Virus record (IMG/VR): IMGVR_UViG_3300033512_000218 | Coordinates: 1-64,000 of that record | Strand: one strand, 5' to 3' | Length of the DNA: 64,000 nucleotides | From: a virus | Shown: positions 1-64,000 of the stretch, piece by piece | Layout of the letters: each line of letters starts with the position of its first letter | How positions within the stretch are numbered: the stretch's first letter is position 1 | Made by a program: the position numbers and the translations under genes | The notes under the pieces: model-generated | What the model saw: the letters and a program-made list of their open reading frames with translations, nothing else | What the model was told of the DNA's origin: nothing | The model's database searches: none

Positions 1-283
1 CCAATATATCAAAACTATATAATGATTGGTATCCACTATATTGAATATTTTGAAATTTAAGATATTGATAATCATGATTTCCTAATAATAATTCAACTTT
101 ATTAGTATTATTCTTTTTTAATTCTAAAATACTTTTAAAATTGTCCATTTGAATACTAAATGGTATATCAAAACTATCAAAATAATCCCCGACAAATATA
201 ATTTTATTATATTGGGATATATCTATATTCTTCCATGTATCTCTTCCATGAACATCTCCTACAACTATAATTTTATTCTCCAT
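1..283 (-). CDS. metallophosphoesterase (calcineurin-like), runs off window start
   Basis: Manual translation MENKIIVVGDVHGRD...FVGDYFD...IIGNHDYQY shows DxH, GDxxD and GNHD motifs. Confidence 0.88.
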   Translation of the reverse strand, partial: MENKIIVVGDVHGRDTWKNIDISQYNKIIFVGDYFDSFDIPFSIQMDNFKSILELKKNNTNKVELLLGNHDYQYLKFQNIQYSGYQSLYSFDIL

Positions 284-554
284 TTAATATTTTTTTAATA
301 TCTAAAAAATTACACCAATATTCATCGGAATAACATTCATCATTGATTTCTGAATCATATATATTTTTTGATGTTAAAACAATATTATTTATTTTACTGA
401 TAATATCATTATTTTTGATTATATTAAATGATAAACATATTGATTTAATTATGCCAGTTAAATTATTATAATCAACTGAATTAGGTAATAATCCAGTTGA
501 TTCAGTTATATTTTTCTGATAAGTATTTATTAAACTATCAATTATTTTTTCCAT
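273..554 (-). CDS. hypothetical protein
   Basis: 93-aa ORF tightly packed in a minus-strand operon. Confidence 0.6.
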   Translation of the reverse strand: MEKIIDSLINTYQKNITESTGLLPNSVDYNNLTGIIKSICLSFNIIKNNDIISKINNIVLTSKNIYDSEINDECYSDEYWCNFLDIKKILNGE

Positions 555-904
555 TATTGATTGTATGTTTGTTTTAATTTATTAACTTCTTTATCATATA
601 AATATTTATTAGCAGTTTCAAGACTACTAAAACATTTATATGTTTCTCCATATAAATTATATAATGATTTTTTAATTTCACTCATACTATAATTTAAAGT
701 ATTTGTTATTTGAGGAAATTTGATATTATCATTTACACAATAAAAATCAGTATTTTCATATAATCCTACACCATCTTCAGTAAGTAGTACGATACCTTCA
801 ACTATTTCAATGGATTCATTTATATTTAAATCATATATGGTAATTGAATGATAACCTTTAACAGATGAATATATACTGAAAGCAAAATTATCACTTCTAT
901 TCAA
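554..904 (-). CDS. hypothetical protein; frame stays open upstream to ~1009 and the ATG at 1013 is one base out of frame
   Basis: ORF track plus manual reading (NNKKELLSEIKLKYPSG... upstream in frame); possible 1-nt frameshift or sequencing error. Confidence 0.5.
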   Translation of the reverse strand: MNRSDNFAFSIYSSVKGYHSITIYDLNINESIEIVEGIVLLTEDGVGLYENTDFYCVNDNIKFPQITNTLNYSMSEIKKSLYNLYGETYKCFSSLETANKYLYDKEVNKLKQTYNQ

Positions 905-1009
905 ACAAATATCTCCACTTAATTCATATAGAATATTATTTTTATCTCGTACTATTGTACCAGAAGGATATTTTAATTTTATTTCCGATAATAATTCTTT
1001 TTTATTATT

Positions 1010-1330
1010 TCATAGATTATTATTGGTAGGTAATGAAGGTATAATAGAACTTTGAATATTCCAATCATTTTCAGATGCAAATTCCCATCCACATTCAACT
1101 CCTTTTAAAAAATGATAATCATCTTTATCTAACAATAAAAAACATGATTGTATACCATTAATTTTAAATATATTTAATACTTTATATATTTCACCTTCTG
1201 TAGTATTTTCATCATATTTATAATTTAATGCTCCTAATTCTGTTGCATCAGGATGAGTTGTATAATCTGACCCTATATCAGTTACTTTAATAAATTTAAC
1301 TTGCTCGATTGGAATTTTAATTTTTTTCAT
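1010..1330 (-). CDS. hypothetical protein
   Basis: 106-aa ORF in operon. Confidence 0.6.
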   Translation of the reverse strand: MKKIKIPIEQVKFIKVTDIGSDYTTHPDATELGALNYKYDENTTEGEIYKVLNIFKINGIQSCFLLLDKDDYHFLKGVECGWEFASENDWNIQSSIIPSLPTNNNL

Positions 1331-1332
1331 AA

Positions 1333-1992
1333 TTATTTTGTGTTTAAAGTGAATAATTTAATTTTGTTATCTCTATAATGATATGTATATATACCAAATA
1401 ACCAAGCATATTCTAAATATTCTGTTTCGTTATCAATATAAAAAACAACATCATATTTTTTTCTTATTTCAATTAATCTTTTAATTTTCTGTAATTTACC
1501 TTTCATTGCATGTATTTCTTTTGGTAATCTTAAATTATTTTTTTCAAAATATTCATTTGTTACTGTTGGATTAGCAGTACAAATTTCAATTTTAATTTTA
1601 TCATGTAATAGTTCATATAACTTATGAAAATTATGTGAAGTACAAACTCCATCAAAATCCAATATTAATGTTGATTTTATCCCAGAATGCATATTAATCA
1701 TGTCAAACAGATTTTGTGAATCTGTTTTAACAATTGTATCTAAATCGTAACGATAAGCCCTATCAAAATGATGAACTTTTCTCATTAAATTTGTTAAATA
1801 TTCAACATATTTAATTATATCATAACCTAAATATTCTAAATATTTATTTATTTCTACAGTTTTACGATTGAAAACTTCAGTCATAATATGTTTTATGTGT
1901 ATAACAGCTCTATGAACAAGTAGGGTTTTACATAAACCGTACTCTGAAATATTATTCGGCATATTTGTTAAATAATTTTCCTCCCAATTCAT
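1333..1992 (-). CDS. HAD-superfamily hydrolase-like protein
   Basis: LILDFDGVCT (DxD motif I), later YIDN; start moved to ATG 1992, downstream of the promoter repeat. Confidence 0.6.
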   Translation of the reverse strand: MNWEENYLTNMPNNISEYGLCKTLLVHRAVIHIKHIMTEVFNRKTVEINKYLEYLGYDIIKYVEYLTNLMRKVHHFDRAYRYDLDTIVKTDSQNLFDMINMHSGIKSTLILDFDGVCTSHNFHKLYELLHDKIKIEICTANPTVTNEYFEKNNLRLPKEIHAMKGKLQKIKRLIEIRKKYDVVFYIDNETEYLEYAWLFGIYTYHYRDNKIKLFTLNTK

Positions 1993-2010
1993 AATAATAT
2001 TTTTTAAAAT

Positions 2011-2076
2011 TTGATAATACAAAGATAGACTATTTATTTCTAAAATCCAAATAAAACATTGTTAATAAATGTTAAA
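2011..2076 (-). promoter_or_regulatory. conserved 66-bp early promoter repeat
   Basis: TTTAACATTTATTAACA...TTTG...TATCTTTGT on minus strand. Confidence 0.8.
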
Positions 2077-2146
2077 ATTTATATTTTTAAAAAAATAGCA
2101 AATATATCTATTATATAATCAATGAGTTAAACTGTTAGTAATAATA

Positions 2147-2346
2147 CTATAATAGTGTTTTATAGTAAAGTTGTAATTCAGTTTCATTTTTAAAATATTT
2201 AATATCCTTTGGTATATAATTAACCATTTCTCTACCTTTAATTATCAATCCATCATAACCTATATTTAACATTTCTTTTTCCATTGAAGTATTATCATTA
2301 AAATATTTAACTGAATAATCAGTGCCATTTTATTTATGTTTTTCAT
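2147..2346 (-). pseudogene. frameshifted gene remnant (…GYDGLIIKGREMVNYIPKDIKYF…)
   Basis: ATG at 2346 is out of frame with a protein-like open frame; GYDG...E...P..IK resembles the C-terminus of phage ADP-ribosyltransferase-like domains. Confidence 0.3.
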
Positions 2347-2360
2347 AATTTATTTTTTAT

Positions 2361-2846
2361 TTAATTTTCAACATCCCAACTATTTGAATATGTATGATTA
2401 CGATAAAAATGAGCTATTCCTAATTGTTGTTTTAATCTCAAAAATTCTTCTGCTTCCATTCCTAAGTTTTCACAAATTTCTATATCGTTCATTCCTAAGT
2501 TTGATAATTTAACAACCAAATGACTCATTCCTTCAACTTGATGCATTCCTTTTATCCTATTCATAAGAACAGTTAATTGCATACGTTGTTCAGGTTTAAT
2601 ATCTAAATTAATAATACTAACTTTATCACTTTTTAATCTTTTTAATGTTTCATATCTATGATACCCATCTATAATAATATATTTATCTCCTTCTTTATTT
2701 ACTACAATAGGAAATAAAAACCCATAATCAACTATACATTCCGCTAATAAATCCATTTCCTTTTTAGGCATTTTATTAGGGTTATAATCATTAGCTATAA
2801 GTAAATCAATATCAACTATTTCAGGTATTTTAAAATCTATAATCAT
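2361..2846 (-). CDS. ParB/Srx-like nuclease domain protein (IbrB-like)
   Basis: NDYNPNKM, GFLFPIVV, IIDGYHR, NRIKG motifs; overlaps the IbrA-like gene. Confidence 0.88.
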   Translation of the reverse strand: MIIDFKIPEIVDIDLLIANDYNPNKMPKKEMDLLAECIVDYGFLFPIVVNKEGDKYIIIDGYHRYETLKRLKSDKVSIINLDIKPEQRMQLTVLMNRIKGMHQVEGMSHLVVKLSNLGMNDIEICENLGMEAEEFLRLKQQLGIAHFYRNHTYSNSWDVEN

Positions 2847-3919
2847 AATATATCAATCCATTTTTGTTTAACTTCCTTTCTTTTTTCTTCATGGTCTGTT
2901 TTTACATCAGTAATATTTTCCCAATCATTTATTAATAATTGTCCTACTTGCTGTTTATATACATCTTCATTTTTGGGATGATTTTCAAATCGTTTTTGAA
3001 ATCTTTCTTTTTGTTTTTTATTTGGATGATTAGTTAATAAAAAATCTCTAAATTCTTTCCAATTATTATAATGAGTAGGTAATTTTTCATTTGAATACAT
3101 TTGTTTTTCTTTTGCATATCTCATTGCTGTATCAATACCTTTTACTCTTTTACATAACCATTCAAATGTATCATATTCAAATTCGGGTAAATCTGTTAAA
3201 CATCTATAACTTTTTTCATGTATTAAACATGATACCCTCATTTCTTCTTTATGATAATCCTTTGCAAATTGATAATCATATATTTTATTATATCTAATAT
3301 TTTCATCATAAATATATCTCCAAATATCATCAAATCCCCAATCATAAATAGGATAAAAATTTATAAGATTATTATTAGATGTTTTACTACTCCAAGCAAT
3401 ATTATTAATTGCTGGATGTTTTGTTACTGCTCTATATCTATTAAGACTTTCATTACTTCTTAATCCTATTAATTGTGCTGTTGGTTTTGTATATTGTTTT
3501 TCTATATTAGGAATTAGTTTTTCCCATGTTAAGTTATTAGAAAATCCTATGTCTTTTATAGAATCAGTTTCAAATGTTCTTATATTATTACCGTCCCAAC
3601 AATGTAAATAATCTTGTTCATAAGATACTGAATTTGTCATGTAAAATGATAATTGATACCATTTCATATTTACATTTGATAATTTAGATATATAACGTAT
3701 TATATTTATAGTATCTTTATATTCAGCTTCTTGGTCAATAAACATAACATCTATAAATCTATTTCGTTTTATAGCCTCCTTCCAAGTTAAATGAAATAAT
3801 ACAGAACTATCCTTACCTCCACTAACTGATACACTTATATTTTCATACATATCAAATAATAGTGAAATTCGTTCTTGTGAAGCTGTTAATACTGATTTTT
3901 TTCTATAAATTCTGCTCAT
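2843..3919 (-). CDS. PAPS-reductase family protein (IbrA-like)
   Basis: PP-loop SVSGGKDS, FIDQEAEY, IGLRSNESLNR, YPIYDW, MRVSCLIHE. Confidence 0.88.
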   Translation of the reverse strand: MSRIYRKKSVLTASQERISLLFDMYENISVSVSGGKDSSVLFHLTWKEAIKRNRFIDVMFIDQEAEYKDTINIIRYISKLSNVNMKWYQLSFYMTNSVSYEQDYLHCWDGNNIRTFETDSIKDIGFSNNLTWEKLIPNIEKQYTKPTAQLIGLRSNESLNRYRAVTKHPAINNIAWSSKTSNNNLINFYPIYDWGFDDIWRYIYDENIRYNKIYDYQFAKDYHKEEMRVSCLIHEKSYRCLTDLPEFEYDTFEWLCKRVKGIDTAMRYAKEKQMYSNEKLPTHYNNWKEFRDFLLTNHPNKKQKERFQKRFENHPKNEDVYKQQVGQLLINDWENITDVKTDHEEKRKEVKQKWIDIL

Positions 3920-4502
3920 ACGTTAATGATTGTCTTGTACTACTTCTTCTTTTATCTATCATAGAAATACCTATTCTATGATTAACTAAATTAGGAATAA
4001 CAATCCAATATTTTAATTTATTTTGTTTAAAAAATTGTGCCATTACAATATCTGTAGGACATCCTTTTTCATTCATTGTTTTTTCATATTCTTTTGCAAA
4101 TATATATAATTCATTTGCTAATCCTTTTGGTAAATAATAACATTGTTGCATTAGAAATTTACTTCCTGCTTCATATCTACTACCTATTATAATATCATTT
4201 TTTCTCATTGAAAAGAATTGGATAATATCATTAGGTCGTTTTGATATTTCATTAAGTATTTTATTATAAAAATCTTTACATAATACTATATCATCATCCA
4301 TTTGTACAGTTGCATTATTACCTACTAATTTCCATCCTCTTAAATAATTCTTCCATACAGATGTTATAATATCATTATCAGAAATAAAATCATCATAATT
4401 AACAATTAAATTATTTATATTTAAATTAAGATAATTAATATAACTTTCTCTTCCTTTACATGTTTGTACTATAAAAGTAGGTAAATTTGTTTCTAAGTTC
4501 AT
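3903..4502 (-). CDS. putative GT-A fold glycosyltransferase
   Basis: VQMDDDIVLC (DxD) and C-terminal PNLVNH. Confidence 0.5.
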   Translation of the reverse strand: MNLETNLPTFIVQTCKGRESYINYLNLNINNLIVNYDDFISDNDIITSVWKNYLRGWKLVGNNATVQMDDDIVLCKDFYNKILNEISKRPNDIIQFFSMRKNDIIIGSRYEAGSKFLMQQCYYLPKGLANELYIFAKEYEKTMNEKGCPTDIVMAQFFKQNKLKYWIVIPNLVNHRIGISMIDKRRSSTRQSLTYEQNL

Positions 4503-5481
4503 TATTAAAAATTTTATTATAAAAATAACTTTCTAATTTATTATTTGTTAAATTTAATTGAATAACTTTTTGATTATCATTTAACTCTGATTCAATATAT
4601 ATCCAATCATGTGGTTTTACAATAGGCATTTCAGCCAAAATAATTGTATCAAATTTTGTATATAATGAAGGATTAGAATGTATTGATATAAAACTTACAT
4701 TTTTATTTTCCATATACTTTAAAAACATTTTTGGGTATATTACTAAACAATTAATTGCTATTGCAACATTACCATTTAAGTTTTTAGTTATATCATTTAT
4801 TATATTAAATTTAGTTTCAATTAAATTAATTTTTTCGCTACATGTATTATATAGTTTAATTGGATTTTTAAAATCTTCTACTTGAAGTTGTTTTGTATTT
4901 TCGTATTCTTTTATATCATTATCATTCATTTGCCAAGTTATTACTTCTCTATTTTTAAAGAAATATTCATAATCTTGAATATAATACTCACTTATTTTTT
5001 CTTTTATTATTTCAAACGAATGTGCTGTATTTATTGTTCCATCATTTTGTTCTTCTAAATAATTTGATTTAAATGTATTATATGAATTATATCCTAATAT
5101 TTCTTTACCTAAAAACCAAAAAGGATAAAATATTTCGTATGGTTCTGTATAAAAAGGAACTACATCAGTAACAATAATATTATTAATTGATTGACTAATA
5201 TCTTTTAAATACTTCTTTTTTCCATCTCCAAAAAATATAAACTTTAAAACATTATCAATTATCAATAAACTATTTTTTGTAAATGTATTTACAAAGGTTA
5301 TCCAATTAGAATTTTTATTTAATTCTTTTAACGGTAATATAATAGCATTAATATTATCAAATATATTTTTTCTATGTTCTTCACATAAAATATAAACATA
5401 ATCTGGTTTTATTTCAGATATTGATTTTTTTATAAATGATACTTTATTTTTATCGCTTTTTGAAACATAAAATTTTTTCAT
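4456..5481 (-). CDS. hypothetical protein, possibly a degenerate SF2-helicase-like fold
   Basis: LLIID, PYEIFYPFWFLGKEILGYNSY loosely SNF2-like; no Walker A; first gene of the IbrAB-like operon. Confidence 0.4.
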   Translation of the reverse strand: MKKFYVSKSDKNKVSFIKKSISEIKPDYVYILCEEHRKNIFDNINAIILPLKELNKNSNWITFVNTFTKNSLLIIDNVLKFIFFGDGKKKYLKDISQSINNIIVTDVVPFYTEPYEIFYPFWFLGKEILGYNSYNTFKSNYLEEQNDGTINTAHSFEIIKEKISEYYIQDYEYFFKNREVITWQMNDNDIKEYENTKQLQVEDFKNPIKLYNTCSEKINLIETKFNIINDITKNLNGNVAIAINCLVIYPKMFLKYMENKNVSFISIHSNPSLYTKFDTIILAEMPIVKPHDWIYIESELNDNQKVIQLNLTNNKLESYFYNKIFNNELRNKFTYFYSTNM

Positions 5482-5588
5482 AATACATTTTTTATTTTAT
5501 ATAAATTAAATAAAAAAACACTAAATGTTTGATTTAGTGTTTAAATATATTGAAATTATTTTATACCTTTATTTTTTTTATATAGTTT

Positions 5589-6767
5589 TTATCTTGTGTA
5601 TATAAAATGTGGAATAGTATTAAGTATTCCAGTAATACTTTCATTTTCTCGTTGAATAACTTCCAATTGATTTACATTCATCATTTGTTCAAGTTGTTCT
5701 CTTAATTGTTCAATTAGATTTTGTCTTAATTCCATACCTTCACTTTTAAGAGAATCTCCATTTAAACTTACTTCACTATCAGGAATAGGAATACTTGAAT
5801 ATTTTCCTCTAATTTCACCCAATAATATTTTTGAACATGCAAAAGTTAATTCTCTTATCCATTCTTTTCCAGGTTGATTTATTTTACTATATTGTATAAT
5901 ACCATATGGAGCATTACTATAATCAGTAATAGTATTTCCATCATCATTATTATTAACAACACTATCCCTATCTTCTATAATAATATAATCAAAATAAACT
6001 CTTGATACATCTGTAATAGGATATGGAAATAATGTTAATTGATTATTTACTAATTTAAAAGTATATGCACTTTTTCTAACAGTCATATTAAATTCAATAG
6101 CTTGTAATCTTAGTAAATCTTCATAAATAGGCATCATAACAAAACTAACTGCTGGACTCATTTTGTCCCAACCAAATTCACTCATCATATAATTTGTACC
6201 AACACCTGTACCAACGTATGGGTCAAAATAACGAGATATTGCAGGAGGAGCTTCATGATATACTTTTTTAATTTCAATTGATTTACCTGGAACATTCAAT
6301 TCTGCCCATTCATTTAAATTATATGTTTGTTTGTTTAGTATTAAATCAATATATCCTTTATGATATGTTATAGTTCCACCAGAACCTGCTTCAGAACCAT
6401 ATTCTTTAGCTAAACGTATAATTGAACCTAATCCTGATTTAACTTGTTTATTTGTTAAATCTTGACTTGTTGAAGCACCTTTAATTCTTAATAAGTTTTC
6501 TCTTATTTTATATTTATTTAATTCAGATGTATATGTATAAATAGCATCTTCAAAACAAGTGTAAATATTAATATCTTGTAATTCAACATCAACTAAAGGA
6601 TAACCTAATTTATATGCTACATATTTTGCTATTCTTGGAGCATCACTTTGAAATTGTATATCATTATCATAATATCCAAACGGAGGTAATCCTTCAACTG
6701 GTCTTGGATGATTATCCCATACAGGTATATTATCAATTAAATCATTTGGAATATATTCTTTACTCAT
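5589..6767 (-). CDS. putative neck / head-tail adaptor protein (T4 gp13-like)
   Basis: LGYPLVDVEL near N-terminus and LGEIRGKYSSIPIP..VSLNG near C-terminus; late motif upstream. Confidence 0.7.
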   Translation of the reverse strand: MSKEYIPNDLIDNIPVWDNHPRPVEGLPPFGYYDNDIQFQSDAPRIAKYVAYKLGYPLVDVELQDINIYTCFEDAIYTYTSELNKYKIRENLLRIKGASTSQDLTNKQVKSGLGSIIRLAKEYGSEAGSGGTITYHKGYIDLILNKQTYNLNEWAELNVPGKSIEIKKVYHEAPPAISRYFDPYVGTGVGTNYMMSEFGWDKMSPAVSFVMMPIYEDLLRLQAIEFNMTVRKSAYTFKLVNNQLTLFPYPITDVSRVYFDYIIIEDRDSVVNNNDDGNTITDYSNAPYGIIQYSKINQPGKEWIRELTFACSKILLGEIRGKYSSIPIPDSEVSLNGDSLKSEGMELRQNLIEQLREQLEQMMNVNQLEVIQRENESITGILNTIPHFIYTR

Positions 6768-6776
6768 AATTTTTAA

Positions 6777-6785
6777 TATAAATAC
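6777..6785 (-). promoter_or_regulatory. putative late promoter GTATTTATA
   Basis: ~10 nt upstream of neck gene ATG; recurs before virion genes. Confidence 0.55.
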
Positions 6786-6850
6786 ATTTTAACATTTATT
6801 AACACTAATTAATTTAAAATACACTTTAATAATTAAAGTGTATTTTTTTT

Positions 6851-6859
6851 GTATTTATA
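6851..6859 (+). promoter_or_regulatory. putative late promoter GTATTTATA
   Basis: just upstream of ATG 6872. Confidence 0.5.
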
Positions 6860-6871
6860 TTAAATAATAAA

Positions 6872-7153
6872 ATGAATAATATAGATAAACTAATATATGA
6901 TGTAAATATTCTAATACAAATATTAGAATATAAAATTAAACGTGTTGTTAGAAATAACAAAATTGTTAAAAAGAAAACATGCGGAGAAGGATATAAATTT
7001 AATAGTAATACAAATAAATGTGAAAAAATGTCCCCACTTGAAATTATAAATAGAAGACGTTCACAAAAAAGGGCATCATTTAAACGTAAATCAAAATCTT
7101 CTCAAATAAATAGAAAACGTAATAAATCAAATCAAAAAAGAAAATCATTTTAA
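6872..7153 (+). CDS. small, highly basic protein (possible virion DNA-binding protein)
   Basis: K/R-rich C-terminus, two Cys; late motif upstream. Confidence 0.55.
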   Translation: MNNIDKLIYDVNILIQILEYKIKRVVRNNKIVKKKTCGEGYKFNSNTNKCEKMSPLEIINRRRSQKRASFKRKSKSSQINRKRNKSNQKRKSF

Positions 7154-7162
7154 ATTGATATA

Positions 7163-7555
7163 TTAAAAATAAACATAACAATTCGGAAGAAGCATTTTTA
7201 TTTCATTTCTATTATCCAAAGAAATATCATTACCTTTTAAATGAAGTCGTGTTAATGATGTAAGGTATTTTATCTCCTTAGGTAAATATGTTAATTGATT
7301 ATTACTTAAATCTAACCAGGTTAATTTAGTTAATTTTTTTATTTCATTTGAAATATTTGATATTTTATTATTACATAAATAAAGTACTACTAAATCAGTA
7401 TACTCATTAATATAATCAGGTATTATTTTTATATCATTATTATTTAAATTTAATAATGATATTTTTTTATGATTTAAAGAATTAAATAATGGGAAATTAT
7501 TCAAATTTGTATTATTTAATTCTACTGTTTTGTTATTTTCGTCTATATTATTCAA
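7163..7555 (-). CDS. leucine-rich repeat protein
   Basis: LxxLxLxxNxL repeats (LTWLDLSNNQLTYLP). Confidence 0.85.
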   Translation of the reverse strand: MNNIDENNKTVELNNTNLNNFPLFNSLNHKKISLLNLNNNDIKIIPDYINEYTDLVVLYLCNNKISNISNEIKKLTKLTWLDLSNNQLTYLPKEIKYLTSLTRLHLKGNDISLDNRNEIKMLLPNCYVYF

Positions 7556-7572
7556 TATTTATTAGTTTTAAA

Positions 7573-8016
7573 TTATAAATTTAATATTCTTTGTAGTATA
7601 TATAACCCAGCAATTAAACATATACCTTTTATTAATAAATAAAACATTAAACTTGTAGGAGTTTTAAATATTTTCTTTAATATTATATCAAATAAAGAAG
7701 TATTTCCTATGTATAGAGGATGTTTACCACTTACAATATTAACTATAAAATCAAATATTCCAAATCTAACAAGTGAATATCCAATTAGTAATACTGATAT
7801 AAAATAAAATGTGTTATTTTTTAGTAATATTAAAGCTGTATTACTTAATAGAACAGGAGTTAATACTAAAAATAATAATGATAATATTGTTAATGCAAAG
7901 AAAAAATGATATAAATATCCTAATAATTTATTTTCTTTATACGTAAATGCTCTAATTCTAACTCCATCTGCAACAGAATTAAATATAATCGAAAGTGTTA
8001 ATAATAGTGTAATCAT
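7573..8016 (-). CDS. multi-pass membrane protein
   Basis: ~4 hydrophobic segments; GTATTTATA motif at 8032-8040 (-). Confidence 0.65.
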   Translation of the reverse strand: MITLLLTLSIIFNSVADGVRIRAFTYKENKLLGYLYHFFFALTILSLLFLVLTPVLLSNTALILLKNNTFYFISVLLIGYSLVRFGIFDFIVNIVSGKHPLYIGNTSLFDIILKKIFKTPTSLMFYLLIKGICLIAGLYILQRILNL

Positions 8017-8197
8017 AATTTGTTGTTTTTATATAAATACTAAAAAGGATAATTTAGTTAAAAATTATCCTTTCATCTTTACTCATCTTTATTCAAATTT
8101 TTAAAAATATGTTTTACTATTATTATTCCTAAAACTAAACCACAAACAATTACCGTAGCAATTATTCCTCCAATAACCAAAATTGCTATATTCATAT

Positions 8198-8581
8198 TTA
8201 TCTATTTTTATAATCATTTACGAAATCAACCATTTTATTATATACAAGTTCAAAATTATTATTATATTCTTTAAATAACCAATAATATGTTGAACTATTA
8301 CCTCCACATTCATAATCAATATCAACACCTATTCCAATATTAAATATATAAACATGAATATGCCAACCATTATAGCAACTTCCTGCGTATTTAAAATAAC
8401 ATGAGCTAATATAATCTATTTTTTCATTTTCTATTATATTATAACTACAGTAACTATCATTTTGTCTATATATAAATCCTTCAGTATTAATAAAGTTCAA
8501 TGTTTCAGGATAAAATATTTCTGTGTTGATATCAGGTGTATTATTTTTTGGTATGTCATTTAATGATTTTAAATTATTCAT
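8198..8581 (-). CDS. hypothetical protein
   Basis: 127-aa ORF. Confidence 0.6.
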   Translation of the reverse strand: MNNLKSLNDIPKNNTPDINTEIFYPETLNFINTEGFIYRQNDSYCSYNIIENEKIDYISSCYFKYAGSCYNGWHIHVYIFNIGIGVDIDYECGGNSSTYYWLFKEYNNNFELVYNKMVDFVNDYKNR

Positions 8582-8972
8582 TATCTTCCTCTTTTGAAAT
8601 TAAATTTATTTTTATATCATTATTAATTATAAGACAATCTTTTAATATAGTTGGATTAAAATCAGTTTCTGAATTAAATATATAAATTCCATTTAACTCA
8701 TTTCCAATAAGTTCAGTTATATCTAAAATATTATCTTCTTCAAATAATTCAACTGGAACAATTGATAATATTCCACTATTGCAATATAATCTAATATCAT
8801 TTTTATTATTACTGTAGATAAATTCAGGTGCTACAATAGTTGTAAAAACTTTACAACTAAATATCACATTTTCACTATTTTCAAAATAATTTGTTTCTTT
8901 TGTTATAGTATCAAATGTTAATTCGTTGAACATATAACTCAAATCACCTAAATAATAAGTTCCTTTTTTCAT
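8574..8972 (-). CDS. hypothetical phage protein
   Basis: GTYYLGDLSY N-terminus and NSGILSIVP, a pattern I recall from phage hypotheticals. Confidence 0.6.
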   Translation of the reverse strand: MKKGTYYLGDLSYMFNELTFDTITKETNYFENSENVIFSCKVFTTIVAPEFIYSNNKNDIRLYCNSGILSIVPVELFEEDNILDITELIGNELNGIYIFNSETDFNPTILKDCLIINNDIKINLISKEEDNE

Positions 8973-9068
8973 GTTAAAATATTTTAAGTTGTTAATAATA
9001 ATATAAATAAAGTAAATTTTTTAAACTAATATAAATAAGTTCAATTAGTTTCATATCTTTAGTTGTTA

Positions 9069-9134
9069 ATAATATCACAAAGATAATATAAATAAAGTAA
9101 AAATACAAATAAAATAGTGTTAATAAAAGTTAAA
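9069..9134 (-). promoter_or_regulatory. conserved early promoter repeat
   Basis: TTTAACTTTTATTAACA...TTTGTA...TATCTTTGTG. Confidence 0.75.
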
Positions 9135-9171
9135 TATTTTTTATTTTTTTTAAATTAAATAAAAAATATAT

Positions 9172-10263
9172 ATGTATAATGTAAATATAAGTAATTCCGA
9201 TAATAATATAATCATTGAATTAACTGATATAAATGAAGAATCAAAAATATATCAATATATAAACTATATTTTAAATTATAAAAATGAAATATTAATAAAA
9301 GAAAAAATATTTGAATTATTAAAACTAAAAAGAATTGCTAATATAAATAATAAAAAATATTTTGATACATTATTAAATGAGATTAGTGATATATTTTTTA
9401 AATGTATTGATTATAAATATATTATTAGTTTTTTAGATTTAATTATAAAAGAACCATATATAATGGATGTATCAAATAATAATATATTTAATATATCTGA
9501 TATTATAACATACTATATTAATAAATTAAATATTACAGATAATAGTATTATAAATATCAAATTATTTTTAAATTTATTTATCAATTATAAAACTATTACT
9601 ACAATAGGAAAAGGAGAATTTTTTATTCTTATTATGACAGATACCAAAATAAGCGATATAGATGGAAAAAGTGATATAATGATTGATGGGTTCCTAATTG
9701 AATTAAAAGGCAACAGTGGACGTTTAAGAGGTCAATATGGATTTAATTCAACTGGTATAGCATGGAATAATTTTGTTAAGAAATTAAATGAAACTTTACC
9801 TATCAATATAATAAATGAATTAAATTTAACCGAATTAAATACTTGGAATTTTAATAATAAACAACTAACAAATGTTATTTCAAATTATAAAAAAATTATA
9901 GAATATACAGATATAAATACATTCAATGATATAATCAAATCATTCTTTAAAACTTTATATACAAATATAGATGATTATGATTTAAACAGATTTATTAATA
10001 TGATAACAATTAAGGATAAAATTGTATTAAATGAAAACCAATTACTTAATTTATATCTTACCCTAAATTATAATTATTATAAGAAAATAGAACAATTCGA
10101 TTTTCTAATGTTATTTGATACAAATGATACATATAATATATTATTTATTAGAGATGAAATAGATTTTATTTCTAAATTAGGAAGAAACTTGTTTAAAGTT
10201 AGTTCTGGTATATCTATGAAGGATACAAGTATAGCAAATGCATTTGGAATTTCATTAACTTAA
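9172..10263 (+). CDS. putative PD-(D/E)XK nuclease-fold protein
   Basis: GKGE...SDIMIDGFLIELKG. Confidence 0.5.
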   Translation: MYNVNISNSDNNIIIELTDINEESKIYQYINYILNYKNEILIKEKIFELLKLKRIANINNKKYFDTLLNEISDIFFKCIDYKYIISFLDLIIKEPYIMDVSNNNIFNISDIITYYINKLNITDNSIINIKLFLNLFINYKTITTIGKGEFFILIMTDTKISDIDGKSDIMIDGFLIELKGNSGRLRGQYGFNSTGIAWNNFVKKLNETLPINIINELNLTELNTWNFNNKQLTNVISNYKKIIEYTDINTFNDIIKSFFKTLYTNIDDYDLNRFINMITIKDKIVLNENQLLNLYLTLNYNYYKKIEQFDFLMLFDTNDTYNILFIRDEIDFISKLGRNLFKVSSGISMKDTSIANAFGISLT

Positions 10264-10272
10264 TTTAATTAT

Positions 10273-10572
10273 ATGATTGCTTATAAATTATGCAGAAAAA
10301 AGAAAAATGGAGATATAACTTCATTATTCATTAATAAATCAGAAACATTATTATTTAATGTTTGGATTGAAGCAAAATCGTTTCCAACCAAAGGATTTAA
10401 AGTTAGACCTTTTTGGCATTGTACATCTTCACCTATTGCTCCTCATTTATTTTTAAAAGGAAGAGTTTGGGTTAAAGTTGAAATAGATGATTATGAAATA
10501 TTTAATCGTCCTGAAAATCAAGGAGGTATTTGGTTTTTAGCAAAAAAAATAAAATTGTTGGAAATTATTTAA
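10273..10572 (+). CDS. hypothetical phage protein
   Basis: 99-aa ORF (RPFWHC..P.APHL). Confidence 0.65.
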   Translation: MIAYKLCRKKKNGDITSLFINKSETLLFNVWIEAKSFPTKGFKVRPFWHCTSSPIAPHLFLKGRVWVKVEIDDYEIFNRPENQGGIWFLAKKIKLLEII

Positions 10573-10602
10573 AATAAATTATTTAATTTAAAATAAAAAG
10601 TT

Positions 10603-11388
10603 ATGGACGATAATATTATTATTAAAGATATTTATGGATTTTATAGCGGAGAACATTATAAACAACCATATATAAGTGTAGCAAGTTTAATCGAAACGAC
10701 ATTAAAACAAATTCCAAAAGAACATAAATGGGATTTTATTAGAAGTATTGGATGTGATACTGATTTAACCGAAATTATAACTGATAGATTAATTGGAGTA
10801 GATAAAGGATGTTGGGTTAGTGATGATGCAAAACAAAGATTAAGACTATTGGAGAAAACATATCTTAATGATTATTACGCAAAACATAATGAGTTATTAA
10901 AAGAAATTGAATTAAAAATAAAACAAGTAGAAACAAGTTCTTCATTATTTTATAAACTATATAATGATTATGATATAAGTGAACAATTTAAACAAATAAT
11001 TGGAAAAAGACCTGATTTAAATTTGAATGAATATACTAAGGGATATACTTCAGAATGTTTAAATAAATTATATCAATTAGCAGAAGATATAAAAAATAGT
11101 ATTCCTAAAATAACTGATGAAGAATATGAATTAATTTCAAATATAGAAAATAAAAATAGTATTGAAAATAAACATGTTAAAATAAGAATTTTTAAAGTAA
11201 CAGACAATATATATTTACCTACAAAACAAGAAAAAACTTTTGCTTTAGGTGTTGGAGAATATATAGTATGTATTGATAATAATGTATATATACCTGAATG
11301 GAATGATATTAGTAAACCATATATATTAACTGATACAGATATTAATTTTATTTTAACAAACAATACAATATTTGATGAAATATTATAA
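10603..11388 (+). CDS. hypothetical protein
   Basis: 261-aa ORF in plus-strand operon. Confidence 0.65.
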   Translation: MDDNIIIKDIYGFYSGEHYKQPYISVASLIETTLKQIPKEHKWDFIRSIGCDTDLTEIITDRLIGVDKGCWVSDDAKQRLRLLEKTYLNDYYAKHNELLKEIELKIKQVETSSSLFYKLYNDYDISEQFKQIIGKRPDLNLNEYTKGYTSECLNKLYQLAEDIKNSIPKITDEEYELISNIENKNSIENKHVKIRIFKVTDNIYLPTKQEKTFALGVGEYIVCIDNNVYIPEWNDISKPYILTDTDINFILTNNTIFDEIL

Positions 11389-11391
11389 AAT

Positions 11392-11784
11392 ATGAAAACA
11401 ACAATTATTATAGAAAAACCACATTCATTTGTAGATTTAATAACCAATTCATCCACTGAATTATTTATTGTTAATACTGATAAGGAAATGAAAGTCGTTG
11501 AAGAACTATTAAATGAAGTACAATCAAAATATCCAAATGATTATGGTTATAGAATATATGTTAATAAGGTAGAAGAAGATGATTTAATGAATATATTTGA
11601 CTATTATTATGAAAAGGATAAATGTATTGAATATTTGACCATGTTAGGTTATAAAATAATTAGTCCAGATGATAATACCAATAATTATATTAAATTATCA
11701 ATTGAACGAGGGTATTTAAATGATAATACTAAAAAATTTATTGAGGAAACATTTAATATTGTTTATTATTCATCCGAAGCATAA
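11392..11784 (+). CDS. hypothetical phage protein
   Basis: HSFVDLITNSSTELF motif, familiar from large-phage hypotheticals. Confidence 0.7.
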   Translation: MKTTIIIEKPHSFVDLITNSSTELFIVNTDKEMKVVEELLNEVQSKYPNDYGYRIYVNKVEEDDLMNIFDYYYEKDKCIEYLTMLGYKIISPDDNTNNYIKLSIERGYLNDNTKKFIEETFNIVYYSSEA

Positions 11785-11810
11785 AATAATAATTACTAAA
11801 AATAAAATAT

Positions 11811-12035
11811 ATGAAACTAAATGAATTTTTATATAACTTAAATAAAATGGTTGTACAAAACCCAGAAATATTAAATTATGATGTTATTTATAATAAAGAT
11901 GATGGAAAAAATGTTTTTAATAAAATTAATTTCAATCCAATATTATGTCATTTAGATGTTTATGAATTTTATCCTGATTATGAGATTAATGAAAAGGAAT
12001 ATAAAATGAAAATAAACTCAATATGTATAAATTAA
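11811..12035 (+). CDS. hypothetical protein
   Basis: 74-aa ORF. Confidence 0.6.
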   Translation: MKLNEFLYNLNKMVVQNPEILNYDVIYNKDDGKNVFNKINFNPILCHLDVYEFYPDYEINEKEYKMKINSICIN

Positions 12036-12046
12036 AAAAATAAAAT

Positions 12047-12448
12047 ATGAAACTAATTGAACAAATAAATTTAGATTTTTTAGAAGCCCGTAAATCTAAA
12101 AATAACGATATTTCTTTATTATTATCAACGTTAAAAGGTGAAATAGAAAGAAAAAAAACTAAAACAAATGAGGATAATGATATAATTACAATTATCAAAA
12201 AAATGATTGATAATTGTATAGTAACCAATACAAAACAAAGTATAGATGAATCAAAATACCTACAAAAATATTTACCTACGTTATTAACTGAATCAGAAAT
12301 AGAAACAATTTTATTTATATTTATTAATGAAGGATTAAATACTTTACCACTGTTAATGAGAAAATTTCAGGAACAATATAAAGGTAAAGCAGATAATAAA
12401 ATGGTAACAAATATAATAAATAAATTATTAAATGAAAATAGATTTTAA
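12047..12448 (+). CDS. GatB/YqeY domain protein
   Basis: MKLIEQINLDFLEARKSK...LQKYLP.LLTESEI...YKGKADNKMV. Confidence 0.85.
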   Translation: MKLIEQINLDFLEARKSKNNDISLLLSTLKGEIERKKTKTNEDNDIITIIKKMIDNCIVTNTKQSIDESKYLQKYLPTLLTESEIETILFIFINEGLNTLPLLMRKFQEQYKGKADNKMVTNIINKLLNENRF

Positions 12449-12773
12449 TAAAGTACATAATGATATATTTAATACTTGTAAAGGAATTTTTATTAACTTT
12501 TATACATTAAAAAATTATAATATTAGTTCAATTTATATAGTATCTCCATCAACAGGAATAATTAAAAATATAGATTATGGTATTAGAGCTGAATATTTGA
12601 ATAATAAAATTGATTTTATTGATAAAGACGAAAATACAATTATTATAAAAGTCAATGATATTTTATACACTATAAAATATATCAATAATACATTTAATGT
12701 ATTCAATAATGAAAAATTTATATTTTCACATAAAAATTTTAAAAAAATACTTATAAAAATAAAAAATACTTAA
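12432..12773 (+). CDS. hypothetical protein
   Basis: 113-aa ORF. Confidence 0.55.
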   Translation: MKIDFNKVHNDIFNTCKGIFINFYTLKNYNISSIYIVSPSTGIIKNIDYGIRAEYLNNKIDFIDKDENTIIIKVNDILYTIKYINNTFNVFNNEKFIFSHKNFKKILIKIKNT

Positions 12774-12775
12774 AT

Positions 12776-13240
12776 ATGAATAAAGAATTTATGGATTTAG
12801 CAGTATCTATATCAATCAAGAATGTAGATGAAGGTGGTGGTCCTTTTGGAGCTGTTATTGTAAAAGACAATAAAGTTATATCAATGACAGGAAACAGTGT
12901 AACCAAAGATAATGACCCAACAGCACATGCAGAAATTAATGCAATAAGAAAAGCATGCAAAGAATTAAACACATTTGATTTAAGTGGATGTGTATTATAT
13001 AGTTCTTGTGAGCCATGTCCAATGTGTATGTCCGCAATTAATTGGTCTCATATTGATACAGTATATTATGCAAATACAAAAGAAGATGCAGAAAGTATTG
13101 GATTTGATGATAATTTTATATATGAAGAATTAAAAAAAGAACCTAAAGATAGAAAAATACCATTTATTTCAGTTAATAAAGATTATGCAATAACTTGTTT
13201 TGATAAATGGACATCAAAAAACGATAAAATAGAATATTAA
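12776..13240 (+). CDS. guaD: guanine/nucleoside deaminase (cytidine-deaminase fold)
   Basis: GGGPFGAVIV, NDPTAHAE, SSCEPCPMC, IGFDD; closely follows the Bacillus-type GuaD pattern. Confidence 0.85.
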   Translation: MNKEFMDLAVSISIKNVDEGGGPFGAVIVKDNKVISMTGNSVTKDNDPTAHAEINAIRKACKELNTFDLSGCVLYSSCEPCPMCMSAINWSHIDTVYYANTKEDAESIGFDDNFIYEELKKEPKDRKIPFISVNKDYAITCFDKWTSKNDKIEY

Positions 13241-13243
13241 ACA

Positions 13244-13624
13244 ATGAGTATAAAAAATATTATAATCAATTCAAGTCGAGATTTTGTAACAGTTCCATTA
13301 TGGGAAGAAGGAGATTATAGATTAGCAGTTAATGTTTATAAAGTATTCGATGAATTACCAAGTAATATTAAATTAAATCAATTAACCCCATTTGATTTAA
13401 CAACAATAAATACACGGTTAAATATAGATGATTTTATTGTTTATTTGGATTTTGATGTTTTAGACTATAAATATGATATTAACTTACAAAAGGTTAGTAA
13501 ACCAGACATATCATATATTGTTAATTTTGAAATAAAATTTAAAGAATACAATGATTCAAATGATTTAGGTTTGGATAAATTAGTATCATTAGCAAATTGT
13601 ATAATATCCTTTTATGAAAAATAA
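13244..13624 (+). CDS. hypothetical protein
   Basis: 126-aa ORF. Confidence 0.6.
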   Translation: MSIKNIIINSSRDFVTVPLWEEGDYRLAVNVYKVFDELPSNIKLNQLTPFDLTTINTRLNIDDFIVYLDFDVLDYKYDINLQKVSKPDISYIVNFEIKFKEYNDSNDLGLDKLVSLANCIISFYEK

Positions 13625-13889
13625 ATATTTGGTTATAATAAATTCAATTGCTAAAGAAAAAGAATTATTTGATTTATTAAATGACAATAAATTAAAATTT
13701 TGGCATTATATAGATGGATTTTGGATTATTATAGGTAATATAGATATAAGTGAGTTATCCGATTTGCTACAAACAATATATAAAACAAAAATTATTATAT
13801 TTGAGGTTGATAAAATAAAAAATATAAATTATATAACATCTAATAATCAATCACTTGATTGGCTATTGGAACATTTTAACATTGATTAA
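13614..13889 (+). CDS. hypothetical protein
   Basis: 91-aa ORF overlapping previous stop. Confidence 0.6.
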   Translation: MKNKYLVIINSIAKEKELFDLLNDNKLKFWHYIDGFWIIIGNIDISELSDLLQTIYKTKIIIFEVDKIKNINYITSNNQSLDWLLEHFNID

Positions 13890-13890
13890 T

Positions 13891-14205
13891 ATGAAAGAGA
13901 AAATATTAAATGAAATAAGTAAAAATATAGATGTCCCTAAACTTTTAAATGAATTAGTTGATAATCAATTACAACTAAAATTAATAAGTCCTTCTGAAAT
14001 ATCAAATAAAACAAATATAAAGGAAACTATATTAAAATATATAACTGATAACTTTACAGAAGATGAATTATTGGATTTATATAATATTACAAAACAAGAA
14101 AAATTTATAAAAATATTTAATAAATTTAACAACTCAATGAAACCAGATATGATAAAAATAATTAAATATTGGGTTGATTTAATGGTTAAAGAAATAGAGT
14201 TATAA
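13891..14205 (+). CDS. hypothetical protein
   Basis: likely start MKEKILNE at 13891. Confidence 0.55.
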   Translation: MKEKILNEISKNIDVPKLLNELVDNQLQLKLISPSEISNKTNIKETILKYITDNFTEDELLDLYNITKQEKFIKIFNKFNNSMKPDMIKIIKYWVDLMVKEIEL

Positions 14206-14229
14206 TTTATATAACTCTATTTTTAATAA

Positions 14230-14499
14230 TTAATTATTCTTTTTAAATTTTTTAATAAACTCGACAAATAATCGTATAATAACTTCTGAATCTAACTTTC
14301 TTTCCTGTATTAAATAATCGGTAAATTCAGATAATACTTTATTTATTAATGCTCTACTGTTTACCACTTTTTTTAATAATAATGGTTTTAAAATACCATC
14401 ATTATTAACTGTTGTATTTTTCACTTCTTCTTCATTCAAATGAGTTCTTACTTGTTTTTCGATGTAAGATTCCAATAATTGTTTTTCTTTTGTTGTCAT
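14230..14499 (-). CDS. putative virion internal protein with conserved N-terminal leader
   Basis: MTTKEKQLLESYIEKQVRTHLNE nearly identical to N-terminus of 31935 ORF; ATATTTATA upstream. Confidence 0.55.
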   Translation of the reverse strand: MTTKEKQLLESYIEKQVRTHLNEEEVKNTTVNNDGILKPLLLKKVVNSRALINKVLSEFTDYLIQERKLDSEVIIRLFVEFIKKFKKNN

Positions 14500-14512
14500 T
14501 GTTTTATAAATA

Positions 14513-16171
14513 TTATTTTGACGTTCCTCTAAAATATATTTTTGTACTACTTGGACTATATTCATCTATAACTTTAAAACCTAAACTAATACTAACTATC
14601 ATAGGTACTTCATGAATAACATCCCAAGGATACTCATCATCTATTGTAAAACTCAGTGAATCCATAATAACAGGTAATCCTGTTGAAGCTGTTTTACTAA
14701 ACCACATTCCTAATTTTAAATTAATTATTTGTCCTGTCATTTGTCCTGTTTCACTTATAATAGGACTTTGGTATTGTACTAACTTATTTAATTTATAATA
14801 AACTGAATCCATTTCTTTAGCACTAAATAAAGGAACTAATAATGTAAATGATATTGCTCTACTTGTACCCTCATATACATGAACTTCATCTGGTCGTCCT
14901 ATGTATTTTGTTGGAGTCCAACTTGGAGAATATGTATCAGTTATTCCTGTAACAAATGAACGAAATTGTATGGAACCTATTCTTGTTTTTATTAAATCTT
15001 CACTATTATTACTACCCATATTAATAGCATCTGTTCCTCTTGGTTGTATTTCATTCTTTAAACTACTTCCTAATCCACTATTTTCAGGTAATGGACTAAA
15101 ATCAGCAATACCTAAACGTTTAGCCATATTCCAATTTTGAAAATAACTTACATTTTTATCATAATTATATTTTTCTTGGTAACCAGGTATATCTTTAAAA
15201 TAATCTACTTTTTCTTGTAGTATTTCGGGTTTTTCAAAGTTTACATATTGTTTACTATATGGAGAATAATTTGTTTGTAGATTAACTATGTCCTGATATG
15301 TATTCATTGTATTACTATCTAATTCATATTGTGGACTTTCTTTGAATCCAGGTCTATTATTTTTATCTACAAATACATTTGTATATAATTTTGTTAGATT
15401 ATTATATTCATCATATTTATCTGAATATGTATTATCTACATTATATATATTATTTTCAATTGGAGTTAATCCACTTGTACTTTTATGTATTAGAGTACTA
15501 CCTATTCCATAAAATGAGTTAGGACCTCCTATTTGAGAAAATTCTTTATTTATATTTCCATTTAATTTATCATTTATATTTTTTATAACATTTTTAACTT
15601 TTTCATTTTGTATATTATCAGTTAAATATTTAGTTATGGTATCAAATGGACCTTTATTATCATTTATTACTTCACTATTATTCAATCCAAATTCGTCATA
15701 TAATCGTAATAATCTATTTCCTGTTTTATATGTTTCAGTTGTATTTAATAATGAATAAAATTTTTCATATCTTATTTCATCATTTATAGTAAATCCGTAT
15801 CTATCAATATGAAATCCTCCTTGAGGAACATTCATTAAAAATTTAATTGGATTAAATATTTGTATTGGGTCTATTCCAGTAACATAACCACGTTTTGGAT
15901 TCATTAGATGTAATCCTTCTTGTTTTAACGACCATAAAATACCTTCACCACTTGTAAGATATTCTGTAACTCGTTTTGTATCTTTTAAAGCGTGGTCTAA
16001 ATAATAATTACCTCCTTGTACAAAATCTATTTTACTTGAAATATATTTATCAACTGTTTCTGATGTTGTATTAGAAGGTTGTTTTATAGGGATTGTATTT
16101 GAATTAATTGTTCGATTTATATTATATGATGAATCATTAAAAAAATCTTTTAGATTTGTTCTTAATACCAT
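14513..16171 (-). CDS. putative baseplate hub / tail-tube-initiator-like structural protein
   Basis: C-terminal IQFRSFVTGITDTYSPSW..KYIGRPDEV..YEGTSRAISFTL; late motif at 16185-16193 supports start at 16171. Confidence 0.55.
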   Translation of the reverse strand: MVLRTNLKDFFNDSSYNINRTINSNTIPIKQPSNTTSETVDKYISSKIDFVQGGNYYLDHALKDTKRVTEYLTSGEGILWSLKQEGLHLMNPKRGYVTGIDPIQIFNPIKFLMNVPQGGFHIDRYGFTINDEIRYEKFYSLLNTTETYKTGNRLLRLYDEFGLNNSEVINDNKGPFDTITKYLTDNIQNEKVKNVIKNINDKLNGNINKEFSQIGGPNSFYGIGSTLIHKSTSGLTPIENNIYNVDNTYSDKYDEYNNLTKLYTNVFVDKNNRPGFKESPQYELDSNTMNTYQDIVNLQTNYSPYSKQYVNFEKPEILQEKVDYFKDIPGYQEKYNYDKNVSYFQNWNMAKRLGIADFSPLPENSGLGSSLKNEIQPRGTDAINMGSNNSEDLIKTRIGSIQFRSFVTGITDTYSPSWTPTKYIGRPDEVHVYEGTSRAISFTLLVPLFSAKEMDSVYYKLNKLVQYQSPIISETGQMTGQIINLKLGMWFSKTASTGLPVIMDSLSFTIDDEYPWDVIHEVPMIVSISLGFKVIDEYSPSSTKIYFRGTSK

Positions 16172-16430
16172 AATTTTAGTTTTATATAAATACAAATTAC
16201 TTAATTTAATAAAAACTAAATTATATGGAAAAGAAATATTATAAATGCCAATGTGGCTCAGAATCATTTATTAGAGTATATAATGTTGAAATAAAGGTTA
16301 AAATAAATGAAAAAGATGGTTAGGAATATTGGGATGAAGAATATGTTGAAGTGGAAAAATATCATAGATTTGGTATTATATGCAAAAACTGTAGACAAGA
16401 TGCACAGGAATTAAATGATGGGTTATAATT

Positions 16431-16496
16431 TTTAACATTTATTAACACTAATTAATTTGTATTCTGTTAATAAATAGTTTATCTTTGTAATATAAT
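16431..16496 (+). promoter_or_regulatory. conserved early promoter repeat
   Basis: TTTAACATTTATTAACACTAATTAATTTGTATT...TATCTTTGTAATATAAT. Confidence 0.85.
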
Positions 16497-16511
16497 TTAA
16501 ACTCAATAAAG

Positions 16512-17762
16512 ATGTATTATATTCCAACATATTCAGAATGTATAAAAATATCCGATAAAAATCAAACAATGGATTTTTATTATACAACCCATAATATTCA
16601 AGGACATCGAGTTGATATATTCAACTATAAATTTGCTTTTTATAAAGAATTTTATGAAATAGCAAATGAATTTAATATTCCTCATTCTAAAGAAATGAGA
16701 GGATTGACATTTGTATTTAATGATAATATTATTCCAGGAAAAGACTATTCTATTATAGAATTAGAAAATAATATATTTAATAGATATATTGCATTAGAAA
16801 AGTTTTTTAATATTAACCAAACACAAGAAACATTAATAGAAAATTTTTATAATGTACCAATAAAAAATATATCTGAAAAATATGATGGTTCATTAGCTTT
16901 ATTTATAAAACTTCCAAACAATAAAATTGTAGCAAAAACAAAAGCAGGTTTTAATAATGAACAAACAGAAAGAATACAATATATTTATAATAATAACGAT
17001 TATATTTATAACTTAGTGAATTATTGTTTTGATAATAATATAATTCCTATTTTTGAATATGTATCATTTTCAAATAAAGTTGTATTGGATTATAATGAAG
17101 AAAAATTAGTATTAACAAAATTAAGAAATAATACAACAGGAAAATATATTGATATTTATGATTTACCGAATAATATACTTAATAAAATAGATATATCAAT
17201 TCCTAAAACAGTACAAGAATTTATAAATGAATATGATAATAATACAACAGATTATTCAATTAATAATGTTTTTAATATCGTGTCAAATTTAGAAAAAATT
17301 GAAGGTATTGTTGTTCAATTTGTTAATGGTTATCAAATAAAAATTAAAACTAAATGGTATTTTGATAATCACAAATTAATGTCCGAATTTGTTCATTTAG
17401 AACATCATTTAATTAATCTAATACTAACAAATAAAATAGATGATGTATTGTCACAAATGGATAAAAATGTTAATTGTAGTGTTATTAACAATATTAATAT
17501 TATAATTGATAAATTAAATACATATATAACCAATTTAACTAATGTATTATTACCATTTATAAATGAGTTCTACAATAATATCAATGATTACTCATTATTC
17601 ACTAAAAAATATAAAAAATATGAATATTACCATTTAATAATGGGAATAATTAGAAAGGATAATAAAGTTAATAATATGATAATACAGGATGAAATATCAA
17701 AATTCATATTAAGAAATACATCCAAACTAAATCAAGCAAAACAATTCTTAAATAAAATTTAA
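16512..17762 (+). CDS. T4 Rnl1-like RNA ligase
   Basis: EMRGLTF, KFFN, motif I EKYDGS, FEY, EGIVV, KIKTKWY. Confidence 0.88.
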   Translation: MYYIPTYSECIKISDKNQTMDFYYTTHNIQGHRVDIFNYKFAFYKEFYEIANEFNIPHSKEMRGLTFVFNDNIIPGKDYSIIELENNIFNRYIALEKFFNINQTQETLIENFYNVPIKNISEKYDGSLALFIKLPNNKIVAKTKAGFNNEQTERIQYIYNNNDYIYNLVNYCFDNNIIPIFEYVSFSNKVVLDYNEEKLVLTKLRNNTTGKYIDIYDLPNNILNKIDISIPKTVQEFINEYDNNTTDYSINNVFNIVSNLEKIEGIVVQFVNGYQIKIKTKWYFDNHKLMSEFVHLEHHLINLILTNKIDDVLSQMDKNVNCSVINNINIIIDKLNTYITNLTNVLLPFINEFYNNINDYSLFTKKYKKYEYYHLIMGIIRKDNKVNNMIIQDEISKFILRNTSKLNQAKQFLNKI

Positions 17763-17823
17763 CATTTATTAACATATATTAATTTGTATTTTGTTAATAA
17801 ATGTTTTATCTTTGTGGTATAAA
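17758..17823 (+). promoter_or_regulatory. conserved early promoter repeat
   Basis: same 66-bp consensus. Confidence 0.85.
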
Positions 17824-17838
17824 TTAAAAATGTAAATT

Positions 17839-18159
17839 ATGAATGATTATACAGAAATACAATTAATTACATTTGCTAATCAAATCAAAGGTAGCAATAA
17901 ATCAGTTGAAATAATGCTTTATAATGAAACATTAAATTATAATACAACTATAAATAATTTAATGAATAATAATATAAGTAAAAAAGAAGCCGTTGAATTG
18001 TTTCAACTTAACATTCAATTTTTCCATAATACTTTTTTAAATAATACAAAGGAATGGATTTTATCAAATAAAATACGTTTCCAACAAATGCTATACATTG
18101 AACTCGACAATTTATTTGCTGTTAAAGAATTTATTGGAACATTAAAATATGTTATTTAA
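17839..18159 (+). CDS. hypothetical protein
   Basis: ORF directly after promoter repeat. Confidence 0.6.
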   Translation: MNDYTEIQLITFANQIKGSNKSVEIMLYNETLNYNTTINNLMNNNISKKEAVELFQLNIQFFHNTFLNNTKEWILSNKIRFQQMLYIELDNLFAVKEFIGTLKYVI

Positions 18160-18180
18160 TATATTAAAATAAAACACAAT

Positions 18181-18450
18181 ATGAAAACATTAGATTTAAG
18201 TTTATATAATTCGGATAGCAATGCAATGTGTGCATTGAAATATTTCATTACAGAATTTATCAATCATAAATGTATTAAAATTGCAATGGATTTTGCAAAT
18301 GATTGTATTGATAATGAAACTGAATTAAATGAGTTTAATTCATTGTTAAATGAATTTAAAAATGAATGTATGATAGTAACAAGAAAAATATTTAATGATG
18401 ATTTAAAATTAGTAGAAATAAAATATAATAGAACACAAATAGATATTTAA
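18181..18450 (+). CDS. hypothetical protein
   Basis: 89-aa ORF. Confidence 0.55.
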   Translation: MKTLDLSLYNSDSNAMCALKYFITEFINHKCIKIAMDFANDCIDNETELNEFNSLLNEFKNECMIVTRKIFNDDLKLVEIKYNRTQIDI

Positions 18451-18470
18451 TAATTAAAAAATAAAAAAAT

Positions 18471-18758
18471 ATGTTACCGATTGAAAGTATTGAGACAAGA
18501 TTAGAATTAATACAAAATGAATTAATTCATTTAATTAAAAATCGTTTAAAAAATAGTTATACTGAAGTTTTAGAAATAAAACAAGATTTGATTATTGATA
18601 ATAGAAAAATCACTCATGCATATTATCATGAAGGTTGGAAAACAAATGATGTTTGGTTATATTATGATTATGATAATAGAGAAGAAATATTATTATCATC
18701 TATAACAAATATCTACGATTTATTAAACATATATAAAATTATAAATTATGAAGGATAA
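18471..18758 (+). CDS. hypothetical protein
   Basis: 95-aa ORF. Confidence 0.6.
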   Translation: MLPIESIETRLELIQNELIHLIKNRLKNSYTEVLEIKQDLIIDNRKITHAYYHEGWKTNDVWLYYDYDNREEILLSSITNIYDLLNIYKIINYEG

Positions 18759-19521
18759 AATAGGAGATAAAATAAAACAGTATGAAAAAACTATAACAGG
18801 TATTAAATTAGATAGTACAATACCTATTATTATCAGATTAGATGGTAATAATTTTAGTCAATTTACTAAATCATTGAATAAGCCATTTGATATTAAATTT
18901 AATGAATTAATGCAAGAGGTAACAAAATTTGCACTTAAAGAAACAGGTTATACTTTTGCTTATACCCAAAGTGATGAAATAACTTTAGTGTATATCCCTA
19001 AACATAATTTAAATTCAAGTACGTATCACGATGGTAAAGTTTATAAAATATTAAGTAAATTATCAAGTAAGGTATCAGTTTATTTTAATAAATTATTACC
19101 TGTGTATTTACCAACAAAAATAAATGAAAGTCCTATTTTTGACTGTAGAATTTTTAATGTTCCTAATATGGATATAGTTTATGAAGTATTATTATGGAGA
19201 TTTAAAGATGCAAGAAGAAATAGCATTTTAAATATGGGTTATTGGAAATTATCTCATAAACAAATTATAAATAAAAATACAAGTGAAGTTATTGAATTAT
19301 TAAAAAGCAATAATTTTTATTGGGATAATGAACCAATTGAATTTAAATATGGTACATTTTTTAAATCAGAAACAATAAAATCAAAACTATCAATTGAAGA
19401 ATTAAATATATTACCTGAAAAACATAATGCTCATAAAAATCCAGAACTTGAATTTGAAAGAAACATTATAAATAAAACATTAATTGATAATTTTGAAAAT
19501 TTAAAAAAAATTATTCAATAA
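18748..19521 (+). CDS. tRNA(His) guanylyltransferase Thg1-like protein
   Basis: IIRLDGNNFSQFT..L.KPFD, AYTQSDEI, FDCRIF, WR..DA.RNS, KYGTF. Confidence 0.92.
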   Translation: MKDKIGDKIKQYEKTITGIKLDSTIPIIIRLDGNNFSQFTKSLNKPFDIKFNELMQEVTKFALKETGYTFAYTQSDEITLVYIPKHNLNSSTYHDGKVYKILSKLSSKVSVYFNKLLPVYLPTKINESPIFDCRIFNVPNMDIVYEVLLWRFKDARRNSILNMGYWKLSHKQIINKNTSEVIELLKSNNFYWDNEPIEFKYGTFFKSETIKSKLSIEELNILPEKHNAHKNPELEFERNIINKTLIDNFENLKKIIQ

Positions 19522-19714
19522 TTATATAAAAAATTACTTAATTTAAAATAAAAACAATGGAAGATACAATTGACGAATTAAATGCAATTAAAATAATGTT
19601 GAATATAGCACAAGAACATAATTTAACTAATGAAGTTATTTTATATGCTATAAAACATATGAAACAAAACAATTCTTTAAATATTTCAGAAGTTATTAAT
19701 TTATCTATAAATGA

Positions 19715-20206
19715 ATGGATACGATAGTATATAATACAGGTGAAAATGATTATTGTGTTGATACGAAAAATATCAATTCAATTTCAATAGATGATATTAG
19801 TATAAACAATTCAAATATATATGTTATTGGTTATGGATATATTGCATATATATTTGAAGATTATATTTATTTAACTAAAATAGGAGAAAATCTATTTACT
19901 AATAATGTTTTTTTAACACATTATCCGATTTATTCATTATCACATAATATTAAAAATGAAATTAAACAACTTTTTAATATGAAATATATATTGAATACAT
20001 ATAAGAAAGGAGTTATATTTAAAGGATTAATTGATAATGAATATTATGTGAGTTATGGAGAACTAAATCATCCTGTGGGATATAAAAGTGTTTCAATTTT
20101 ATGTATGAGTATTGACTCATATAATAGAAAAAATAAAAAAATAATAACACCGGAATCAAGAATAACAGTATATTTAAACGACATTTTTAGTGAAATTAAA
20201 AAATAA
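19715..20206 (+). CDS. hypothetical protein
   Basis: 163-aa ORF. Confidence 0.55.
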   Translation: MDTIVYNTGENDYCVDTKNINSISIDDISINNSNIYVIGYGYIAYIFEDYIYLTKIGENLFTNNVFLTHYPIYSLSHNIKNEIKQLFNMKYILNTYKKGVIFKGLIDNEYYVSYGELNHPVGYKSVSILCMSIDSYNRKNKKIITPESRITVYLNDIFSEIKK

Positions 20207-20299
20207 TAAATTATGATACTATTTATAATATTAATAGCATTTGTTGGACTTATTTGGATTGGTATATCATCCGTTGCTCATGCAAATAAAAGGTAAAAA

Positions 20300-21415
20300 T
20301 TAAAATAATTTCATTTTACCATATTTATAATTTAATAATAATTTATATGGTAAATAATTATTATTTTTACTGTATTTTATAGCAGAGTTCGTTTTGATAC
20401 TTAATATTCCATTTTTTAATGATTTATAATACCACTTTGTTTTTCCTTTTATTTCTATTAATTGGTATTTATCATTTATTTTAATTTTAAAATCTACATA
20501 ATAATAGTGAGTTTTATTATTATGATAGTATTTAATTTTATCTCCATTTTCTATTGGAATGTTATTATCTTCGCAATATTTTATAAACTCCAATTCCATA
20601 TTGGATTGATAATTAATATCGGAATTGTTTTTTAAAGTATATTTTCTTAATTTATATGTACTTTTTCGGGAAGACATGTTTTTATTAAATATGTCTTCCA
20701 CTTGCATAATATTTTCTACTCCATATTTAGATAATATTGTTTGCTTTATTTTATCAGATAATATTTTTGAGCCCTTTAGTACACCCCCGTATTTATTATT
20801 GAATGTAAGCAATGTATTTTGCTTATACGCCTCATTTTTCATTGGATGTTCAACATTATATTTTTTGAAACACGTTATTTTATATTTATTTTTAATTATG
20901 TTGGATTGAGTATGATGTTCTGTTCCATATTTATTCAAACATGTTTCTTTATATTTTTCTTTATATTCCAATGTACCAGTTGAAAATATTCCATTATGAT
21001 TTTTTAAATTAGTTTCTTTATTTTTTAAAGAATTATTATATGTTTCATTTTCATAACGTTCCAATTTTGTTTTTTTAACTTTATTTGAATTACCTACTAT
21101 TTGACTTGCATTTTTAACTCCATACTTTTTAAGTAATGAGTTTTCTGTATTTTCTTTTTTAATTTTTTTAATTGTTGAATTTTTTGAACTACATTCATGA
21201 TTGCAATGTCTATCATAACCTTTAAGTATTGATTTGAATTTTGTTTTTTTACAACAATGTTCACATAACCCTTCAGTATCATTTTTAATTATATATTTTA
21301 TATAATAATGTTCCAATGATTCAATTTCATTATTTTTAATATGTGTATGTATATGATTAGATAAGGAAGGAATTGATTTGCATATTTTACTACATATTTG
21401 ACAAATATATTCCAT
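20300..21415 (-). CDS. putative homing endonuclease (Zn finger + KYGV repeats + PD-(D/E)XK domain)
   Basis: CxxC..HxxxH finger, repeated KYGVKN/KYGTEH/KYGVEN, C-terminal YYVDF...LIEIKG; ATG abuts terL-N stop. Confidence 0.7.
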   Translation of the reverse strand: MEYICQICSKICKSIPSLSNHIHTHIKNNEIESLEHYYIKYIIKNDTEGLCEHCCKKTKFKSILKGYDRHCNHECSSKNSTIKKIKKENTENSLLKKYGVKNASQIVGNSNKVKKTKLERYENETYNNSLKNKETNLKNHNGIFSTGTLEYKEKYKETCLNKYGTEHHTQSNIIKNKYKITCFKKYNVEHPMKNEAYKQNTLLTFNNKYGGVLKGSKILSDKIKQTILSKYGVENIMQVEDIFNKNMSSRKSTYKLRKYTLKNNSDINYQSNMELEFIKYCEDNNIPIENGDKIKYYHNNKTHYYYVDFKIKINDKYQLIEIKGKTKWYYKSLKNGILSIKTNSAIKYSKNNNYLPYKLLLNYKYGKMKLF

Positions 21416-22030
21416 TTAATTATATTTAAAACTATGATATAAATCTCCTATTTTAACATTTTCTACTATTCCTGTTATTTTATTTCGTACTGTTATAGTT
21501 GTATCGTATTTTACGCACTCATCAATAACAAGTAGTGATAATGCTTCTGACCTACCAGCATCTTCCGTCATTGGAACAGCTTTAACGTGTGAACCTGTTG
21601 CAAATTCTATTTCTGTTTTGTTGAAACTCCTTAAAACATATAAATCTCTTAACCATTTAGGAAGATTTTCATACATTACTCTTATTTTAGTAATAAGGTT
21701 TTGTGCAACGAGCATTTTAATAGCTACAACCAATACATTTTTATCCTTATGAAATAATATCATCCATAATATATATCCAGCTAATAAGGTTGATATACCC
21801 ATTTGTCGTGCTTTAAGAATGATATTAAATCTATTTTCTGTAACTGTTTTAATTGTATCTTCTTGGAATGGATATAAATTAAATTTTATTCTTCCTTTTA
21901 TAGGATGTTGGATATAACAATAATTTTTCATGAAATGAACTGAATCAGTAATTATTTTTACAAGTTCCTTTCTTATTAGTTCTTTTGTATTATTTTGATT
22001 ATTATCTATTTTTGCTAATTTATTATTCAT
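21416..22030 (-). CDS. terL: terminase large subunit N-terminal half fused to split-intein N fragment
   Basis: LYPFQ, Walker A KARQMGIST, Walker B LLVIDE, then CVKYDT...KIGDLY (33 aa) and stop. Confidence 0.88.
   Translation of the reverse strand: MNNKLAKIDNNQNNTKELIRKELVKIITDSVHFMKNYCYIQHPIKGRIKFNLYPFQEDTIKTVTENRFNIILKARQMGISTLLAGYILWMILFHKDKNVLVVAIKMLVAQNLITKIRVMYENLPKWLRDLYVLRSFNKTEIEFATGSHVKAVPMTEDAGRSEALSLLVIDECVKYDTTITVRNKITGIVENVKIGDLYHSFKYN
21419..21517 (-). mobile_element. atypically short split-intein N fragment (33 aa)
   Basis: Begins with Cys right after DE; CVxxDTxI..KIGDLY resembles AceL-TerL/GOS-TerL IntN. Confidence 0.82.
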
Positions 22031-22056
22031 ATTTTATTTATTTTAAATAAATACAT

Positions 22057-22122
22057 TTTAACATTTATTAACATGAATTAATTTGTATTTTGAAAATAAA
22101 TAGTTTATCTTTGTGGTATAAT
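22057..22122 (+). promoter_or_regulatory. conserved early promoter repeat
   Basis: same 66-bp consensus. Confidence 0.85.
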
Positions 22123-22147
22123 TATTAACAATTAAAACTTAAAAACA

Positions 22148-22390
22148 ATGAGAATAGAATATAAGGACATTATTGATAATTCAGTGGTTGATAGTGATGA
22201 TTATTCATTTAACTATATATTATCCAATACTGATACACAAAAACAGTTGGATAATACTATTTATTTAATTGAAAATTTTTGTGATATTCTTCTACAAAAG
22301 AATATTTTATCAAAGGAAGATATTAAAAAACTTCTGTTCCCTAATAATAATTCAGAATATATTTCAAATTTTAAAATTAACGGAGAATAA
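22148..22390 (+). CDS. hypothetical protein
   Basis: ORF after promoter repeat. Confidence 0.6.
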   Translation: MRIEYKDIIDNSVVDSDDYSFNYILSNTDTQKQLDNTIYLIENFCDILLQKNILSKEDIKKLLFPNNNSEYISNFKINGE

Positions 22391-22396
22391 ATTACC

Positions 22397-22843
22397 ATGA
22401 AAAAAATATATGTTGTATATCAAAATAATAGTTATCCTATAACAGATTGTGAATTTTTCAAGGATATTATTGTTTATAGAAGTTTTCAAGAATTTGAAGA
22501 AGAAGTTTTTATTCCTATTAATGAATATACTATTGAAGAAGAGGATGTTATTATTAATTCATTAACATATAACGAATTTCAACAAACAGAGAAAGAAAAA
22601 AACGATAAAAGAAGTGATATTACCGATGAAGCATGGGCAAAATTCCCAAATCCAATACATCCATATAACGATATGTTAAATGATAGAATATTTAAATGGT
22701 TCTGTTTTGATATTGAGGATTGTATCTTAGGACAAACAACTAATTATCCAACTAAGAAATTAAAAGATTATCCTTTTTTTAACTTTGAGATTTATAAACA
22801 ATATTTTAATGAAGTATTAAATATGGAATCAAAAAAGAAGTGA
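22397..22843 (+). CDS. hypothetical protein, paralog of 28237..28695
   Basis: shared CEFFKD, IPI.EY.I.E, INSLT..EF.Q.EK, DEA...P.PI.PY. Confidence 0.75.
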   Translation: MKKIYVVYQNNSYPITDCEFFKDIIVYRSFQEFEEEVFIPINEYTIEEEDVIINSLTYNEFQQTEKEKNDKRSDITDEAWAKFPNPIHPYNDMLNDRIFKWFCFDIEDCILGQTTNYPTKKLKDYPFFNFEIYKQYFNEVLNMESKKK

Positions 22844-22885
22844 TTATATAGATGAAAAGTATAAGCAATTAAGTTTATAAAAAAT

Positions 22886-22921
22886 AAAAAACAGTTTAAT
22901 TTGATTTTAAACTGTTTTTTT
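22886..22921. terminator. bidirectional intrinsic terminator
   Basis: AAAAAACAGTTTAA-loop-TTAAACTGTTTTTT between convergent genes. Confidence 0.7.
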
Positions 22922-23000
22922 ATTTTCACTATTTATATTTTAGTATATTAACACATAAAATGCACATTAACATTCATTGTGTTAATATGCAAAAGTATAG

Positions 23001-23408
23001 TTAATATATTTGTGTTTTATTTAGTTCCAACAATTTTTTTATATTTTTTGTCGTCCCACTAATTCTATTATTATCTGAATTAAAATCAATTGCTATAAAA
23101 TGACTACACAAATTAATAGCATAATTATCTCTTTCTTTATCAGATTTAAAATCACCTATTATTTTCCATTTTTCTACATTAGTTTTAAATTTATCAGGTA
23201 AATAACGTGGTTGTTCATAGCAATAAAGTATTTGAACATTATTTGTTTTATCCTTTAAATACTCCATAGTCAATGTATCTGCTCCTCTAAAATCACCCAT
23301 TATAAAAGTATAGTTATCATTTAAACAGTTATTTATTTTAGGAATATAATATGATTGAAATACATCAAAAGAAATATTACCATTTCCAAATATATAAACT
23401 ACATTCAT
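23001..23408 (-). CDS. SLOG-family protein
   Basis: IFGNG, GDFRGADTL, ERDNY, SGTTKNI. Confidence 0.65.
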   Translation of the reverse strand: MNVVYIFGNGNISFDVFQSYYIPKINNCLNDNYTFIMGDFRGADTLTMEYLKDKTNNVQILYCYEQPRYLPDKFKTNVEKWKIIGDFKSDKERDNYAINLCSHFIAIDFNSDNNRISGTTKNIKKLLELNKTQIY

Positions 23409-23455
23409 TGTATTTTTTTATTTATTTTATATTACTTAAATAAAATTAAATATTT

Positions 23456-24370
23456 ATGGAAAAGCAATTATTATTAGAAAAATTATTAAGCATACTAAAT
23501 CCTATATCAGATGTTATATTGTTTTTATTTACAACTAAAATAGGAATATTAATAACTGTATTAAGTATTATTATATTTGTGAATTTATACTTATCCAATA
23601 AAATAAAAGAAAGAAAATTATTATTAAATAATAATACTATTTCATTTAAGGACTATATGTCATTAGTATTAAATGAATTACTAATATTATTTGGAAAATT
23701 TGTAACTAACTTTGGTAATATTTTAATATCTCTTATTATATTACTAACTATTGTAGGATTAACAACATCATTATCTACTGTTAATGAATATTTTCAAAAT
23801 ATTCAAAAAATAAAAGAATTAAAACAAGCATTAAAAAACTTAAATGTTAGATATAAAATTGCTACAATAACAGTTATAAATTATAATCCACATTCAAACA
23901 TATCCAAATTACATATAGATTATTATAATTATGATAAAAATATTGTAAATAAACAGGATATAACAATATTAGGTTCTGATATATATTTTTTAACATATGT
24001 TATTAATTTTGAATATTCAATAATTGAAAATAATACAGCTAAAAATATTGCAATTCCATATAAAATATTTAGTGAATGTGTTCCTCAATCGAAAGGAATA
24101 ATATTAAATGTAAATAATAAGAATAATATTCCTTATATATATGAACGTACAAATGAAAGTTTATATGGTATAACAGAGGAAGATTATAATGAACAGTTAA
24201 ACTATATTTTAACCATTGTAAATAATGAAAATGAATCAAAAGAAAGTGGAATTAGAAGTTATTATGCTTCATCACCTCATTATGTTAAATCAATACAATC
24301 AGGAACAAAGTATAGTATTTATATTGAACAAACAGGTGGTTTAACTATAAAAGAAGAAGAAGAATGGTAA
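23456..24370 (+). CDS. membrane-anchored hypothetical protein
   Basis: two N-terminal hydrophobic regions plus soluble domain. Confidence 0.65.
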   Translation: MEKQLLLEKLLSILNPISDVILFLFTTKIGILITVLSIIIFVNLYLSNKIKERKLLLNNNTISFKDYMSLVLNELLILFGKFVTNFGNILISLIILLTIVGLTTSLSTVNEYFQNIQKIKELKQALKNLNVRYKIATITVINYNPHSNISKLHIDYYNYDKNIVNKQDITILGSDIYFLTYVINFEYSIIENNTAKNIAIPYKIFSECVPQSKGIILNVNNKNNIPYIYERTNESLYGITEEDYNEQLNYILTIVNNENESKESGIRSYYASSPHYVKSIQSGTKYSIYIEQTGGLTIKEEEEW

Positions 24371-24372
24371 AC

Positions 24373-24403
24373 AAAAAAGGATAATTTAATAATTATCCTT
24401 TTT
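24373..24403. terminator. bidirectional intrinsic terminator
   Basis: AAAAAAGGATAATT-loop-AATTATCCTTTTT. Confidence 0.7.
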
Positions 24404-24947
24404 ATTTTATTTCAAATAATAATTCAGTACCATTCTGAAGTTTAAGTGTTAAATTATTGATTGTATCATTTCTAACAGGATTATATGAATCACACATACT
24501 AAACTTAATAATATCAATGAAGTATTGATTTCCTTCATATAATTTTCTTTTATTTGGCTTTTTTAATTCATTATTAATATACTTATGGCACATCATATGA
24601 TTTGATACCAATTCATAAACTTTCTCCCAATTAACATTATATTTATCAAATAGATGTTTATATTCATCTATATATTTAAGAGATTTAAATTCATGTCCAA
24701 TATTACTAATTTTAAATCGTACTAATCTACCCATATAATAAATAGGTTTATATTGTGTACTTTCTAATTTACCTAAATCATGAAATATAGCGGATATTAG
24801 TAAATCAATATCACTATTCCAAAATGTACAAACATTATTATAAACTTGAATTATATGATTATAAACACTTCCTTCAGGATGATGTATTGTATCCTGTGTA
24901 CATTTCTTTAATTTTTCTATTATTTCTGTTGGTAGTAAATTTATCAT
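24402..24947 (-). CDS. HD-domain phosphohydrolase (CCA-enzyme HD-like)
   Basis: Q...HHPEGSVYNH, AIFHDLGK, GHE, NHM. Confidence 0.85.
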   Translation of the reverse strand: MINLLPTEIIEKLKKCTQDTIHHPEGSVYNHIIQVYNNVCTFWNSDIDLLISAIFHDLGKLESTQYKPIYYMGRLVRFKISNIGHEFKSLKYIDEYKHLFDKYNVNWEKVYELVSNHMMCHKYINNELKKPNKRKLYEGNQYFIDIIKFSMCDSYNPVRNDTINNLTLKLQNGTELLFEIK

Positions 24948-24963
24948 ACTATATACTTTTTAA

Positions 24964-25029
24964 TTTATAATACAAAGATAAAACATTTATTAAACAAATA
25001 CAAATTAATTCATGTTAATAAATGTTAAA
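24964..25029 (-). promoter_or_regulatory. conserved early promoter repeat
   Basis: same consensus on minus strand. Confidence 0.85.
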
Positions 25030-25393
25030 ATGTTTCATCTAAAATATTTTTATATTCAGGAAAAACAGAATAAATACGAGCTTTATATTTTTCACTTATC
25101 TCGTTTATTTTACCCAATTTCACTAATTCAAAATCAGATTTAAATTCATCTGGAACAGAAAATACATAAGTAGCATAAGATGAACCTTCTTCAAAATCAA
25201 AATCTCTTAAATAATTAGGATGTTGATATAATTCATCTTCTCCATATCCACAATTTCTATTTTCTCCTCCAACACGAGTATCAATATGTATTTCATTATT
25301 TTCAATGGTACAACCTCTAAATCTTGGATAATCGTCTGGATGTTTATCACCTAACATGGGTAAAATAAACAAATAATCATATTCTCCTTTCAT
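25025..25393 (-). CDS. hypothetical phage protein
   Basis: 122-aa ORF (TRVGGENR, HPNY..D.D). Confidence 0.65.
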   Translation of the reverse strand: MKGEYDYLFILPMLGDKHPDDYPRFRGCTIENNEIHIDTRVGGENRNCGYGEDELYQHPNYLRDFDFEEGSSYATYVFSVPDEFKSDFELVKLGKINEISEKYKARIYSVFPEYKNILDETF

Positions 25394-25421
25394 AATAATT
25401 TTTTTATAAATTAAATAAAAA

Positions 25422-25853
25422 TTATTTGATTATTTTAAACTTTAGTGTTCTATTTATTTTTTTAATTAAATCAAAAAATGATTTATCTTTAATATCAGAC
25501 ATATCAGAGTATAAAGATGAATCTATAAAATATATAACAATATCACAATTTTTTATCATTTCATTATATCTCATATATGAATTACGTTTACATTTTGAAT
25601 ATATATTATATAATTTAGTTGTAAATGGAGTAATAACTTTATAAGGAGGAGTATATTCTTCCATATCAATTTCAAATTCTCTACAATATTTTTTAACTAA
25701 TAAATCAATATGTAATCTATCTTCTAATTTATATTCTCCTCTATTTAATATTAACAATCTATCATCTTTAAACCTTTGTTTAAGTTCAAATAAAAAGTCT
25801 TTTATTTGTATTGGATTGTTTATTTGTTTATAACCTGTGATTAATACGTTCAT
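25422..25853 (-). CDS. SLOG-like protein
   Basis: MNVLITGYK...RYNEMIKNCDIVIYF. Confidence 0.45.
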   Translation of the reverse strand: MNVLITGYKQINNPIQIKDFLFELKQRFKDDRLLILNRGEYKLEDRLHIDLLVKKYCREFEIDMEEYTPPYKVITPFTTKLYNIYSKCKRNSYMRYNEMIKNCDIVIYFIDSSLYSDMSDIKDKSFFDLIKKINRTLKFKIIK

Positions 25854-25854
25854 A

Positions 25855-26685
25855 TTATATACTTAATTTAAATTTGTTACAATAAGGAGTTCCTTTATAT
25901 TCACACCAAACACAATTATTTTCATCTGATGTTTGATTAAATTGAATGTTTTTATAATCTCCGTTTTCTTCAAATACAGATAATATAAAATCTTTCAAAT
26001 CATACAATATATTATTATCAATAGGTATATTAGGTTCGTAAATTTCAATATTACTATCTTCCAATGATAATATTATGTAAATTATTTTGATTTTAGTTTC
26101 ATCTATATTTAATATTTTTGATAATAATTTTTTATATAGAAATAATTGTGATAATTTATGTATATCATTTTTTTGTTCTTTAGTCCATTGTTTATTAGAT
26201 GTTTTAATATCGTAAATATAATAGTTACCATCTTTATCTTTAAACAATAAATCCAAATAACTAACAATACCTATATTATTAAATATATTGTTATCACTAA
26301 ATAAAATAGAAAGTGGTTCTCTTATTTCAAATTCATTTGCCACATAATTATAATCATTGTGTATATATGTATTATTAAAAAATATTTTTAATACATTTAT
26401 TGAATTATTATAATATTTTAATAATTCTTCGCTTGTAGTAAACTTTTCTTCAAACTGTTCCTTATCTTTTTTAACATTAGTTTGTAATCTATCCATTAAA
26501 TATGTACTATAATCAAAATTATTTTTATTATTATCAAAATAATATTGAATTGTTTCATGTACACTTGTACCTATTACAGTATTAATAGACGGTTTATGAA
26601 TGGATAATTTATGTATATATGATAATTCATATTGTTTTTTACAATTTAAAAATTGATTAAATTGTGAATAACTTATATATTTCAT
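25855..26685 (-). CDS. PD-(D/E)XK RecB/Cas4-like exonuclease
   Basis: SYSQ...C, GTSVHE, YLDLL, IYDIKTS, CxxC....C. Confidence 0.85.
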   Translation of the reverse strand: MKYISYSQFNQFLNCKKQYELSYIHKLSIHKPSINTVIGTSVHETIQYYFDNNKNNFDYSTYLMDRLQTNVKKDKEQFEEKFTTSEELLKYYNNSINVLKIFFNNTYIHNDYNYVANEFEIREPLSILFSDNNIFNNIGIVSYLDLLFKDKDGNYYIYDIKTSNKQWTKEQKNDIHKLSQLFLYKKLLSKILNIDETKIKIIYIILSLEDSNIEIYEPNIPIDNNILYDLKDFILSVFEENGDYKNIQFNQTSDENNCVWCEYKGTPYCNKFKLSI

Positions 26686-26960
26686 GTTTTTATATTTAAT
26701 GATTTAAAATATTGTTTATTTTCATCAATTATAAATATATAATCCATTGTAGATGAAAATATATCAGATAATACGATAATATTATCTTTTATTGAACTTT
26801 TATAAATATTTATATCAAATATTTTAAAAAAATAATCAATATTATTAAAAATATTATACAACAAACAATCATTTTCATTATTATATATAAAATCCTGTTT
26901 AGTAGGATATTTTATTAAATGAGTGTTTATTATGTTTAAAAAGTATTCTTTATAATTCAT
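26682..26960 (-). CDS. hypothetical protein
   Basis: 92-aa ORF in operon. Confidence 0.55.
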   Translation of the reverse strand: MNYKEYFLNIINTHLIKYPTKQDFIYNNENDCLLYNIFNNIDYFFKIFDINIYKSSIKDNIIVLSDIFSSTMDYIFIIDENKQYFKSLNIKT

Positions 26961-27215
26961 TTATTTTATACTTTTTATAACTTTTGGTTGTATTGAATTT
27001 TTTGTTGGTATTTTTACTTTAAATTCTTCGTTTGTATGTCCACAGTTTTCACATACAAAAACAGGAATAGGATAATAGCTTACTTTTCCATTAGGAGATA
27101 TTGTTTGTGGAACTTGTCTTAATACAAATAATTGTTTAAAATATTCATATCCACAATTTTCACATTTCGTTTCATTTGTTAAACTTAAATCTAAATTTAT
27201 TTCTTGATTATTCAT
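26961..27215 (-). CDS. zinc-ribbon protein
   Basis: two CENCG motifs. Confidence 0.75.
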   Translation of the reverse strand: MNNQEINLDLSLTNETKCENCGYEYFKQLFVLRQVPQTISPNGKVSYYPIPVFVCENCGHTNEEFKVKIPTKNSIQPKVIKSIK

Positions 27216-27250
27216 AATTTTTTAATTTAAATAAATATAAATAATAAAAT

Positions 27251-27259
27251 GTATTTATA
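27251..27259 (+). promoter_or_regulatory. putative late promoter GTATTTATA
   Basis: directly upstream of tail completion gene. Confidence 0.55.
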
Positions 27260-27267
27260 TAAAAAAT

Positions 27268-28167
27268 ATGACAAATAACGCAGAAAATATAAATAATGAT
27301 TTTCAATATAATTTAGGAATTGAACAAATTGATATTTCAATTAAAACATTCTTTGAAAATACTTTAAAGGTTAGAATTACAGAAAGAGATAATATTATAA
27401 ATGTACCTATTCTTTATGGTTCTCCCGAAAAATGGAAAAATATACGTAAAGATGGATTTTTAAGGGATATGAGAAATAGAATTATGGCTCCTATGATAGT
27501 ATATAAAAGAACTTCTATTACAAAAAATAAATCTTTTATGAGGAATATTGATATTAATAAACCAAATATGTTTATAACTAAAATGTCAAAATATAATAAA
27601 GATAATACATACGAACCTCTTAATGTTTTAAATAATAGAAATACTAAAAATGAATTTGTAAATTTAATTGTACCTGATTATATTGATATTACTTATGAAT
27701 TTGTTATGTGGACTAATTATATTTCACAAATGAATGAATTAATTGAAATAATAAGTCCATCTGATGGAAGTTATTGGGGAGATATGAAAACACACAGATT
27801 TTTAGTTTTATTTGATAGTTTTAGTAATACTACTGAAGTAAATGATGGAGATGATAGAATTATACGTTGTAATTTCGATATTACTTTAAAAGGGTTTATA
27901 TTGCCTAATACACTATTAAGAAATATTAAACAAACTAAATCTTATTCTTATGCTACAGTTAATTTTACTGAAAGTGTTGTAACGGAACTTCCAACTAATC
28001 AACAAATAATAAATATTACTGATGGTGATAATATTATTACTAATGACACATATAAGGAATATGAAAGTAATAATGTTAATGATATTATTATACCAGAAGA
28101 AAAAAACTTAAATGATAATAATTATCAATCATTAAAAGATGATTATTTTAAAAGAATGGGAATTTAA
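27268..28167 (+). CDS. tail completion / sheath stabilizer protein (T4 gp15-like)
   Basis: VPILYGSPEKW, PDYIDITYEF..WT.YI.QMNELIE, DRII...F.ITLKG. Confidence 0.7.
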   Translation: MTNNAENINNDFQYNLGIEQIDISIKTFFENTLKVRITERDNIINVPILYGSPEKWKNIRKDGFLRDMRNRIMAPMIVYKRTSITKNKSFMRNIDINKPNMFITKMSKYNKDNTYEPLNVLNNRNTKNEFVNLIVPDYIDITYEFVMWTNYISQMNELIEIISPSDGSYWGDMKTHRFLVLFDSFSNTTEVNDGDDRIIRCNFDITLKGFILPNTLLRNIKQTKSYSYATVNFTESVVTELPTNQQIINITDGDNIITNDTYKEYESNNVNDIIIPEEKNLNDNNYQSLKDDYFKRMGI

Positions 28168-28228
28168 CATTTATTAACACTAATTAATTTGTATTTTGAA
28201 AATAAATAGTTTATCTTTGTGATATAAA
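28163..28228 (+). promoter_or_regulatory. conserved early promoter repeat
   Basis: same consensus. Confidence 0.85.
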
Positions 28229-28236
28229 TTTTAAAA

Positions 28237-28695
28237 ATGAAAAAAACAGTTGTAGTATATAAGGATGAAGATTATTCAATAAACGAGTGTGAATTTTTTA
28301 AAGATTGTATATTATTTGATGAAGATATGATAATTCCAATTACAGAATATAAAATTATTGAGAAAGAGATACCAATTAATTCTCTGACATTAGATGAATT
28401 TAGACAAATAGAGAAGAACAATGAAAAATTACATTGGATAATTATTGATGAGGCATATAAAATATATCCTGACCCAATAACTCCATATGAAAATAAAATT
28501 AGCAATGACAATTTTTCAGATTTTCTATCTAAAATAAGAGATAGTATTAATAATAATACTAAAATTCCATCTTTAAAAAGATACAATTTTTTTGATTTTG
28601 ATTTATATAAATCTTATTTAGATGAATTTGAAAAAAGAGTAAAAATAAGAAACGAATATATAGAACAAAAATATAAAGAGTTTGGATTAAAATAA
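28237..28695 (+). CDS. hypothetical protein, paralog of 22397..22843
   Basis: direct sequence similarity. Confidence 0.75.
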   Translation: MKKTVVVYKDEDYSINECEFFKDCILFDEDMIIPITEYKIIEKEIPINSLTLDEFRQIEKNNEKLHWIIIDEAYKIYPDPITPYENKISNDNFSDFLSKIRDSINNNTKIPSLKRYNFFDFDLYKSYLDEFEKRVKIRNEYIEQKYKEFGLK

Positions 28696-28733
28696 AAACA
28701 AAAATCTACTTAATTTAAAGTAGGTTTTTTAAT

Positions 28734-29183
28734 TTAAAAGTTTTGACATCCATATCCTTTATAATAATTCATATTTATTAATGATTTAGTAGAATTTGCA
28801 TTAACAAGTGAAGTTTTTGAATTATATGAATCAATATAATAATTATCTTCTAATATACAATATTTCATTCTACTCAATACTTCATTACTATTTATTCTAT
28901 CTATATATGTATATTCAGTTTCATCTGGATATTGATTAATTCTACTTACATTTGTAGCAATATTTGTATTAAATTGAGTTTCTATTTCACTTTGAGTTAA
29001 ATATCCATCTATTATTGTTGTATATAATAAACAACTTATTCTTTCATCCATATTTATTAAATTTGGATTATTTGATACTCTTAATAAATGTCGTATTTTA
29101 ATTTCATCATTTGAATAATAATCACTTGCATAAAAAGTAAATATTAAATCTATTGCTGTTAAGTAATCGTTTATATTTGTCAT
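28734..29183 (-). CDS. degenerate RelA/SpoT-type (Mesh1/SAH) HD-fold protein lacking the HD dyad
   Basis: HLLRV...LLYTTIID...YIDRINSN...KYCILEDN aligns by eye to HPLRV...LHDVVED...YI.RI..N...KLADLEDN. Confidence 0.5.
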   Translation of the reverse strand: MTNINDYLTAIDLIFTFYASDYYSNDEIKIRHLLRVSNNPNLINMDERISCLLYTTIIDGYLTQSEIETQFNTNIATNVSRINQYPDETEYTYIDRINSNEVLSRMKYCILEDNYYIDSYNSKTSLVNANSTKSLINMNYYKGYGCQNF

Positions 29184-29206
29184 AGTTATTTTTTATATAA
29201 ATACTA

Positions 29207-29272
29207 TTTAACATTTATTAACACTAATTAATTTGTATTTTGAAAATAAATAGTTTATCTTTGTACTATAAT
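29207..29272 (+). promoter_or_regulatory. conserved early promoter repeat
   Basis: same consensus. Confidence 0.85.
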
Positions 29273-29886
29273 TATTAACAATTAAAAATATATATTATGG
29301 AAAAAATATTAGAAAAATACTGTGCGATTTTTTGTACAGATTTATATGAATTTAAAAATATGACTTTTCAAAATACAGATGATGGTGTATATATTTATAT
29401 AAACAGTGATAAACATTATGATACACCATTTACTGATGAAATTAAATTGGAAACTTTTATATTATCTCTACCTTAATAAATAAAATTAATAAACAATTAA
29501 ATATTAAATTTGATGATGAAATAATACCTTCGGGTAATGGAGAAACATTTGTATTAGATTTAAAACAGGAAATATTTCAGAAATTTAATTTATTAACAAT
29601 TGATACCACAGAATTTATTTGGTACAATTTTCAAATGATTAAAAACTTAAAGAAACAAAAATGAATAATAATAAAAACGAAGACATGAATATTATAGAGC
29701 ATAATTTTACCACAACTGAGGTTATTGCTTTATTCCAGAAGTTAGAAGAAAATAGAAGTCATTACTATGCAGAAGATGCTTGTGATATACTTCCACTTAA
29801 TGAATTTTTAAAATATGAAGGACTTATAGAATAGATTTATTATATACTAAAATATTAATAAAAACTTACTTTAAATAAGTAGGTTT

Positions 29887-31854
29887 TTATATTTTAAACA
29901 TCTTTTGAAAAAATACATCTGTATGTTTAAATTTATCAGCTTTTATCTTTATTACCTCTCCTTCATTAACTGAACTTGTAATAACTTTTTTATCATTAAT
30001 AGTATCATAAATATAATAATCAACTGTATTTTTAGCAAGTATATGATATATTGTAACTTTATCATCTGTTTGTCCTATTCTATGGGCTCTATCTTCGGCT
30101 TGTTCCCTTTCTCCCGGAGTCCAAGGTTGTTCAATAAATAAAACATCACTTGATTTTGTAAGTGTTAAACCAACTCCTCCTGCTTTAATATTTAAAAATA
30201 TTAAATTTATTTTATCAATACTTTGAAAATCATCTACAAATTGTTGTCTTTGAATAATATCAGTTTCACCTGTTATAATAGGAACATAGTAATTAAATTT
30301 ATCGGTATAATATGATTGTAATTCTTTTAAAGCTAATTTATGTACTCCAAATACAATAAGTTTTTTATTAGGATTATTGACATAAAATTCATCAATCCAT
30401 TCTTTTATAAATTTTATTTTTTGTGATATTGTTATCATTTGATATTTCGTTAATAACATAATACCTATTGCATTTATTTTATTTTCAGGTATTAATTCAT
30501 TTTCAGATAATTCTGATAATATAGAACGTAAATATTCTGAATCATTACTATTATGTCGTGTTTCTGTAATAGAAAATATAATATCCTTTAATATTTCACA
30601 TTCGGCATTTTTATATTCATTATAATCATCTAATTCAGTTTCAATAATAATATGATTTTTATCAGGTAATTCTTTTAAAACATCTTCCTTTTTTCTTCTA
30701 ACATAACATACCTTTCTAAGTTCTTCATTTAATTGTAATAGGTTAGTATCTATTAAAACATAATTATTCCAATAATGCCAAAAACCACCTAATTCATTTA
30801 ATTTATTTAAAATAGTTAATTGTGATATAAGTTCATTTGGTTTATTAAGAATAGGTGTTCCTGTTAAACATAATCGTACATCTATTTTTTTTGTTAAATC
30901 TTTTATAGCAATTGTTCTTTTTGCTTTATAATTTTTAAGATAATGACTTTCATCTATAATCACAGATTTAAAATTAATACTTAATAATTTATCACTTAAT
31001 TTTTCAACTATATCATAATTAATAATAACTATATCTGTATCATATACATTATTATCTTGTTTTATTTTTTTATTATCTTTTTTATTTGTAATAGTTTTAA
31101 AATTATCAGCAGAAATAATTGAAGTTGTATATTCTTTTAAACTCCATTTTTCAACTTCTTTTCTCCAATTATATTTTAATGAATTAGGACATATAACAAG
31201 TAAAGGAAAAGTATTTAATTGTATTATTGAAGTTAGTGCCTGAATTGTCTTGCCTAAACCCATTTCGTCACCTAATAACACTCTTTTTTTATCAATGATA
31301 TATTCCACTCCAGATTTCTGAAAAGGTCTTAATTCACCTTTAATTCCTTTAATTTCTATATCACTAATATGTGATTTTGATAAAATTAAATTACTATCTA
31401 ATTTTTTTTTAAAATTTTCAATATAATTATATACAATATCATCTATTTTAAAAATAGGATATAATTTTTCTTCTATTATTGGAATTGTTACAAGTGTAAT
31501 ATCTATTGTCCAATATTTATGTTTATTATTAAATTGACGTGTTGGAATAGATTTAATTAATTCAACTAATTCTGCATTATATTTAAATTCAGTAATTAAT
31601 TTATTATTATCTGATAATTTAAGAAAATTATTTAATTTATTTGTTTCTTCCTTACTGATTAAATTTAATTCATTAAACTTAATATTTTTTAAATCTTTTT
31701 TATGTCGTCTTAATATATGATATAATTGTATTCTATTATCAATTGTTAAACTATTGGTTTCAGTATAATAATTAATAATTGAATTTATTATGGGTTGTTC
31801 ATAAATTGAATTAAATTGTATGTTTTGTATTTCTGTTATAATTGTATTGAACAT
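29887..31854 (-). CDS. SNF2-family helicase (HARP/SMARCAL1-like)
   Basis: GDEMGLGKT, IIDESH, LTGTP, GGVGLTL, QAEDRAHRIGQ. Confidence 0.92.
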   Translation of the reverse strand: MFNTIITEIQNIQFNSIYEQPIINSIINYYTETNSLTIDNRIQLYHILRRHKKDLKNIKFNELNLISKEETNKLNNFLKLSDNNKLITEFKYNAELVELIKSIPTRQFNNKHKYWTIDITLVTIPIIEEKLYPIFKIDDIVYNYIENFKKKLDSNLILSKSHISDIEIKGIKGELRPFQKSGVEYIIDKKRVLLGDEMGLGKTIQALTSIIQLNTFPLLVICPNSLKYNWRKEVEKWSLKEYTTSIISADNFKTITNKKDNKKIKQDNNVYDTDIVIINYDIVEKLSDKLLSINFKSVIIDESHYLKNYKAKRTIAIKDLTKKIDVRLCLTGTPILNKPNELISQLTILNKLNELGGFWHYWNNYVLIDTNLLQLNEELRKVCYVRRKKEDVLKELPDKNHIIIETELDDYNEYKNAECEILKDIIFSITETRHNSNDSEYLRSILSELSENELIPENKINAIGIMLLTKYQMITISQKIKFIKEWIDEFYVNNPNKKLIVFGVHKLALKELQSYYTDKFNYYVPIITGETDIIQRQQFVDDFQSIDKINLIFLNIKAGGVGLTLTKSSDVLFIEQPWTPGEREQAEDRAHRIGQTDDKVTIYHILAKNTVDYYIYDTINDKKVITSSVNEGEVIKIKADKFKHTDVFFQKMFKI

Positions 31855-31934
31855 TTTTAGCTTATTAAATATATCGTATAATAAAACAAAATAAAAATAA
31901 ATTGTATATATTAAACAAAATAAAAATAAATATT

Positions 31935-32468
31935 ATGACTATAAAACAAAAACAATTATTAGAATCTTACATAGAAAAACAAGTAAGAAAATATTTAAAC
32001 GAAAGTGATTCATATGAGGTTAAAAATAAAAATACAAAAAAAATAATGAGCTTTATTAAAGTGGATGATGTTGTTGATTTTATGTATAATAAACATTTTT
32101 CCCAATATGATATATTTAAAATCAAAAATGGTAAAAAAATAAAGATTCCATTTGAAACATCAAATTTAGAAAAATTTGCACTTCAATTAATAAATGAAGT
32201 TACAATACCTCAAAATATTAAAGAATTTGCTAAAAGAAAAGGGGTTGAATCTTTAGTGAAACAAGTTGCATCATGGGTTGAAAAATCGGGTAAACATATA
32301 GTAGGTGGTACTGCAATAGGTAAAAATTATGATACATTAATTTTAGATTTAACTTATCAAGGAGCAGAAATATATATTGATTTGGATACTGAAATAGTTA
32401 AATTATATAGACAAGTAGTGGATAGTGCTAAATCATTTGCTACAGTAATAAAAAGTAAGGAAAAATAA
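31935..32468 (+). CDS. putative virion internal protein with conserved N-terminal leader
   Basis: MTIKQKQLLESYIEKQVRKYLNE shared with 14230..14499; internal LINE. Confidence 0.55.
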   Translation: MTIKQKQLLESYIEKQVRKYLNESDSYEVKNKNTKKIMSFIKVDDVVDFMYNKHFSQYDIFKIKNGKKIKIPFETSNLEKFALQLINEVTIPQNIKEFAKRKGVESLVKQVASWVEKSGKHIVGGTAIGKNYDTLILDLTYQGAEIYIDLDTEIVKLYRQVVDSAKSFATVIKSKEK

Positions 32469-32470
32469 AA

Positions 32471-32498
32471 AAAAATAGGACTTAGTTGTCCTATTTTT
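32471..32498. terminator. intrinsic terminator
   Basis: AAAAATAGGAC-loop-GTCCTATTTTT. Confidence 0.7.
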
Positions 32499-32559
32499 CT
32501 TTTTTACGTATTTATTTTCTTTTTTACGTATTTATTTTCTTTTTTACGTATTTATTTTC
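32495..32559. repeat. 20-bp tandem repeat x3 (TTTTCTTTTTTACGTATTTA)
   Basis: read directly from sequence. Confidence 0.9.
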
Positions 32560-32563
32560 CTTT

Positions 32564-33064
32564 TTATTTATTTATTCGACTTGGTTGAGAATTTTCATTA
32601 TCCTCAAACCCAATATTAATTATTTTAGTTTCTTCATAATTATATTTATTATTTTCTATAAATTGAAAATCTTTGTCCCAACTCCCAACGTTTAAATCAA
32701 CATACCAAGATACATCAAAATAATCAGTTTGGATATCAGACCTATCATAATGACCTTTGTATAATACACTAAATATTTTATCATATATATTTGCATATAA
32801 AAAATCTTTCATAAAATATTGGTTTATTGAAAAATTTGTTATTTTTCTTGTCAATACTTCAAGACGTTCATTATCATTATATTTATCTTTTAATAAACAA
32901 TTTCTATAATCTGTTATTAAATCAATTGGAGCTGATAAAATATCGACAACAATGGTTGAATAATGACGTCTTCTTATTGATAATTTCCAGCCATCTTTTG
33001 AAGGGAATAATTTTTTTATTTCACTTCTCATTTCATTTACTCTTTCAGTACTTATATATGCCAT
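32564..33064 (-). CDS. LPD29-like early protein
   Basis: IKKLFP...KLSIRR...YSTI.V and YDRSDIQTDYFDV. Confidence 0.55.
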   Translation of the reverse strand: MAYISTERVNEMRSEIKKLFPSKDGWKLSIRRRHYSTIVVDILSAPIDLITDYRNCLLKDKYNDNERLEVLTRKITNFSINQYFMKDFLYANIYDKIFSVLYKGHYDRSDIQTDYFDVSWYVDLNVGSWDKDFQFIENNKYNYEETKIINIGFEDNENSQPSRINK

Positions 33065-33089
33065 TTTGTTTAATTTTTAATTGTTAATA

Positions 33090-33155
33090 ATTATAACACA
33101 AAGATAAGCTATTTATTAACAAAATCAAAATTAATTTGTGTTAATAAATGTTAAA
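33090..33155 (-). promoter_or_regulatory. conserved early promoter repeat
   Basis: same consensus. Confidence 0.85.
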
Positions 33156-33169
33156 TGTGTGTTTAACTG

Positions 33170-33430
33170 TTAATCAATTTGATGAATATTATTAGGGATA
33201 ATATTATTATTTTCATTAAAAACCAACCTAAAAGAAAAGGTATGAGTTTTATCATTAATTTTTAAATACATTAATACCTCATTTGGAGGGCTACAAGGAT
33301 GAAAACTAACTTGTTGTTTATCTTTAAAATTTAAAAATAAATGTTTATTTTCAAACACAATATTCAATAAATCATCTTGGTATTGATTTGAAGGTTTATT
33401 ATACCAATAATCATAATATACTTGTTCCAT
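33170..33430 (-). CDS. hypothetical protein
   Basis: 86-aa ORF. Confidence 0.55.
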   Translation of the reverse strand: MEQVYYDYWYNKPSNQYQDDLLNIVFENKHLFLNFKDKQQVSFHPCSPPNEVLMYLKINDKTHTFSFRLVFNENNNIIPNNIHQID

Positions 33431-33435
33431 AATTT

Positions 33436-33954
33436 TTATTTATTTAAATTTTTGCTTTTATTTGTTTTTTTAACATCAAAAATAAAAGTTGGAATATGAT
33501 TATATAAAATTTCATAATTTTTTAATATAATTCCATTATTTATAATTTCCTTACGAGTAATATTCTTTTCTGAATATCCTTTCTTTGATGTTGTTGGTAA
33601 ACAATAAGGATTTTTAAATTTTAAATAATAAATATTGTTATTATAACTAACATAATCTATTTGTTTTAAAAAAATTAATTGTTGTTTTCTACAATCCAAA
33701 TATATCTCAAATAATTTAGGATTAGTTATATCTTCAGGACAAATTAAGTATTTTTCAAATATATAATTTGAGTTGTATTCATAATTAAAATTTGTATGAA
33801 ATGTCAATTCAGTTTTCTTTTCATTAAAAAATAAATTAAATGTTTTCTCATTTATGTTTAAATAATAAGAAAATAAATTAGTATTAAACGTAATACTATA
33901 TTCAATATCATGTCTCTTAATTGATTGTTTTATTTTCGTTAAAAATATTTTCAT
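33436..33954 (-). CDS. hypothetical protein
   Basis: ORF after promoter repeat. Confidence 0.6.
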   Translation of the reverse strand: MKIFLTKIKQSIKRHDIEYSITFNTNLFSYYLNINEKTFNLFFNEKKTELTFHTNFNYEYNSNYIFEKYLICPEDITNPKLFEIYLDCRKQQLIFLKQIDYVSYNNNIYYLKFKNPYCLPTTSKKGYSEKNITRKEIINNGIILKNYEILYNHIPTFIFDVKKTNKSKNLNK

Positions 33955-33976
33955 TTTATTTTAATTTTAATTGTTA

Positions 33977-34042
33977 ATAATAACACAAAGATAAACTATT
34001 TATTAGCAAAATCAAAATTAATTTGTGTTAATAAATATTAAA
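33977..34042 (-). promoter_or_regulatory. conserved early promoter repeat
   Basis: near-identical to the 33090 copy. Confidence 0.8.
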
Positions 34043-34334
34043 TTTGTATTTTTTAAATTTGTGCATAATATATAGTTTTCATATACTATAAATGTCGGAT
34101 TTTGGTAAAAATCTGATACACAATATATTCTATATAATATTATTTTTATATTTTTAGATTTTAATTTATAATAAAACTCTAAAAATTTATACGAACAACA
34201 AGCATCAAATTTTTTTAGTTTTTATTTTACCATTATTATCTTTATAAGTTATACTATATTCAGGATTTTCAATTTTATCCTTTTCCGTTGGAGTTTTAAA
34301 CTCAGATAAATCAATTGCTACCATATATTTTATA

Positions 34335-34400
34335 TTTATAATACAAAGATACAATAAATAAAGTAAAAATACAAATTATTTATTGTTAATAAATGTTAAA
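34335..34400 (-). promoter_or_regulatory. conserved early promoter repeat
   Basis: same consensus, back-to-back with late motif. Confidence 0.8.
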
Positions 34401-34402
34401 TA

Positions 34403-34411
34403 GTATTTATA
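34403..34411 (+). promoter_or_regulatory. putative late promoter GTATTTATA
   Basis: upstream of baseplate/tail-fibre operon. Confidence 0.6.
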
Positions 34412-34420
34412 TAAAAACAA

Positions 34421-34684
34421 ATGAATAGATATTCCGATAATAAAATTATACGTACAGGAAAAAAGAATCATTATAAAGTATCCATATTACCAAATACAAC
34501 TGATAATGTAAATGATATATATATTGTAACAAAAAGAGGAGATAGATTAGATTTATTGGCATATAATTATTATAATGATAAAACAAAATGGTATATAATA
34601 GCAATAGCAAATAATTTAGGTAATGGTAGTATGATATTAGAACCGGGATTAAATATAACTATACCATATAATACTAATATTTAA
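34421..34684 (+). CDS. LysM-domain baseplate protein (gp53/gpX-like)
   Basis: YIVTKRGDRLDLLAYNYY.D..KWYIIAIAN...PG..I.IP. Confidence 0.85.
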   Translation: MNRYSDNKIIRTGKKNHYKVSILPNTTDNVNDIYIVTKRGDRLDLLAYNYYNDKTKWYIIAIANNLGNGSMILEPGLNITIPYNTNI

Positions 34685-34698
34685 AAAATACATAAATA

Positions 34699-37600
34699 AT
34701 GAGTGAATTTTTAAGACCAGATGAAATATTAAATAATGTTTATCAAAATGGAGGAATTAATACATTTCTTCGTCCAGATGAAATATTAAATCTTGTATAT
34801 TCAGAATCAGAAAATGCTTTAGCTGTTAATATAATCGGTGGAGGTGGAACATCTAATTTATCTGTATTTGATACAGTTAGTTCCGCAGAAAGTACCCAAA
34901 CAAATTCATTAATATATGTTAAAGAAACTGATACATTTTATAAATATGAACTAAATGGTTCATCTTATATAGTAAATGATACATCAATTTTAAATACATT
35001 AAATGCTGGAAATACACGTTACATAGGTGTTTCAGGTAAATATACAGAAATATTATCAATTGAACAATTATCAACTAAAGAATTAACAGGTATTCCCACT
35101 CAGGAATTATCTAAATTTACAATAAATTATAATCCTACAAATAGAGTATTAACTTTAACTCGTATATCAGATTATACATTCTTTGTTCAAGGAAAACAAT
35201 TTACAAAAAATTCAACTATTATTATGCCTGCTCATAATAATACAACAGGATTGTATTATTATTATTTTGATACTGACGGAGTACTAAAAATGTCGTTATC
35301 AATGCCAGATGTATTTAATTCAGTTGCTTTTGTAACATATATTTATTATAATGCAGATTTAATTGATGGTTTTGCTGGTGATGAAAGACATGGAGTTATA
35401 ATGGATGGAGATACTCATAAACTATTACATTATACATTTGGAACTCAATATAAAACAGGATTAAATATAGATGGCTATACATTACAATCTGATTCTATTT
35501 TAGATACAGTGTATAATATAGAAGAAGGAACTATTTACGATGAAGATATTCAATTAACAATACCAGAATTAACAACTGATTATACTATATTTTATAAAAA
35601 CGGTATATTAGGAGATTGGTATTGGAATGATGCTCTATCTTTACCGTATTCAATTTCTAATGATAATATTCAATATAATGAATATACAGGAGTAACATGG
35701 CAATTAACAGAATTAAATGAAAATAAATTTTTTAATTCATATGTATGTGCAACTGATATTATTGACACAAGATTTAAAATTGTTATTGTTATAGGACAAT
35801 ATTTATATAATACACAAACCGAAGCAGAATCTCGTAGTTTTGCTGATTTGGATTTAACTAAATTCCCATTCACTGAAACACTTCCTATTTATCAAATAGT
35901 ACATAAATACGATACAACTTATTCAACAACAACAGGTAAAAGTAGATTTGAAACAGTTATACAACTTTTTAATAATAGAAAAATAGTTAATAATAATTGG
36001 TCAATTGACAAAATTAAAAAATATGTTGATAATAAAAGAGACCCAAAAATAATAAATGTAGCTAAAAATGGAGGACAATTTACAATTATTAACGAAGCAT
36101 TAAATTCCATTACAGATAATTCAATGATAAATCCTTATGTAATAAAAGTTGGAACAGGAATTTATATTGAAGATTCTATTATAATGAAAGACTATGTTTC
36201 AATTATAGGTTCTGGAGAACAAATTACTATTATACAAGCATTAAATACTACTCAAACAATATTTACAGGAGCAACAAATTGTGAATTATCATCTATGAAT
36301 ATAACAGGTGCAACTGGTTCTGGTGGAATTTGTATAAAAGTAAATAATTTAGCTTCTACTAATCCATTTAGAATGAGTAATATTTATTTCGGCTCAAATG
36401 AAACTCAATTAAATGTAACATCTACAACTGGAATTACAATATGTACACTGAAAAATAGTTATATTGGAAGTTCTTCTATTTTTACAAATGGATTTAAAGT
36501 AGATTCTATAAATGCTTCACAACCATCATTATTAGTTGTAGAAAACTTTTCATACTTAGATATTATTGCTCCATTTTTAACAACTTCATTATTTAATGCT
36601 GATGGAATAGGTGCTCAATTAGTATTATCAAGTGTTCTAACAAGAAGTTCAGGAAATACAGGAACAGCCATGTTAATTGAAAATGGTGCTTCATTAAGAA
36701 TACTTTCTGGTACATTTAGAGGATTTGCAAATGGAATACATTGTCCTGCTACAGGTACAGGACAAACAATAATAGCAAATGCAATTAATTTAGAATGTTT
36801 TTCAAAAGATGTATTAATAGAAAATGCAAATACAATAGGAAATTTAACGGGTTATACATCATATAATAAAACAAGTATAAACGATAATTGTTCCTTCTTT
36901 ATAATAAATAAAGATTTAAAAGTTATATCTGTTGCTAAAAGAGGAGGTGACTTTACTTCAATTGCTTTGGCATTAAATGCAATAACTGATTCAACTGCAA
37001 CAAATAGATATAAAGTAGATATTGGTCCTGGAATATTTATCGAACCAGAATTAACAATTCCTTCATACGTATCTTTAGTAGGTAGTTCAATAAATACAAC
37101 TGTTATTGAACCTGATACAAATGACCACAATGTTATAAATATGAATGAAATGACAGAAATTTCATTTTTAACTATTGAAAATGCAGGTGTCGGTTATTCA
37201 GCTGTATCATCAATTAATAGTGGTAATTTTACTCAACTACATAAAATATCAATATATAATTCTGATTATGGAGTTTATTTTAAATCCACAACAATTGATT
37301 CTCAATTATATTTAGAATATGTTGATATAAATGGAATTTATTCTGAAGCTATAACTTGTATATCTGAAAATGGATTTGAATCATATATAAATACAGAAAA
37401 TACATACACATTTCCAGACAATTTAAACATTGCATCAAATCAAGTATTAGTGGATGGTACAAATGCTATAATGAGAGTAGGAAATGCTGGTGTTTCAAAT
37501 GTAATTGGTAATGGAGGTATTGGATTTTTAGTTACAAATGGAGCTTCTTTATTTTTAAAAGGTAGTAGTGTATCAAATTGTTCAAAAGGTATTTATTTAG

Positions 37601-40600
37601 ATACTAATGGAATAAATCCATTTATACGAATGACAGGATTAACATTTAATGATAATACTATTAATTTTGATATATCAAATACAACGGCAAGTGGTGAATA
37701 TACAGGATATACAGAATATACTAAAAAATCAATTAATTCATCAAATAGTTTCTTTATAACAAATAAAGATAGTAATATTATTACAGTTGCTAAAAAAGGT
37801 GGAGATTTTGATTCCATAACAAATGCAATAAATTCCATAACAGATGCAACAGATATAAATCAATATATTATATCAATTGGACCCGGTTCTTTTATAGAAG
37901 ATACAATTCAAATGAAAGAATATATATCTTTATCTGGTAGTGGATATGAAACAATTATAGAACCGTCTGATTCAAATAATCATATTATATTAGGGCAAGA
38001 CCATTCACAAATAAGTTATATTACTGTAAACGGATGCACTAATAATTCCGCTATTTATTATTCAGCTAATTTGTCAAGTCCAAATGATTATTTTGTAATT
38101 GAACAATGCCTTTTTGGAAATAATTCGACACAAATAGAAATATACTCTGATGAAAATCCTACAATCATATACGCTAAATCTTGTGAATTAGGGGGCAATT
38201 TCCAATTTGATACATTTGCACATATTCATAATAATCCTACACATAATGCCATTGCATCATTAAGAATGTTTCAATTAGGTTCTCCAGGAGGAGTAGTTGC
38301 ACCTTATCCAAATCCTTTTATTTTATGTGAAGGTATAAATGCTGATTTTAGTGTTAATAGTTGCGGTTTAATAGGCGGAGGTACGGGTAATTGTATTCAA
38401 GTAAGAAATGGGTCACAAATAAGATTAAGTTCTGTTCAAATTATTAATTTTGGTACAGGTATATTATGTGAAAATATTGGAACTGCTCCATTGATAAATG
38501 CGACTGCTGTCACATTTGAAAATTGTATAACGGATATAAATATTGACCATCCTGGAACAAATGGTTCAATAAGTTGTAGTGCTGATAACTCAAAAGTATT
38601 TATTGATGAAAATTCCACAATAGGAATACAATATAATGAAAATTCAAATGATTTAATAGGAACAGTTACTGTTGGAGATATATATCAAGGAACACGACAT
38701 GATAGATTATTAAATTTATCCAAATTAACAACAAATTCATCCACATTGGGATTATATAGTGGAGGAACATTAGATGTGAGTTATTCAGGTATAGATATTA
38801 TTGTTAATGAAGGTGTTGGATTTTTACTTAACCCAACTGATTTTTACATTAAAGAAGTTAATTGGATTACAACAGAATTAGCCATACCAGATAATAATGA
38901 ATCATATATTTATATTGATACAAATTCTGATATACTATATTCATCTTCACTTGTTGATTTAGAGGAATATATTGTTTTAGGGCGTGTGTATAAAAACAAT
39001 TCAAATATTATTTTTATAGAGGAAACTCCAGTTAAAATAAATCATTATTCAAATGAAAATGAAGAATATATTAGAGATATAGTTGGTTCTATTTACAGCT
39101 CGGGTTCAATTGTATCAGAAAATATATCCGATAGAAAATTAGATATTACTTCTGGTTCTTACTATTATGGTACAAATAATTATTTACCTTCGGGAGGAAC
39201 AAATATAACATTTTTACATTTATATCATAATTCAGGAACATGGGATTATGTTTATACTGATACAATAAATAATACTCAATATGATAATGGAACTAATTTA
39301 GTTAATTTAACTGCATCTTATTATTCAAAACACTCATTATATATATCAAGTGAAGGATTAAATGAAAATTATTTTGTTATACATTCACAATTAGAATATG
39401 AAACATTACTTGAAGCACAAAACGGCACAATACCTACAACTCCTACTTGGATAAAAAACGGAATAACATTAATTGCATCAATAATTGTACAACAAGGAAC
39501 AAGTTCAATAATAGAAATTATAGATTTACGTCCTGTTTTTAATGGAAGTGCAAGCTCTTCATCTGAGGCAGTTACAAGTCATAGTGATTTAACAAATTTA
39601 GATTCTGATGATCATTTACAATATTTGTTAGCGACAGGTAGTAGAGTATTATCTGGAAATTTAGATTTAGGGAATAATAATATTACTAATGTAAATTTAG
39701 TCGATGGTATTGATGTAACTTCCCATAAATCAAGACACGATTTTAATGGGAGCGACCCATTGTTATCTGATATAGCATTACCAATTAGTGATTCAACAAA
39801 TTTAGAAGGAGTTAGTAATACAAAAGTTTCAAGATATGACCATGTCCATGCACACGGAAATAGAATAGGTGGAACATTACACGCAGCCGTAACAACTTCT
39901 GTAAATGGATTTATGATTGCTTCTGATAAAGTATTATTAAATAAATTAGCAAATACAAGAATACCAATATCAGATACTAATTATACTATAACATCAGCAA
40001 CGGATGTAACAGTATCGTATGTAACATTAACAGCGAATAGAACTATTACATTACCCGTTGCAACTAATTTAAATCAAACAATTATTATTTTAGATGAATT
40101 AGGAAATTGTTCTGTTGATAAATATTTGAAAATAGTACCAAATGGTTCAGATACTTTAAATGGATTTGTATATTCATTAATTGTAACTTCTTATAGTAGA
40201 GTTAGATTAGTTAGTAATGGTATATCTAATTGGTCATTTACAACAGAAGATATTCAATACTCAACAGGTACAATTAAAAAACCTACATATACAGATAATA
40301 ATAATGGTTCTATTACTATCGGAAATGAAGGTATTTATAATTTACATAAAGATACAACAGGATTAGATAATATATATCCTTATATTGTTAATGGAAATTC
40401 ATTTGTTTTAACTGATTTAACAACAAATTATATTGTTATTAATTATAATTCAGGTACACATGTTATGCAAAAAATAACAGATGTTAGTTTAATAAATGAA
40501 ACTACAATAATACCTATTTATACAATTTATAGAGAAGGTTTAAGATTACATACAATTGATTGGGATAGTTTAGGATTGAGTCTTGTAAATAAAATACATC

Positions 40601-41748
40601 AAAGTATAGTAAAAACACAAAGATACAGATTAGAATATGGATTGGGATTATCAGAAGCATCAACTCGAAAAGTTGTTGTTGAAGATGGAAAGGTTTGGAT
40701 AGGTGCAAATGGGTTTTTATTAGATTCATTTAATTCAAATACAAATGAAATGTTTTTCTTATTTCATTCAAGTAATGTTTGGGATACTCCTTCATTAGAA
40801 ACAGACTATAATAATACCCAATATGATGATGGTACTGATTTAAAAACATTGGATGATGGTAAATATGCAGTAAATTTTATTTATAGAGGTATTGAAGTTG
40901 AAAATGAATGTTATTTTGTTTTAGGACAAGGCAATTATACATTATTAGAAGCTCAAAATAGTATTCCTCCTGCTAATCTTCCTCATATTATTACATCACA
41001 TACAATGTTAATTGGTAGAATTATTGTAAAAAAGGGAGAAAATACAGCGACACAAATAGATAGTATATTTGAAGCGGCTTTTAGATTATCACCAGGTATT
41101 AACCATAATGATACAAGTGGAATTCAAAATGCTCCAAATAGTGTAGTAGGAGAACATTATCATTTATCATCTGCTCAAGCAACTGTTGTAAGTAACACAT
41201 CTAATACAAATACAGGAGATGAAACAGCGGCAAGAATAGGAGCAATAGTAAATGGAGCAACTAATTATACAACTCCATTAGATGCAGATAAGATTGGAAT
41301 TTGGGATACTTTAAATAGTTTATATAAAGCAGTAACTTGGACTAATATAAAAGCAACATTAAAAACTTATTTTGATACTTTATATCGTAAATTAAGTTGG
41401 AATTATAGAGCATCTACAAATGCAAATAATATAACAACTGATAGAGATTTAAGTGATGGAAACATTGCAACAAATATATCTCCTTTTATAATACCAGTAA
41501 CAAGTTCCTTAAAAAGAATATCAGGATTTGCAAATACAACCTCATCAGCCACATCATGGGTGATTGATATTTTAAAAAACGGAACTTCAGTTGTAACATT
41601 GATAGTTACTTCTCCAACTCAAAAAGCAGTATCAACTGATTTAAATGTTAGTTTTTCTGCATTAGATGAGGTAAGAATAAGAGTAACAACGATAACAGGT
41701 GGAAATATTGACAGTCCTTCTGTAGATATTTACTTTTTAGAAAATTAA
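34699..41748 (+). CDS. giant tail fibre/tailspike-like protein with three beta-helix-like modules
   Basis: 2349 aa; three I.VAK.GG.F..I..A.N.ITD...N.Y.I.IG.G.F.E repeats; repeated TQYD.GT.L..L...Y...EAQ modules. Confidence 0.7.
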   Translation: MSEFLRPDEILNNVYQNGGINTFLRPDEILNLVYSESENALAVNIIGGGGTSNLSVFDTVSSAESTQTNSLIYVKETDTFYKYELNGSSYIVNDTSILNTLNAGNTRYIGVSGKYTEILSIEQLSTKELTGIPTQELSKFTINYNPTNRVLTLTRISDYTFFVQGKQFTKNSTIIMPAHNNTTGLYYYYFDTDGVLKMSLSMPDVFNSVAFVTYIYYNADLIDGFAGDERHGVIMDGDTHKLLHYTFGTQYKTGLNIDGYTLQSDSILDTVYNIEEGTIYDEDIQLTIPELTTDYTIFYKNGILGDWYWNDALSLPYSISNDNIQYNEYTGVTWQLTELNENKFFNSYVCATDIIDTRFKIVIVIGQYLYNTQTEAESRSFADLDLTKFPFTETLPIYQIVHKYDTTYSTTTGKSRFETVIQLFNNRKIVNNNWSIDKIKKYVDNKRDPKIINVAKNGGQFTIINEALNSITDNSMINPYVIKVGTGIYIEDSIIMKDYVSIIGSGEQITIIQALNTTQTIFTGATNCELSSMNITGATGSGGICIKVNNLASTNPFRMSNIYFGSNETQLNVTSTTGITICTLKNSYIGSSSIFTNGFKVDSINASQPSLLVVENFSYLDIIAPFLTTSLFNADGIGAQLVLSSVLTRSSGNTGTAMLIENGASLRILSGTFRGFANGIHCPATGTGQTIIANAINLECFSKDVLIENANTIGNLTGYTSYNKTSINDNCSFFIINKDLKVISVAKRGGDFTSIALALNAITDSTATNRYKVDIGPGIFIEPELTIPSYVSLVGSSINTTVIEPDTNDHNVINMNEMTEISFLTIENAGVGYSAVSSINSGNFTQLHKISIYNSDYGVYFKSTTIDSQLYLEYVDINGIYSEAITCISENGFESYINTENTYTFPDNLNIASNQVLVDGTNAIMRVGNAGVSNVIGNGGIGFLVTNGASLFLKGSSVSNCSKGIYLDTNGINPFIRMTGLTFNDNTINFDISNTTASGEYTGYTEYTKKSINSSNSFFITNKDSNIITVAKKGGDFDSITNAINSITDATDINQYIISIGPGSFIEDTIQMKEYISLSGSGYETIIEPSDSNNHIILGQDHSQISYITVNGCTNNSAIYYSANLSSPNDYFVIEQCLFGNNSTQIEIYSDENPTIIYAKSCELGGNFQFDTFAHIHNNPTHNAIASLRMFQLGSPGGVVAPYPNPFILCEGINADFSVNSCGLIGGGTGNCIQVRNGSQIRLSSVQIINFGTGILCENIGTAPLINATAVTFENCITDINIDHPGTNGSISCSADNSKVFIDENSTIGIQYNENSNDLIGTVTVGDIYQGTRHDRLLNLSKLTTNSSTLGLYSGGTLDVSYSGIDIIVNEGVGFLLNPTDFYIKEVNWITTELAIPDNNESYIYIDTNSDILYSSSLVDLEEYIVLGRVYKNNSNIIFIEETPVKINHYSNENEEYIRDIVGSIYSSGSIVSENISDRKLDITSGSYYYGTNNYLPSGGTNITFLHLYHNSGTWDYVYTDTINNTQYDNGTNLVNLTASYYSKHSLYISSEGLNENYFVIHSQLEYETLLEAQNGTIPTTPTWIKNGITLIASIIVQQGTSSIIEIIDLRPVFNGSASSSSEAVTSHSDLTNLDSDDHLQYLLATGSRVLSGNLDLGNNNITNVNLVDGIDVTSHKSRHDFNGSDPLLSDIALPISDSTNLEGVSNTKVSRYDHVHAHGNRIGGTLHAAVTTSVNGFMIASDKVLLNKLANTRIPISDTNYTITSATDVTVSYVTLTANRTITLPVATNLNQTIIILDELGNCSVDKYLKIVPNGSDTLNGFVYSLIVTSYSRVRLVSNGISNWSFTTEDIQYSTGTIKKPTYTDNNNGSITIGNEGIYNLHKDTTGLDNIYPYIVNGNSFVLTDLTTNYIVINYNSGTHVMQKITDVSLINETTIIPIYTIYREGLRLHTIDWDSLGLSLVNKIHQSIVKTQRYRLEYGLGLSEASTRKVVVEDGKVWIGANGFLLDSFNSNTNEMFFLFHSSNVWDTPSLETDYNNTQYDDGTDLKTLDDGKYAVNFIYRGIEVENECYFVLGQGNYTLLEAQNSIPPANLPHIITSHTMLIGRIIVKKGENTATQIDSIFEAAFRLSPGINHNDTSGIQNAPNSVVGEHYHLSSAQATVVSNTSNTNTGDETAARIGAIVNGATNYTTPLDADKIGIWDTLNSLYKAVTWTNIKATLKTYFDTLYRKLSWNYRASTNANNITTDRDLSDGNIATNISPFIIPVTSSLKRISGFANTTSSATSWVIDILKNGTSVVTLIVTSPTQKAVSTDLNVSFSALDEVRIRVTTITGGNIDSPSVDIYFLEN

Positions 41749-41761
41749 ATTATTAAACATT

Positions 41762-42217
41762 ATGAATAAAATTTCATTATCAACCACAGGAATTATTTCA
41801 TCAATCACTATTAATGATTTATATGCATCAATATTCACTCATCCTTCTATAAATTTAATTTTGGTAGAAGAAAATAGTCATAATTATCCTTATACATTAG
41901 ATGAAATAAAAAATAGTGATGATTTACAAACTGCAATAGATAATGGATACATTGTTTTAAAAGATGAAAATGATATAGAAATACCAATAATTAAACAAGT
42001 GGAGATTGAATTATATAATCCAATTATAAATAATTTTACTAATGCAAAACATAATCATAGTAATGATACAACCGGAGGGGTATTAGAGAATGTTACTGTT
42101 CCGATAAAAACAACATTGGAAAGAATATCTATGATTACACATGTAGGATTAATCGTATATGATTCAAATTATAAAAGTATTTTTTCATTTGATGGTGAAT
42201 CATGGATTGAAAATTAA
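41762..42217 (+). CDS. virion protein; N-terminus paralogous to 44024 ORF
   Basis: LSTTG.ISSITINDL.AS.F.HP...YPY..D.IKNS.D.QTA..NGYIVL.DEN. Confidence 0.7.
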   Translation: MNKISLSTTGIISSITINDLYASIFTHPSINLILVEENSHNYPYTLDEIKNSDDLQTAIDNGYIVLKDENDIEIPIIKQVEIELYNPIINNFTNAKHNHSNDTTGGVLENVTVPIKTTLERISMITHVGLIVYDSNYKSIFSFDGESWIEN

Positions 42218-42226
42218 AATAATAAG

Positions 42227-44008
42227 ATGGCTATAGATAAAGAAATAAAATTTAAAGGGACAAAAGCATATCAATATAATGCAAATGATAATACATGGTA
42301 TATATCAAAGAATATTCGACCGTTATGGTGGTTAAATATAGACGATAATTTGTCAATACAAAATAATTTAACTGTTCCTTTAAATGAATATTATTTTGGA
42401 AATGCTGGCACTGAAATTATACAAATTAAAACTATTATTACAAACAGAATATTAGTTCCAAGTACATCTAACATGACCATAGGAAATCCGAACATTCCTT
42501 GCATATGGCATACATTAGTACTCGGTGATATAATATCAATATCTGTAACAAATGCTGGATTTACTGCAAATTCATCGTATTATGTTACGTCAGTTAATCC
42601 AGGTGTTTCATTTCAATTGTCTTCATCATATACAAATACATCAAGAGTAATAAATCCAACATCTGCAACAATTGGATTGTTTTATAAAAAACAAGGAATT
42701 GCAATTTCCAATGCTTATATTACAGAAGGATATAGATCATTAACATTTGACCATGGAAATCATATTCAAGGCTCTTATCTTAGTGGCACTATACCTAACA
42801 ATAAAATATTAACTCAATGGGGCGTTCATATGTTTATAAAACCTTGGACAACAAACCAACCATTTCCTGTTGGAATTGCTCCAGAAAGAACTATTTTTCA
42901 CATTAAAGATTCTGTAAGTGGAAAATACATTAGAATATTTATTTCTACAACAAATTTAATGTCAGTTGATATTAATGGTAATCTACTTAATTTAGTAAAA
43001 GATTTATTTGCATCCAATTCATCAACAGCTGGATATGTTGTTGCTAAATACGATGGAACAAATTTAACATTACGTTCTTCTTCATTATTTTCAACACATT
43101 TTTCTGAAACATTATCAATTCCTGGATTAACATGGGAATTTAATAGTACAAATACTATTATAAGTATTGGAGCAAAAACAGATGGAACAACTGCATTATC
43201 AAAAATAAATATAGATAGTTTTAGATTTTATGATAGATATTTAACTGATGAAGAAGAAGTTGTTTTATATGGTAAAAACTATGGAAATGTATTTTCATCA
43301 TTTACTTCAACTGCTATGTATATGGATTATTTTAAATGGAGATGTGAAGAAACGAATGATACTCAACCAATGCAACAAACAGGATTTAATGGAACAATAA
43401 CTCCAGATAATGGAACTGTAAATTTAATAAGAAATGCAACAGGAACAGGAGTACTTATTAATCAATTAAATGAAAAAAATATTTGTTATGAATTTAATGA
43501 ATTATATAAAGGTTATTTATCATCTACAATAACTATACCTAATTTAAATGCTAATAGTGCTATAAGTATTGGAATGTGGTTTAAAGATACATCAACAACT
43601 ATTGATAATAGAAGATGGATTACTAATTCAACATTAAATAGCGGAATTGGATTAAAAATATTTAGTTTAGGACAAAGCAGTACAGGACAAAATATAATTC
43701 GTTTTAATAGTAATAATATTGAGAAATTGATTACAACAACCGATTGGAGAAATGTTTGGAATTATTGGACTATCGTTTTTGATTGTTATAAAAATATAGT
43801 TTTTTTATATAAAAACGGAATTTTATTAGATTCAATTACTCCAACAATATATACTCCTGTAGCAGGATTATTTATTGGAGGTAAAAATATTACAACCAAT
43901 ACAGAATATATTAATGGTTATATTAGAGATATTTCTATTAAACAATATCGAGTATCTGTCGGTGAAATGAAATTAACATATAATAACGGACATCCGTTAC
44001 AAACATAA
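42227..44008 (+). CDS. LamG/concanavalin-A-like domain virion protein
   Basis: IDSFRFYDRYLTDEE, ISIGMWFK, WNYWTIVFD, LYKNG, NGYIRD. Confidence 0.75.
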   Translation: MAIDKEIKFKGTKAYQYNANDNTWYISKNIRPLWWLNIDDNLSIQNNLTVPLNEYYFGNAGTEIIQIKTIITNRILVPSTSNMTIGNPNIPCIWHTLVLGDIISISVTNAGFTANSSYYVTSVNPGVSFQLSSSYTNTSRVINPTSATIGLFYKKQGIAISNAYITEGYRSLTFDHGNHIQGSYLSGTIPNNKILTQWGVHMFIKPWTTNQPFPVGIAPERTIFHIKDSVSGKYIRIFISTTNLMSVDINGNLLNLVKDLFASNSSTAGYVVAKYDGTNLTLRSSSLFSTHFSETLSIPGLTWEFNSTNTIISIGAKTDGTTALSKINIDSFRFYDRYLTDEEEVVLYGKNYGNVFSSFTSTAMYMDYFKWRCEETNDTQPMQQTGFNGTITPDNGTVNLIRNATGTGVLINQLNEKNICYEFNELYKGYLSSTITIPNLNANSAISIGMWFKDTSTTIDNRRWITNSTLNSGIGLKIFSLGQSSTGQNIIRFNSNNIEKLITTTDWRNVWNYWTIVFDCYKNIVFLYKNGILLDSITPTIYTPVAGLFIGGKNITTNTEYINGYIRDISIKQYRVSVGEMKLTYNNGHPLQT

Positions 44009-44023
44009 AAAATAAAAAAATAA

Positions 44024-47023
44024 ATGGCAAATCAAATTAAATTATCAACAACAGGAACAATATCATCAATAACAATTAATGATTTATTTGCTTCTAAGTT
44101 TGTTCATCCTATCATAGATATGATATTGTGCGATATAACAAATCCTGCGGCATATCCATATTCAAACGATGATATTAAAAACAGTATTGATATTCAAACA
44201 GCAGTTACAAATGGCTATATTGTTTTACGAGATGAAAATAATAATATTATTTCTGATGTTACAGAAAGAAATTTTAATATATGGTCACCTGATGTAGATT
44301 CAACATCATCATTAAAAATAACAAAAGCAGATGGAACTACTGAAATATTAACTGTAGACAGTATAAATTCTATTATTAAAACAAATAGCATTGGAAATTT
44401 AGATGGAGTAGTTGTTTTTAATTTGCAAGATAGACAATTTTTTGATTCTGTAAATAAACAATCATTATCAACACAAGATAGAACTTTAAATAATACATCA
44501 GGAATTCCTATTATTCAATGGGGAAGTGGATTAAATGTATTTGATGATAGTGGCAACACATTGTTTTTAATATATCCTGAACACCCCGTTAGCAAAATAT
44601 CCATCAATAGAGAAAATCCTGTTAATTGTTTGGAAGTTGGAATGGAAAGTGATAATGACACTAATTATATTAGTGCTATGTCTTCTTCTGATAAAACTCG
44701 TGGTTTTAGTATTGATGATACAAATGGATATAAATGGGCAAATTATGTATTCAAAGAAGAAGATGGTGATACACAATATTTTGCTTCTGGAAATTCACAA
44801 AGAGATATTTTAGTTATGCAAAGTGATGGAAGAATCGGGATAAATATTCCAACTATAATAAACAATCTTGAAATTGTTAGAATAGTACAAACATCAAGTA
44901 ATACATATGCCACTGTTACAACTGAATTAACTCATAATTTAACAAACTTATCAATTGTTAAAATTATAAATGCTACTAATTCTAAATTTAATGGAACATT
45001 TTCAGTTGGTAATGTTGTTGGATTAACATTTAGAATTAATGGAGTATCAGTTGGTGCAATAACAGAAGAACCTACAAATGCTCAAGTGATTCAAGAAACA
45101 AATATTCCTATTGATTTTACTATAATGCCTCAGTTTTTAGATGCAATATATAGTTTTAATAAATCTTTAGATGTCGGAGTTGGAACAGGATTCATTGATT
45201 TAACTGCAAATATGCGTACATCATTTGGAACTGCTGATGTTATATTGCCTATTGCAACAGGTAGCTATTTATATGTAGGTCAAAAATATACATGGAAATC
45301 GACTTCATTTAATATTACAACTGCAACCGTTGGTTCTACTGCTATTACAGTAGAATATTCAAGTGGAACTAATTCTTGGACAGCTTTAACAACCTCCTCA
45401 ACATCAGGAAATGGATTAGTAGATGGAACAAGTAGATTAACTAAAGACGGAAATATTTCATGGAATCTTTCAACATTCAAATACTTATGGACAAGTAGAG
45501 AAATTATTATCGAAACGACTCCTCGTTCAACTGAAGAATTATATTGGATTAGAATAAGTTTAACAGGAACTATTACTGTTGCACCAACTGCTCAATCAAT
45601 TAGTAATAATGGAGGGAATAGAGTTGGAGTATACGCACAATCAGGAGATATAAATCCATTTTTTAAATTAGATAGTTTAGGTAGAGTAGGATTTTTACCA
45701 CCCGAATTAGAATCTCAATATAGTTTAGGTTCTTTAACTGGTCTTACAACGTCTAAATTTGAAGTTATTGCTGAAGATGGAGCAAGAAGTGATTTTATTT
45801 ATTACTTAGCAAATAGTACATCTGCTTCTCATCCTGCAATTGTATTAGCTAAAAGTGCTGGTACAATAGCTTCTAAAACACCTATAACAAATGGAAGTGA
45901 TATTGGAGCTGTATATGGATTTGGTTATGACGGAACAACTTTTAGAGAAAGCTGTAAAATTTTATTTGAAGCTGATGCTGGACATGGTGCAGGAGTTGTA
46001 TCAGGTAAAATGTCTTTATGGACAACAATAGGAACATCTGCAAACGAAAGAATGACAATAAAAAGCAGTGGTAATATCGGTATTGGAATAACAAGTCCTA
46101 CTGCAACATTACATTTAAAAGCAGGTACTGCAACAGCAAATACATCACCATTAAAATTAACAACAGGAGTTGCTTTAACAAATCCAGAAAATGGTTCATT
46201 AGAATATCATACTTCTCATTTATATTTTACAATTGGAACAACAAGATACCAATTAGACCAACCCACTATATTAGGTACTGTTACTTCGGGCGTTTGGAAT
46301 GGAACTACTATAGCAATTGCAAATGGTGGTACAAATTCTACAACAACCTTAAATAATGGTAGAGTAATGATTAGTGCAGGAGATTCAATTGTAGAGAATT
46401 CCGCATTAACATCATCAGCTTTAGTTTTGGGAGGTATTTCTTTATCTTCATTATCATTGGGAACTGCTAATCAAATAGTAGGAATGAATAATGCTGGTAC
46501 AGGAAATGAATATAAAACATTATCAGTAGGTACAAATGGAACAGATTTTAACATTGTATTAAATTCTGCAAATAGTATTGTTTTAAATTTACCAGATGCT
46601 TCTACTTCTAATAGAGGAGTTGTTACAACAGGAATCCAATCTTTTAGGGGACAAAAAACATTTACTAATTCAGTTATTTTTAATCAAAATATAGTAAATA
46701 ACGGAATTATAACAGTATCCATAACAGCATCTCAAAATAATTATAATCCTGTTGGATTATCAACTTGTAATGTAATAAGAATATCATCAAGTGCATCATA
46801 TAACATAACGGGTTTAACGGCTCAAGAATCTGGTAGAACTATTATGATAATTAATATAGGTACTCAAGCAATAACATTAGTAACTGAAAGTGCTTCATCT
46901 ACAGAATCAAATAGATTTGCATCACCATCAAATCAATTAGGAGCTAAAGAAAATGCTATTTTATGGTATGATATAACTTCAGCAAGATGGCGTGTAATAG
47001 CAAATAGTGTAAGACAATCATAA
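44024..47023 (+). CDS. tail fibre protein
   Basis: T/G/S-rich; ERMTIKSSGNIGIGITSP..TLH and GTVTSGVWNGTTIAIANGGT. Confidence 0.75.
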   Translation: MANQIKLSTTGTISSITINDLFASKFVHPIIDMILCDITNPAAYPYSNDDIKNSIDIQTAVTNGYIVLRDENNNIISDVTERNFNIWSPDVDSTSSLKITKADGTTEILTVDSINSIIKTNSIGNLDGVVVFNLQDRQFFDSVNKQSLSTQDRTLNNTSGIPIIQWGSGLNVFDDSGNTLFLIYPEHPVSKISINRENPVNCLEVGMESDNDTNYISAMSSSDKTRGFSIDDTNGYKWANYVFKEEDGDTQYFASGNSQRDILVMQSDGRIGINIPTIINNLEIVRIVQTSSNTYATVTTELTHNLTNLSIVKIINATNSKFNGTFSVGNVVGLTFRINGVSVGAITEEPTNAQVIQETNIPIDFTIMPQFLDAIYSFNKSLDVGVGTGFIDLTANMRTSFGTADVILPIATGSYLYVGQKYTWKSTSFNITTATVGSTAITVEYSSGTNSWTALTTSSTSGNGLVDGTSRLTKDGNISWNLSTFKYLWTSREIIIETTPRSTEELYWIRISLTGTITVAPTAQSISNNGGNRVGVYAQSGDINPFFKLDSLGRVGFLPPELESQYSLGSLTGLTTSKFEVIAEDGARSDFIYYLANSTSASHPAIVLAKSAGTIASKTPITNGSDIGAVYGFGYDGTTFRESCKILFEADAGHGAGVVSGKMSLWTTIGTSANERMTIKSSGNIGIGITSPTATLHLKAGTATANTSPLKLTTGVALTNPENGSLEYHTSHLYFTIGTTRYQLDQPTILGTVTSGVWNGTTIAIANGGTNSTTTLNNGRVMISAGDSIVENSALTSSALVLGGISLSSLSLGTANQIVGMNNAGTGNEYKTLSVGTNGTDFNIVLNSANSIVLNLPDASTSNRGVVTTGIQSFRGQKTFTNSVIFNQNIVNNGIITVSITASQNNYNPVGLSTCNVIRISSSASYNITGLTAQESGRTIMIINIGTQAITLVTESASSTESNRFASPSNQLGAKENAILWYDITSARWRVIANSVRQS

Positions 47024-47039
47024 ATAAAAAAATAAAAAT

Positions 47040-47759
47040 ATGTATAATTTATATAGAGAAAATATAGAGAATTGGACTTCTATTAATGATAGTGGAATTC
47101 CAACTTTTAAATTTAGTAATTCTATTCCAAATGGATATGTACCATACGATTCGATATTAGAAATATTTAGTGCTATTGAATATTGTAAAATTTTAATTAT
47201 TGATAATATTGAATATTATTGTGATTATAAGTTTATAAGAGATAGAATAAAAGATAAGTTTACTGAATGGAATAATCATTCAATACAAGAAAAATCTATA
47301 TTTTGTCAATTAAAAATAGGAAGTGAAACTGAAAGAATTGAATTTTTAGAAAGTATATATCCAACGCAAGGATTTATTATAAATCAAAAAATGATGCTAA
47401 ATTATGCTTATAAAGCAACAACTATAAGCAGAGGAAATAGAGTTAAATTAGCATTTAATGAAATATGGTGTAGATTAAATCCAGACGATGCAAAAATAAT
47501 AGCTTCAAAAGGTTCAGAATCAGTTATAGCATATACTACTTTTGGTTCTGATGGAACAATAAATAATGACATGGACGGTATTTATGATTTTATTTATGGA
47601 ATATCAGGAACAAAATATGAAAATAATGGAATATTACAACAAAATCTAATAAGTGAACCAATTGGATATACTCAATTAGAGTTTTGTAACTTTTTATTTA
47701 ATCTTGCTATAACAGGTGAATATTTAAATTTACAAATGGCTCAAGCAATTGGATTATAA
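47040..47759 (+). CDS. hypothetical protein (possible tail fibre assembly protein)
   Basis: follows tail fibre; function from position only. Confidence 0.5.
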   Translation: MYNLYRENIENWTSINDSGIPTFKFSNSIPNGYVPYDSILEIFSAIEYCKILIIDNIEYYCDYKFIRDRIKDKFTEWNNHSIQEKSIFCQLKIGSETERIEFLESIYPTQGFIINQKMMLNYAYKATTISRGNRVKLAFNEIWCRLNPDDAKIIASKGSESVIAYTTFGSDGTINNDMDGIYDFIYGISGTKYENNGILQQNLISEPIGYTQLEFCNFLFNLAITGEYLNLQMAQAIGL

Positions 47760-47783
47760 AAATAAATACATAAACTAAATATA

Positions 47784-48080
47784 ATGAGTGAATTTTTAAG
47801 ACCAGACGAAATATTAAATAATATATATGATTCGTATACAATAGAAACATTTCAACGTATCGATGAAATTCTTAATGTAGTATATTCAACTGATGTTAAA
47901 GCATTAGCAATTAAAATAATAGATGGTATAACAATATCAAATATTATTGATGATGCTAATATTAATAATGTAGGTAAATTTAGATATTATGATGATGATA
48001 CTAATTCATATTTAGATATGTGTATGAAAACAGGATTAGATACGTATGAATGGATTAATATAAAAACAAATACTTGGTAG
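47784..48080 (+). CDS. small virion protein sharing the N-terminal module of 34699 ORF
   Basis: MSEFLRPDEILNN.Y....I.TF.R.DEILN.VYS....ALA..II. Confidence 0.75.
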   Translation: MSEFLRPDEILNNIYDSYTIETFQRIDEILNVVYSTDVKALAIKIIDGITISNIIDDANINNVGKFRYYDDDTNSYLDMCMKTGLDTYEWINIKTNTW

Positions 48081-48089
48081 AAATATTTA

Positions 48090-48098
48090 GTATTTATA
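48090..48098 (+). promoter_or_regulatory. putative late promoter GTATTTATA
   Basis: directly upstream of response regulator. Confidence 0.5.
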
Positions 48099-48108
48099 TA
48101 TAAATAAG

Positions 48109-48528
48109 ATGAAGATGAAAATATTAATAGTAGATGATTATCATATAGATTTATATTTAGCCAAAGAAACAATAAATGAATTAAATATACATTGTGAAAT
48201 CTTTGAAGCTGAAGATGGTGAAAAGGCATTACAAATATTAAATAGTAATAATATTGATATAGTGTTGTTGGATATTAAAATGCCTAAAATGGATGGAATT
48301 GAAGTATTAAAACAAATTCGTAAAAATAATAAAAATATAAATGTTATAATGCTTACAACAAGTGATATGGATGACGATATTAAAGAAACATATAAGGAAA
48401 AAGCAAATGGTTATATTATTAAACCAATTAAACCACAAATATTTGTAAATAGATTGAAAACAATGAAAGGAGTTTTTGTTGATAAAGATTTTGAATATAT
48501 TAACTTCTATAATACTTCTATTTTATGA
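48109..48528 (+). CDS. single-domain response regulator (CheY/Rcp1-like receiver)
   Basis: ILIVDD, LLDIKMPKMDG, MLTTS, YIIKP; all catalytic residues present. Confidence 0.93.
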   Translation: MKMKILIVDDYHIDLYLAKETINELNIHCEIFEAEDGEKALQILNSNNIDIVLLDIKMPKMDGIEVLKQIRKNNKNINVIMLTTSDMDDDIKETYKEKANGYIIKPIKPQIFVNRLKTMKGVFVDKDFEYINFYNTSIL

Positions 48529-49034
48529 GAAAAATAATTTTAATTATATTATATATTCTTTTTTTTAATATAACATCTTATTCAATAGGTGATACAATAC
48601 CTAAACAACAAGTATATTATCAAGTACCAATTAAAAATAATAATGATACTACAAATCAATCCTATTTAATTGTAACAATAATTACAGTTTTATTTGGTGC
48701 AAGTGCTGGTATTTGGGGTATTATAAAAATAGCCCAACAAAATAATGTTCAAAAATACTTAAAATCAGAAAGTATAAAGGAAAAGAGTTTAGATTATAAT
48801 TTTAAAAACGATGAAGATTTTCAACAAGGTATTGTTAAAAGATTGATTGATGAATATGTTAATCAAAATAGTTGGATAACAACTGAATTTAGTGCAAGGT
48901 TGGATAAACTTATTACCGATACAGTTGAATCAAATAAATTAATTAAAGATATATATGCTCAATTAGATATTACTCGGAGAGAATTAAGAGAATATCAAAA
49001 ACAATTAGAAGAATTATTAAAAAAAGGGAAATAA
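48525..49034 (+). CDS. membrane protein with C-terminal coiled coil
   Basis: signal-like N-terminus, TM segment, ATGA overlap with regulator. Confidence 0.65.
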   Translation: MRKIILIILYILFFNITSYSIGDTIPKQQVYYQVPIKNNNDTTNQSYLIVTIITVLFGASAGIWGIIKIAQQNNVQKYLKSESIKEKSLDYNFKNDEDFQQGIVKRLIDEYVNQNSWITTEFSARLDKLITDTVESNKLIKDIYAQLDITRRELREYQKQLEELLKKGK

Positions 49035-49046
49035 ATTCCCTTTTTT
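49021..49046. terminator. intrinsic terminator
   Basis: AAAAAGGGAA-loop-TTCCCTTTTTT. Confidence 0.7.
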
Positions 49047-49048
49047 AT

Positions 49049-49198
49049 TTATAAATTAATATCTGGTTCAGAATGTTTATATTCTTTTAATGTTGTTTGC
49101 ATTGCATTAATTAAATAAGATACTTCTTTATATGGTTGTTCTTGTAAATAAGTAATTATTTTAACAGCCAATTCCTCTGTAATAATAAAGTCTTTCAT
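49049..49198 (-). CDS. small hypothetical protein (49 aa)
   Basis: manual translation MKDFIITEELAVKIITYLQEQPYKEV... Confidence 0.6.
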   Translation of the reverse strand: MKDFIITEELAVKIITYLQEQPYKEVSYLINAMQTTLKEYKHSEPDINL

Positions 49199-49200
49199 GA

Positions 49201-49407
49201 TTATTGTAAAATAGTTTGAATGTTTGTTTCTGTTTGTGATTTAATAGTATAATCCGAATATACTCCTTCATAATATTTAGCAACAATTGCTTCAATTTCT
49301 GTCATTCCTGACGTATATACTATTAATCTTTCAGTTCTTTTTTTTGTTTTTTCTGTTTCTTCATCCATTGTATTAACAACAATTTTCACATCATAATATT
49401 TATTCAT
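49201..49407 (-). CDS. DUF4494-like small protein
   Basis: YYDVKI...KKRTERLIV...MTEIEA resembles the Bacteroidota DUF4494 pattern. Confidence 0.5.
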   Translation of the reverse strand: MNKYYDVKIVVNTMDEETEKTKKRTERLIVYTSGMTEIEAIVAKYYEGVYSDYTIKSQTETNIQTILQ

Positions 49408-49476
49408 CTTGTTAAATTTTTAAAAATTATTAATTAAGTTTGTTTTGTATTTATTTTAAAATAAAGTAAATAAAAA

Positions 49477-50418
49477 ATGATTAATACGATACTTCAACAA
49501 AATTCAATTGGTTTTTTATTGGCAGACGAAAACAAAAAAATTATATCATTAAATAAATATATAACTAATTTATTTAATATAAATAATTCTGAATTTATTG
49601 GAGCGGATGTTACTATTATGTTTAAAATAGATAAAAATAATCTACAAAAATTAAATATAATAGGATTTGTATCTTTTGATAGTTATGTAAATAATTATGA
49701 TAAATTAATAAATATTACAGTTATTAAAAATGACAAATTTTATTATGGTATTATATTGGATAAAACAAATGAAAATAATCTACATAATGAAATAATTAAA
49801 ATAAATAATTTATTTAAAAATAATATAAGTGAAAATGAAAGATATAAAACATTATTAAACAGTATAATTAATGCTTTGGCTCATAATTTTAGAACAAATA
49901 TTTATACTATAAAAAAATTATCAAATACTGATTCCATTAAATATTCAGATAATATTATTACTCTTATAGATGATATATTAAAATATTATAATGTATTTAA
50001 TCATGATGTATCAATATCAGATGTAAAATTAATTAACTTAATACATCCTAATACACTAATTGAAACAAATATAGATGATTTAATATATATAAAATCAGAT
50101 ACAGTATTATTAAATATTATATTTAATGAAATTATTGATAATGCTATAAAATTCGGTAATAACAATATAATAAAAATTATATATACTGATTTAGGATTTT
50201 ATCATAAAATAAGTATAAAAGATAATGGAATAGGATTTAATATAAAATATAAAAACGAAATATTTAAATTGTTTAGTAAATTAAATACAACTTTTACTGG
50301 TACAGGACTTGGATTAGCTATTGTAAAATTATGTATTGATAAACTAATAGGTAATATTAATGTAAACAGTCAAATAAATATAGGTAGTGAATTTATTATT
50401 TTACTTGATAAACAATAA
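49477..50418 (+). CDS. soluble sensor histidine kinase (PAS-like + HisKA + HATPase_c)
   Basis: H-box LAHNFRT, N-box IIDNAIKF, G1 DNGIG, F-box IFKLF, G2 GTGLGLAI. Confidence 0.88.
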   Translation: MINTILQQNSIGFLLADENKKIISLNKYITNLFNINNSEFIGADVTIMFKIDKNNLQKLNIIGFVSFDSYVNNYDKLINITVIKNDKFYYGIILDKTNENNLHNEIIKINNLFKNNISENERYKTLLNSIINALAHNFRTNIYTIKKLSNTDSIKYSDNIITLIDDILKYYNVFNHDVSISDVKLINLIHPNTLIETNIDDLIYIKSDTVLLNIIFNEIIDNAIKFGNNNIIKIIYTDLGFYHKISIKDNGIGFNIKYKNEIFKLFSKLNTTFTGTGLGLAIVKLCIDKLIGNINVNSQINIGSEFIILLDKQ

Positions 50419-50465
50419 ATAAATTATTTAATTTAAAATAAAAATGATTATAACTTTATTTAAAA

Positions 50466-50798
50466 ATGAAAAATAAACTAAAAATTGAAATAAGATTAAT
50501 TTGGTATTTTATTGAATCAATGTATACAAAATTATTAAGACTGTTTCATATTAATAAAGATAAATCAATTATTCCTAAATGAATGTATTGCTATGTAATG
50601 GATGAAGAACTAAATAAACAAAAACCTACTTCAGAAGAGGGATATTATATAAAAACATGCAAATATTATAGAAGTACTCCAAAAACAAAAGGAATAGCAT
50701 GTACATATACAGGTTATTATGGATTTGATTTTGGTCTTTATGACCAATGCAAAATTTGTGGAGAAAATGATGAAATAGATGAAAGAGATTTAATATAA
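50466..50798 (+). pseudogene. Cys-rich hypothetical gene with in-frame TGA at 50580-50582
   Basis: ATG 50466 reads in frame to DKSIIPK*MYCY. Confidence 0.5.
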
Positions 50799-50814
50799 AT
50801 AAATATATTTAATT

Positions 50815-51024
50815 ATGATAGTTGATATTAAATGCCATAAATGTAAAAAAGAATTTGAAGCAGAATGGAATGTGAGAGGAAAATGTCCTAATTGTGAAAA
50901 CAAATATGATTGGACATGGGATGGTGAGTTGTGGAGTGATTTTGAAACTTGTTTTCCAATATTTGAAAGTGAAACGGAAGGTGTTAAAAACTCTTTTTTA
51001 CTTGTAATAGATTGGGATTTTTAA
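50815..51024 (+). CDS. small zinc-ribbon protein
   Basis: CHKC and CPNC. Confidence 0.65.
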   Translation: MIVDIKCHKCKKEFEAEWNVRGKCPNCENKYDWTWDGELWSDFETCFPIFESETEGVKNSFLLVIDWDF

Positions 51025-51026
51025 AT

Positions 51027-51092
51027 TTTAACATTTATTAAGATAATTAAATTTGTATTTTTACTTTATTTATATTATCTTTATAATATAAT
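51027..51092 (+). promoter_or_regulatory. early promoter repeat upstream of cassette array
   Basis: consensus with TATCTTTA variant. Confidence 0.7.
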
Positions 51093-51210
51093 TTAAAATG
51101 AATATTAACCAACAACTGATATTAGGACAGAAACAATGGCTTATATTTGTTGTAAGCAAATAATCACTAAATTGTATGTTATGTACTTTTATCATAATAC
51201 ATTAATCAAA

Positions 51211-51447
51211 ATGGAAAATATAAAAATGAGTTTTAAAGATGCCCCTGTCGGTGCAAGATTTAAGTATCCAAATGATACAAGCGGAAATATTTGGGTTAAA
51301 ATTAATTCATATCCACAAAGTAGATTTGAAAGCGGATTAGGATTGATTTGTAAATGGGAAGGAAATATAAAAAGTTATCAATCTTTTTGCTCGTTTAGTG
51401 ATGAAAATAATGGAATTTCATTTGAAACTGAAATCGAGTTATTATAG
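51211..51447 (+). CDS. cassette 1 hypothetical protein
   Basis: MENIKMSFKDAPVGARF...; stop just before site 1. Confidence 0.65.
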   Translation: MENIKMSFKDAPVGARFKYPNDTSGNIWVKINSYPQSRFESGLGLICKWEGNIKSYQSFCSFSDENNGISFETEIELL

Positions 51448-51448
51448 T

Positions 51449-51581
51449 TGCTAACGGTTGCAAATAAACACAGTAAAAGATATGAAAGAACAAATTTTAG
51501 AAATAGCAGAAAAACTTAGATTAGAACTAATAACTGAATACGAAGCACAAAACCTTTTATTTGGTTTATTTAGTGTTATAC
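51449..51581. repeat. attC-like site 1
   Basis: TGCTAAC..aaataaac..agtaaaag / cttttatt..gtttattt..GTTATAC. Confidence 0.7.
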
Positions 51582-51691
51582 AACGAAGTGAACAGTTGGT
51601 TGCTTTTGTAAAATGGTTAGAAGCTAATTCAGACCACTCAATTGATAGAGGTTGGATAGAAGAATATATTGAAGCAACCAATTGTGTATAA
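51482..51691 (+). CDS. cassette 2 hypothetical protein (starts in hairpin loop)
   Basis: MKEQILEIAEK...; stop TAA lies inside GTATAAC. Confidence 0.7.
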   Translation: MKEQILEIAEKLRLELITEYEAQNLLFGLFSVIQRSEQLVAFVKWLEANSDHSIDRGWIEEYIEATNCV

Positions 51692-51807
51692 CGGCTGAGT
51701 ATTGGCGTTGTTGCCATCATAAACGATTATTAATAACACTAAATTATAAAATTATGACAAAAGTTTCAGAAAACCACGAAGGCAATAACGCTAATACTTT
51801 GTTAGCC
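51686..51807. repeat. attC-like site 2
   Basis: GTATAAC ggctg agtattggcgttgttgcc / ggcaataacgctaatact tt GTTAGCC (16/18 plus 2 G.T). Confidence 0.85.
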
Positions 51808-51978
51808 ACAGTTATTCCTCAATCAAAAGAAGAGTTGTTAGAATGTATTCAAAATTTGATGGGTGTATTTGACACACCAGTTTCAAGAAGAGCAATAAAG
51901 GGTGAATTTGCCGATGAAGTTCGTAAGATAGGTCGTCAAATTTTGGAAAGTAATGGTAAATCAATGTACGATATATAA
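51754..51978 (+). CDS. cassette 3 hypothetical protein (starts in hairpin loop)
   Basis: MTKVSENHEGNNANTLLATVIP... Confidence 0.7.
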   Translation: MTKVSENHEGNNANTLLATVIPQSKEELLECIQNLMGVFDTPVSRRAIKGEFADEVRKIGRQILESNGKSMYDI

Positions 51979-51982
51979 TTGT

Positions 51983-52074
51983 GGCTAACGTATCGTGTAT
52001 GAGCAGTGGCACTTGTACACACTTTCAAATTAGCTACAACGATTATGTGCCATTGCTTATACACGGTGTTAGTG
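51983..52074. repeat. attC-like site 3
   Basis: GGCTAAC gtat cgtgtatgagcagtggcac / gtgccattgcttatacacg gt GTTAGTG. Confidence 0.88.
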
Positions 52075-52109
52075 ACAGTACTTTTTTTAATAATCTAATA
52101 ATCAATTAT

Positions 52110-52664
52110 ATGAAAGCTGAAAAACAAATAATTTACGATGACGAAAATGCAGCCAGATTCGTTGAAAATATCAAAGGTTGGGTTGATATTAATAATCAAT
52201 TTTATGGGAATAATTCAGATTCTGAACATATGGCACGTTGGTCAAGTTGCACACATAAAAAATGTAAATGCGGAAAGCTAATAACTAAAGGATGGACGAA
52301 ATGCGATGAATGTAGAACTAACTCCGAAATTGAAAGATATAACCAACTTACATTTAAAGAATATAATGGTGATATAGTTTATTCACATTATGCTGACCGA
52401 TACTTTATGGATTCTGATGAAATAGAAGATTATTGCTCTGAGGAAGAAATTGAGACTAAAGATTTGAGGCTTGTATTTTGCGAACCAAATAAATTTAGCC
52501 AAATATATAGTGACTATTGGGAAGATGTATTGCAAGAAGATTCAGAAGGCGAATTACCTACGAAGTTACAAGAGGCTTTAGATAATTTAAATAAAATCAT
52601 TTCTGAAATGCCTCCAGCGAGTTATTGCCCAAGTAAAACACGAACTGAATATCGTAGCGTGTAG
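52110..52664 (+). CDS. cassette 4 hypothetical Cys-containing phage protein
   Basis: MKAEKQIIYDDENAA...EHMARWSSCTHKKCKCG...CDEC. Confidence 0.75.
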   Translation: MKAEKQIIYDDENAARFVENIKGWVDINNQFYGNNSDSEHMARWSSCTHKKCKCGKLITKGWTKCDECRTNSEIERYNQLTFKEYNGDIVYSHYADRYFMDSDEIEDYCSEEEIETKDLRLVFCEPNKFSQIYSDYWEDVLQEDSEGELPTKLQEALDNLNKIISEMPPASYCPSKTRTEYRSV

Positions 52665-52670
52665 TATTGG

Positions 52671-52765
52671 CACTAACGGTTGGGTGTATGAAACGTAACC
52701 TAACTACAAACTTTAGTATTAACCACTGAACTATAATAGGTTATGTTTTATACACCTTGTTATAT
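52671..52765. repeat. attC-like site 4
   Basis: CACTAAC ggttg ggtgtatgaaacgtaaccta / taggttatgttttatacacc tt GTTATAT. Confidence 0.88.
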
Positions 52766-52862
52766 GCAGTGCGGACTTATAGTGGAAATGTTGATACGAG
52801 AGATGAACCTTTTTGTTTTATTTTTTGTGCGGTGGGAAAGTAATTAACTTAATAACTAAAAT

Positions 52863-53435
52863 ATGAAATACGAAATAATATACGCTGATCCAGCTTGGGA
52901 ATACAATACAAAGGAATGTTTGGCTAAAACATCAATACTTAATGGAGAATTGAATACCCATTATAGCACAATGACATTGAAAGACTTAAAAGCATTAGAC
53001 GTGCAAAGTATTTCAAATAAAAATTGTATGCTGTTTTTGTGGGTTGTAAGCCCGATGTTAAAAGAAGGTATTGAAGTGATGGAAGCGTGGGGCTTTAAAT
53101 ATGCCACAATAGCTTTTATATGGCACAAGCAAAGAACAAACCCTGGACATTATACAATGAGTGAATGTGAAATTTGCTTGGTAGGGAAGCGTGGCACAAT
53201 ACCAACTCCAAGAGGAGCAAGGAATGTAAGGCAATTTTTATCTGAAATGCGAGGCAAACATTCTGCTAAACCTAATGAAATAAGAACGAGAATTGATACA
53301 ATGTTTCCAACTCAAAATAAAGTAGAATTATTTGCAAGGCAGAATGTTTTAGGATGGGATGCTTGGGGTAACGAATGCGAAAACTCTATAACTATTGGAG
53401 GGGAGGAAAAAAAAATTAAAACAAATTGCGTATAA
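52863..53435 (+). CDS. cassette 5: MT-A70 family adenine methyltransferase
   Basis: IIYADPAW, HYSTM, LFLW, WGFKY, HSAKP, ELFAR, GWDAWGNE; stop inside GTATAAC. Confidence 0.92.
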   Translation: MKYEIIYADPAWEYNTKECLAKTSILNGELNTHYSTMTLKDLKALDVQSISNKNCMLFLWVVSPMLKEGIEVMEAWGFKYATIAFIWHKQRTNPGHYTMSECEICLVGKRGTIPTPRGARNVRQFLSEMRGKHSAKPNEIRTRIDTMFPTQNKVELFARQNVLGWDAWGNECENSITIGGEEKKIKTNCV

Positions 53436-53500
53436 CGAATGGTGCTATGAGCAGGTTTGTGTTGCGCCTGCGGCAAACTTGCTTATAGCACGTGTTACTG
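53430..53500. repeat. attC-like site 5
   Basis: GTATAAC gaatg gtgctatgagcaggtttg / caaacttgcttatagcac gt GTTACTG. Confidence 0.88.
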
Positions 53501-53568
53501 GCTGGCTCGGTTAATTAACCACTAAACTCAAATCGAAGCATTAAACAAAAGAATTTAAAAAAAGAGGG

Positions 53569-54330
53569 ATGGAAAAAAATAAAATATATAACGAAAATTG
53601 CCTTGAAACAATGGCTAAAATGCCTGATAAGTTTGTGGACTTAACGGTTACTTCACCGCCTTATAATATGCGAACACGTATAAGAAACGGACAATATACC
53701 ACAAGAGAGAAAAGCGAACATTTTAGCAAAAAGTATAAGTATTTTGACGATGCTTTACCAATAAATGATTTTTACGAATTTCATAGCAGCGTATTGACTG
53801 AACTATTGAGAGTATCAAAAATTGTTTGCTACAACTTTCAAATAGTGACAGGAAGCAAAGAAGCGTTTTTTAAAATCATTGGCGACTTTAACAAGGATAT
53901 TAAGGATATTATCATTTGGGATAAAGGAAGCGGACAGCCTGCAATGCACGGAATGGTTTTAAATAGCTGCTATGAAATGGTATTGATATTAGAAGATGAT
54001 AAAAGAGCAGGGAGAGCAATACAAAATGCTAAATTCAAAAGAGGTGAAATGAATAACATTTTGAGAATCGGCAGAGGCAAAAAAGTATCTGATGTTCACG
54101 GTGCAATTTTTCCAGAACAACTACCATTTGATTTGATAAACGCTTTTTCAGAAAAAGAAGCATTGATTTACGACCCTTTTATGGGAAGTGGAACTACTGG
54201 ATTAGTAGCAAGTAAATTAGGTAGAAACTATATTGGAAGTGAAATAACAGAAGAATATTGTCAAATAGCTGAAAATCGTATTAAAGAGTGCGGTGGGCTT
54301 TTTTTGAACTCTTTTGAACCGAAATGTTAA
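53569..54330 (+). CDS. cassette 6: N4-cytosine/N6-adenine DNA methyltransferase (beta class)
   Basis: VTSPPYN, H.A.FP, YDPFMGSGTT, GRNYIGSEI. Confidence 0.92.
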   Translation: MEKNKIYNENCLETMAKMPDKFVDLTVTSPPYNMRTRIRNGQYTTREKSEHFSKKYKYFDDALPINDFYEFHSSVLTELLRVSKIVCYNFQIVTGSKEAFFKIIGDFNKDIKDIIIWDKGSGQPAMHGMVLNSCYEMVLILEDDKRAGRAIQNAKFKRGEMNNILRIGRGKKVSDVHGAIFPEQLPFDLINAFSEKEALIYDPFMGSGTTGLVASKLGRNYIGSEITEEYCQIAENRIKECGGLFLNSFEPKC

Positions 54331-54355
54331 ATCGCAGCACAAATGTAGAGCTTGC

Positions 54356-54450
54356 CAGTAACGTTGGTGCTATGAGCAGGTTTGCCTTGCAGAAATGTTC
54401 AAATTTAGCACTAATGTTATTGGCAAACTTGCTTATAGCACGTGTTATGT
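54356..54450. repeat. attC-like site 6
   Basis: CAGTAAC gttg gtgctatgagcaggtttgcc / ggcaaacttgcttatagcac gt GTTATGT; arms same as site 5. Confidence 0.88.
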
Positions 54451-54483
54451 GCCGTTTTTATTCACGAATTTAAAATTAGTAAG

Positions 54484-54996
54484 ATGAAAAAATATGATGT
54501 AATTTATGCCGACCCTGCTTGGCGATATGACTTTAGCAAAAGTAATAGCAGGGAAATTGAAAACCAATACCCAACAATGACCATAGATGAAATATGTGGA
54601 TTAAAAGTACCTGCAAAAGATAACGCTGTGCTTTATATGTGGGCAACTGCACCAAAGCTATTGGAAGCAATAAAAGTATTAAATGCGTGGGGCTTTGAAT
54701 ATAAAACACAAGCAGTTTGGGATAAGGAAATTATCGGAATGGGTTATTGGTTCAGAGGACAACACGAAATATTAATAGTTGCTACAAAGGGTAAATTTTC
54801 ACCACCCGAACAACCATTAAGAATAAGTAGTGTGATTAAGGAAAGGAGAACCAAGCATAGCAAGAAACCGATTTATGTAAGAGATATGATTGAAAAATGG
54901 TTTCCCGATTCTGAACGATTAGAAATGTTTGCCCGAACAAGCGGTGAAAATTGGGATGTTTGGGGAAATGAAGTTGAGAGTAGTGTCGCTCTTTAA
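54484..54996 (+). CDS. cassette 7: MT-A70 family adenine methyltransferase
   Basis: VIYADPAW, YPTM, LYMWAT, WGFEYKT, HSKKP, EMFAR, WGNE. Confidence 0.92.
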   Translation: MKKYDVIYADPAWRYDFSKSNSREIENQYPTMTIDEICGLKVPAKDNAVLYMWATAPKLLEAIKVLNAWGFEYKTQAVWDKEIIGMGYWFRGQHEILIVATKGKFSPPEQPLRISSVIKERRTKHSKKPIYVRDMIEKWFPDSERLEMFARTSGENWDVWGNEVESSVAL

Positions 54997-55002
54997 AATG
55001 GC

Positions 55003-55096
55003 ACATAACGGTTGCGTGTATATTTCAGGTTTGCTTGTACGAACTTTGAATTATGCACAAATGCTGATGCAAACTTGAATATACACGTTGTTAGTA
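55003..55096. repeat. attC-like site 7
   Basis: ACATAAC ggttg cgtgtatatttcaggtttgc / gcaaacttgaatatacacg tt GTTAGTA. Confidence 0.85.
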
Positions 55097-55167
55097 ACAG
55101 TAGCATACGACAATGTTAATTTGAAACGCTACACTTTTTATTTTAAATTTTTAAGGAGGGATTTTTT

Positions 55168-56148
55168 ATGAATATTTTGAGTTTATTTGATGGTATAAGT
55201 TGTGGGCAAATAGCGTTGGAACGTGCTAATATTAAAGTTGATAAATATTACGCAAGTGAAATTGATGCCAATGCTATTAAAGTTACGAAACACAACTACC
55301 CAAATACAATACATATTGGAAGTGTGAATGATATTGATTTTAGTAAATACCAAGATATTGATATTTTAATTGGTGGTAGCCCCTGCCAAGACTTATCACG
55401 TTGTAATTTAGAAAATAAGGGATTAGAAGGAGAACGATCTAAATTATTTTTTAAATACATAGAATCGTTAAAAATTACTAAGCCTAAATATTATGTATTT
55501 GAAAATGTTGGAAGTATGACCAATGAGAATATGGAAACCATAAGTGAATATTTCGGACATAAACCAATTTGTATAAACTCAAATTTAGTTTCTCCACAAA
55601 GCAGAGAAAGATATTATTGGACAAATATACCAAACGTAATACCACCAATAGATAAAAACATTTTGGTTAAGAATATAATTGAAAAAACCGTACCCGAAAA
55701 GTATTACTTAAAAATGGATTATGCTTATGTACCAAAGGAAACAAAACATAATTCAAAAAGCGGATTACAATTTGTTTGTGGTATTATTAGCAAAAAGAAA
55801 TGGCTTGATGATGGGAAAGGAAATTCACGTAATTTTTCACAAGGAAATAGAGTTTATTCGATAAATGGAAAATCTTGTACTATAAATGCAAATGCTGGAG
55901 GATTAGGTGGTAAAAGTGGATTATATTATTTAGAAGATGGAAAGGAATTTAGCAAAAGCAATATAAGAAGATTAACACCATTAGAAACAGAACGATTACA
56001 AACAATACCTGACAACTATACCGATATAATAAACGAAACAAATAGGTACAAATGTATTGGCAATGGTTGGACGGTAGATGTAATTGCACATATTCTTTCT
56101 TTTATAAATGGTTTTGAAAAAACCACAGATCGTGGGCAAAAAATTTAA
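55168..56148 (+). CDS. cassette 8: DNA cytosine-C5 methyltransferase
   Basis: SLFDGISCG, GGSPCQ, FENV, QSRERYYW, GNGW. Confidence 0.93.
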   Translation: MNILSLFDGISCGQIALERANIKVDKYYASEIDANAIKVTKHNYPNTIHIGSVNDIDFSKYQDIDILIGGSPCQDLSRCNLENKGLEGERSKLFFKYIESLKITKPKYYVFENVGSMTNENMETISEYFGHKPICINSNLVSPQSRERYYWTNIPNVIPPIDKNILVKNIIEKTVPEKYYLKMDYAYVPKETKHNSKSGLQFVCGIISKKKWLDDGKGNSRNFSQGNRVYSINGKSCTINANAGGLGGKSGLYYLEDGKEFSKSNIRRLTPLETERLQTIPDNYTDIINETNRYKCIGNGWTVDVIAHILSFINGFEKTTDRGQKI

Positions 56149-56196
56149 AATAAAAAATTATTATGCACGAACCTTGCTACGAAGAAAGGCTATTGT

Positions 56197-56241
56197 TACT
56201 AACTATTATATATAAACAAGTGTATTTAATTTATTGATTAT
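56197..56241 (-). other. array-terminal site (candidate attI equivalent)
   Basis: TAACTATTATATATAAA-N10-TAAtTTATTGAtTAT, repeated with identical spacing at 57841-57882. Confidence 0.6.
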
Positions 56242-56306
56242 GAATACAAAAGACAAAACAAATCTTGAAATTTTCGAAGATATTTCTTGAGTTGAAAATT
56301 ATAAAT

Positions 56307-56372
56307 TTTAACATTTATTAACACAAATTAATTTTGATTTAGTTAATAAATGTTTTATCTTTGTGATATAAT
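56307..56372 (+). promoter_or_regulatory. conserved early promoter repeat
   Basis: same consensus. Confidence 0.85.
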
Positions 56373-56388
56373 TTAAAAAATTAAACAA

Positions 56389-56820
56389 ATGAAACATTTT
56401 ATTACATCATTAAGAGCAACCTCAAAAGAAGAAACATTAAATCGTTTTAAAGAAACAAATGATTATAATGAAAATAAAGTATATTCTGCTAATCTCAATT
56501 GGTATACACAGGATTGGGATATATACGAATATGATTTAAAAGAAGGTGATTATATTGCATTTGAATATGAATATGAAATAGGTGACCCTGAAATAATAGT
56601 TGATAATATTTCATTTGTATATGAAGATAGAGTAATCGTACACTTTTTATATGGTTATAAATCTGAAACTTGTACTATTTTAAAAAAAGATATTTTAGCA
56701 ATAGGAAATAAACTAAATGGAACAACAAAATTATTAGGTTGGACTGGCTTATTTGATATTGTAAATGAAACAGATTTTTTAATTAAAAATATAGAATATG
56801 AAACAAAATCTAATAGTTAA
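56389..56820 (+). CDS. hypothetical protein
   Basis: ORF after promoter repeat. Confidence 0.65.
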   Translation: MKHFITSLRATSKEETLNRFKETNDYNENKVYSANLNWYTQDWDIYEYDLKEGDYIAFEYEYEIGDPEIIVDNISFVYEDRVIVHFLYGYKSETCTILKKDILAIGNKLNGTTKLLGWTGLFDIVNETDFLIKNIEYETKSNS

Positions 56821-57010
56821 AAAAGGACAAATAATTAAAACCGAGAGAAATGAAATTTTCAAAGTTAAATTGGAAAATGATAATATTATTACCTGTACAA
56901 TATCAGGTAAAATGAGATTAAATAAAATTCATTTAATTGAAGGTGATTTCGTAACGGTTGAATTATCTCCTTATGATATGACACGAGGTAGAATTAGTTG
57001 GAAAGGATAA
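56798..57010 (+). CDS. infA: translation initiation factor IF-1
   Basis: FKVKLEN...ISGKMR.N.I.L..GD.V.VELSPYD.TRGRI. Confidence 0.93.
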   Translation: MKQNLIVKKGQIIKTERNEIFKVKLENDNIITCTISGKMRLNKIHLIEGDFVTVELSPYDMTRGRISWKG

Positions 57011-57067
57011 ATTCTATAATATTAAATTTATTATCTATTTTATTATTGGTTTTATAAGATTATATGT

Positions 57068-57390
57068 TTATTTTATTAAAGTTGATACTGTTTCTTCTTC
57101 TTCTTCAGTAAAATATGATAATAAATATTTAATTAATTCAATTGATTTTTTGGCGTATTTTTATTTAGTTTTCTTTTTAAATTATCTAATCTATCTGCTA
57201 TTTTAATAATTATTAATTTATTTCTTGTATCAGAATCGAGTTGTGGTAATATTTGAGTTAAATGATGTAAAGGTTCATTATCAATATTATCAGATGTTTT
57301 GGTTTCACTACTTATATATCTGATTATTTTTTTAGCTTTATCATATATATTAAGTTTATCGATATCTCCTCCTTGTTCTATATAATCATG
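57068..57390 (-). pseudogene. truncated, frameshifted RelA/SpoT-type HD hydrolase
   Basis: manual translation HDYIEQG...IIIKIADRLDNL; no start codon; 5' part missing where the solo cassette begins. Confidence 0.7.
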
Positions 57391-57396
57391 AAATGT

Positions 57397-57489
57397 TTAT
57401 AGCAGTTTGCAATATGAAACGGTTGCATTATAAAACGTTTCAATTTTAGTAATAGCTTGACAGCAACAGTTTTATATTGCTTGTTAGGT
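57397..57489. repeat. attC-like site of solo cassette (left core AGC instead of AAC)
   Basis: TTATAGC agttt gcaatatgaaacggttgc / gcaacagttttatattgc tt GTTAGGT. Confidence 0.78.
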
Positions 57490-57504
57490 ATAATAATTTT
57501 TATT

Positions 57505-57843
57505 ATGGGAATGTACACACAATTTATTATCGAATGCAAGTTAAAAGAAGAAACTCCTTACAAAATTATCGAATGTTTAGAAGATATGATAAACGACATT
57601 GATAATGATTTATTTACTTATAATCGAAATCCTTTAAACAATTATTGTGAAAGCAATAAATATTTTAAATCATTTAAAGATTTAGTGTTAAAAGCACATG
57701 GGGATATAAAAAACTATCAGACTGATATTGATAGGTTTACTGATTTTATAAAACCTTATGTGGAAATAGGGTTTTTAGAAAATAATTCTTTTGCTAAATC
57801 ATTATACGAAGGATATGATGAGTGGACGTATTATTGTACCTAA
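57505..57843 (+). CDS. solo cassette hypothetical protein
   Basis: MGMYTQFII...IKNY..DI..F.DFIKPY; bracketed by GTTAGGTATAATAA / TTATTGTACCTAAC; stop inside the AAC core. Confidence 0.75.
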   Translation: MGMYTQFIIECKLKEETPYKIIECLEDMINDIDNDLFTYNRNPLNNYCESNKYFKSFKDLVLKAHGDIKNYQTDIDRFTDFIKPYVEIGFLENNSFAKSLYEGYDEWTYYCT

Positions 57844-57882
57844 CTATTATATATAAAAATCTCAACCTAAGTTATTGACTAT
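57838..57882 (-). other. second array-terminal site (candidate attI equivalent)
   Basis: 17/17 and 13/15 identity to the two boxes at 56200-56241. Confidence 0.6.
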
Positions 57883-57897
57883 ATTTAAAATTATATT

Positions 57898-57963
57898 TTT
57901 AACATTTATTAACATAATTAAATTTGTATTTTTGATTTATTTAATCTATCTTTGTAATATAAT
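57898..57963 (+). promoter_or_regulatory. conserved early promoter repeat
   Basis: same consensus. Confidence 0.85.
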
Positions 57964-57978
57964 TTAAAAAATAATAAA

Positions 57979-58290
57979 ATGAAAGATTTATCAAATTTAT
58001 CAATTAGTCAATTGGAAAAATATAAGGATGATTATATTGCCTTATACGTTGGTGATTTTTATAAACCTTTGGATTATAAAAAAACAATTCAATATATTAA
58101 TCAATTATTGGATTATAAACAAATTAAATTAAAAAATAAAATTCAGAAAAAAATATATACTCAAAATGAAGTATTTGGATTATTATCAAAAATATTACAG
58201 GACTATGACACTGTACTACAAGATAATAATATTAATACATTATTGATACAGTTTGATAAAAGGGAATGGTTTAATAAACACAAAAAATAA
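57979..58290 (+). CDS. hypothetical protein
   Basis: ORF after promoter. Confidence 0.6.
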   Translation: MKDLSNLSISQLEKYKDDYIALYVGDFYKPLDYKKTIQYINQLLDYKQIKLKNKIQKKIYTQNEVFGLLSKILQDYDTVLQDNNINTLLIQFDKREWFNKHKK

Positions 58291-58296
58291 AAAAAT

Positions 58297-58593
58297 ATGA
58301 AAATAATTTATTTAGGACAAGAAATTGATAATTCAGTTGAACAAGAAATTATCAGTGATGAGGAAATTGGATTTAATGTTTCTTATAACTTTAAAGAAGG
58401 AACAAGACCTTATAAAAGTGTAACAGTATATAATGTATCTGGATTTTATTATTTAGGAGAACAATTGGAAAATGGCTTTTCCTTACATAGTCAAATACAT
58501 GACAATGAAATTAATAGTAACATTAAAGATATTGATATAATCAAAATAGATATATCTGATAGAGTATATACTGAATTTAAAAGGTATGAATAA
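58297..58593 (+). CDS. hypothetical protein
   Basis: 98-aa ORF in operon. Confidence 0.6.
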   Translation: MKIIYLGQEIDNSVEQEIISDEEIGFNVSYNFKEGTRPYKSVTVYNVSGFYYLGEQLENGFSLHSQIHDNEINSNIKDIDIIKIDISDRVYTEFKRYE

Positions 58594-58942
58594 AGAAATA
58601 AAAATAGGTAATAATATTTATACGGATAATCTTAAATCATTAAATCCTACTTATGAAAATAGTGGGATTTATGAAAATGAAAGTTGTTTTAAAATAAGCA
58701 ATCTATTATTTGATTATGAAATTTATATATCTAAAAAACATAAAGAAGGTATTAGATTAAAAAATATGATTTATGATAAAAAAAATATAAATGATATTAT
58801 AAACTATTTAAATCTTATAATAATAAAATCAATAAAAATAAGTGATATTAAACGTGAAATTAATTATTTGGAAAATATTGCTTATCTTAAAGGTAAAGAA
58901 GATATGAAAACTGAATTTAGAAACTTATTAAATTTAAAATAA
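58586..58942 (+). CDS. hypothetical protein
   Basis: 118-aa ORF in operon. Confidence 0.6.
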   Translation: MNKEIKIGNNIYTDNLKSLNPTYENSGIYENESCFKISNLLFDYEIYISKKHKEGIRLKNMIYDKKNINDIINYLNLIIIKSIKISDIKREINYLENIAYLKGKEDMKTEFRNLLNLK

Positions 58943-58943
58943 A

Positions 58944-59582
58944 ATGGATACAAATTATATATTAAAACCTGTTTCAATAAGTGAACGATTAACTGAATAT
59001 TTAATCGAAATACCAGTAATTAGTTCTGGAATTAATAGAACTGCATATTTGGATAGGGATAAAAAATTTTATTTAGTAACAGGTGAAGAAATAGATGTTG
59101 AATATTGGTATGAACCAATAAAATTATCTGAATTAGATAGTTTTAAAATATTACCTACTGAAAAAAGGTTGAAACAAAGAGAGGAATTGGATTGGATGCA
59201 TCCTTCTGATATAGCATTACTATATCATAAAGCTCTTGAATACACTGAAAAACAAAACATTAAATTACAATTAGAAATTAAAAAATTAGAAGATTTATTA
59301 TCTGCTACAGTTATGTCTGATTTAGAAAGACATAATGATTTAATTGAAAAACATGGAGAAATTTCTTGGCAAATTGAAGAACTTGCCAATAATAGAGATA
59401 GCGAAGATGGAATGTCAAATTCATTATTCAGACAATTAGTTAGAGAATTATTGGAACAGGGAGCAAATAAAAGATATATTAATTCAATTGATTCTATTAA
59501 AGAATCATATTGTTATAAAACATATGATAAATTTTTAAATAATGCATTAAAAATAGCATCATATGGAAAACTTAAAAAATAA
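58944..59582 (+). CDS. hypothetical protein
   Basis: 212-aa ORF in operon. Confidence 0.65.
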   Translation: MDTNYILKPVSISERLTEYLIEIPVISSGINRTAYLDRDKKFYLVTGEEIDVEYWYEPIKLSELDSFKILPTEKRLKQREELDWMHPSDIALLYHKALEYTEKQNIKLQLEIKKLEDLLSATVMSDLERHNDLIEKHGEISWQIEELANNRDSEDGMSNSLFRQLVRELLEQGANKRYINSIDSIKESYCYKTYDKFLNNALKIASYGKLKK

Positions 59583-59636
59583 TTAAAATTATGAAAATAC
59601 AATTAAACTAATTTTTAAACACTTAAAATACAAAAT

Positions 59637-60284
59637 ATGAAAAATAAATTATTACATATATTAGAAAAAATTAAATCATTTACAAAATATTATATAACAA
59701 ATAAAAATGGAGTTTCTGAAGTAAAATATCAAAACTTAAATCTTAAAGTTAGTATTAAAAATAGTAAAATTGATATTGCAGTTGAATCTAAAACAAAAGA
59801 ATTGATTATTTATTGTTGTTTAGACTTTATTATTGATACAGAAATTGAGTTTTTTATTGAAAATGATTCATTTATACTTCTTTTAACTCAATTAAATGAT
59901 GAAATACAATTTATTAGTATTGAAAATGGATTACTAAATATAAATAATATTTATAGTAATATAATTAACCCCGATTTATGTTATGCTTTCCCTAAAATAA
60001 CAAAATTACCTGAATTTATTCCGTTTGATTTATCATTTTTAAACGATAAATTACCAATAAAATACAATGATAAATCAGAAATAAAAATATCTGATAGTAA
60101 ATTACAATTAAATCAATGTAATAATTTTAAATTGTATATTGATAATTATTATACATATAATAATAGTATTATAGAAATTATAAATAATAATCCTATTATA
60201 AATTGTTATAAACAATCATCATTGTTATTATTTAAATTTGAGTTAGATAATATTCTATGTTTTTTTAGCTTAACACATATTTAA
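59637..60284 (+). CDS. hypothetical protein
   Basis: 215-aa ORF. Confidence 0.6.
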   Translation: MKNKLLHILEKIKSFTKYYITNKNGVSEVKYQNLNLKVSIKNSKIDIAVESKTKELIIYCCLDFIIDTEIEFFIENDSFILLLTQLNDEIQFISIENGLLNINNIYSNIINPDLCYAFPKITKLPEFIPFDLSFLNDKLPIKYNDKSEIKISDSKLQLNQCNNFKLYIDNYYTYNNSIIEIINNNPIINCYKQSSLLLFKFELDNILCFFSLTHI

Positions 60285-60293
60285 TATAAAATT

Positions 60294-60539
60294 ATGATAC
60301 AATTAACAAAAGATTTATTAATAACCGAATTTAATAAAATTACACTCGTTAAAACCCAAAAAACAATATTAAAAAAATGTATAAATAATTTCAATGATAC
60401 TGATTTAATTGTGGATAATAGTACCACTGACCTTCATGTTCTTATGGGACATATATCATCTGAAATTAAAATTAATTTATCTGATGCTAAATTAGTTTTT
60501 AATAATGTTTTAACTTTTATCAATAATTATAAAATATGA
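60294..60539 (+). CDS. hypothetical protein
   Basis: 81-aa ORF. Confidence 0.55.
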   Translation: MIQLTKDLLITEFNKITLVKTQKTILKKCINNFNDTDLIVDNSTTDLHVLMGHISSEIKINLSDAKLVFNNVLTFINNYKI

Positions 60540-61342
60540 AAATAGTAGATTTTATTTCAAAAATGATACAGAAATATCCTAAATTGTTTAAAGATATTGA
60601 TTATGAAAAATCAAAATTTAAAGTATTAAATCAAGTATTTTTTAGTTCTACAGATGATTTTGTAATAGCAAAAATAAAAAATCCATCAGAAAGTGGTTAT
60701 ATTGTTGAACCTAAATATAAAAAAGATAAAAAAACAAGTAAATATAATAGAATTATAGATAAACCGTATGGAAAAGAAAAGTATAAACTGATACCTAAGG
60801 AATATTTTGATAATGATGTTTATTATGTTTATACCAATGAAATTCCTTTGAATACAGTTTATATAAAAAATAAACACAAACGTGATAAAGTTTATTTTCT
60901 TTATAAAAAAACAAATGATGAATTTATGGAACCTAAATTATATAAAGCAAATAATTTACGTTATTTTCAACCATATCCATTTAGTAAAGAATCTTCTATT
61001 GTATGTGACATATTTTATAATAATATTTTCCTACAAGATGACTGGATGTATGAGTTGATTTTATTATGCAAAAGAACTTTGGAATATTTTAATGATGAAA
61101 ATCAATATAAAAATGATATATTTTATCCAAACCAAATAAATATTAATAAGGAATTAAAACGTGTTAAAGATTATTTTAATCAAAATGGATTAAATGAACT
61201 GCAAAAAGATTTAGGTTATATAATAAAAGAAACTTTACCTGATAATAATGAAATTGAAATTAGATTAACTAATATTTGGAATAATTATCGTAATGACCAA
61301 ATAGAATTTTTAAATAATTTTTTGCAAAAATATACTAATTAA
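60536..61342 (+). CDS. hypothetical protein
   Basis: 268-aa ORF with ATGA overlap. Confidence 0.65.
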   Translation: MKIVDFISKMIQKYPKLFKDIDYEKSKFKVLNQVFFSSTDDFVIAKIKNPSESGYIVEPKYKKDKKTSKYNRIIDKPYGKEKYKLIPKEYFDNDVYYVYTNEIPLNTVYIKNKHKRDKVYFLYKKTNDEFMEPKLYKANNLRYFQPYPFSKESSIVCDIFYNNIFLQDDWMYELILLCKRTLEYFNDENQYKNDIFYPNQININKELKRVKDYFNQNGLNELQKDLGYIIKETLPDNNEIEIRLTNIWNNYRNDQIEFLNNFLQKYTN

Positions 61343-61371
61343 ATCATTTTAACTTATATTAATAATACATT

Positions 61372-61545
61372 ATGAAAGATAAATATATAATTATTGACCT
61401 TAGAAATATGAATGTCATGAAAAATAAAGAAGGTAAAATAATTTTTTATAATACAGAAGATGAAGCATATGAAGTATGAGGAATGTATGAATTTGAAAAT
61501 GTCTGGGTTATGAAGTTAATTTATAATCATATTGAAAATTATTAA
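61372..61545 (+). pseudogene. small gene with in-frame TGA
   Basis: MKDKYIIIDLRNM...EAYEV*GMYEFENVWVMKLIYNHIENY. Confidence 0.5.
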
Positions 61546-61594
61546 ACAATACAAATTTTATAGAATGGAAATTAATTTTACATACAAAAATAAT

Positions 61595-62086
61595 ATGAAT
61601 ACAAATAAAAAATATGAATTAACAAATGAAACAATTAGTCTTAATGGTTATACGTTATATAGAATTAAAGCATTAAAATCATTTTCAGATGTAAAGGAAG
61701 GAGATTTAGGAGGTTTTATACAATCAGAAAAAAATCTATATCAAAAAGATGAATGTTGGGTTTATGATAATGCAATGGTGTTTAATGAAGCAAGAATATT
61801 TGAGAATGCTACAATATCCGAAAACACTAAGGTTTTTAATAATGCATGGGTTTTTAACAATGCTAAAGTTTATGGAAATTCCCAGATTTATGGTAATGCT
61901 AAAATTTATAGAAATGCTAAAGTTTTCGGTGATACTAAGATTTATGATAATGCTAAAGTTTTTGGGAATACCAGAGTTTATGGAAATGCTAAAGTTTATG
62001 GTGATGCTAAAATATTCGTAAATAGTTTAATTTGTGGAACTGCAAATGTGGATTATGATGTTAGTAGAGGTGAAATAAACGAATAA
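61595..62086 (+). CDS. hexapeptide-repeat (left-handed beta-helix) phage protein
   Basis: KKYELT...LYRIKAL.SF.DVK.GDLGG.I..E.NL, then (V/I)(Y/F)GNAK repeats. Confidence 0.85.
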   Translation: MNTNKKYELTNETISLNGYTLYRIKALKSFSDVKEGDLGGFIQSEKNLYQKDECWVYDNAMVFNEARIFENATISENTKVFNNAWVFNNAKVYGNSQIYGNAKIYRNAKVFGDTKIYDNAKVFGNTRVYGNAKVYGDAKIFVNSLICGTANVDYDVSRGEINE

Positions 62087-62247
62087 GTACAGCTATTTCA
62101 ATTATTTTATTTTCCTAAACAAATACACTACATTGAAATAATATTTGTTTAGAATCAAAATAAACATTTAAAGAATTAATATATTAATCCATATTAAAAA
62201 CATTTGATTGCATACATCAAATGTTTTTTATTATAAAAGTTTAAATA

Positions 62248-62256
62248 GTATTTATA
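62248..62256 (+). promoter_or_regulatory. putative late promoter GTATTTATA
   Basis: upstream of second hexapeptide-repeat gene. Confidence 0.5.
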
Positions 62257-62285
62257 TTAAATAAACAATTTAAAATAAAAACAAT

Positions 62286-62888
62286 ATGGATAAAAACGAA
62301 TTGAACAATTTAATTAAAAAAATTGTTAGTGAAAATACTATCAATGAAGATATTAATAAAAAATATGAATTAACTAAAGACAGTATTAATATTAATGGAA
62401 ATAAATTATATCGAATCAAAGCATTAAGGTCATTTTCACATGTTAAAAAAGGAGATTTAGGAGGATATATTCAATCAGAAAATAATTTATCACATGAAAA
62501 AAAATGTTGGGTGTATAATGATGCTAAAGTATATGGAAATGCTGAAGTTTCTGATAATGCAACAATTTCTATGGATGCTTTAATTCTTGACAATGCTAAA
62601 GTATATGGAAATGCTGAAGTTTCAGGTAATGCTAAAGTTTACGGAGATTCTAAAGTGTTTGGTAATGCGTATGTATATCAAAAATCTGATATTTATGGAA
62701 ATGCTAAGGTTTATGGTCATGCTCAAATATTTGGGTATGCGAAAGTTTATGATAATGCGAAAGTTTATGATACAGCTGAAGTATTAGCACATGCAGAAAT
62801 ATTTGGGGATGCCCAAGTTTTTGGAGATGTATTAGTTTATAATGCTAAAGTTAATTATAAAATTAATAAAGGTGAAATAAACGAATAA
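62286..62888 (+). CDS. hexapeptide-repeat protein, tandem paralog with an added N-terminal leader
   Basis: MDKNELNNLIKKIVSENTINE fused to the same KKYELT... domain; both end GEINE. Confidence 0.85.
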   Translation: MDKNELNNLIKKIVSENTINEDINKKYELTKDSININGNKLYRIKALRSFSHVKKGDLGGYIQSENNLSHEKKCWVYNDAKVYGNAEVSDNATISMDALILDNAKVYGNAEVSGNAKVYGDSKVFGNAYVYQKSDIYGNAKVYGHAQIFGYAKVYDNAKVYDTAEVLAHAEIFGDAQVFGDVLVYNAKVNYKINKGEINE

Positions 62889-63011
62889 GTACAGTTATTT
62901 TAATTATTTTCTTTTCATAAACAAATATACTACTCTAAAATAAAAATCGTTTAGAATTAAAATACACAAGTAAAAAACCTAATATATTTAATCTATATTA
63001 GGTTTTATTAT

Positions 63012-63953
63012 TTATTGTATTTGTAAAGGTTGCCAATTTTGGTCTTCAGTATAATCCCAATCAACTGTACAATGTCTATGTGATTTAATATAATCATTTA
63101 TTTCAGTTGGAATTAGTCTTGCACTTCTTTTACAAAGTATTTTTTTTAAGTTGGGTAAATTCCAAATAGGTTTAAAACTTGTAGCCATTGTAAACGTTAT
63201 ATCTAAATATTCTAATTTTTTTAAATTTTTTAATGGAGTTAAATCAGATACAGCAGTATTTCGTACATTAAGTTTTTTTAAATTAATTAATTGAGATAAA
63301 GGTTCTAATGTTTTTAAATTAAAATGTTCTCCGTTTATATATGTTAAGTTTATAATTTTACTTAAATCATTTTGAGTTGGATTTCCTTGAATATTTATAT
63401 GTTTTTTAAATATTGATTTCCAATCCTGATTTAAATTATTCCACCAAACAACTAATTGGTTATTATTATTGTTTTCTATTGGTTTATCATTATTTTCTTT
63501 ATTTGATAAATATTTTTCTACAACATCATATATTATTTTTTTTAAATCATGTATATTTATTTCATTTACTGATTTAGGTATTATTTTATCTTTATTATCT
63601 TCTAACCATTTAATTAAAATAGGATAATCACTTTTAGTATATGTGTATTTATCAATAATATTATTATCTATTAAATCATTTGCTAATTGTTTATTATCAT
63701 TGATTATTTCGTTATAATATTCATCATCCTCTTTTTTTAATGATGATAAATAATCACTTACTATATTTATAGCTGTTTCATTATTTTTTGTATTAAATAA
63801 AATATTATAATCTGTATACATTAAATCTTTTTGTGTACTTTTATTATCAGATATTTCAATTATATCATAAATCATTTTAGGAATAACTATATATGATTTA
63901 TCTTTAAATATTAATGTGTATATTTTATTTTCATTTAATTTTTTGATATACAT
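63012..63953 (-). CDS. C-terminal leucine-rich repeat protein (start may lie outside window)
   Basis: LEPLSQLINLKKLNV.NT.VSDLTPLKNLKKLEYLDI; WWNNL...WK cap. Confidence 0.8.
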   Translation of the reverse strand: MYIKKLNENKIYTLIFKDKSYIVIPKMIYDIIEISDNKSTQKDLMYTDYNILFNTKNNETAINIVSDYLSSLKKEDDEYYNEIINDNKQLANDLIDNNIIDKYTYTKSDYPILIKWLEDNKDKIIPKSVNEINIHDLKKIIYDVVEKYLSNKENNDKPIENNNNNQLVVWWNNLNQDWKSIFKKHINIQGNPTQNDLSKIINLTYINGEHFNLKTLEPLSQLINLKKLNVRNTAVSDLTPLKNLKKLEYLDITFTMATSFKPIWNLPNLKKILCKRSARLIPTEINDYIKSHRHCTVDWDYTEDQNWQPLQIQ

Positions 63954-64000
63954 ATCATAATCAGTATCCTTTAGTTTATTGGTATATTTAGTATTTTCGG

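Follow-up and report, generated by a model that had tools for sequence, protein, structure and literature searches.

A probable integron-like array of single-gene cassettes in a large phage of Bacteroidota

Can the tandem genes between positions 51452 and 56203 of IMG/VR record IMGVR_UViG_3300033512_000218 be moved one at a time, and by what kind of enzyme? The DNA studied here (the window) comprises positions 1-64,000 of this phage record, which is 139.6 kb long and about 60% complete. A sequence-only reading had proposed an integron-like cassette array at 51178-56241. The sites have now been confirmed, and the proposal is supported by their anatomy, their pairing in trans, similarity breakpoints at TAAC and a recombinase linked to the site family. 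The source is a large phage of Bacteroidota carrying swappable one-gene units. It is likely that the array at 51452-56203 (array A) represents seven cassettes of a phage-borne, integron-like site-specific recombination system of Bacteroidota which uses an Xer-like recombinase, the gene having been lost here.

The seven hairpin sites of array A (51452-55093) were all found where the sequence-only reading had placed them, between co-oriented genes (Table 1), and the last TAAC is without a hairpin. Inner stems of 15-23 bp were present in six of the seven sites. When all 139.6 kb of the record were scanned for structure, long stems were confined to array A, and shuffled sequence reached just 12-bp stems. 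Site S1, previously described as looser, is indeed degenerate, yet it was recognized by a covariance model not trained on it. The position of the stop codon within the TAAC core in two array genes (cassettes a and d) and the elevated G+C content were also as described (33% in the array, ~20% in the flanks and 22% in the genome). Two details had to be modified. The spacers had been given as an asymmetric 5/2 pair; the asymmetry holds, but the sizes are 4-5 nt and 1 nt once a conserved G.T pair is counted. Eight array genes had been counted between the seven sites, but the first of them, the boundary gene, lacks its own hairpin and is not necessarily a cassette. The covariance model found no hairpin upstream of this gene, neither Pfam nor PHROG gave a match to it, and its G+C content (27%) is intermediate between flank and array. 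As a further correction, the 3' halves of S1 and S2 fall within the small ORFs that come next.

The sequence 3' of each GTTA in array A is complementary to the sequence 5' of the next TAAC and not to that of its own site, which agrees with the earlier claim that the GTT end pairs with the AAC end of the same gene. In a count of Watson-Crick matches over the 11 nt flanking the cores on the outside, right core i and left core i+1 paired at 5, 10, 9, 7, 9, 10 and 10 positions (sum 60), whereas pairing within the same site summed to 27. The observed assignment of right to left cores was the single best among all 40,320. The right core of S7, GTTAGTAACAGTAGC, for example, pairs at 14 of 15 positions with GCTATTGTTACTAAC at 56189-56203.

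Table 1 Features of arrays A and B and their surroundings (positions in the window; scores in bits are those of the covariance model)
Feature	Position	Strand	TAAC; GTTA	Description
Phage promoter element upstream of array A	51012-51098	+		87-nt repeat; copy at 56292-56378
Boundary gene	51136-51447	+		103-aa ORF (78 aa if started from the in-frame ATG at 51211); cassette status uncertain
S1	51452-51578	+	51452; 51575	degenerate hairpin, far end of array A; 41.2 bits, E 5e-6, not in training set; arms 51462-79 and 51554-71
Cassette a	51455-51691	+		ORF 51482-51691, 69 aa; start in S1 loop, stop inside TAAC
S2	51689-51804	+	51689; 51801	22-bp stem; 71 bits
Cassette b	51692-51988	+		ORF 51754-51978, 74 aa
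S3	51986-52071	+	51986; 52068	91.5 bits
Cassette c	51989-52676	+		ORF 52110-52664, 184 aa; phrog_11053, function unknown, PHROG match E 1e-43
S4	52674-52762	+	52674; 52759	90.2 bits
Cassette d	52677-53435	+		MT-A70 adenine DNA methyltransferase 52863-53435; PF05063 E 2e-23; stop inside TAAC
S5	53433-53497	+	53433; 53494	short loop; 66 bits
Cassette e	53436-54361	+		N4/N6 DNA methyltransferase 53569-54330; PF01555 E 6e-33
S6	54359-54447	+	54359; 54444	91 bits
Cassette f	54362-55008	+		MT-A70 methyltransferase 54484-54996; PF05063 E 7e-23
S7	55006-55093	+	55006; 55090	77.8 bits
Cassette g	55009-56202	+		C5 cytosine DNA methyltransferase 55168-56148; PF00145 E 2e-42; adjoins attI-like end
attI-like end, array A	56200-56245	+	56200; 	hairpin-less TAAC, then TATTATATATAAACAAGTG...TTTATTGATT
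Recombinase 5' stub, decayed	56240-56310	+		~16-23 codons, MNTKDKTNLEIFEDIS*VENY
Array B hairpin site	57400-57486	+		left core TAGC; 48.8 bits, E 1.5e-7, not in training set; single-cassette array
Array B cassette gene	57505-57843	+		112 aa; N-terminal match to phrog_4334, PHROG E 2e-13; stop inside TAAC
Array B attI-like end	57841-57885	+		exact 17-mer TAACTATTATATATAAA; promoter element next at 57898

The site family was defined by the covariance model R1. The model matched eight sites in the window (41-91 bits), all full-length and on the strand of the genes, two of them not used in training. The family is large, and most of its members come from viral contigs of IMG/VR and from flavobacterial phages in culture. 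Across 42 aligned sites, 17 of the 24 consensus pairs of the hairpin showed compensatory changes, and two G.T pairs were retained in 41 of the 42 sites. The non-Watson-Crick positions of the stems were G.T in 118 cases, C.A in 15 and A.C in 7. The site strand folded better in 57 sites and the opposite strand in 8. No conserved extrahelical bulge was found in the 42 aligned sites, in agreement with the earlier remark on the lack of regular extrahelical bases; two near-invariant G.T pairs are found instead, and an asymmetric internal loop is present. The related loci were gathered with a hairpin-arm pattern, which biases the hairpin types sampled. Of 120 matches to this pattern in bacterial and archaeal genomes (596 Gb), 11 were true sites, and those with titles examined were all in a Bacteroidota MAG or on a small contig. 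Most matches to the same pattern in viral contigs were true sites.

The sequence-only reading had staked its case against a fixed gene order without gain or loss at the AAC/GTT boundaries, and it is at TAAC that the neighbours were found to change. Similarity to other contigs begins exactly at this core, at 54359 in at least 13 loci and also at 51986 and 53433. The similarity starting from 54359 ends exactly at the next TAAC (55009), and the neighbours on both sides are unrelated. The S6 hairpin, its right core and the 5' leader are common to the contigs L095, L080, L066 and L008, with nothing alike to the left of TAAC, and the 3' similarity of cassette f to other contigs stops at 55009. The S3 hairpin is 85-95% identical in at least 10 other contigs, again from TAAC, and S5 with cassette e shows 96% identity to L072 from TAAC on. 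The S2 region is 82% identical to L015 2608-2724 and 79.5% identical to the huge phage LR756500.1. The flanking genes of this phage had no close relatives in the viral collections searched, and neither a circular cassette nor a near-identical genome pair differing by one cassette was found for this phage. Near-identical hairpins in different contigs kept the right flank, with the left one differing, in 7 pairs and partially in 15 more; the reverse was seen in 0. Both flanks differed in 78 pairs, i.e. in most. This minority of hairpin pairs, together with the anatomy of the array ends, indicates that the hairpin travels with the downstream gene. The cassette genes thus point towards the recombinase, opposite to those of classical integrons.

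In related contigs, the array ends in a hairpin-less TAAC and a conserved attI-like sequence, and in intact relatives the gene of an Xer-like tyrosine recombinase (266-298 aa) starts 40-85 nt beyond it. In L008, L019, L005, L041, L061 and L095, the recombinase gene stands next to an array that closes with a hairpin-less TAAC. Among the first 25 records searched, 6 had the recombinase at a constant distance from the end of the array. An attI-like 19-mer followed on the same strand by the recombinase ORF (+40 to +85) was present in 18 of 52 contigs, 13 of the 18 also having upstream hairpins. These contigs supply the link between a tyrosine recombinase and the site family on which the sequence-only reading had made its proposal depend. 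The family recombinase possesses the R, H-x-x-R, H and Y motifs, can be aligned with XerA 4A8E from end to end and has XerA NF040815 and PDB 4A8E as its best matches. The family proteins reached 155-159 bits with TIGR02249 (cut-off 265), in two stretches skipping model positions ~180-238, and remained below the NF011946 cut-off. Residues 218-265 of VchIntIA have no counterpart in them, i.e. the IntI insertion is absent.

The same kind of end was found at array A. Its attI-like end is identical at 22 of 24 positions to the sequence adjoining the L019 recombinase gene, and a 17-mer of it occurs exactly in L005/L121, 75 nt ahead of the recombinase start. The ATG of the recombinase stub lies 40 nt past the TAAC start, a spacing shared with L285, L278, L266 and L269, and the stub can be aligned with the N-terminus of the L285 recombinase, MNIKSKSTLEKFEKVLRFKNY. 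In place of the remainder of the gene, the promoter element is found (56292-56378). A second stub of the recombinase gene is present at a further array (array C, see below). A PF00589 search of the 139.6-kb record (~60% complete) revealed no tyrosine recombinase, and tblastn with a family recombinase yielded no significant match in the rest of the record. This record itself has lost the recombinase gene, keeping just the 5' stub. The attI-like sequence is present at 56200, beside cassette g, and at 57841, and the cassette adjoining it would be the newest. At the opposite end, the left flank of S1 joined to the attI-like half reads TATTATAG-TTGCTAA-CTATTATA when compared with the dif layout of two 11-bp Xer-binding arms and a 6-bp centre; in 14 other arrays, the far ends showed no such arm.

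Array A could be taken for a bacterial integron fragment (CALIN) picked up from the host, with canonical attC sites served by the host IntI, an explanation that we consider improbable. The phage system resembles integrons in its tandem one-gene cassettes and in its imperfect palindromic site with a covarying stem and AAC/GTT cores, TAAC and GTTA, which fit RYYYAAC/GTTRRRY. In both, the cassette ends are complementary, so that the site is complete in the circular form alone, and the array grows at a single attI-like site (here TAAC and the 19-mer) next to the gene of a tyrosine recombinase. Hairpin types are common to unrelated cassettes, as are the Vibrio repeats, and recombinase-less arrays are common. 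Seven sites in a record without a PF00589 match would even fit the CALIN label, but loosely, because the sites are not canonical attC. In the R1 family, array A has site matches on the gene strand, and a stub stands in place of the full recombinase gene. In contrast to integrons, in which attC lies downstream of the ORF and the cassettes are read away from attI, the phage hairpin is upstream of its gene and the ORFs point to the attI-like end and the recombinase. The outer repeats comprise 11-15 nt and not 7, as implied by the earlier description of them as extended. The inner stem measures 17-23 bp and has two near-invariant G.T pairs instead of the extrahelical bases for strand choice, the internal loop is asymmetric, and the elements are phage-borne. 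The recombinase is XerA-like throughout and lacks the IntI-specific domain. With an Xer-like recombinase and a hairpin that belongs to the downstream gene, the term non-canonical used earlier is apt.

The closest published case is that of the CALINs in phages, including Polaribacter phage P12002L (Qi et al. 2023, PMC9892861), the cargo of which also consists of orphan DNA methyltransferases. The P12002L sites were treated there as ordinary attC, two in number and in 'divergent' directions, and no phage recombinase was named, whereas in this phage our model recognizes about eight sites, which are distributed over two arrays and all lie on the strand of the genes. P12002L_attC1 (L130 29998-30066), located between methyltransferase genes, is a member of the site family (27.5 bits). 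It was predicted by HattCI (the figure legend names HattCI and INFERNAL for attC2 only) and gave no recombinants with IntI1, which argues against the CALIN explanation. IntI1 did recombine 'attC2' (PMC9892861), which speaks for that explanation; this site corresponds to the terminal GCCTAAC junction as seen from the opposite strand. The scarcity of true sites in bacterial and archaeal genomes and that of complete integrons in Bacteroidetes (IntegronFinder 2.0) also count against a host integron.

It is still less probable that the hairpins are regulatory or structural repeats (terminators, RNA-processing or PeSL-like elements) and that the genes are shuffled by general homologous recombination. 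In PeSL systems, small phage accessory genes lie between recurring stem-loop modules and are shuffled from one relative to another; the module consists of a promoter and a short stem-loop and acts by homologous recombination. T4-type phages reportedly shuffle small genes at such repeats, as Arbiol and co-workers are said to have described in 2010. This precedent, the location of the sites between co-oriented genes, the G.T pairs, which would be G.U in mRNA, and the sharing of hairpin types by unrelated cassettes are all in favour of repeats. PeSL, however, is without AAC/GTT cores, end complementarity or a linked recombinase, and the real promoter repeat of this phage is a separate element. 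Homologous recombination leaves unexplained why gene ends are complementary and site flanks are not, and why a hairpin-less TAAC with the attI-like end lies at a constant 40 nt from the recombinase start. Moreover, the stems are not followed by a T-run (2 terminator-like sites found vs 2.4 expected), and Rfam gave no match above noise for the hairpin sites. Least probable of all are transposon-like units with 11-15-bp terminal inverted repeats (GTTAnnnn...nnnnTAAC) inserted beside existing hairpins by another enzyme. The outer repeats formally have this structure, and both flanks differ in many hairpin pairs, which speaks for such units. However, wherever a single flank is kept, it is the right one, and it is kept along with the hairpin; many arrays have the Xer-like recombinase at a fixed offset, and no transposase or HUH gene was noticed next to the arrays.

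An integron-like system with an Xer-like recombinase also has to be distinguished from Xer/dif recombination and the elements that make use of it (pdif modules, IMEX, the folded single-strand attP of CTX-phi), with which it shares the type of enzyme. No 28-bp dif-like site (11-bp arms, 6-bp centre) was found in the sequences read; the phage sites are hairpins of 65-130 nt, the enzyme is encoded beside the array and is not the host dimer resolvase, and the arrays hold many tandem one-gene units. The additional domain of IntI is thought to be necessary for recognition of folded attC, and the recombinase of this system is without it; Xer enzymes can act on a folded single-stranded hairpin, as known for CTX-phi.

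Each cassette of array A starts with the C of a TAAC, stops with the TAA of the following one and comprises, in this order, a 4-5-nt spacer, the imperfect hairpin (17-23-bp stem), GTTA with ~11 bases of its own, a leader, one gene, the complement of the ~11 bases and TAA. Since the two ends are complementary, they would pair in a free circle and lengthen the hairpin into one folded site, which is the logic of integron attC. In the proposed mechanism, the Xer-like recombinase, encoded past the array in intact relatives, would exchange strands within TAAC between the folded cassette site and the attI-like site (TAAC followed by TATTATATATAAAC...) 40 nt before its start codon, and new cassettes would consequently enter beside the recombinase gene. 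Owing to the conserved G.T pairs, the coding strand folds better than its complement and is the likely substrate; both the strand and the cut position are suggested by analogy with integrons. At array A and a third array, the recombinase gene has been deleted with its first codons left, and the arrays may now be frozen or served in trans.

The cargo of array A includes two MT-A70, one N4/N6 and one C5 DNA methyltransferase, and many other arrays contain homologous methyltransferase cassettes. Their products probably protect the phage DNA from host restriction enzymes by methylation. With some reserve, we lean towards a phage form of integron-like gene capture of separate origin, or of old divergence from bacterial integrons. 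In this form, a minimal Xer-type recombinase would insert and excise cassettes of one gene each, folded as hairpins of the coding strand, at a site immediately preceding its own gene, and the phages would employ it to trade anti-restriction methyltransferases and other counter-defence genes. If this is true, phages of Bacteroidota have a gene-capture system of their own, distinct from bacterial integrons, and arrays with a recombinase stub, as at two loci of this genome, would be served in trans during co-infection.

Two further small arrays with the same type of end lie outside the coordinates considered earlier, array B at 57400-57844 and array C at ~73.8-74.8 kb of the record. The end of the array B cassette, TATTATTGTACCTAAC, pairs at 14 of 16 positions with the right core GTTAGGTATAATAATT. 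The promoter element (TTTAACATTTATTAACA...TTTG...TATCTTTGTnnTATAAT) is part of the genomic context, outside the cassette system, and is present in at least 20 copies in the record, each preceding an ATG.

The sequence-only reading had described the genes at 51.4-56.2 kb as an integron-like row of cassettes separated by seven intergenic sites, and this observation is confirmed. Both the TAAC (left core) and the GTTA (right core) were located at all seven sites, with the layout that had been claimed. Every gene of the region lies on the plus strand and the G+C content climbs to 33%, as against 22% for the whole source record (139,610 bases; estimated completeness 60%). It had also been claimed that the GTT end before a gene is complementary to the AAC end after the same gene and not to the AAC of its own site. 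When the 11 bases 3' of every GTTA were compared with the 11 bases 5' of every TAAC, the best partner of each right core was the next site downstream (5, 10, 9, 7, 9, 10 and 10 Watson-Crick matches, 60 in sum), whereas pairing with the left side of the own site summed to just 27. The observed right-to-left core assignment was the single best among all 40,320, and this claim holds as well.

Features of array A (the seven-cassette row, 51452-56203 in the window) and named members of its site family
Feature	Location	Strand	Details
Site 1	TAAC 51452; GTTA 51575		
Site 2	TAAC 51689; GTTA 51801		
Site 3	TAAC 51986; GTTA 52068		
Site 4	TAAC 52674; GTTA 52759		
Site 5	TAAC 53433; GTTA 53494		
Site 6	TAAC 54359; GTTA 54444		
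Site 7	TAAC 55006; GTTA 55090		
Eighth TAAC	56200		hairpin absent 3' of it
Three small ORFs	array A	+	without family match
184-aa protein	array A	+	phrog_11053
Two MT-A70 methyltransferases	array A	+	one on either side of the N4/N6 methyltransferase
N4/N6 methyltransferase	array A	+	between the two MT-A70 genes
C5 cytosine methyltransferase	array A	+	last gene in the row, after the second MT-A70
Cellulophaga phage phi18:3 (L030)			cultured
Uncultured phage LR756500.1 (462 kb)			at least 12 sites
Polaribacter phage P12002L (L130)	29998-32705 and 38025-39255	-	about eight model matches, two arrays

When the whole record was scanned for structure, stems of 15-23 pairs were confined to the sites of array A, and shuffled sequence gave 12-pair stems only. 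Six window sites were aligned with 36 from other contigs. The consensus of these 42 consists of a core stem of five pairs (TAACG/TGTTA) and a stem of 19 pairs, separated by an internal loop with 4-5 nt on one side and 1 nt on the other; compensatory changes occur at 17 of the 24 consensus pairs, and two G.T pairs are retained in 41 of the 42 sites. Site 1, which stood outside the training set, scored 41 bits (E 5e-6) with the covariance model of this alignment. The site lengths form two classes of about 85-90 nt and about 115-127 nt, and the hairpin loops have a motif of about CACAAACTTTCAAATTAGCACAAA in common (loop columns of alignment A2; e.g. 52015-52040 and 54386-54412 in the window). Rfam and terminator scans found no match.

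A pattern derived from one hairpin arm, used to collect the family, matched at least 118 IMG/VR contigs. The structural scan detected 174 sites in them, and many stand in arrays of 4-10 whose cassette ends are complementary in the same way. When bacterial and archaeal genomes (596 Gb) were searched, the 120 pattern matches listed were mostly chance and only 11 were true sites; the true sites came, where the source was named, from a Bacteroidota MAG or a small contig.

Comparison of the array with other loci by blastn gave blocks which begin exactly at a left TAAC (at 54359 in at least 13 loci, and likewise at 51986 and 53433), span the hairpin and reach the leader of the downstream gene. The 3' similarity of the MT-A70 cassette ends at position 55009, which is the C in the following TAAC. 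Aligned with the contigs L095, L080, L066, L002 and L032, this cassette is nearly identical to the right of TAAC and shows no similarity to the left; the 3' end ...GTAGTGTCGCTCTTTAAAATGGCACATAAC is shared by all of these except L066, and the sequence beyond is unrelated. Among near-identical hairpin pairs across contigs, both flanks differed in 78 pairs, and the left flank differed while the right one was retained in 7 pairs plus 15 partial cases; the reverse was found in none. The breakpoints, the cassette alignment and the flank counts thus define the mobile unit as reaching from TAA/C to TAA/C, each gene being preceded by its hairpin. TAAC is followed by G in 41 of the 42 sites, but by T where the array ends, which locates the exchange either inside TAAC or at its end. 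In L080 (2972-3700), the hairpin, right core, leader and last ~35 nt are those of the MT-A70 cassette of the window at 54359-55009 and a different gene is enclosed; L066 (11772-12500) has the hairpin, right core and leader in common with the same stretch, and its 3' end did not align. The gene may be replaceable inside a conserved cassette 'chassis'.

A PF00589 match was obtained in 9 of 25 array-bearing records. In six (L008/L119, L019/L120, L005/L121, L041/L124, L061/L122 and L095/L126), an ORF of 266-298 aa comes directly after the array, in the same orientation as the sites. The best model for all six proteins was XerA NF040815, with 171-206 bits, which does not reach the cut-off of 220; against the integron-integrase model TIGR02249 they scored about 155 bits, where the cut-off is 265, and the alignment was split in two around a skipped middle part of the model. 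The L121 protein aligned end to end with Pyrococcus XerA (4A8E) and contains all the catalytic residues (R, H-x-x-R, H and Y), and residues 218-265 of Vibrio IntIA (2A3V) have no counterpart in it. At the threshold E <= 1e-20, at least 6,876 proteins match the recombinase family, which is thus large; the top 120 are mostly 265-269 aa long and come from contigs of up to 327 kb, and such names as their sources give are all of the XerD type.

The window sequence 3' of the last TAAC, TATTATATATAAACAAGTG..., is identical at 22 of 24 positions to that preceding the recombinase gene in L019, and the 17-mer TAACTATTATATATAAA occurs exactly in L005/L121, 75 nt ahead of the recombinase start. The 19-mer consensus of this attI-like element was found in 52 viral contigs: a family recombinase ORF follows it on the same strand in 18, hairpin sites lie just upstream in 21, and both occur together in 13. 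In the contigs L285, L278, L266 and L269, an ATG stands 40 nt after the start of TAAC, as it does in the window (56240). The window ORF opens with MNTKDKTNLEIFEDIS, a stop and VENY, the N-terminus of the L285 recombinase being MNIKSKSTLEKFEKVLRFKNY, and the promoter repeat follows at 56292. It follows that the recombinase gene has been deleted, with its first 16-23 codons left behind. The 78-kb contig L266 has a similar stub of 27 codons, also resembling the recombinase N-terminus, and the 325-kb contig L269 has hairpin sites and the attI-like element without a recombinase, an unrelated 72-aa ORF standing at +40. Neither a PF00589 search nor tblastn with the family recombinase detected a tyrosine recombinase beyond the stubs in the whole record. 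The left flank of site 1 (51435-51455 in the window) joined to the attI-like half (56203-56215) gives TATTATAG-TTGCTAA-CTATTATA, with inverted arms matching at 7 of 8 positions and a 7-nt centre ending at TAA/C. This may represent the ancestral simple core site. Only the far end of array A is suggestive of an attI 'left half', and a conserved or palindromic one was absent from the far ends of 14 other arrays.

By analogy with integrons, the cassette would exist as a circle in which the paired ends complete one long folded site, and the Xer-like enzyme would swap one strand within TAAC between the folded cassette site and the attI-like site. The coding strand would be the substrate, as is suggested by the non-Watson-Crick stem pairs, among which G.T (118) far outnumber C.A (15) and A.C (7), and by the better folding of this strand in 57 of 65 informative sites. 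An RNA-level role of the hairpins is conceivable, as the G.T pairs would be G.U pairs in mRNA, but would leave the cassette logic unexplained. The conserved loop motif was also considered as an opposite-strand Bacteroidota -7 promoter box and rejected, since its letters and spacing do not fit. Direct repeats of 87 nt around the array were dismissed as mobile-unit ends because they are the ordinary phage promoter element, present in at least 20 copies.

Integrons are the textbook single-gene collectors of bacteria and are defined by the integrase IntI, a special domain of which is held to enable the reading of folded single-stranded attC. The phage system operates by the same cassette logic, but it departs from integrons in three defining features: it has neither the IntI domain nor the extrahelical bases, and attC is placed differently with respect to its gene. 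It is linked to a plain Xer-like enzyme and has a reversed hairpin-to-gene order. Qi et al. 2023 (PMC9892861) reported only two sites of P12002L and termed them a CALIN carrying methyltransferase cassettes. P12002L_attC1 is a short member of our site family and was the one site without IntI1 recombination (PMC9892861). P12002L_attC2 proves to be the terminal GCCTAAC junction as it reads on the other strand, and this accounts for the 'divergent directions' noted in that study. The P12002L sites surround four methyltransferase genes and a Mom-like gene, and a tyrosine recombinase is absent from the complete genome of this phage.

The array in the window is a real, recombinase-less member of a widespread phage cassette system, with four DNA methyltransferases as cargo. 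The system is apparently undescribed; in an incomplete coverage of the literature we found no published link between such sites and an Xer-like phage recombinase, and a description may exist. Should the chemistry be confirmed, the IntI domain would be dispensable for folded-hairpin cassette recombination, and phages, very large and strictly lytic ones among them, would possess a gene-exchange platform of their own. Counter-defence genes such as orphan DNA methyltransferases would then spread between phages as cassettes, and "XerD" genes and "CALINs" in phage genomes would have been misread in annotation. The window contributes a well-preserved case without a recombinase: a single genome has three arrays, four methyltransferase cassettes follow one another, and the remnant of the lost gene is still present next to an attI-like site.

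With the covariance model, another site was detected at 57390-57496 (48.8 bits). A 112-aa ORF comes after it and terminates inside the TAAC at 57841, and the identical attI-like 17-mer stands next. A third array, at ~73839-74849 of the record (10039-11049 of L131) and thus outside the window, has two cassettes, and its end again carries this 17-mer, together with another recombinase stub, MNTKGKSTLEIFENNLRVKK. Each array of this genome closes a transcription unit directly ahead of the next phage promoter element. This conserved element of ~90 nt, TTTAACATTTATTAACA...TTTGTATTT...TATCTTTGTnnTATAAT and then ATG, occurs at 51027, 56307 and 57898 in the window and at 17 or more further positions of the record, and looks like the standard early promoter module of the phage. 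It contains TTTG and TAnnTTTG boxes of the Bacteroidota type, which makes a Bacteroidota host likely. The flanking proteins encoded at 49477-50418 and 56389-56820, used for seeking close relatives, had no match in viral contigs, and the former had no tblastn match among GenBank phages. Elsewhere in the window, a T4 Rnl1-type RNA ligase and a SNF2/HARP-type helicase are encoded at 16512-17762 and 29887-31854, respectively. A stretch of raised G+C content (26-33%) at 34699-47023 contains an ORF of 2,349 aa without a Pfam match, one of 593 aa with a Laminin_G_3 domain and one of 999 aa, which are probably virion or tail genes.

Follow-up and report, generated by a model that had tools for sequence, protein, structure and literature searches.

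The DNA analysed here (the window, 64,000 nucleotides) is positions 1 to 64,000 of IMG/VR record IMGVR_UViG_3300033512_000218, a 139.6-kb record that is about 60% complete. The record carries nine hairpin sites in three arrays. Seven chained sites and one solo site lie in the window with no integrase nearby, as in a CALIN. The features are listed below by window position; 74884, cited further on, is a record position.

51452..51578, + strand: site 1, furthest left and the weakest; a 6-nt spacer between TAAC and an AT-rich stem, then a 74-nt loop and GTTA
51689..51804, + strand: site 2; TAAC, GGCTG, 21-bp stem with 2 G.T, loop, TT, GTTA
51986..52071, + strand: site 3; 19-bp stem, G.T at positions 8 and 13
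52674..52762, + strand: site 4; 19-20-bp stem, G.T at positions 8 and 13
53433..53497, + strand: site 5; 17-18-bp stem, G.T at positions 8 and 13, arms identical to those of site 6
54359..54447, + strand: site 6; 19-20-bp stem, G.T at positions 8 and 13
55006..55093, + strand: site 7; head of the C5-methyltransferase cassette
51482..54996, + strand: cassette genes on the sites' own strand (51482-51691, 51754-51978, 52110-52664, 52863-53435, 53569-54330, 54484-54996)
55006..56203, + strand: complete cassette; head 7, C5 DNA methyltransferase gene (55168-56148), closing box ATTGTTACTAAC
56192..56239, + strand: array 1 terminal site, attI-like; closing box ATTGTTACTAAC, then the non-hairpin sequence TATTATATATAAA...TTATTGATT
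56240..56290, + strand: recombinase gene remnant; MNTKDKTNLEIFEDIS, then stop
57403..57486, + strand: solo site; 18-bp stem, G.T at position 8, left TAAC decayed to TAGC
57505..57843, + strand: solo cassette gene; no Pfam family
57833..57880, + strand: solo array terminal site; ATTGTACCTAAC, then TATTATATATAAA...TTATTGACT

Each of the cassette genes between 51482 and 54996 is flanked by GTTAnnnnCAGT in front and ATTGnnnnTAAC at its end. Three of them encode methylases (52863-53435, MT-A70; 53569-54330, N6_N4 methylase; 54484-54996, MT-A70), and four DNA methyltransferases are found among the cassette genes of the record's three arrays. The loop of site 1 contains the ATG of the next gene (51482), and that of site 2 contains the ATG at 51754.

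The original prediction counted about 20 mismatches that are G.T on the top (coding) strand and no A.C, with one G.T (TATGA/TTATA) conserved in sites 3, 4, 5, 6 and the solo site. Eight stems could be scored, all but that of the ninth site in the third array, and an ungapped comparison of their arms gave 121 Watson-Crick pairs, 12 G.T, 0 A.C and 4 others. In the outer repeats, where each site's right flank pairs with the left flank of the site after it, there are about 10 further T.G or G.T pairs and a single A.C at position 14, outside the 12-bp box. Our total of about 22 top-strand wobbles against 0-1 A.C thus agrees with the earlier count. The TATGA/TTATA wobble was likewise seen in all five sites named, at stem position 8, and a second G.T occupies stem position 13 in sites 2-6.

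Equal folding of the two strands would have spoken against a strand preference. With DNA parameters, the top strand is the more stable at 9 of the 9 sites in the record (sum -150.2 vs -115.3 kcal/mol), including the weak site 1 (-6.6 vs -4.9); with RNA parameters, it is favoured at 8 of 9 (sum -305 vs -239 kcal/mol). Against shuffled sequences, sites 3, 4, 5 and 7 have z-scores of -4.2, -3.9, -4.2 and -2.0 on the top strand and -2.8, -1.3, -2.0 and -2.2 on the bottom strand. At site 7 the strands fold about equally, which counts against the explanation that we favour below.

The same bias is found in related phages, where about 60 contigs yielded 132 distinct hairpins. The detector used gave credit to Watson-Crick pairs alone and so penalised G.T and A.C alike. 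These stems contain 189 G.T/T.G against 14 A.C/C.A, with the wobbles concentrated at stem positions 7-8 and 12-14. At 126 of the 132 sites the top strand is the more stable one, by a mean margin of 2.1 kcal/mol (Wilcoxon p 2e-21). Hairpin heads share descent and the raw counts are therefore not independent; a partial answer is to cluster the hairpins at 75% identity, where 43 of 59 clusters favour the top strand and 2 the bottom. The outer boxes are still more one-sided: 122 mismatches pair on one strand only, by wobble, against 1 of the other kind, and 111 of 141 cassettes have T.G at box position 11. An exception that counts against our explanation is C.A at stem position 5, which favours the other strand and occurs at 7 of the 132 sites in phages and 9 of 31 in bacteria. 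Pairing is kept despite very different stem sequences (2067 Watson-Crick pairs at the 2305 stem positions of the 132 sites), and box positions 5-9 are free to vary in sequence, yet paired in 130-139 of 141 cassettes.

All window sites and the 132 relatives have the attC layout R''(..AAC)-L''...L'-R'(GTT..), including the unpaired central spacer and the variable loop. Extrahelical (bulged) L-box bases of the kind that set strand choice were absent: the stems align gap-free with G.T at fixed positions, and an excess of unpaired bases occurs only in the spacer (5 nt vs 1-2 nt).

In related phages, rows of cassettes end ATTGnnnnTAAC|TAnnATATAT, immediately before a recombinase gene (the bar marks the junction). 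Among the 80 loci retained out of 282 viral contigs encoding a relative of the recombinase, about 60 have xTAAC|TAnnATATAT 37-58 nt upstream of a protein of 267-269 aa, with up to 10 chained cassettes before this terminal site. Site polarity relative to the recombinase strand is constant in the phage loci by 210 to 1. The protein is a Xer/IntI-like tyrosine recombinase (PF00589, PF13495 and the usual catalytic residues). The record itself keeps only a remnant of 16-28 codons; its better-kept twin at record position 74884 (MNTKGKSTLEIFENNLRVK...) matches the intact enzyme of phage locus L027 at 11 of the first 19 residues, compared by eye. Searches of the record with PF00589 and the L027 enzyme gave no match, and at about 60% completeness a copy elsewhere is possible. 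The recombinase gene is decayed at arrays 1 and 3, which leaves the three arrays as orphan rows. Membership of IS200/IS605 was rejected: a search of the record for PF01797 (Y1 HUH TnpA) gave no match, and the enzyme adjacent to the arrays in relatives is a PF00589-type tyrosine recombinase.

The closest relatives of the recombinase in both sequence and structure are XerA and XerC/D. Its closest structure-database match is archaeal XerA (4a8e, E 1e-53) and its best sequence match is NF040815, at 181-192 bits below the NCBIfam cut-off of 220; the XerC and XerD profiles give 137-164 bits against cut-offs of 330-335, so that profile scores do not place it in Xer/dif. Unlike the Xer genes, the phage gene lies beside cassette arrays and not at a chromosome dimer-resolution site, and its sites are long hairpins, unlike the 28-bp double-stranded dif. 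The IntI profile TIGR02249 matches in two pieces at 146-159 bits (cut-off 265), and the additional domain between patches II and III of IntI is absent: query residues 190-216 (27 aa) stand against 188-264 (77 aa) of VchIntIA (2a3v).

Closeness to an enzyme that recombines double strands and absence of the IntI insertion, the part of IntI in contact with extrahelical bases, both count against our explanation, and they agree with an alternative that we consider unlikely. In this alternative, a Xer-like recombinase acts on double-stranded DNA at the TAAC core, the G.T positions reflect two slightly different protein-binding half-sites, and the hairpins are cargo with another job (promoter, start codon or transcription end). 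Heads do act as exchangeable modules, the loops hold conserved words, and 18 of 143 cassettes have their only usable ATG inside the loop, where GenBank likewise places the start of Freya10_77. However, hairpin and terminal sites have only TAAC in common at the junction and no common 6-8-bp overlap region, which disfavours a two-strand reaction. Variable stem and box sequences with pairing kept indicate base pairing and not sequence read-out, and mismatches that nearly all pair on one strand, in stems and boxes alike, also speak against it.

Junctions were mapped by comparing genomes. All mappable mobile segments finish ...TAAC|, and the exact phosphate is hidden by the TAAC common to both sites. 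Cassettes 0 and 6 of phage locus L115 are identical from just past TAAC via hairpin and gene to the next TAAC and differ in what follows, the terminal site in one and a different hairpin in the other. Loci L136 and L137 diverge directly past TAAC. A lake-water contig (X2 record 15) matches window positions 55006-56203 exactly end to end (97.5% identity) in different surroundings, X4 record 21 begins at 55005, and X1 and X4 contigs depart from the window past 55009. Among cultured Polaribacter phages, Freya_1 has an empty site, ATTGTTTACAAC|ACCCC, where Freya_10 has a 4.9-kb insert with spacer and hairpin directly past AAC and the end ATTGTTGCTAAC|ACCCC. Insertion at a non-hairpin site beside the integrase gene is seen in this pair and in the L115 copy at the terminal position, and about 60 loci have such a terminal site.

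The predicted crossover at the AAC side is borne out by these segment ends and by the arrays themselves, which open with a hairpin and close hairpin-free, with TAAC joined to the terminal site. The unit had been predicted to be hairpin-then-gene, and co-movement of each gene with its downstream hairpin would have contradicted it. Pairs of identical hairpins with a single homologous neighbour have it downstream in 4 cases and upstream in 0. Gene and upstream hairpin travel together in L115 cassettes 0 and 6, L118/L120, the lake contig and Freya_1 vs Freya_10; a gene kept with its downstream hairpin was found in 0 of the 4 one-sided cases and in none of the metagenome contigs. That part of the prediction holds, but as a full description it falls short, since new combinations of head and gene body also arise at the GTTA side. 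Contigs of X1 and X4 carry the site 6 gene body from 54443/54444 onward with other heads in front, and Freya_9 and Freya_10 have a breakpoint at the hairpin|GTTA side. The site 3 head has 93% identity to a head at L163 and the site 6 head 98.7% to one at L129, in both cases before an unrelated gene, and a single 40-nt head stands before 15 unrelated genes. One crossover point on one strand leaves some of this unaccounted for.

Breakpoints at the GTTA side are one of several features expected of ordinary attC sites, in which the bottom strand folds, crossover is at G|TT, the unit is gene-then-hairpin and the G.T bias is incidental. The order AAC...GTT behind each stop codon is attC-like, the surplus of unpaired bases is on what would be the bottom strand's 3' arm, like the extrahelical bases of classical sites, and bacterial relatives show exactly this gene order. 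We nevertheless regard this account as very unlikely: it conflicts with arrays that start with a hairpin and end without one, with the one-sided cases, with genes that begin within the upstream loop and with the lower stability of the bottom strand, which moreover has only 3 nt between TAA|C and the stem.

The bacterial relatives are sites of the same family on Bacteroidota chromosomes, which also carry a TAAC|TAGTATATATG terminal site. There the sites lie downstream of the recombinase (30 of 31) on the opposite strand (31 of 32), and in 10 intervals out of 10 the cassette genes run antisense to the polarity of the sites. A gene before its attC, with the non-coding strand folding, is therefore the arrangement of the chromosomal relatives and not of the phage arrays, where the wobble-rich strand is the coding strand; the sites are indeed inverted relative to the genes, as proposed. 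Joining on the TAAC side means that phage cassettes are back to front compared with classical bacterial integrons. The proposed reversal of classical attC applies to the cassette gene, which is turned round, and not to the chemistry: seen from the terminal site next to the recombinase gene, the strand that folds and the 5'-AA|C polarity are those of the classical integron.

The original prediction named the sense strand as the structured substrate, as single-stranded DNA or possibly RNA. Folding supports the former. The RNA option, in which G.U stems in a polycistronic transcript serve processing, stability or termination, would suit a wobble-rich strand that in phages is the transcribed sense strand, and the large RNA fold energies. 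It is disfavoured because the chromosomal sites are antisense to their genes. The box wobble, moreover, joins sequences on opposite sides of a whole gene, an Rfam search returned no family match, the stems have no T-run after them and the sites are demonstrable DNA breakpoints. We judge an RNA role to be very improbable.

We therefore favour, as the probable though by no means certain explanation, that these are integron-like gene-cassette recombination sites of Bacteroidota phages, in which the folded coding strand is joined to the terminal site. The wobble bias, the covariation and the absence of a common overlap region suggest that a folded single strand recombines, which would involve one strand exchange with resolution by replication. 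The coding strand, when single-stranded in vivo, would fold into four parts. An outer box of 12-14 bp would form between ATTGnnnnnTAAC at the end of the cassette and GTTAnnnnnCAGT directly after the hairpin, followed by an unpaired, asymmetric spacer that is longer 5' of the stem (about 5 nt) than 3' of it (1-2 nt), a stem of 18-20 bp and a variable loop. Three pairs are conserved as G.T, at box position 11 and stem positions of about 8 and 13, and turn into A.C mismatches on the complement. The short Xer/IntI-like tyrosine recombinase would recognise this fold and cut 5'-TAA|C. Tyrosine recombinases cut 3' of their own binding arm; with a cut at TAA|C and the 5-nt spacer, the central region would be 6 nt long on the coding strand, against 3 nt on the other. 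The cut strand would then be joined to the double-stranded terminal site TAAC|TAnnATATAT just upstream of the recombinase gene, much as IntI joins attC to attI. Wobbles and lopsided spacer would do the job of the classical extrahelical bases, marking the folded form and choosing the strand. The cassette genes lie on the folding strand behind their own hairpins, pointing at the terminal site.

Classical integrons (IntI, attI, attC) recombine a folded bottom strand (Bouvier et al. 2009, PMC2727003; Nivina et al. 2016, PMC5027507). The phage system shares with them one-gene cassettes between imperfect hairpins, AAC/GTT cores, an unpaired central spacer, a variable loop, conservation of site structure over sequence, one favoured strand and the appearance of new cassettes at a non-hairpin site beside a tyrosine recombinase gene. 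Unlike theirs, the phage recombinase has 267-269 aa without the IntI insertion of about 50 residues; the stems have three conserved G.T and a 5-nt vs 2-nt spacer in place of bulged bases; the outer box of 12-14 bp is cassette-specific; genes lie on the folding strand behind the hairpin, toward the terminal site and recombinase gene; and heads are re-used before unrelated genes. The PeSLs of T4-type phages, said to have been presented by Arbiol et al. in 2010 as mobile regulatory cassettes, are reportedly stem-loops with expression signals before small accessory genes, linked to gene shuffling, and by this description resemble the phage hairpins. By description too, they are set apart: we know of no dedicated recombinase, AAC/GTT cores or cassette-specific closing boxes in PeSLs.

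No published description of this phage cassette family was found in the literature. One such site is listed by Qi et al. (2023, PMC9892861) in the CALIN of Polaribacter phage P12002L, which like the present arrays is an attC-like cluster in a flavobacterial phage with DNA methyltransferase genes and no integrase. The P12002L_attC1 primer sequence has the same anatomy (TAAC, 5-nt spacer, stem, CGTTTTAAT loop, short spacer, GTTA). That study took the sites as ordinary attC, tested them with IntI1 and does not describe a cognate recombinase, terminal site, strand bias or gene orientation; P12002L_attC1 was the sole non-integrating site of six (Qi et al. 2023, PMC9892861).

A more tentative proposal, possible but rather doubtful at present, is that G.T wobbles and a lopsided spacer evolved independently as another way of selecting the strand in single-stranded site-specific recombination, replacing the extrahelical bases and the IntI-specific domain, and that one enzyme produces two outcomes. 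If so, a single exchange at TAA|C would move head and gene together, and a complete two-step exchange between two folded sites would swap hairpin heads only, which would account for identical heads before unrelated genes. Phages and Bacteroidota chromosomes would then share the machinery and carry their genes in opposite orientations.

The 139.6-kb IMG/VR record is ~60% complete (CheckV), and the window is its first 64 kb. G+C content is ~20% in the window, from which the 51.4-56.2 kb stretch stands apart at 33-36%. Every gene of this stretch is on the + strand, four of them encoding DNA methyltransferases (two MT-A70, one N6_N4 and one C5), and one type of site lies behind almost every stop codon. 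Read 5' to 3', the site consists of xxxxTAAC, 4-6 unpaired nt, an 18-21-bp stem with a 14-74-nt loop and its returning arm, 2 unpaired nt and GTTAxxxx. The right flank of a site (GTTAnnnnCAGT) is complementary not to its own left flank but to that of the following site (ATTGnnnnTAAC); therefore each gene lies inside its own 12-14-nt inverted repeat, which has a T.G wobble at position 11 in the majority of cassettes. Below, the hairpin part of a cassette is called the head, the gene part the body and the outer repeat the box. Hairpin candidates elsewhere in the window, at 24831, 37641 and 42547, were judged not to be sites.

Cassette arrays of the record and the features at their right ends
Array 1, window 51452-56239, genes on the + strand: sites 1-7
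Array 2, window 57403-57486: a solo site, with its cassette
Array 3, record G000:C1 73900-74900 (73.9-74.85 kb), outside the window: two cassettes and the same terminal site, with its TAAC at 74846
Terminal site, right end of arrays 1 and 2 (window) and 3 (record): xxxxTAAC, then TATTATATATAAA...TTATTGAYTAT, no hairpin
Putative recombinase stump behind array 3, record G000:C1, after the TAAC at 74846: MNTKGKSTLEIFENNLRVKKIIIKLKNT and a stop, better kept than that of array 1

Between arrays 1 and 2, an IF-1 homologue (PF01176, E 1.8e-20) is encoded at window 56798-57010 (+). A promoter-like word, TTTTAACATTTATTAA then TATCTTTG..TATAAT-like boxes, occurs nine times on the + strand and five times on the - strand of the record (window 51026, 56306 and 57897, and 11 more places), including positions ahead of array 1 and immediately behind the terminal sites of arrays 1 and 2.

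A short ORF (MNTK...LEIFE...) lies to the right of the terminal site at arrays 1 and 3. Scanning viral contigs for TAACTATTATATATAAA gave 97 matches, most of them chance occurrences in AT-rich DNA; about ten have the same terminal site and a recombinase. Some viral contigs that match the terminal word have behind it an intact ORF, 266-269 aa long, that encodes a tyrosine recombinase (PF00589 + PF13495) with the usual catalytic residues. Since the same terminal site precedes the intact gene in these relatives, we read the short ORFs of this phage as the stump of that gene. No second tyrosine recombinase was found in the record (139.6 kb, ~60% complete). The strand-specific hairpins had also raised single-strand transposition of the IS200/IS605 type; the record has no Y1 transposase, and adjacency to the recombinase explains the sites better.

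The closest match of the recombinase is archaeal XerA (4a8e), with VchIntIA third; it scores under every NCBIfam cut-off and does not have the ~50 residues at the place of the IntI-specific insertion. A profile search found relatives in at least 282 viral contigs. More than 560 bacterial contigs also encode one, and the best 80 loci of each set were fetched. About 60 of the 80 phage loci have xTAAC/TAnnATATAT 37-58 nt ahead of the start codon, and up to 10 cassettes could be traced upstream of the terminal site by box-to-box complementarity.

The original prediction had counted about 20 G.T mismatches and no A.C on the top (coding) strand, a tally that is right for the arms and outer repeats. 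When the arms of the record are compared without gaps, 121 positions are Watson-Crick pairs and 12 are G.T; A.C does not occur, and 4 mismatches are of other kinds. The G of each G.T is on the 5' arm, at stem positions 8 and 13; the position-8 wobble is TATGA over TTATA in sites 3, 4, 5 and 6 and the solo site. The two strands fold unequally: the top strand is stabler at all nine sites with DNA parameters (sum -150 vs -115 kcal/mol) and at eight of nine with RNA parameters. Against shuffles, the top strand of sites 3, 4 and 5 reaches z of about -4, compared with -1.3 to -2.8 for their bottom strand, and at site 7 the strands tie. At window 54349-54429, the loop of site 6 contains TAGCACTAATGTTATTGGCAA, a possible pairing partner, via three G.T, of the left box and spacer (TTGCCAGTAACGTTGGTGCTA); both DNA and RNA minimum-energy structures favour this alternative fold, which may be a trace of a fused second site.

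The G.T observation is confirmed and generalises across the family. In 132 distinct hairpins, collected with a detector that counts Watson-Crick pairs alone, 2067 stem positions are Watson-Crick pairs. A G.T whose G is on the 5' arm occurs 177 times, T.G 12 times, A.C or C.A 14 times and other mismatches 35 times, and the wobbles concentrate at stem positions 7-8 and 12-14. The top strand is stabler in 126 of the 132. Clustering at 75% identity leaves 59 groups, of which 43 favour the top strand and 2 the bottom one. The 5' spacer is usually GGTTG and the 3' spacer TT. Across 141 cassettes the variable box positions 5-9 are paired in 92-99%, and box position 11 is a T.G wobble in 111. Strand-biased mutation (deamination) as the source of the G.T pairs was rejected because the wobbles keep fixed positions and a fixed orientation across heads of unrelated sequence. 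At stem position 5, a C.A recurs on the otherwise favoured strand in 7 of 132 phage and 9 of 31 bacterial sites, which is a G.T on the opposite strand. The prediction that the folding strand is the sense strand, with the site inverted relative to the genes, is supported as an interpretation; the strand that is cleaved, and the function of the wobbles, we only infer.

The crossover had been predicted at the AAC side of the site. An array begins with a hairpin and ends with a TAAC joined to the terminal site. In L115, a phage locus with a duplicated cassette, the two copies do not differ anywhere between the base that follows TAAC and the closing TAAC, a span that includes hairpin and gene; behind one copy lies the terminal site, behind the other a different hairpin, and their upstream genes are unrelated. 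The pairs L118/L120 and L136/L137 behave in the same way.

Twenty metagenome runs (X1-X20; lakes, wastewater, sediments, mats and fish) each contain 7-12% of the words of window 50900-58000. The phage itself was not found in them, no run exceeding 12% of these words. Four runs were examined, and what matches in them is individual cassettes or heads, most strongly near the methyltransferase cassettes (52.8-55.2 kb). We claim no habitat for the phage and use the contigs purely to see individual cassettes in independent settings. A lake-water contig matches window 55006-56203 at 97.5% identity, exactly from the site 7 TAAC to the TAAC of the terminal site, with both flanks unlike the window. A second metagenome contig begins at window 55005, and further contigs diverge from the window after 55009, into different hairpins.

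Cultured Polaribacter phages (L180, L181, L182, L183 and L266, with Freya_1, Freya_9 and Freya_10; ten isolates, one host strain) have genomes of 43,978-48,920 bp, and the whole length difference among Freya_1, _9 and _10, which were compared, is the array ahead of the recombinase gene. At that place Freya_1 has an empty site, ATTGTTTACAAC/ACCCCTATAAC, and Freya_10 has 4.9 kb with 12 annotated ORFs between the same AAC and ACCCC; the insert starts with spacer and hairpin and ends in ATTGTTGCTAAC. Array shape, the duplicate, the metagenome contigs and the cultured phages concur in supporting a crossover on the TAAC side.

The mobile unit would then be a hairpin followed by a gene. In 18 of 143 cassettes the sole usable ATG lies inside the hairpin loop, with a frame that runs across the 3' arm and the GTT core, so that the gene is inseparable from its upstream hairpin. 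Hairpin pairs of at least 95% identity with a single homologous neighbour share the downstream gene four times and the upstream gene never, and no gene co-moving with its downstream hairpin was seen among the mapped cassettes. If the model is true, circular cassettes would be head plus gene, joined ATTGnnnnnTAA/C-head.

This unit is the main pattern but not the sole one. Near-identical heads form a small pool (18 clusters). One 40-nt head, GTCYGATGATAAACAATCGTTTTAATGTTGTTTATCATTT, is present in 20 copies at 12 loci (L172, L174, L123, L137 and L101 among them), 95-100% identical, and the genes behind it are of 15 unrelated kinds; P12002L_attC1 of Qi et al. 2023 shares its loop word, CGTTTTAAT. 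Other phages have the window's heads 3 and 6 with unrelated genes behind them. In two runs there are contigs that begin to match the window at 54443/54444, the GTTA of site 6, and have the ends of other hairpins ahead of that point. Between Freya_9 and Freya_10 a head-plus-gene difference was expected; the difference is a 307-nt body only, between hairpin foot and terminal site, which counts against a strict unit. L137 cassette 0 and L172 cassette 2, a possible proof of head-gene co-movement, were discounted because the 40-nt head that they share is promiscuous. Bodies thus change heads, which indicates a second re-assortment point on the GTTA side. Possibly, a two-step exchange between two folded sites would swap heads alone, and a single exchange would move head and gene.

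The original prediction had allowed that the structured substrate might be RNA. Among bacterial loci that encode a recombinase relative, the best 80 come mostly from Bacteroidota and have the phage-type sites (5-nt vs 1-2-nt spacers, box chaining and a TAAC/TAGTATATATG terminal site). Their arrays (L216, Flavobacterium cheonanense; L201, Flavobacterium sp. NRK F7; L253; L192; others) lie downstream of a recombinase gene of 40-48% identity, run gene then hairpin, and have the terminal site adjoining the 3' end of that gene. No array upstream of the recombinase was found among 75 bacterial loci, and the polarity is opposite: sites are opposite in strand to the recombinase gene in 31 of 32 cases and downstream of it in 30 of 31. 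In 10 of 10 intervals the cassette genes run antisense to the polarity of the sites, and the wobble bias tracks the site (38 vs 18), not the coding strand, which ties it to recombination polarity and makes an RNA function of the hairpins unlikely. An Rfam search of the stems found no known RNA family, only two sub-threshold miRNA look-alikes. Judged from the sites, the chemistry would be the same in phages and chromosomes; gene orientation within the cassette and the array's side of the recombinase gene differ. Opposite gene orientation on one site family is a built-in control between DNA-level and RNA-level explanations.

The textbook example of a system that recombines folded single-stranded DNA is the integron, in which the strand is chosen via bulged bases read by a domain that only IntI has. 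By analogy, the hairpin-cassette system works like an integron: it keeps the integron logic, but its enzyme is plain Xer-like, bulged bases are absent and the strand bias resides in wobble pairs. It departs from integrons in the IntI domain, the extrahelical bases and, in phages only, the gene order. IntegronFinder 2.0 reports nearly no integrons in Bacteroidetes. For Polaribacter phage P12002L, Qi et al. 2023 (PMC9892861) listed a CALIN that includes two methyltransferases; P12002L_attC1, taken from their primer table, has the anatomy of the present site family and was the single site of six not integrated by IntI1. Our literature search found no paper on the cognate recombinase, terminal site or strand bias of these arrays. 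Bartlau et al. (PMC8776804) interpreted the integrase of Freya as indicating lysogeny; in several flavobacterial phage families, however, this 'integrase' looks like an enzyme for cassette capture.

The system is widespread, given the numbers of viral and bacterial contigs that encode a relative of the recombinase, and cultured Polaribacter phages differ in array length. It also shows that phages gather anti-restriction methyltransferases as cassettes. It offers a direct route to asking what single-strand site recognition minimally needs and how integron integrases arose from Xer enzymes.

Follow-up and report, generated by a model that had tools for sequence, protein, structure and literature searches.

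Integrons are recognised by an integrase of the IntI clade that carries an additional domain, by a primary attI-type site next to the integrase gene, and by attC sites, imperfect palindromes between inverse RYYYAAC and GTTRRRY boxes, each of which follows its gene and recombines through the strand complementary to that gene. CALINs, clusters in which two or more attC-like sites occur away from any integrase, have been reported in virulent phages, some of them with methyltransferase cassettes (PMC9892861). Small reading frames within the sites are also on record: the attI1 helper frames ORF-11, ORF-17 and ORF-18 cross the crossover point, attC sites can hold short ORFs, and occasional fused cassettes as well as N-terminal fusions of aac(6')-Ib have been described (PMC8876359). 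Integron biology nevertheless treats attC as non-coding punctuation after genes; at the locus described here, the site precedes the gene.

The locus lies in the first 64 kb (64,000 nt, the window) of virus record IMGVR_UViG_3300033512_000218, a 139.6-kb sequence of ~20% G+C, estimated to be ~60% complete, from a large Bacteroidota-type phage. Two of its sites, sites 1 and 2, are probably recombination hairpins of a phage-borne, integron-like system that is the mirror image of classical integrons and whose long hairpins hold the starts of genes. In the full-text literature searched, the coverage of which was incomplete, no account was found of a phage-encoded Xer-like cassette system, of mirror polarity, or of sites that regularly encode cassette N-termini.

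The cassette array and its two long hairpins

Seven sites of one design lie between 51.45 and 55.1 kb of the window, a region with a G+C content of ~33%, above that of the record; the array as a whole runs from 51.45 to 56.2 kb (Table 1). Each site consists of nnnTAAC, a spacer of 4-5 nt, an arm of 18-21 nt, a variable loop, the inverse arm, 1-2 nt and GTTAnnn. Genes of the array encode a phrog_11053 protein, two MT-A70 proteins, one N6_N4 and one C5 methylase, and small proteins without a family. The loops measure 74 nt in site 1, ~60 nt in site 2 and 14-39 nt in the remaining array sites, as expected from an earlier note on this DNA, which had singled out sites 1 and 2 for the longest loops.

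In a fold test, site 2 and sites A-E fell far below the energies of shuffled sequences, the + strand being ~4 kcal/mol more stable than the - strand (for site 2, -18.8 kcal/mol on the + strand, z = -3.45, with 0 of 200 shuffles as good, and -14.3 on the - strand), and homologous site 2-type hairpins in two related phage loci (L002 and L064) show compensatory changes in their arms. Site 1, whose 18-nt arms are 83% complementary and 74 nt apart, is by itself no more stable than its shuffles (-6.4 kcal/mol on the + strand, with z = +0.9); it is counted as a site despite this because copies of ~95% identity head other cassettes in the arrays of related phages (L049, L050 and L059-L063), in L050 directly beside a terminal site and a recombinase. 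An Rfam scan of the hairpins returned no family, just two sub-threshold microRNA look-alikes for hairpins A and E.

Table 1. Features of the cassette arrays, in window positions unless marked as genome positions.
Feature	Position	Strand	Details
Repeated intergenic promoter-like motif	51023-51100	+	Reads into the array; recurs at ~56305, ~57893 and genome 73677, each before a gene block
Hairpin site 1	51449-51584	+	TAAC 51452-51455; arms 51462-51479 and 51554-51571; GTTA 51575-51578; loop holds ATG 51482
ORF1	51482-51691	+	69 aa; residues 1-31 from loop and 3' arm, Val32 from the box GTT, then body
Hairpin site 2	51683-51812	+	TAAC 51689-51692; 19-bp stem; GTTA 51801-51804; loop of ~60 nt holds ATG 51754
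ORF2	51754-51978	+	74 aa; residues 1-20 from hairpin and box; 21-70 conserved three-helix domain
Hairpin sites A-E, span	51980-55100	+	Each 5' of a cassette gene; genes assigned by family searches
Hairpin site A (AAC to GTT)	51987-52068	+	Before phrog_11053 protein gene
Hairpin site B (AAC to GTT)	52675-52759	+	Before MT-A70 gene
Hairpin site C (AAC to GTT)	53434-53494	+	Before N6_N4 methylase gene
Hairpin site D (AAC to GTT)	54360-54444	+	Before MT-A70 gene
Hairpin site E (AAC to GTT)	55007-55090	+	Before C5 methylase gene
Complete mobile unit	55006-56203	+	TAAC, hairpin E, C5 methylase gene, terminal TAAC
Terminal, attI-like site	56200-56239	+	TAAC, then TATTATATATA, then a second AT-rich block; no hairpin after
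Recombinase N-terminus remnant	56240-56290	+	16 codons; resembles the L033 and L037 recombinase N-termini
Solo cassette	57409-57849	+	Hairpin AAC 57418, GTT 57483; gene 57506-57843; closing TAAC followed by the terminal sequence seen after 56200

Reading of the sequence confirmed that ATG 51482, 3 nt past the 5' arm, lies in the loop of site 1 and ATG 51754 in that of site 2, with both frames running through arm and core, as the earlier note had proposed; the GTT of site 1 is a Val codon. The working core of site 2 is placed at GTTA 51801 and not at the GTT Val codon at 51811, since all 10 bases of 51801-51810 match the far end of the cassette (51980-51989) in reverse complement; the ORF2 frame crosses both. 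The stop codon of ORF1, TAA 51689-51691, sits within the next TAAC box, and the stop of an upstream gene is often the TAA of TAAC itself (51689-51692, 53433-53436 and many relatives; the stop offset is -1 in many surveyed units), so that the 5' box is also dual-use.

Further elements surround the long array. The 5' arm of the solo site (window 57409-57440) is a tandem duplication of a 16-nt unit that gives two pairing registers with the single 3' arm, and an additional array is found at 73.9-74.85 kb of the same record. The arrays sit between copies of an intergenic module made up of a conserved AT-rich block, ~40 nt, a TATAAT-like block and an A-run, copies of which stand before the long array (window 51023-51100), after it (56300-56380), after the solo cassette (57890-57975) and before the third array (genome 73677-73750); this module likely represents a phage promoter family. 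At 50580, TGA is directly followed by ATG, for which genetic code 4 was considered. Among contigs of public runs, 5-12% of the words of 51000-58000 are present, as single cassettes or hairpins.

Polarity of the cassettes and exchange at GTTA

The enzyme that would act on these sites is found in related phages. In L002, a cassette with the ORF1 body ends in TAAC-TATTATATATA, and ~40 nt further on lies an intact tyrosine recombinase of 265 aa on the same strand. Relatives of this recombinase (51-100% identity) occur in 44 phage contigs, some of them 250-290 kb long, and nearly all 44 (about 40 loci) carry TAAC-TATTATATATA ~50 nt before the recombinase start. Upstream of the recombinase, on the same strand, are arrays of up to 19 TAAC-hairpin-GTTA sites, the last body of which in every case directly adjoins the terminal site, without an intervening hairpin (about 40 loci); the 208 non-redundant sites fall into size classes of ~44, 75, 84, 110-125 and 185-250 nt, and the median cassette body is ~250 nt. 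The L002 recombinase scored 159 bits against the integron integrase model TIGR02249 (cut-off 265), matching it in two pieces with the middle of the model skipped; its best family was a XerA-type model (194 bits against a cut-off of 220), it stayed under the cut-offs of all curated families, and its best solved relative is an archaeal XerC-like protein. Judged by these matches, the recombinase is Xer-like and lacks the IntI-specific segment. Isolated phages hold no close relative of it, the best being Polaribacter and Cellulophaga phage integrases at ~37% identity. In L049, an IS605 OrfB / Cas12f-like TnpB gene (11690-12213) is located ~2 kb downstream of the recombinase.

In the record itself the terminal junction recurs at 57842 and at genome 74847, and an exact-pattern scan of viral contigs for the terminal site gave no match once the record was left out. 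A second recombinase remnant lies at genome 74883, and no recombinase gene is present anywhere in the 139.6 kb, so nothing can move here now. The arrays of the window would thus be fossils of a phage-borne integron-like system, unless the enzyme is supplied in trans.

Complementarity of the boxes before and after a gene cannot settle which hairpin belongs to which gene, because both polarities predict it, and a comparison of bodies comprised just 25 homologous pairs, too few alone to decide. Homology between arrays is more telling: 36 blocks begin at the TAAC of a hairpin, span the hairpin and extend 16-124 nt into the downstream body, and three further blocks span a whole unit from TAAC to TAAC, which brings those that cross GTTA to 39, whereas homology enters a hairpin from the upstream body in only 3 blocks, over at most 52 nt. 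One hairpin-plus-body is common to L001, L002 and L003 at 100% identity, with differing neighbours. A 2119-nt lake-water contig (X2 record 15) matches exactly the complete unit of Table 1, at 97.5%, both of its flanks being unlike the window, and four public contigs from two studies diverge right after 55009. Under strand-symmetric scoring over 230 phage sites, the gene strand holds 441 G.T pairs versus 98 A.C pairs, an excess that could reflect folding of mRNA rather than of DNA, and G.T pairs are conserved at fixed stem positions. These observations suggest that the gene-sense strand is the one that folds, and they support a hairpin that precedes its gene and in most cases travels along with it. 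Reverse polarity had also been the view of the earlier note, and it is sustained by independent lines, namely the terminal site and recombinase downstream, the homology blocks and the lake-water unit. The dual use of the DNA, which the note had offered as independent support, does not serve as such: leaders are swapped among bodies and natural contigs break at GTTA, so dual use alone does not prove polarity.

The mobile unit would then run from the C of TAAC through spacer, 5' arm, loop, 3' arm, GTTA and body to a box complementary to GTTA that ends in TAA. The folded gene-sense strand would be the substrate of a small tyrosine recombinase of the Xer-like type that, we infer, exchanges strands in the 5' TAAC box, and units would be inserted at the TAAC-TATTATATATA terminal site just upstream of the recombinase gene.

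Under classical polarity, crossover would instead take place mainly between the G and TT of the 3' box, the hairpin would belong to the upstream gene, and chimeric proteins would be routine. Several observations at GTTA agree with this. The alignment of ORF1 with its 48 database homologues splits leader from body exactly at Val32, whose GTT codon is the only invariant column; the 31-residue leader (~90% identity) stands before ~15 unrelated bodies, among which small Cys-rich peptides are frequent, and the ORF1 body is found behind five other leaders, making six different hairpins in all. The leader type of ORF2, seen in L002 as well as in L064, heads three other bodies; the DNA homology of L064 to the site 2-type hairpin ends at GTTA. 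Some 8-10 homology blocks start at GTTA; at L033 8578, for example, a body headed elsewhere by an 84-nt hairpin sits behind a 44-nt one, and homology begins exactly at GTTA. Contigs in two runs carry the MT-A70 body from 54443/54444 onward behind other hairpins, a break at the GTTA of site D with loose ends just before 54443, and the joint 53488>54444 of one contig, from hairpin C to 54444, removes exactly the N6_N4 body together with the left part and loop of hairpin D. Genes also end tightly against or within the next TAAC box. Shared leaders fit either polarity, however, as a generic hairpin family would explain the sharing, and classical polarity is unlikely on other grounds: at ~40 loci the terminal site and recombinase lie on the side on which no hairpin follows the last body; homology runs across GTTA far more often than it enters over the 5' TAAC from the upstream side; one unit has a TAAC at either end; 38 leader-family members are all in frame, which would be unexpected under free shuffling of bodies from two box frames; and the G.T bias puts folding on the gene strand, opposite to bacterial relatives of classical polarity.

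Within the mirror-image system, then, N-termini are exchanged as well, since the joint between leader and body always falls at GTTA. The earlier note had held that the hairpin must travel with its gene, which is too strong given that heads and bodies are re-paired at this box, and had seen the swapping of N-termini as merely an alternative outcome, yet swaps are found across homologues; they emerged when the check that it suggested, a search of protein databases for the arm-encoded peptides, was run. A few head families serve many unrelated bodies, and heads and bodies are occasionally re-paired exactly at GTTA, leaving the unit usually, although not absolutely, stable. Re-pairing may reflect rare recombination on the less favoured strand, which would cut the 3' box, homologous exchange in shared arms, or repeated cassette genesis from generic heads. 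For comparison, the top strands of classical attC sites recombine, at lower frequency (PMC9892861).

Other rearrangements are visible in the related arrays. Two adjacent cassettes are fused in frame into one 134-aa ORF in L061 (8698-9102) and L062 (6066-6470), a deletion having taken the final part of the first body along with the left-hand half of the hairpin that follows it; the tail of the second leader persists in the protein. In L054, a 308-kb phage contig, a homologue of the ORF2 body is contained in a longer ORF (2310-2680) with remnants of a site-2-type 3' arm and GTTA box but no 5' arm, and looks like a fossil cassette absorbed into the upstream gene. It is conceivable, albeit rather doubtful, that heads and start-less bodies are separately exchangeable modules joined at a fixed GTTA, that site-specific recombination builds in-frame chimeric small proteins from them, and that shared heads act as functional tags for localisation or packaging. 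Were this so, the exchange of heads and bodies would be a prokaryotic, recombinase-driven analogue of exon shuffling.

Probable gene starts inside the hairpins

Because two small genes begin inside hairpins, the recombination site would supply the start codon and the first 15-31 codons, and a hairpin that lies 5' of the gene within the same unit is able to hold a translation start if it is long. An A-rich initiation region and the ATG would lie in the unpaired loop, where translation, we infer, begins, and the ribosome would read through the 3' arm and GTTA into the body. In a family of 39 hairpins (~31 unique) picked solely by a DNA motif in the 3' arm, the GTT frame is open for at least 20 codons upstream (20-28) in all 39, as against 0 and 1 of 39 for the other two frames; 37 members have an ATG in this frame, for the most part at -63, and in 38 the frame continues 30-220 codons past GTT into unrelated bodies. 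Of the 95 hairpins that exceed 100 nt and have a defined body, 53 contain an ATG from which the reading frame extends over at least 80% of that body, whereas such an ORF start is held by 0 of 96 hairpins of 100 nt or less. In-hairpin starts thus appear common among the long hairpins of related phages.

Coding and pairing leave their marks on the same DNA. The second codon positions of the loop are the most conserved (entropy 0.60 versus 1.07 and 1.23). In an 18-member leader-bearing family, 98.8% of cells pair, compared with 28-45% when the partner is slid, and seven pairs show compensatory changes, a level that 0 of 500 shuffles reached, although the 3' arm is coding throughout. Since the arms covary while the 3' arm codes and the loop carries coding signatures, the hairpin DNA is truly dual-use, as the earlier note had claimed; where the two demands conflict, pairing prevails, with amino acids changed and the pair retained.

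The bodies and leaders differ in predicted structure. ORF2 has 26 database homologues, and its conserved domain is widespread in phages; the body also occurs without any hairpin in high-G+C phages and with many other N-termini. AlphaFold models ORF2 as a three-helix bundle that starts at residue 21-25, with a pLDDT of ~90 for residues 21-70 and below 50 for the hairpin-encoded residues 1-14, which are therefore predicted to be disordered, and a Foldseek comparison of this model with the PDB gave nothing below E = 0.9. The model of ORF1 is all-helical, with one helix spanning the joint between leader and body. The leader may be mostly a tolerated N-terminal extension, predicted to be disordered in ORF2 and helical in ORF1. 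Pfam and PHROGs searches of ORF0, ORF1 and ORF2 found no family. The site 1 leader, which has several L/I-x-E motifs, was considered as a T4-type capsid-targeting leader, a candidate dropped as other leader families are without these motifs.

The ATGs in the loops could also be unused, translation starting either at a near-cognate codon (TTG or GTG) that immediately precedes GTTA or at an ATG that directly follows GTT, in which case the leaders would be untranslated and gene callers would over-extend. Relatives of ORF1 do have an ATG directly after GTT (+3), the ORF2 leader is, as noted, predicted to be disordered, and in the ORF2-type frame TTA is invariably preceded by a TTG or GTG codon, this last being a consequence of the box context. 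The window, conversely, has ATA at +3 with a matching change in the far box, and the pairing of the boxes being kept while the post-GTT ATG was lost points to the loop ATG as the start of ORF1. A single frame open over 20-28 codons in every member of the motif-chosen family, nearly always with an in-frame ATG, and the codon periodicity of variability in the loop likewise argue against unused starts, and many bodies comprise only 27-40 codons, lack an ATG themselves and would make implausibly small proteins without the leader. In ORF2, the stretch from the box to the conserved domain contains no in-frame ATG, and diverged homologues (69-80% identity) retain the leader frame. The earlier note had named homologues that consistently start past the GTT core as evidence that would overturn its view; no retrieved homologue of ORF1 or ORF2 starts downstream of the core. 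Unused loop ATGs are accordingly improbable, slightly more so than classical polarity.

The untranslated stretch between GTTA and the ATG of the gene (window 52760-52836, with ~75 nt, and 53495-53537) is conserved with the hairpin and joined to other genes in public contigs, with breaks at 52816 and 52836 in the first case and at 53537 in the second. It thus seems that heads without an ATG in the loop include a 5' untranslated leader instead.

That the hairpins are instead RNA elements (terminators, stabilisers or processing sites) or repeated extragenic palindromes, with the cassette order due to phage mosaicism, is very improbable, for even if the G.T pairs of the gene strand would be G.U pairs in mRNA and this record is without a recombinase, close linkage of the sites with a tyrosine recombinase and a conserved terminal site is seen in 44 phage loci as well as many loci of Flavobacterium, the boxes at the two ends of a gene are complementary and covary, breakpoints fall at boxes with nucleotide precision, and Rfam offers no match.

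Comparison with integrons and Bacteroidota arrays

Like integron cassettes, the phage cassettes form mostly promoterless single-gene arrays with imperfect hairpins between inverse AAC and GTT boxes, the box before a gene is complementary to the one after it, one strand folds better than the other, and a non-hairpin primary site adjoins the recombinase gene, although its likeness to attI is one of anatomy only. Inverse boxes of the attC type around an imperfect palindrome are present in the seven sites of the window and in more than 200 sites of its relatives, and with a 16-codon stub in place of an integrase the window falls under the definition of a CALIN. The differences concern the enzyme and the orientation. 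The 265-aa Xer-like recombinase has no IntI-specific insertion, so that the L002 enzyme is not an IntI-clade integrase with the additional domain, and the record itself holds no recombinase. Genes do not precede their site, nor is the putative recombining strand complementary to them: the phage genes lie on the folding strand with the hairpin 5' of each, and the recombinase is located downstream of the array and is co-directional with it. In attC sites, extrahelical bases on one arm direct strand choice; the bulged bases of phage sites showed no arm bias (78 versus 71 on the two arms), and G.T pairs at fixed stem positions are conserved instead. The long phage hairpins hold the start codon and N-terminus of the gene. 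Taken as a class of their own, defined by TAAC-hairpin-GTTA heads that precede their genes, a TATTATATATA terminal site and a 265-aa recombinase that follows in the same orientation, the related phage loci show all three features and the window all but an intact recombinase.

The small ORFs of integrons offer the closest parallel to the in-loop starts, in that they begin inside a recombination site, run in frame over the crossover and aid a cassette without its own initiation region. Those ORFs, however, are short coupling helper peptides or accidental fusions after loss of an attC, whereas the peptide encoded by the phage site regularly forms the N-terminus of the cassette product and belongs to families conserved over dozens of cassettes. 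XerCD integrates folded single-stranded CTX phage DNA, and thus provides a further case of a Xer-type tyrosine recombinase acting on a hairpin of single-stranded DNA, although there a single site serves the whole phage genome and no array of gene cassettes is involved.

A nearer relative is found in chromosomal arrays of Flavobacterium and other Bacteroidota (L091, L106, L128, L136 and others), which share a recombinase of 43-62% identity, TAAC-hairpin-GTTA sites of ~120 nt and complementary cassette ends. In these, by contrast, the array lies downstream of the recombinase and each gene precedes its hairpin, in the classical polarity, and the bias of G.T versus A.C pairs is reversed (71 versus 141); in the one locus read, no gene starts inside a hairpin. 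The arrays of Flavobacterium terrisoli (L091 7788-16816) and ~25 other Bacteroidota loci lie downstream of homologous recombinases that are extended at the N-terminus (that of L091 has 347 aa), and such chromosomal integron-like arrays would escape IntI-based detection.

In the phage system, one site would be at once a recombination substrate, a probable mRNA stem-loop, a translation start and N-terminal coding sequence, which makes the system a natural test of the sequence freedom of a folded recombination site and shows how promoterless, start-less fragments may become expressible on capture. It also points to a large reservoir of very small phage proteins and orphan methyltransferases, which are likely to act in counter-defence; their cassettes appear to pass as whole units among phages of freshwater and wastewater. 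The mirror relation of these arrays to those of Flavobacterium, with homologous recombinases and opposite order of gene and hairpin, would provide a handle on how strand choice is encoded.

Follow-up and report, generated by a model that had tools for sequence, protein, structure and literature searches.

The window, meaning the whole 64,000-nucleotide stretch of DNA that was analyzed, belongs to the record of a large AT-rich phage (139.6 kb, estimated to be 60% complete, 22% GC) whose host is probably a member of Bacteroidota. Four DNA methyltransferase genes, designated MT1 through MT4, are arranged one after another on the plus strand, which also carries every other part of the array. A promoter-like element at 51026-51098 (TTAACATTTATTAA, then TTTG, then TATCTTTAT) lies upstream, and ORF c0 (51136-51447; 103 aa, no family match, GC 0.27) is situated between it and the first hairpin. 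Hairpin s0 (51452-51578) is weak, with 15 Watson-Crick pairs, 1 G.T pair, and 2 mismatches, and ORF c1 begins inside it at 51482; likewise, ORF c2 begins at 51754 inside hairpin s1 (51689-51804). Hairpin s2 (51986-52071) is followed by ORF c3 (52110-52664; 184 aa), which matched phrog_11053, a family of unknown function. From there on, hairpins and methyltransferase cassettes alternate: s3 (52674-52762), the MT1 cassette (52759-53436), s4 (53433-53497), the MT2 cassette (53494-54362), s5 (54359-54447), the MT3 cassette (54444-55009), s6 (55006-55093), and the MT4 cassette (55090-56203). No hairpin follows MT4, where a terminal attI-like site is located (56192-56217; ATTGTTAC-TAAC-TATTATATATAAAC), and beyond this site an ORF of 16 codons (56240-56290; MNTKDKTNLEIFEDIS, then a stop) occupies the place where relatives have a recombinase gene. 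Position 52759 is the GTTA of hairpin s3, and position 56203 is the end of the TAAC in the terminal site. The initial annotation had described four consecutive cassettes with methyltransferases of three classes at 52759-56203, and that observation was confirmed.

MT1 (ORF 52863-53435) and MT3 (ORF 54442/54484-54996) matched the MT-A70 family (PF05063) with Pfam scores of 83.6 bits (2e-23) and 81.5 bits (9e-23), respectively; MT1 also matched phrog_359. MT2 (ORF 53569-54330) matched the beta-class N4/N6 family N6_N4_Mtase (PF01555; 115 bits, 6e-33), and MT4 (ORF 55168-56148) matched the C5 family DNA_methylase (PF00145; 146 bits, 2e-42). All four exceeded the Pfam gathering cut-offs (23.9 bits for PF05063, 26.7 for PF01555, and 22 for PF00145), with the profiles covered essentially end to end (positions 1-172 of 172 for both MT1 and MT3), and none of the ORFs has an internal stop, indicating that the enzymes are intact. 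In MT2, SPPY at residue 29 precedes FMGSG at residue 204, which is the beta-class order (motif IV before motif I, FxGxG). MT2 matched PDB entry 8s9m, an N4-cytosine methyltransferase, over its full length (6e-14); a large homolog search on the target base, N4-cytosine or N6-adenine, returned generic automatic names only. MT4 carries FDGISCG, PCQ at 72, ENV at 112, and GNG at 298, scored 139 bits against TIGR00675 (cut-off 100.65), and matched DNMT3, HhaI, and HaeIII in PDB. The closest structural relative of MT1 was the DNA 6mA enzyme MTA1. Hia5-type non-specific adenine methyltransferases were considered as relatives of the MT-A70 proteins and dropped, as Drozdz et al. (PMC3299994) give DPPY and FxGxG as their motifs and do not call them MT-A70.

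MT1 and MT3 are 36% identical, and both have DPAW rather than DPPW (residue 9 of MT1; residue 10 of MT3, numbered from the ATG at 54484), as had been noted earlier. The motif is not a special feature: DPAW was found in 23 of 139 phage MT-A70 homologs and DPPW in 109, so DPAW is a recurrent natural variant and an ordinary minority form. The backbone MT-A70 of the same phage has DPPW. The absence of a partner endonuclease, also claimed earlier, was borne out: no nuclease family from Pfam, PHROGs, or NCBIfam was matched by ORFs c0-c3, the methyltransferase ORFs, or the flanking ORFs. MT1 through MT4 are orphan (solitary) methyltransferases with no adjacent restriction endonuclease gene. Orphan phage DNA methyltransferases, which come with no nuclease and were reviewed by Murphy et al. 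2013 (a reference given in PMC9892861), are taken as protecting phage DNA from host restriction. Large phages commonly carry several per genome. Compared with such ordinary orphan enzymes, those described here are packaged singly in site-bounded cassettes that appear to be exchanged between arrays, and are not fixed backbone genes.

Seven hairpins were found at 51452-55093, on the gene strand only, compared to 0.6 expected from shuffled sequences. Those that form the joints between cassettes are 65-127 nt long with the order TAAC-stem-loop-stem-GTTA. Each methyltransferase gene is flanked by its own inverted repeat of 9-16 nt, made of GTTA plus 5-12 nt at one end and the complement plus TAAC at the other: GTTATATGC and GCGTATAAC for MT1, GTTACTGGC and GCCAGTAAC for MT2, GTTATGTGC and GCACATAAC for MT3, and GTTAGTAAC and GTTACTAAC, a perfect 9-nt repeat, for MT4. 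The right flank of one site was complementary to the left flank of the next at 5.29 of 6 positions versus 2.16 of 6 for non-adjacent pairs, and this complementarity extends to MT4 paired with the terminal site. The GC content of the cassettes was 29-36% versus 22% for the genome. The promoter-like motif, which has boxes of Bacteroidota type (TTTG at -33 and TAnnTTTG at -7), was counted 29 times in strict form across the 139.6-kb record, always with an ATG 15-40 nt downstream. The copy at 51026 is the least canonical, being alone among the 29 in having A for G in the -7 box (TTTA). Where the initial annotation placed an early promoter at 51027, the promoter-like element stands and "early" is that annotation's word only. 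Scanning inside the array for sigma-70-type promoters gave no enrichment. Comparison of the whole window with Rfam at gathering thresholds yielded no match.

The array ends in a conserved site, TAAC-TATTATAT, with further copies at 57841 and at genome position 74846. Of 81 related loci (L252-L332), most carry this terminal motif 50-60 nt (about 55) upstream of a gene for a Xer-like tyrosine recombinase of 270-280 aa, and the association between the site and this recombinase clade was seen in about 50 related phage contigs. One example, L067:11370-12212, directly follows a terminal site and matched PF00589 at 1e-36. Among 50,697 GenBank phage records, no cultured relative of the recombinase exceeded about 38% identity. 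No match to PF00589 was obtained in the 139.6-kb record, itself estimated to be 60% complete. Judging by its position relative to the recombinase genes in L067 and L252-L332, the 16-codon ORF is probably the decayed N-terminus of such a recombinase; a remnant resembling it follows the site at 74846. With no intact recombinase in the phage record, any exchange of cassettes in this phage would depend on one acting in trans.

Comparison with other arrays supported the view that the methyltransferase genes are discrete, mobile cassettes exchanged between arrays. Four other arrays (L067, L068, L069, and L070) contain the MT2 cassette among different neighbors, at a DNA identity of 90-94% and with the homology breaking off at about GTTA and TAAC; in L068 and L069 it takes the terminal position. 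Between these homologous cassettes, the flanks differ by compensatory changes (CTGGC/GCCAG versus TAAGC/GCTTA). A homolog of the MT1 cassette, at 94% DNA identity, lies between different hairpins in L001, and MT3 homologs in L105 and L112 adjoin hairpins. In the homologs of MT1 and MT2 from other arrays, the gene was accompanied by neither of the hairpins that flank it here, upstream or downstream. Two results point the other way: hairpin scans around close MT4 homologs (72-85%) revealed no recognizable arrays, and L071 and L072 contain MT2 with a DNA identity of 93%, away from any array. The swappability proposed in the initial annotation fits the MT2 comparison.

We performed a recombinase-anchored survey of 103 unique cassettes from related arrays. 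At least 17 of the 103 cassettes (about 17%) encode DNA methyltransferases versus about 0.5% of backbone ORFs. By one method, the counts were 13/104 cassettes and 5/912 backbone ORFs (odds ratio 26, p=3.7e-10), an enrichment of approximately 25-fold, and the families listed for a random sample of 150 backbone ORFs included no methyltransferase. The enrichment in other arrays for which the initial annotation had proposed looking was strong. A run of four would be unlikely at the backbone share of about 0.5% or even at the 17% of cassettes (0.17^4, about 8e-4). The four genes are nearest to the terminal site in this array, as had been pointed out, but this is not a general preference in related arrays (7/12 next to the terminal site vs 45/104 overall, p=0.36). 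The enrichment extended to other DNA-modifying genes. The same survey cassettes included 4 PAPS-reductase-like genes and 1 TAGT (TET-associated glycosyltransferase) gene, and no nuclease families were among the families that the 103 cassettes matched. The cargo was highly diverse (99 clusters for 103 ORFs).

Taken together, these data suggest, with a probability of roughly 70%, that the locus holds four orphan DNA methyltransferases, each in a separate mobile cassette of an integron-like array in a large phage. A recombinase would excise and insert the cassettes at their TAAC/GTTA cores, and the phage promoter at 51026 would drive transcription of the array. From family membership, MT1 and MT3 would methylate N6-adenine, MT2 probably N4-cytosine, and MT4 C5-cytosine, placing marks at several motifs on replicating phage DNA; progeny DNA would then arrive in the next host already methylated and shielded from several restriction systems. 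The local recombinase gene appears to have decayed in this phage, in which case the array is frozen or relies on a recombinase in trans. The methylation activity and the anti-restriction role of the four enzymes are our inference from their sequences. If the enzymes are active, the array would equip this phage with a modular set of countermeasures to several restriction systems simultaneously, which could be restocked one cassette at a time. This would explain how Bacteroidota phages keep up with the rapid turnover of restriction-modification in their hosts. As a whole, the earlier interpretation was partly supported.

One alternative, which we consider unlikely, is that the array is a CALIN, a true integron fragment of classical attC cassettes that came from a bacterial integron and are moved by the IntI of the host. 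The sites do show the attC layout, with TAAC/GTTA cores, an imperfect palindrome, and a variable loop, and attC finders have detected such sites in phages (Qi et al., PMC9892861). The same study reported that a sequence at one end of the array in the virulent Polaribacter phage P12002L recombined with attI1 under IntI1. However, the only site that IntI1 failed to recombine was P12002L_attC1, which belongs to the hairpin family described here, lies between two methyltransferase genes (gp35 and gp36), and was called as attC by HattCI (PMC9892861). The hairpins also lack the bulged extrahelical bases that classical attC sites, with their R''-L''-loop-L'-R' order, present on the bottom strand; instead, the gene strand has G.T pairs whose positions are fixed (194 G.T vs 31 T.G; 88 of 100 at one position), and these become A.C mismatches on the opposite strand. 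The accompanying recombinase in related arrays scored 170 bits against the integron-integrase model TIGR02249, below the cut-off of 265, in a match of two pieces split at the IntI extra domain, and scored higher as XerA/XerD (best XerA 192 bits, under that model's cut-off). By definition, a CALIN has no integrase nearby and at least two attC sites in the output of IntegronFinder or HattCI; the present array, with seven sites and no integrase, compares with that definition as an operational count only.

The integron-like array that we favor resembles classical integrons, sedentary chromosomal ones included, in its one-gene cassettes of one orientation and diverse cargo, its folded imperfect-palindrome sites with AAC/GTT cores, the presence of both halves of the outer repeat in each cassette, and, as seen in relatives, a tyrosine recombinase beside a special array-end site. 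It differs in that the recombinase of related arrays lacks the IntI hallmark and falls under the family cut-off, the carrier is a phage, and the cargo leans to counter-defense (DNA modification) and not to resistance or defense genes. In addition, the promoter-proximal (5') end of a classical integron carries attI together with intI in divergent orientation, whereas the end site here is at the 3' end and the recombinase of relatives is downstream on the same strand. Of the integron proposed in the initial annotation, then, the integron-like working was retained and the classical identity was not.

A second alternative is an ordinary "moron" cluster, in which the hairpins are RNA-level elements (terminators, processing sites, or stabilizers) and the methyltransferases were gained by illegitimate or homologous recombination. 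In its favor, phages commonly carry methyltransferases of the families seen here at places other than arrays, and G.U-compatible positions give the hairpins better pairing on the transcribed strand. However, no T runs follow the hairpins, and the number of terminator-like sites inside the array (2 vs 2.3 expected) showed no enrichment. Both the compensatory changes in cassette-specific inverted repeats and the conserved terminal site with its associated recombinase clade also speak against such a cluster, which we judge very unlikely. Finally, real cassettes with another purpose, such as phage gene regulation, packaging signals, RNA methylation by MT-A70, or interference with methylation-dependent processes of the host, are improbable even though MT-A70 relatives include the RNA methyltransferase METTL3 and two further methyltransferases of the phage sit in the backbone and not in cassettes, because MT1 is structurally closest to a DNA 6mA enzyme, cassette pools elsewhere hold Mom, the TET-associated glycosyltransferase, and Dam, which are DNA modification functions linked to restriction evasion, and several enzyme classes together are what evasion of multiple systems predicts.

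The anti-restriction idea for phage methyltransferase cassettes is already known, having been voiced in 2023 for attC clusters of phages including P12002L (Qi et al., PMC9892861). P12002L and the present phage share a Bacteroidota host (a probable one for the present phage), the hairpin family, orphan methyltransferase cargo, and the proposed benefit. For P12002L, that study dealt with no more than two sites and a pair of methyltransferases, treated as integron components, and named neither a dedicated recombinase nor a terminal site; the present array comprises seven hairpins, a run of four methyltransferases, and a terminal site, and the comparisons made here point to a Xer-like recombinase as partner and put a number on the enrichment. 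The enrichment (about 17% vs about 0.5%) makes the 2023 anecdote a measurable property of the whole array class.

On a broader scale, it is reasonably likely that these arrays represent the own gene-capture platform of Bacteroidota phages, built from the Xer-like recombinase, the 3' terminal site, and the TAAC...GTTA joints, with a cargo pool specialized in counter-defense: methyltransferases of every class, Mom, glycosyltransferase, PAPS-reductase-like genes, and RNA-repair genes. Bacterial integrons have recently been described as stores of anti-phage defense systems; if the platform reading is true, the platform would be their phage-side mirror, and the run of four methyltransferases would be one snapshot of it. 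The recombinase and its sites are a candidate gene-capture tool. Only 15 Pfam families were matched by the 103 cassette ORFs, and a pool that is mostly unannotated is a promising source of new anti-defense genes. Comparable groupings were seen elsewhere: L286 has three methyltransferase cassettes in a row, Mom adjoins methyltransferase cassettes in L069 and P12002L, and further hairpins in P12002L flank gp54 beside a Mom-like gene.

The four DNA methyltransferases of three classes described in the initial annotation were confirmed as consecutive cassettes. Full-length family matches were obtained for four plus-strand ORFs: MT1 (52863-53435) and MT3 (54484-54996, or from 54442 with an upstream GTG start) matched Pfam MT-A70 and PHROGs family 359, MT2 (53569-54330) matched Pfam N6_N4_Mtase and PHROGs family 67, and MT4 (55168-56148) matched Pfam C5 DNA_methylase and PHROGs family 116. 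All three PHROGs families are phage DNA-methyltransferase families. The motifs were present as described, with DPAW in both MT-A70 proteins, SPPY before FMGSG in MT2, and PCQ and ENV in MT4. DPAW is an ordinary variant, present in 23 of 139 phage homologues compared to DPPW in 109. MT1 and MT3 were 36% identical. The solved structures closest to MT1 were the ciliate DNA 6mA enzyme MTA1 and then METTL3. MT2 matched an N4-cytosine methyltransferase over its full length, and also MboIIA and CcrM; MT4 matched HhaI and HaeIII along its entire length and DNMT3 in its N-terminal half. Neither the array ORFs nor those flanking them matched any nuclease family in Pfam, PHROGs or NCBIfam, in agreement with the claim that the enzymes have no partner endonuclease. 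Two further methyltransferases lie in the phage backbone, an N6_N4 enzyme with DLPY and 24% GC (72262-73041 of the whole record) and an MT-A70 with the canonical DPPW (81011-81562 of the record), both without hairpins or inverted-repeat flanks; the record therefore holds six.

A purpose-written scan for TAAC-stem-loop-stem-GTTA identified seven hairpin sites, all on the gene strand and within 51452-55093, compared to 0.6 in composition-preserving shuffles of the 139.6-kb genome. These sites folded into long imperfect stems. The 6 nt that follow each GTTA are reverse-complementary to the 6 nt preceding the next TAAC (5.29 of 6 positions for adjacent sites vs 2.16 of 6 for non-adjacent pairs), so that each gene has its own inverted repeat. 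MT4 has no hairpin 3', and its repeat partner, GTTACTAAC, lies within the attI-like terminal site at 56192-56217 (TAAC-TATTATATATAAAC). The bounds 52759-56203 proved exact, with the opening GTTA of the MT1 cassette at one end and the closing TAAC of the MT4 cassette at the other. Among 100 unique hairpins from the window and loci L001-L333, G.T pairs whose G is in the 5' arm outnumbered T.G pairs 194 to 31, and 88 hairpins had such a pair at one fixed stem position. Because of this bias, the gene strand (or its RNA) is fully paired and the other strand has A.C mismatches.

That the cassettes are swappable was borne out by MT2, whose cassette was found at 90-94% DNA identity in four related loci (L067, L068, L069, and L070) with different neighbours on both sides. 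Homology to the window stopped at about GTTA and TAAC, and the flanks showed compensatory differences (GTTA-CTGGC/GCCAG-TAAC in the window, GTTA-TAAGC/GCTTA-TAAC in the four loci). The MT2 cassette was the last before the terminal site in L068 and L069, and a Mom-family gene was the cassette upstream of it in L069. Two phages of higher GC content that lack an array, L071 and L072, also have MT2 at 93% DNA identity. MT1 had a copy at 94% DNA identity between different, shorter hairpins in L001, and arrays L003-L007 contain homologues with 76-79% protein identity. The L001 copy (617-1168), the nearest MT1 homologue, has an in-frame TAA where the window reads AAG-GAA, and is either a decaying cassette or the product of a sequencing error. 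MT3 relatives adjoined hairpins in L105 and L112; a hairpin scan around MT4 homologues found none in arrays. Neither the upstream nor the downstream hairpin moved with MT1 or MT2 relative to homologues in other arrays. The cassette unit could therefore be either a gene with its downstream hairpin, as in integrons, or a hairpin with the gene that follows.

L067 is an array with a 97%-identical MT2, and approximately 55 nt beyond its terminal site lies a tyrosine recombinase of 280 aa (PF00589, 1e-36). A search of viral contigs with this recombinase as query, followed by one with an alignment of related proteins, yielded 81 loci. The site N5-TAAC-TAYTATATGT was found 5' of the recombinase in most of the loci having enough upstream sequence, and walking along the inverted repeats gave 1 to 6 cassettes each. 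The recombinase has the R-K-HxxR-H-Y set. Its top scores were to XerA/XerD, and the integron-integrase model gave a two-part match of 170 bits, below its cut-off of 265; these scores indicate an Xer-like enzyme and not IntI. The array had been called in effect a counter-defence integron, and the platform does work like an integron. However, it falls outside the classical definition, in which the recombinase is IntI, attI is positioned differently, and attC sites have bulged bases that these hairpins lack. In the window, the recombinase position is occupied by an ORF of 16 codons and a stop (56240-90), probably a decayed gene start, and PF00589 had no match in the whole 139.6-kb record. The terminal motif repeats at 57841 and at position 74846 of the record. 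The former (TAAC-TATTATATATAAAAA) belongs to a second, one-cassette mini-array at 57400-57882, with a hairpin remnant near 57400 and a cassette at 57483-57844 (ORF 57457-57843, 128 aa); the latter ends a third array, after which comes a further recombinase start that is probably decayed.

Cassette cargo was surveyed with the recombinase, rather than the methyltransferases, as anchor. The 104 unique cassettes gave 103 longest ORFs, which fell into 99 clusters at 50% identity. Pfam matches among these ORFs were to N6_N4_Mtase (8), C5 DNA_methylase (6), PAPS-reductase-like (4), Dam (PF05869; 3), RNA-repair HAD domain (2), and TET-associated glycosyltransferase (1), and PHROGs results agreed. No methyltransferases were among the families listed for 150 random non-array ORFs from the same loci. 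When one identical local method was applied to both sets, methyltransferases were significantly enriched, in 13 of 104 cassettes compared to 5 of 912 backbone ORFs (odds ratio 26, Fisher p = 3.7e-10). Among the 81 loci is L252, the MT2-derived anchor, whose removal altered nothing material. Three consecutive methyltransferase cassettes occurred in L286; clustering of methyltransferases beside the terminal site was not significant in the surveyed arrays. The proposal of a swappable anti-restriction arsenal was supported wherever it could be tested computationally, with protection from restriction as the predicted function of the enzymes.

The system is not a new category. Phage-borne methyltransferase cassettes were already published by Qi et al. 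(2023), who searched 10,705 phage genomes and reported 17 attC clusters without integrase (PMC9892861). The authors noted five methyltransferases in cassettes and suggested that cassettes of this kind aid phages in overcoming restriction. One of their phages, Polaribacter phage P12002L (L333), has hairpins of the same family as the window. Its attC1, between methyltransferases gp35 and gp36, was the sole site that IntI1 failed to recombine in their assay; attC2, which recombined, was placed by us at the end of that phage's array. Two further hairpins bracket methyltransferase gp54, beside a Mom-like gene. Mom-family genes lie beside methyltransferase cassettes at 5679-6434 of L069 and 37305-38015 of P12002L. 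No published description of the Xer-like recombinase, the terminal site or the methyltransferase enrichment was found in the literature.

The source record is linear, 139,610 bp, and an estimated 60% complete, the window being its first 64 kb. GC content is 22% overall and highest in an island at 51.4-56.2 kb (29-36% per cassette). A promoter-like element with TTTG and TAnnTTTG boxes has 29 strict copies in the record, each directly 5' of an ATG. Those in the window are at 16432, 17759, 22058, 28164, 29208, 51028, 56308, and 57899 on the plus strand and at 2075, 9133, 25028, 33154, 34041, and 34399 on the minus strand. The element, approximately 70 nt long, consists of an inverted repeat (AACATTTATTAAC / GTTAATAAATGTT) around a TTTG box, then TATCTTTGT and TATAAT, and resembles a regulated phage promoter with its operator. 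The copy before the array (51026/51028) is the least canonical of the 29. We take the boxes to be of the Bacteroidota promoter type, and close relatives of the array recombinase in genome collections came nearly all from Bacteroidota bins; because of both, the host is likely a member of the Bacteroidota. A Shine-Dalgarno sequence, TAAGGAGGG, lies 8 nt 5' of the MT4 ATG (55145-55170) and is strong. Homologues of MT4 in L180 and L181 have one too, unlike MT1 and MT3, which may point to a source other than Bacteroidota phages. Upstream of the array are a 2349-aa ORF (34699-41748, plus strand) and a protein of 313 aa carrying a histidine-kinase/GHKL ATPase domain (49477-50418, plus strand; PF02518, 5e-16). 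Just 3' of the array is a homologue of translation initiation factor IF-1 (56798-57010, plus strand; TIGR00008, 6e-25, above cut-off).
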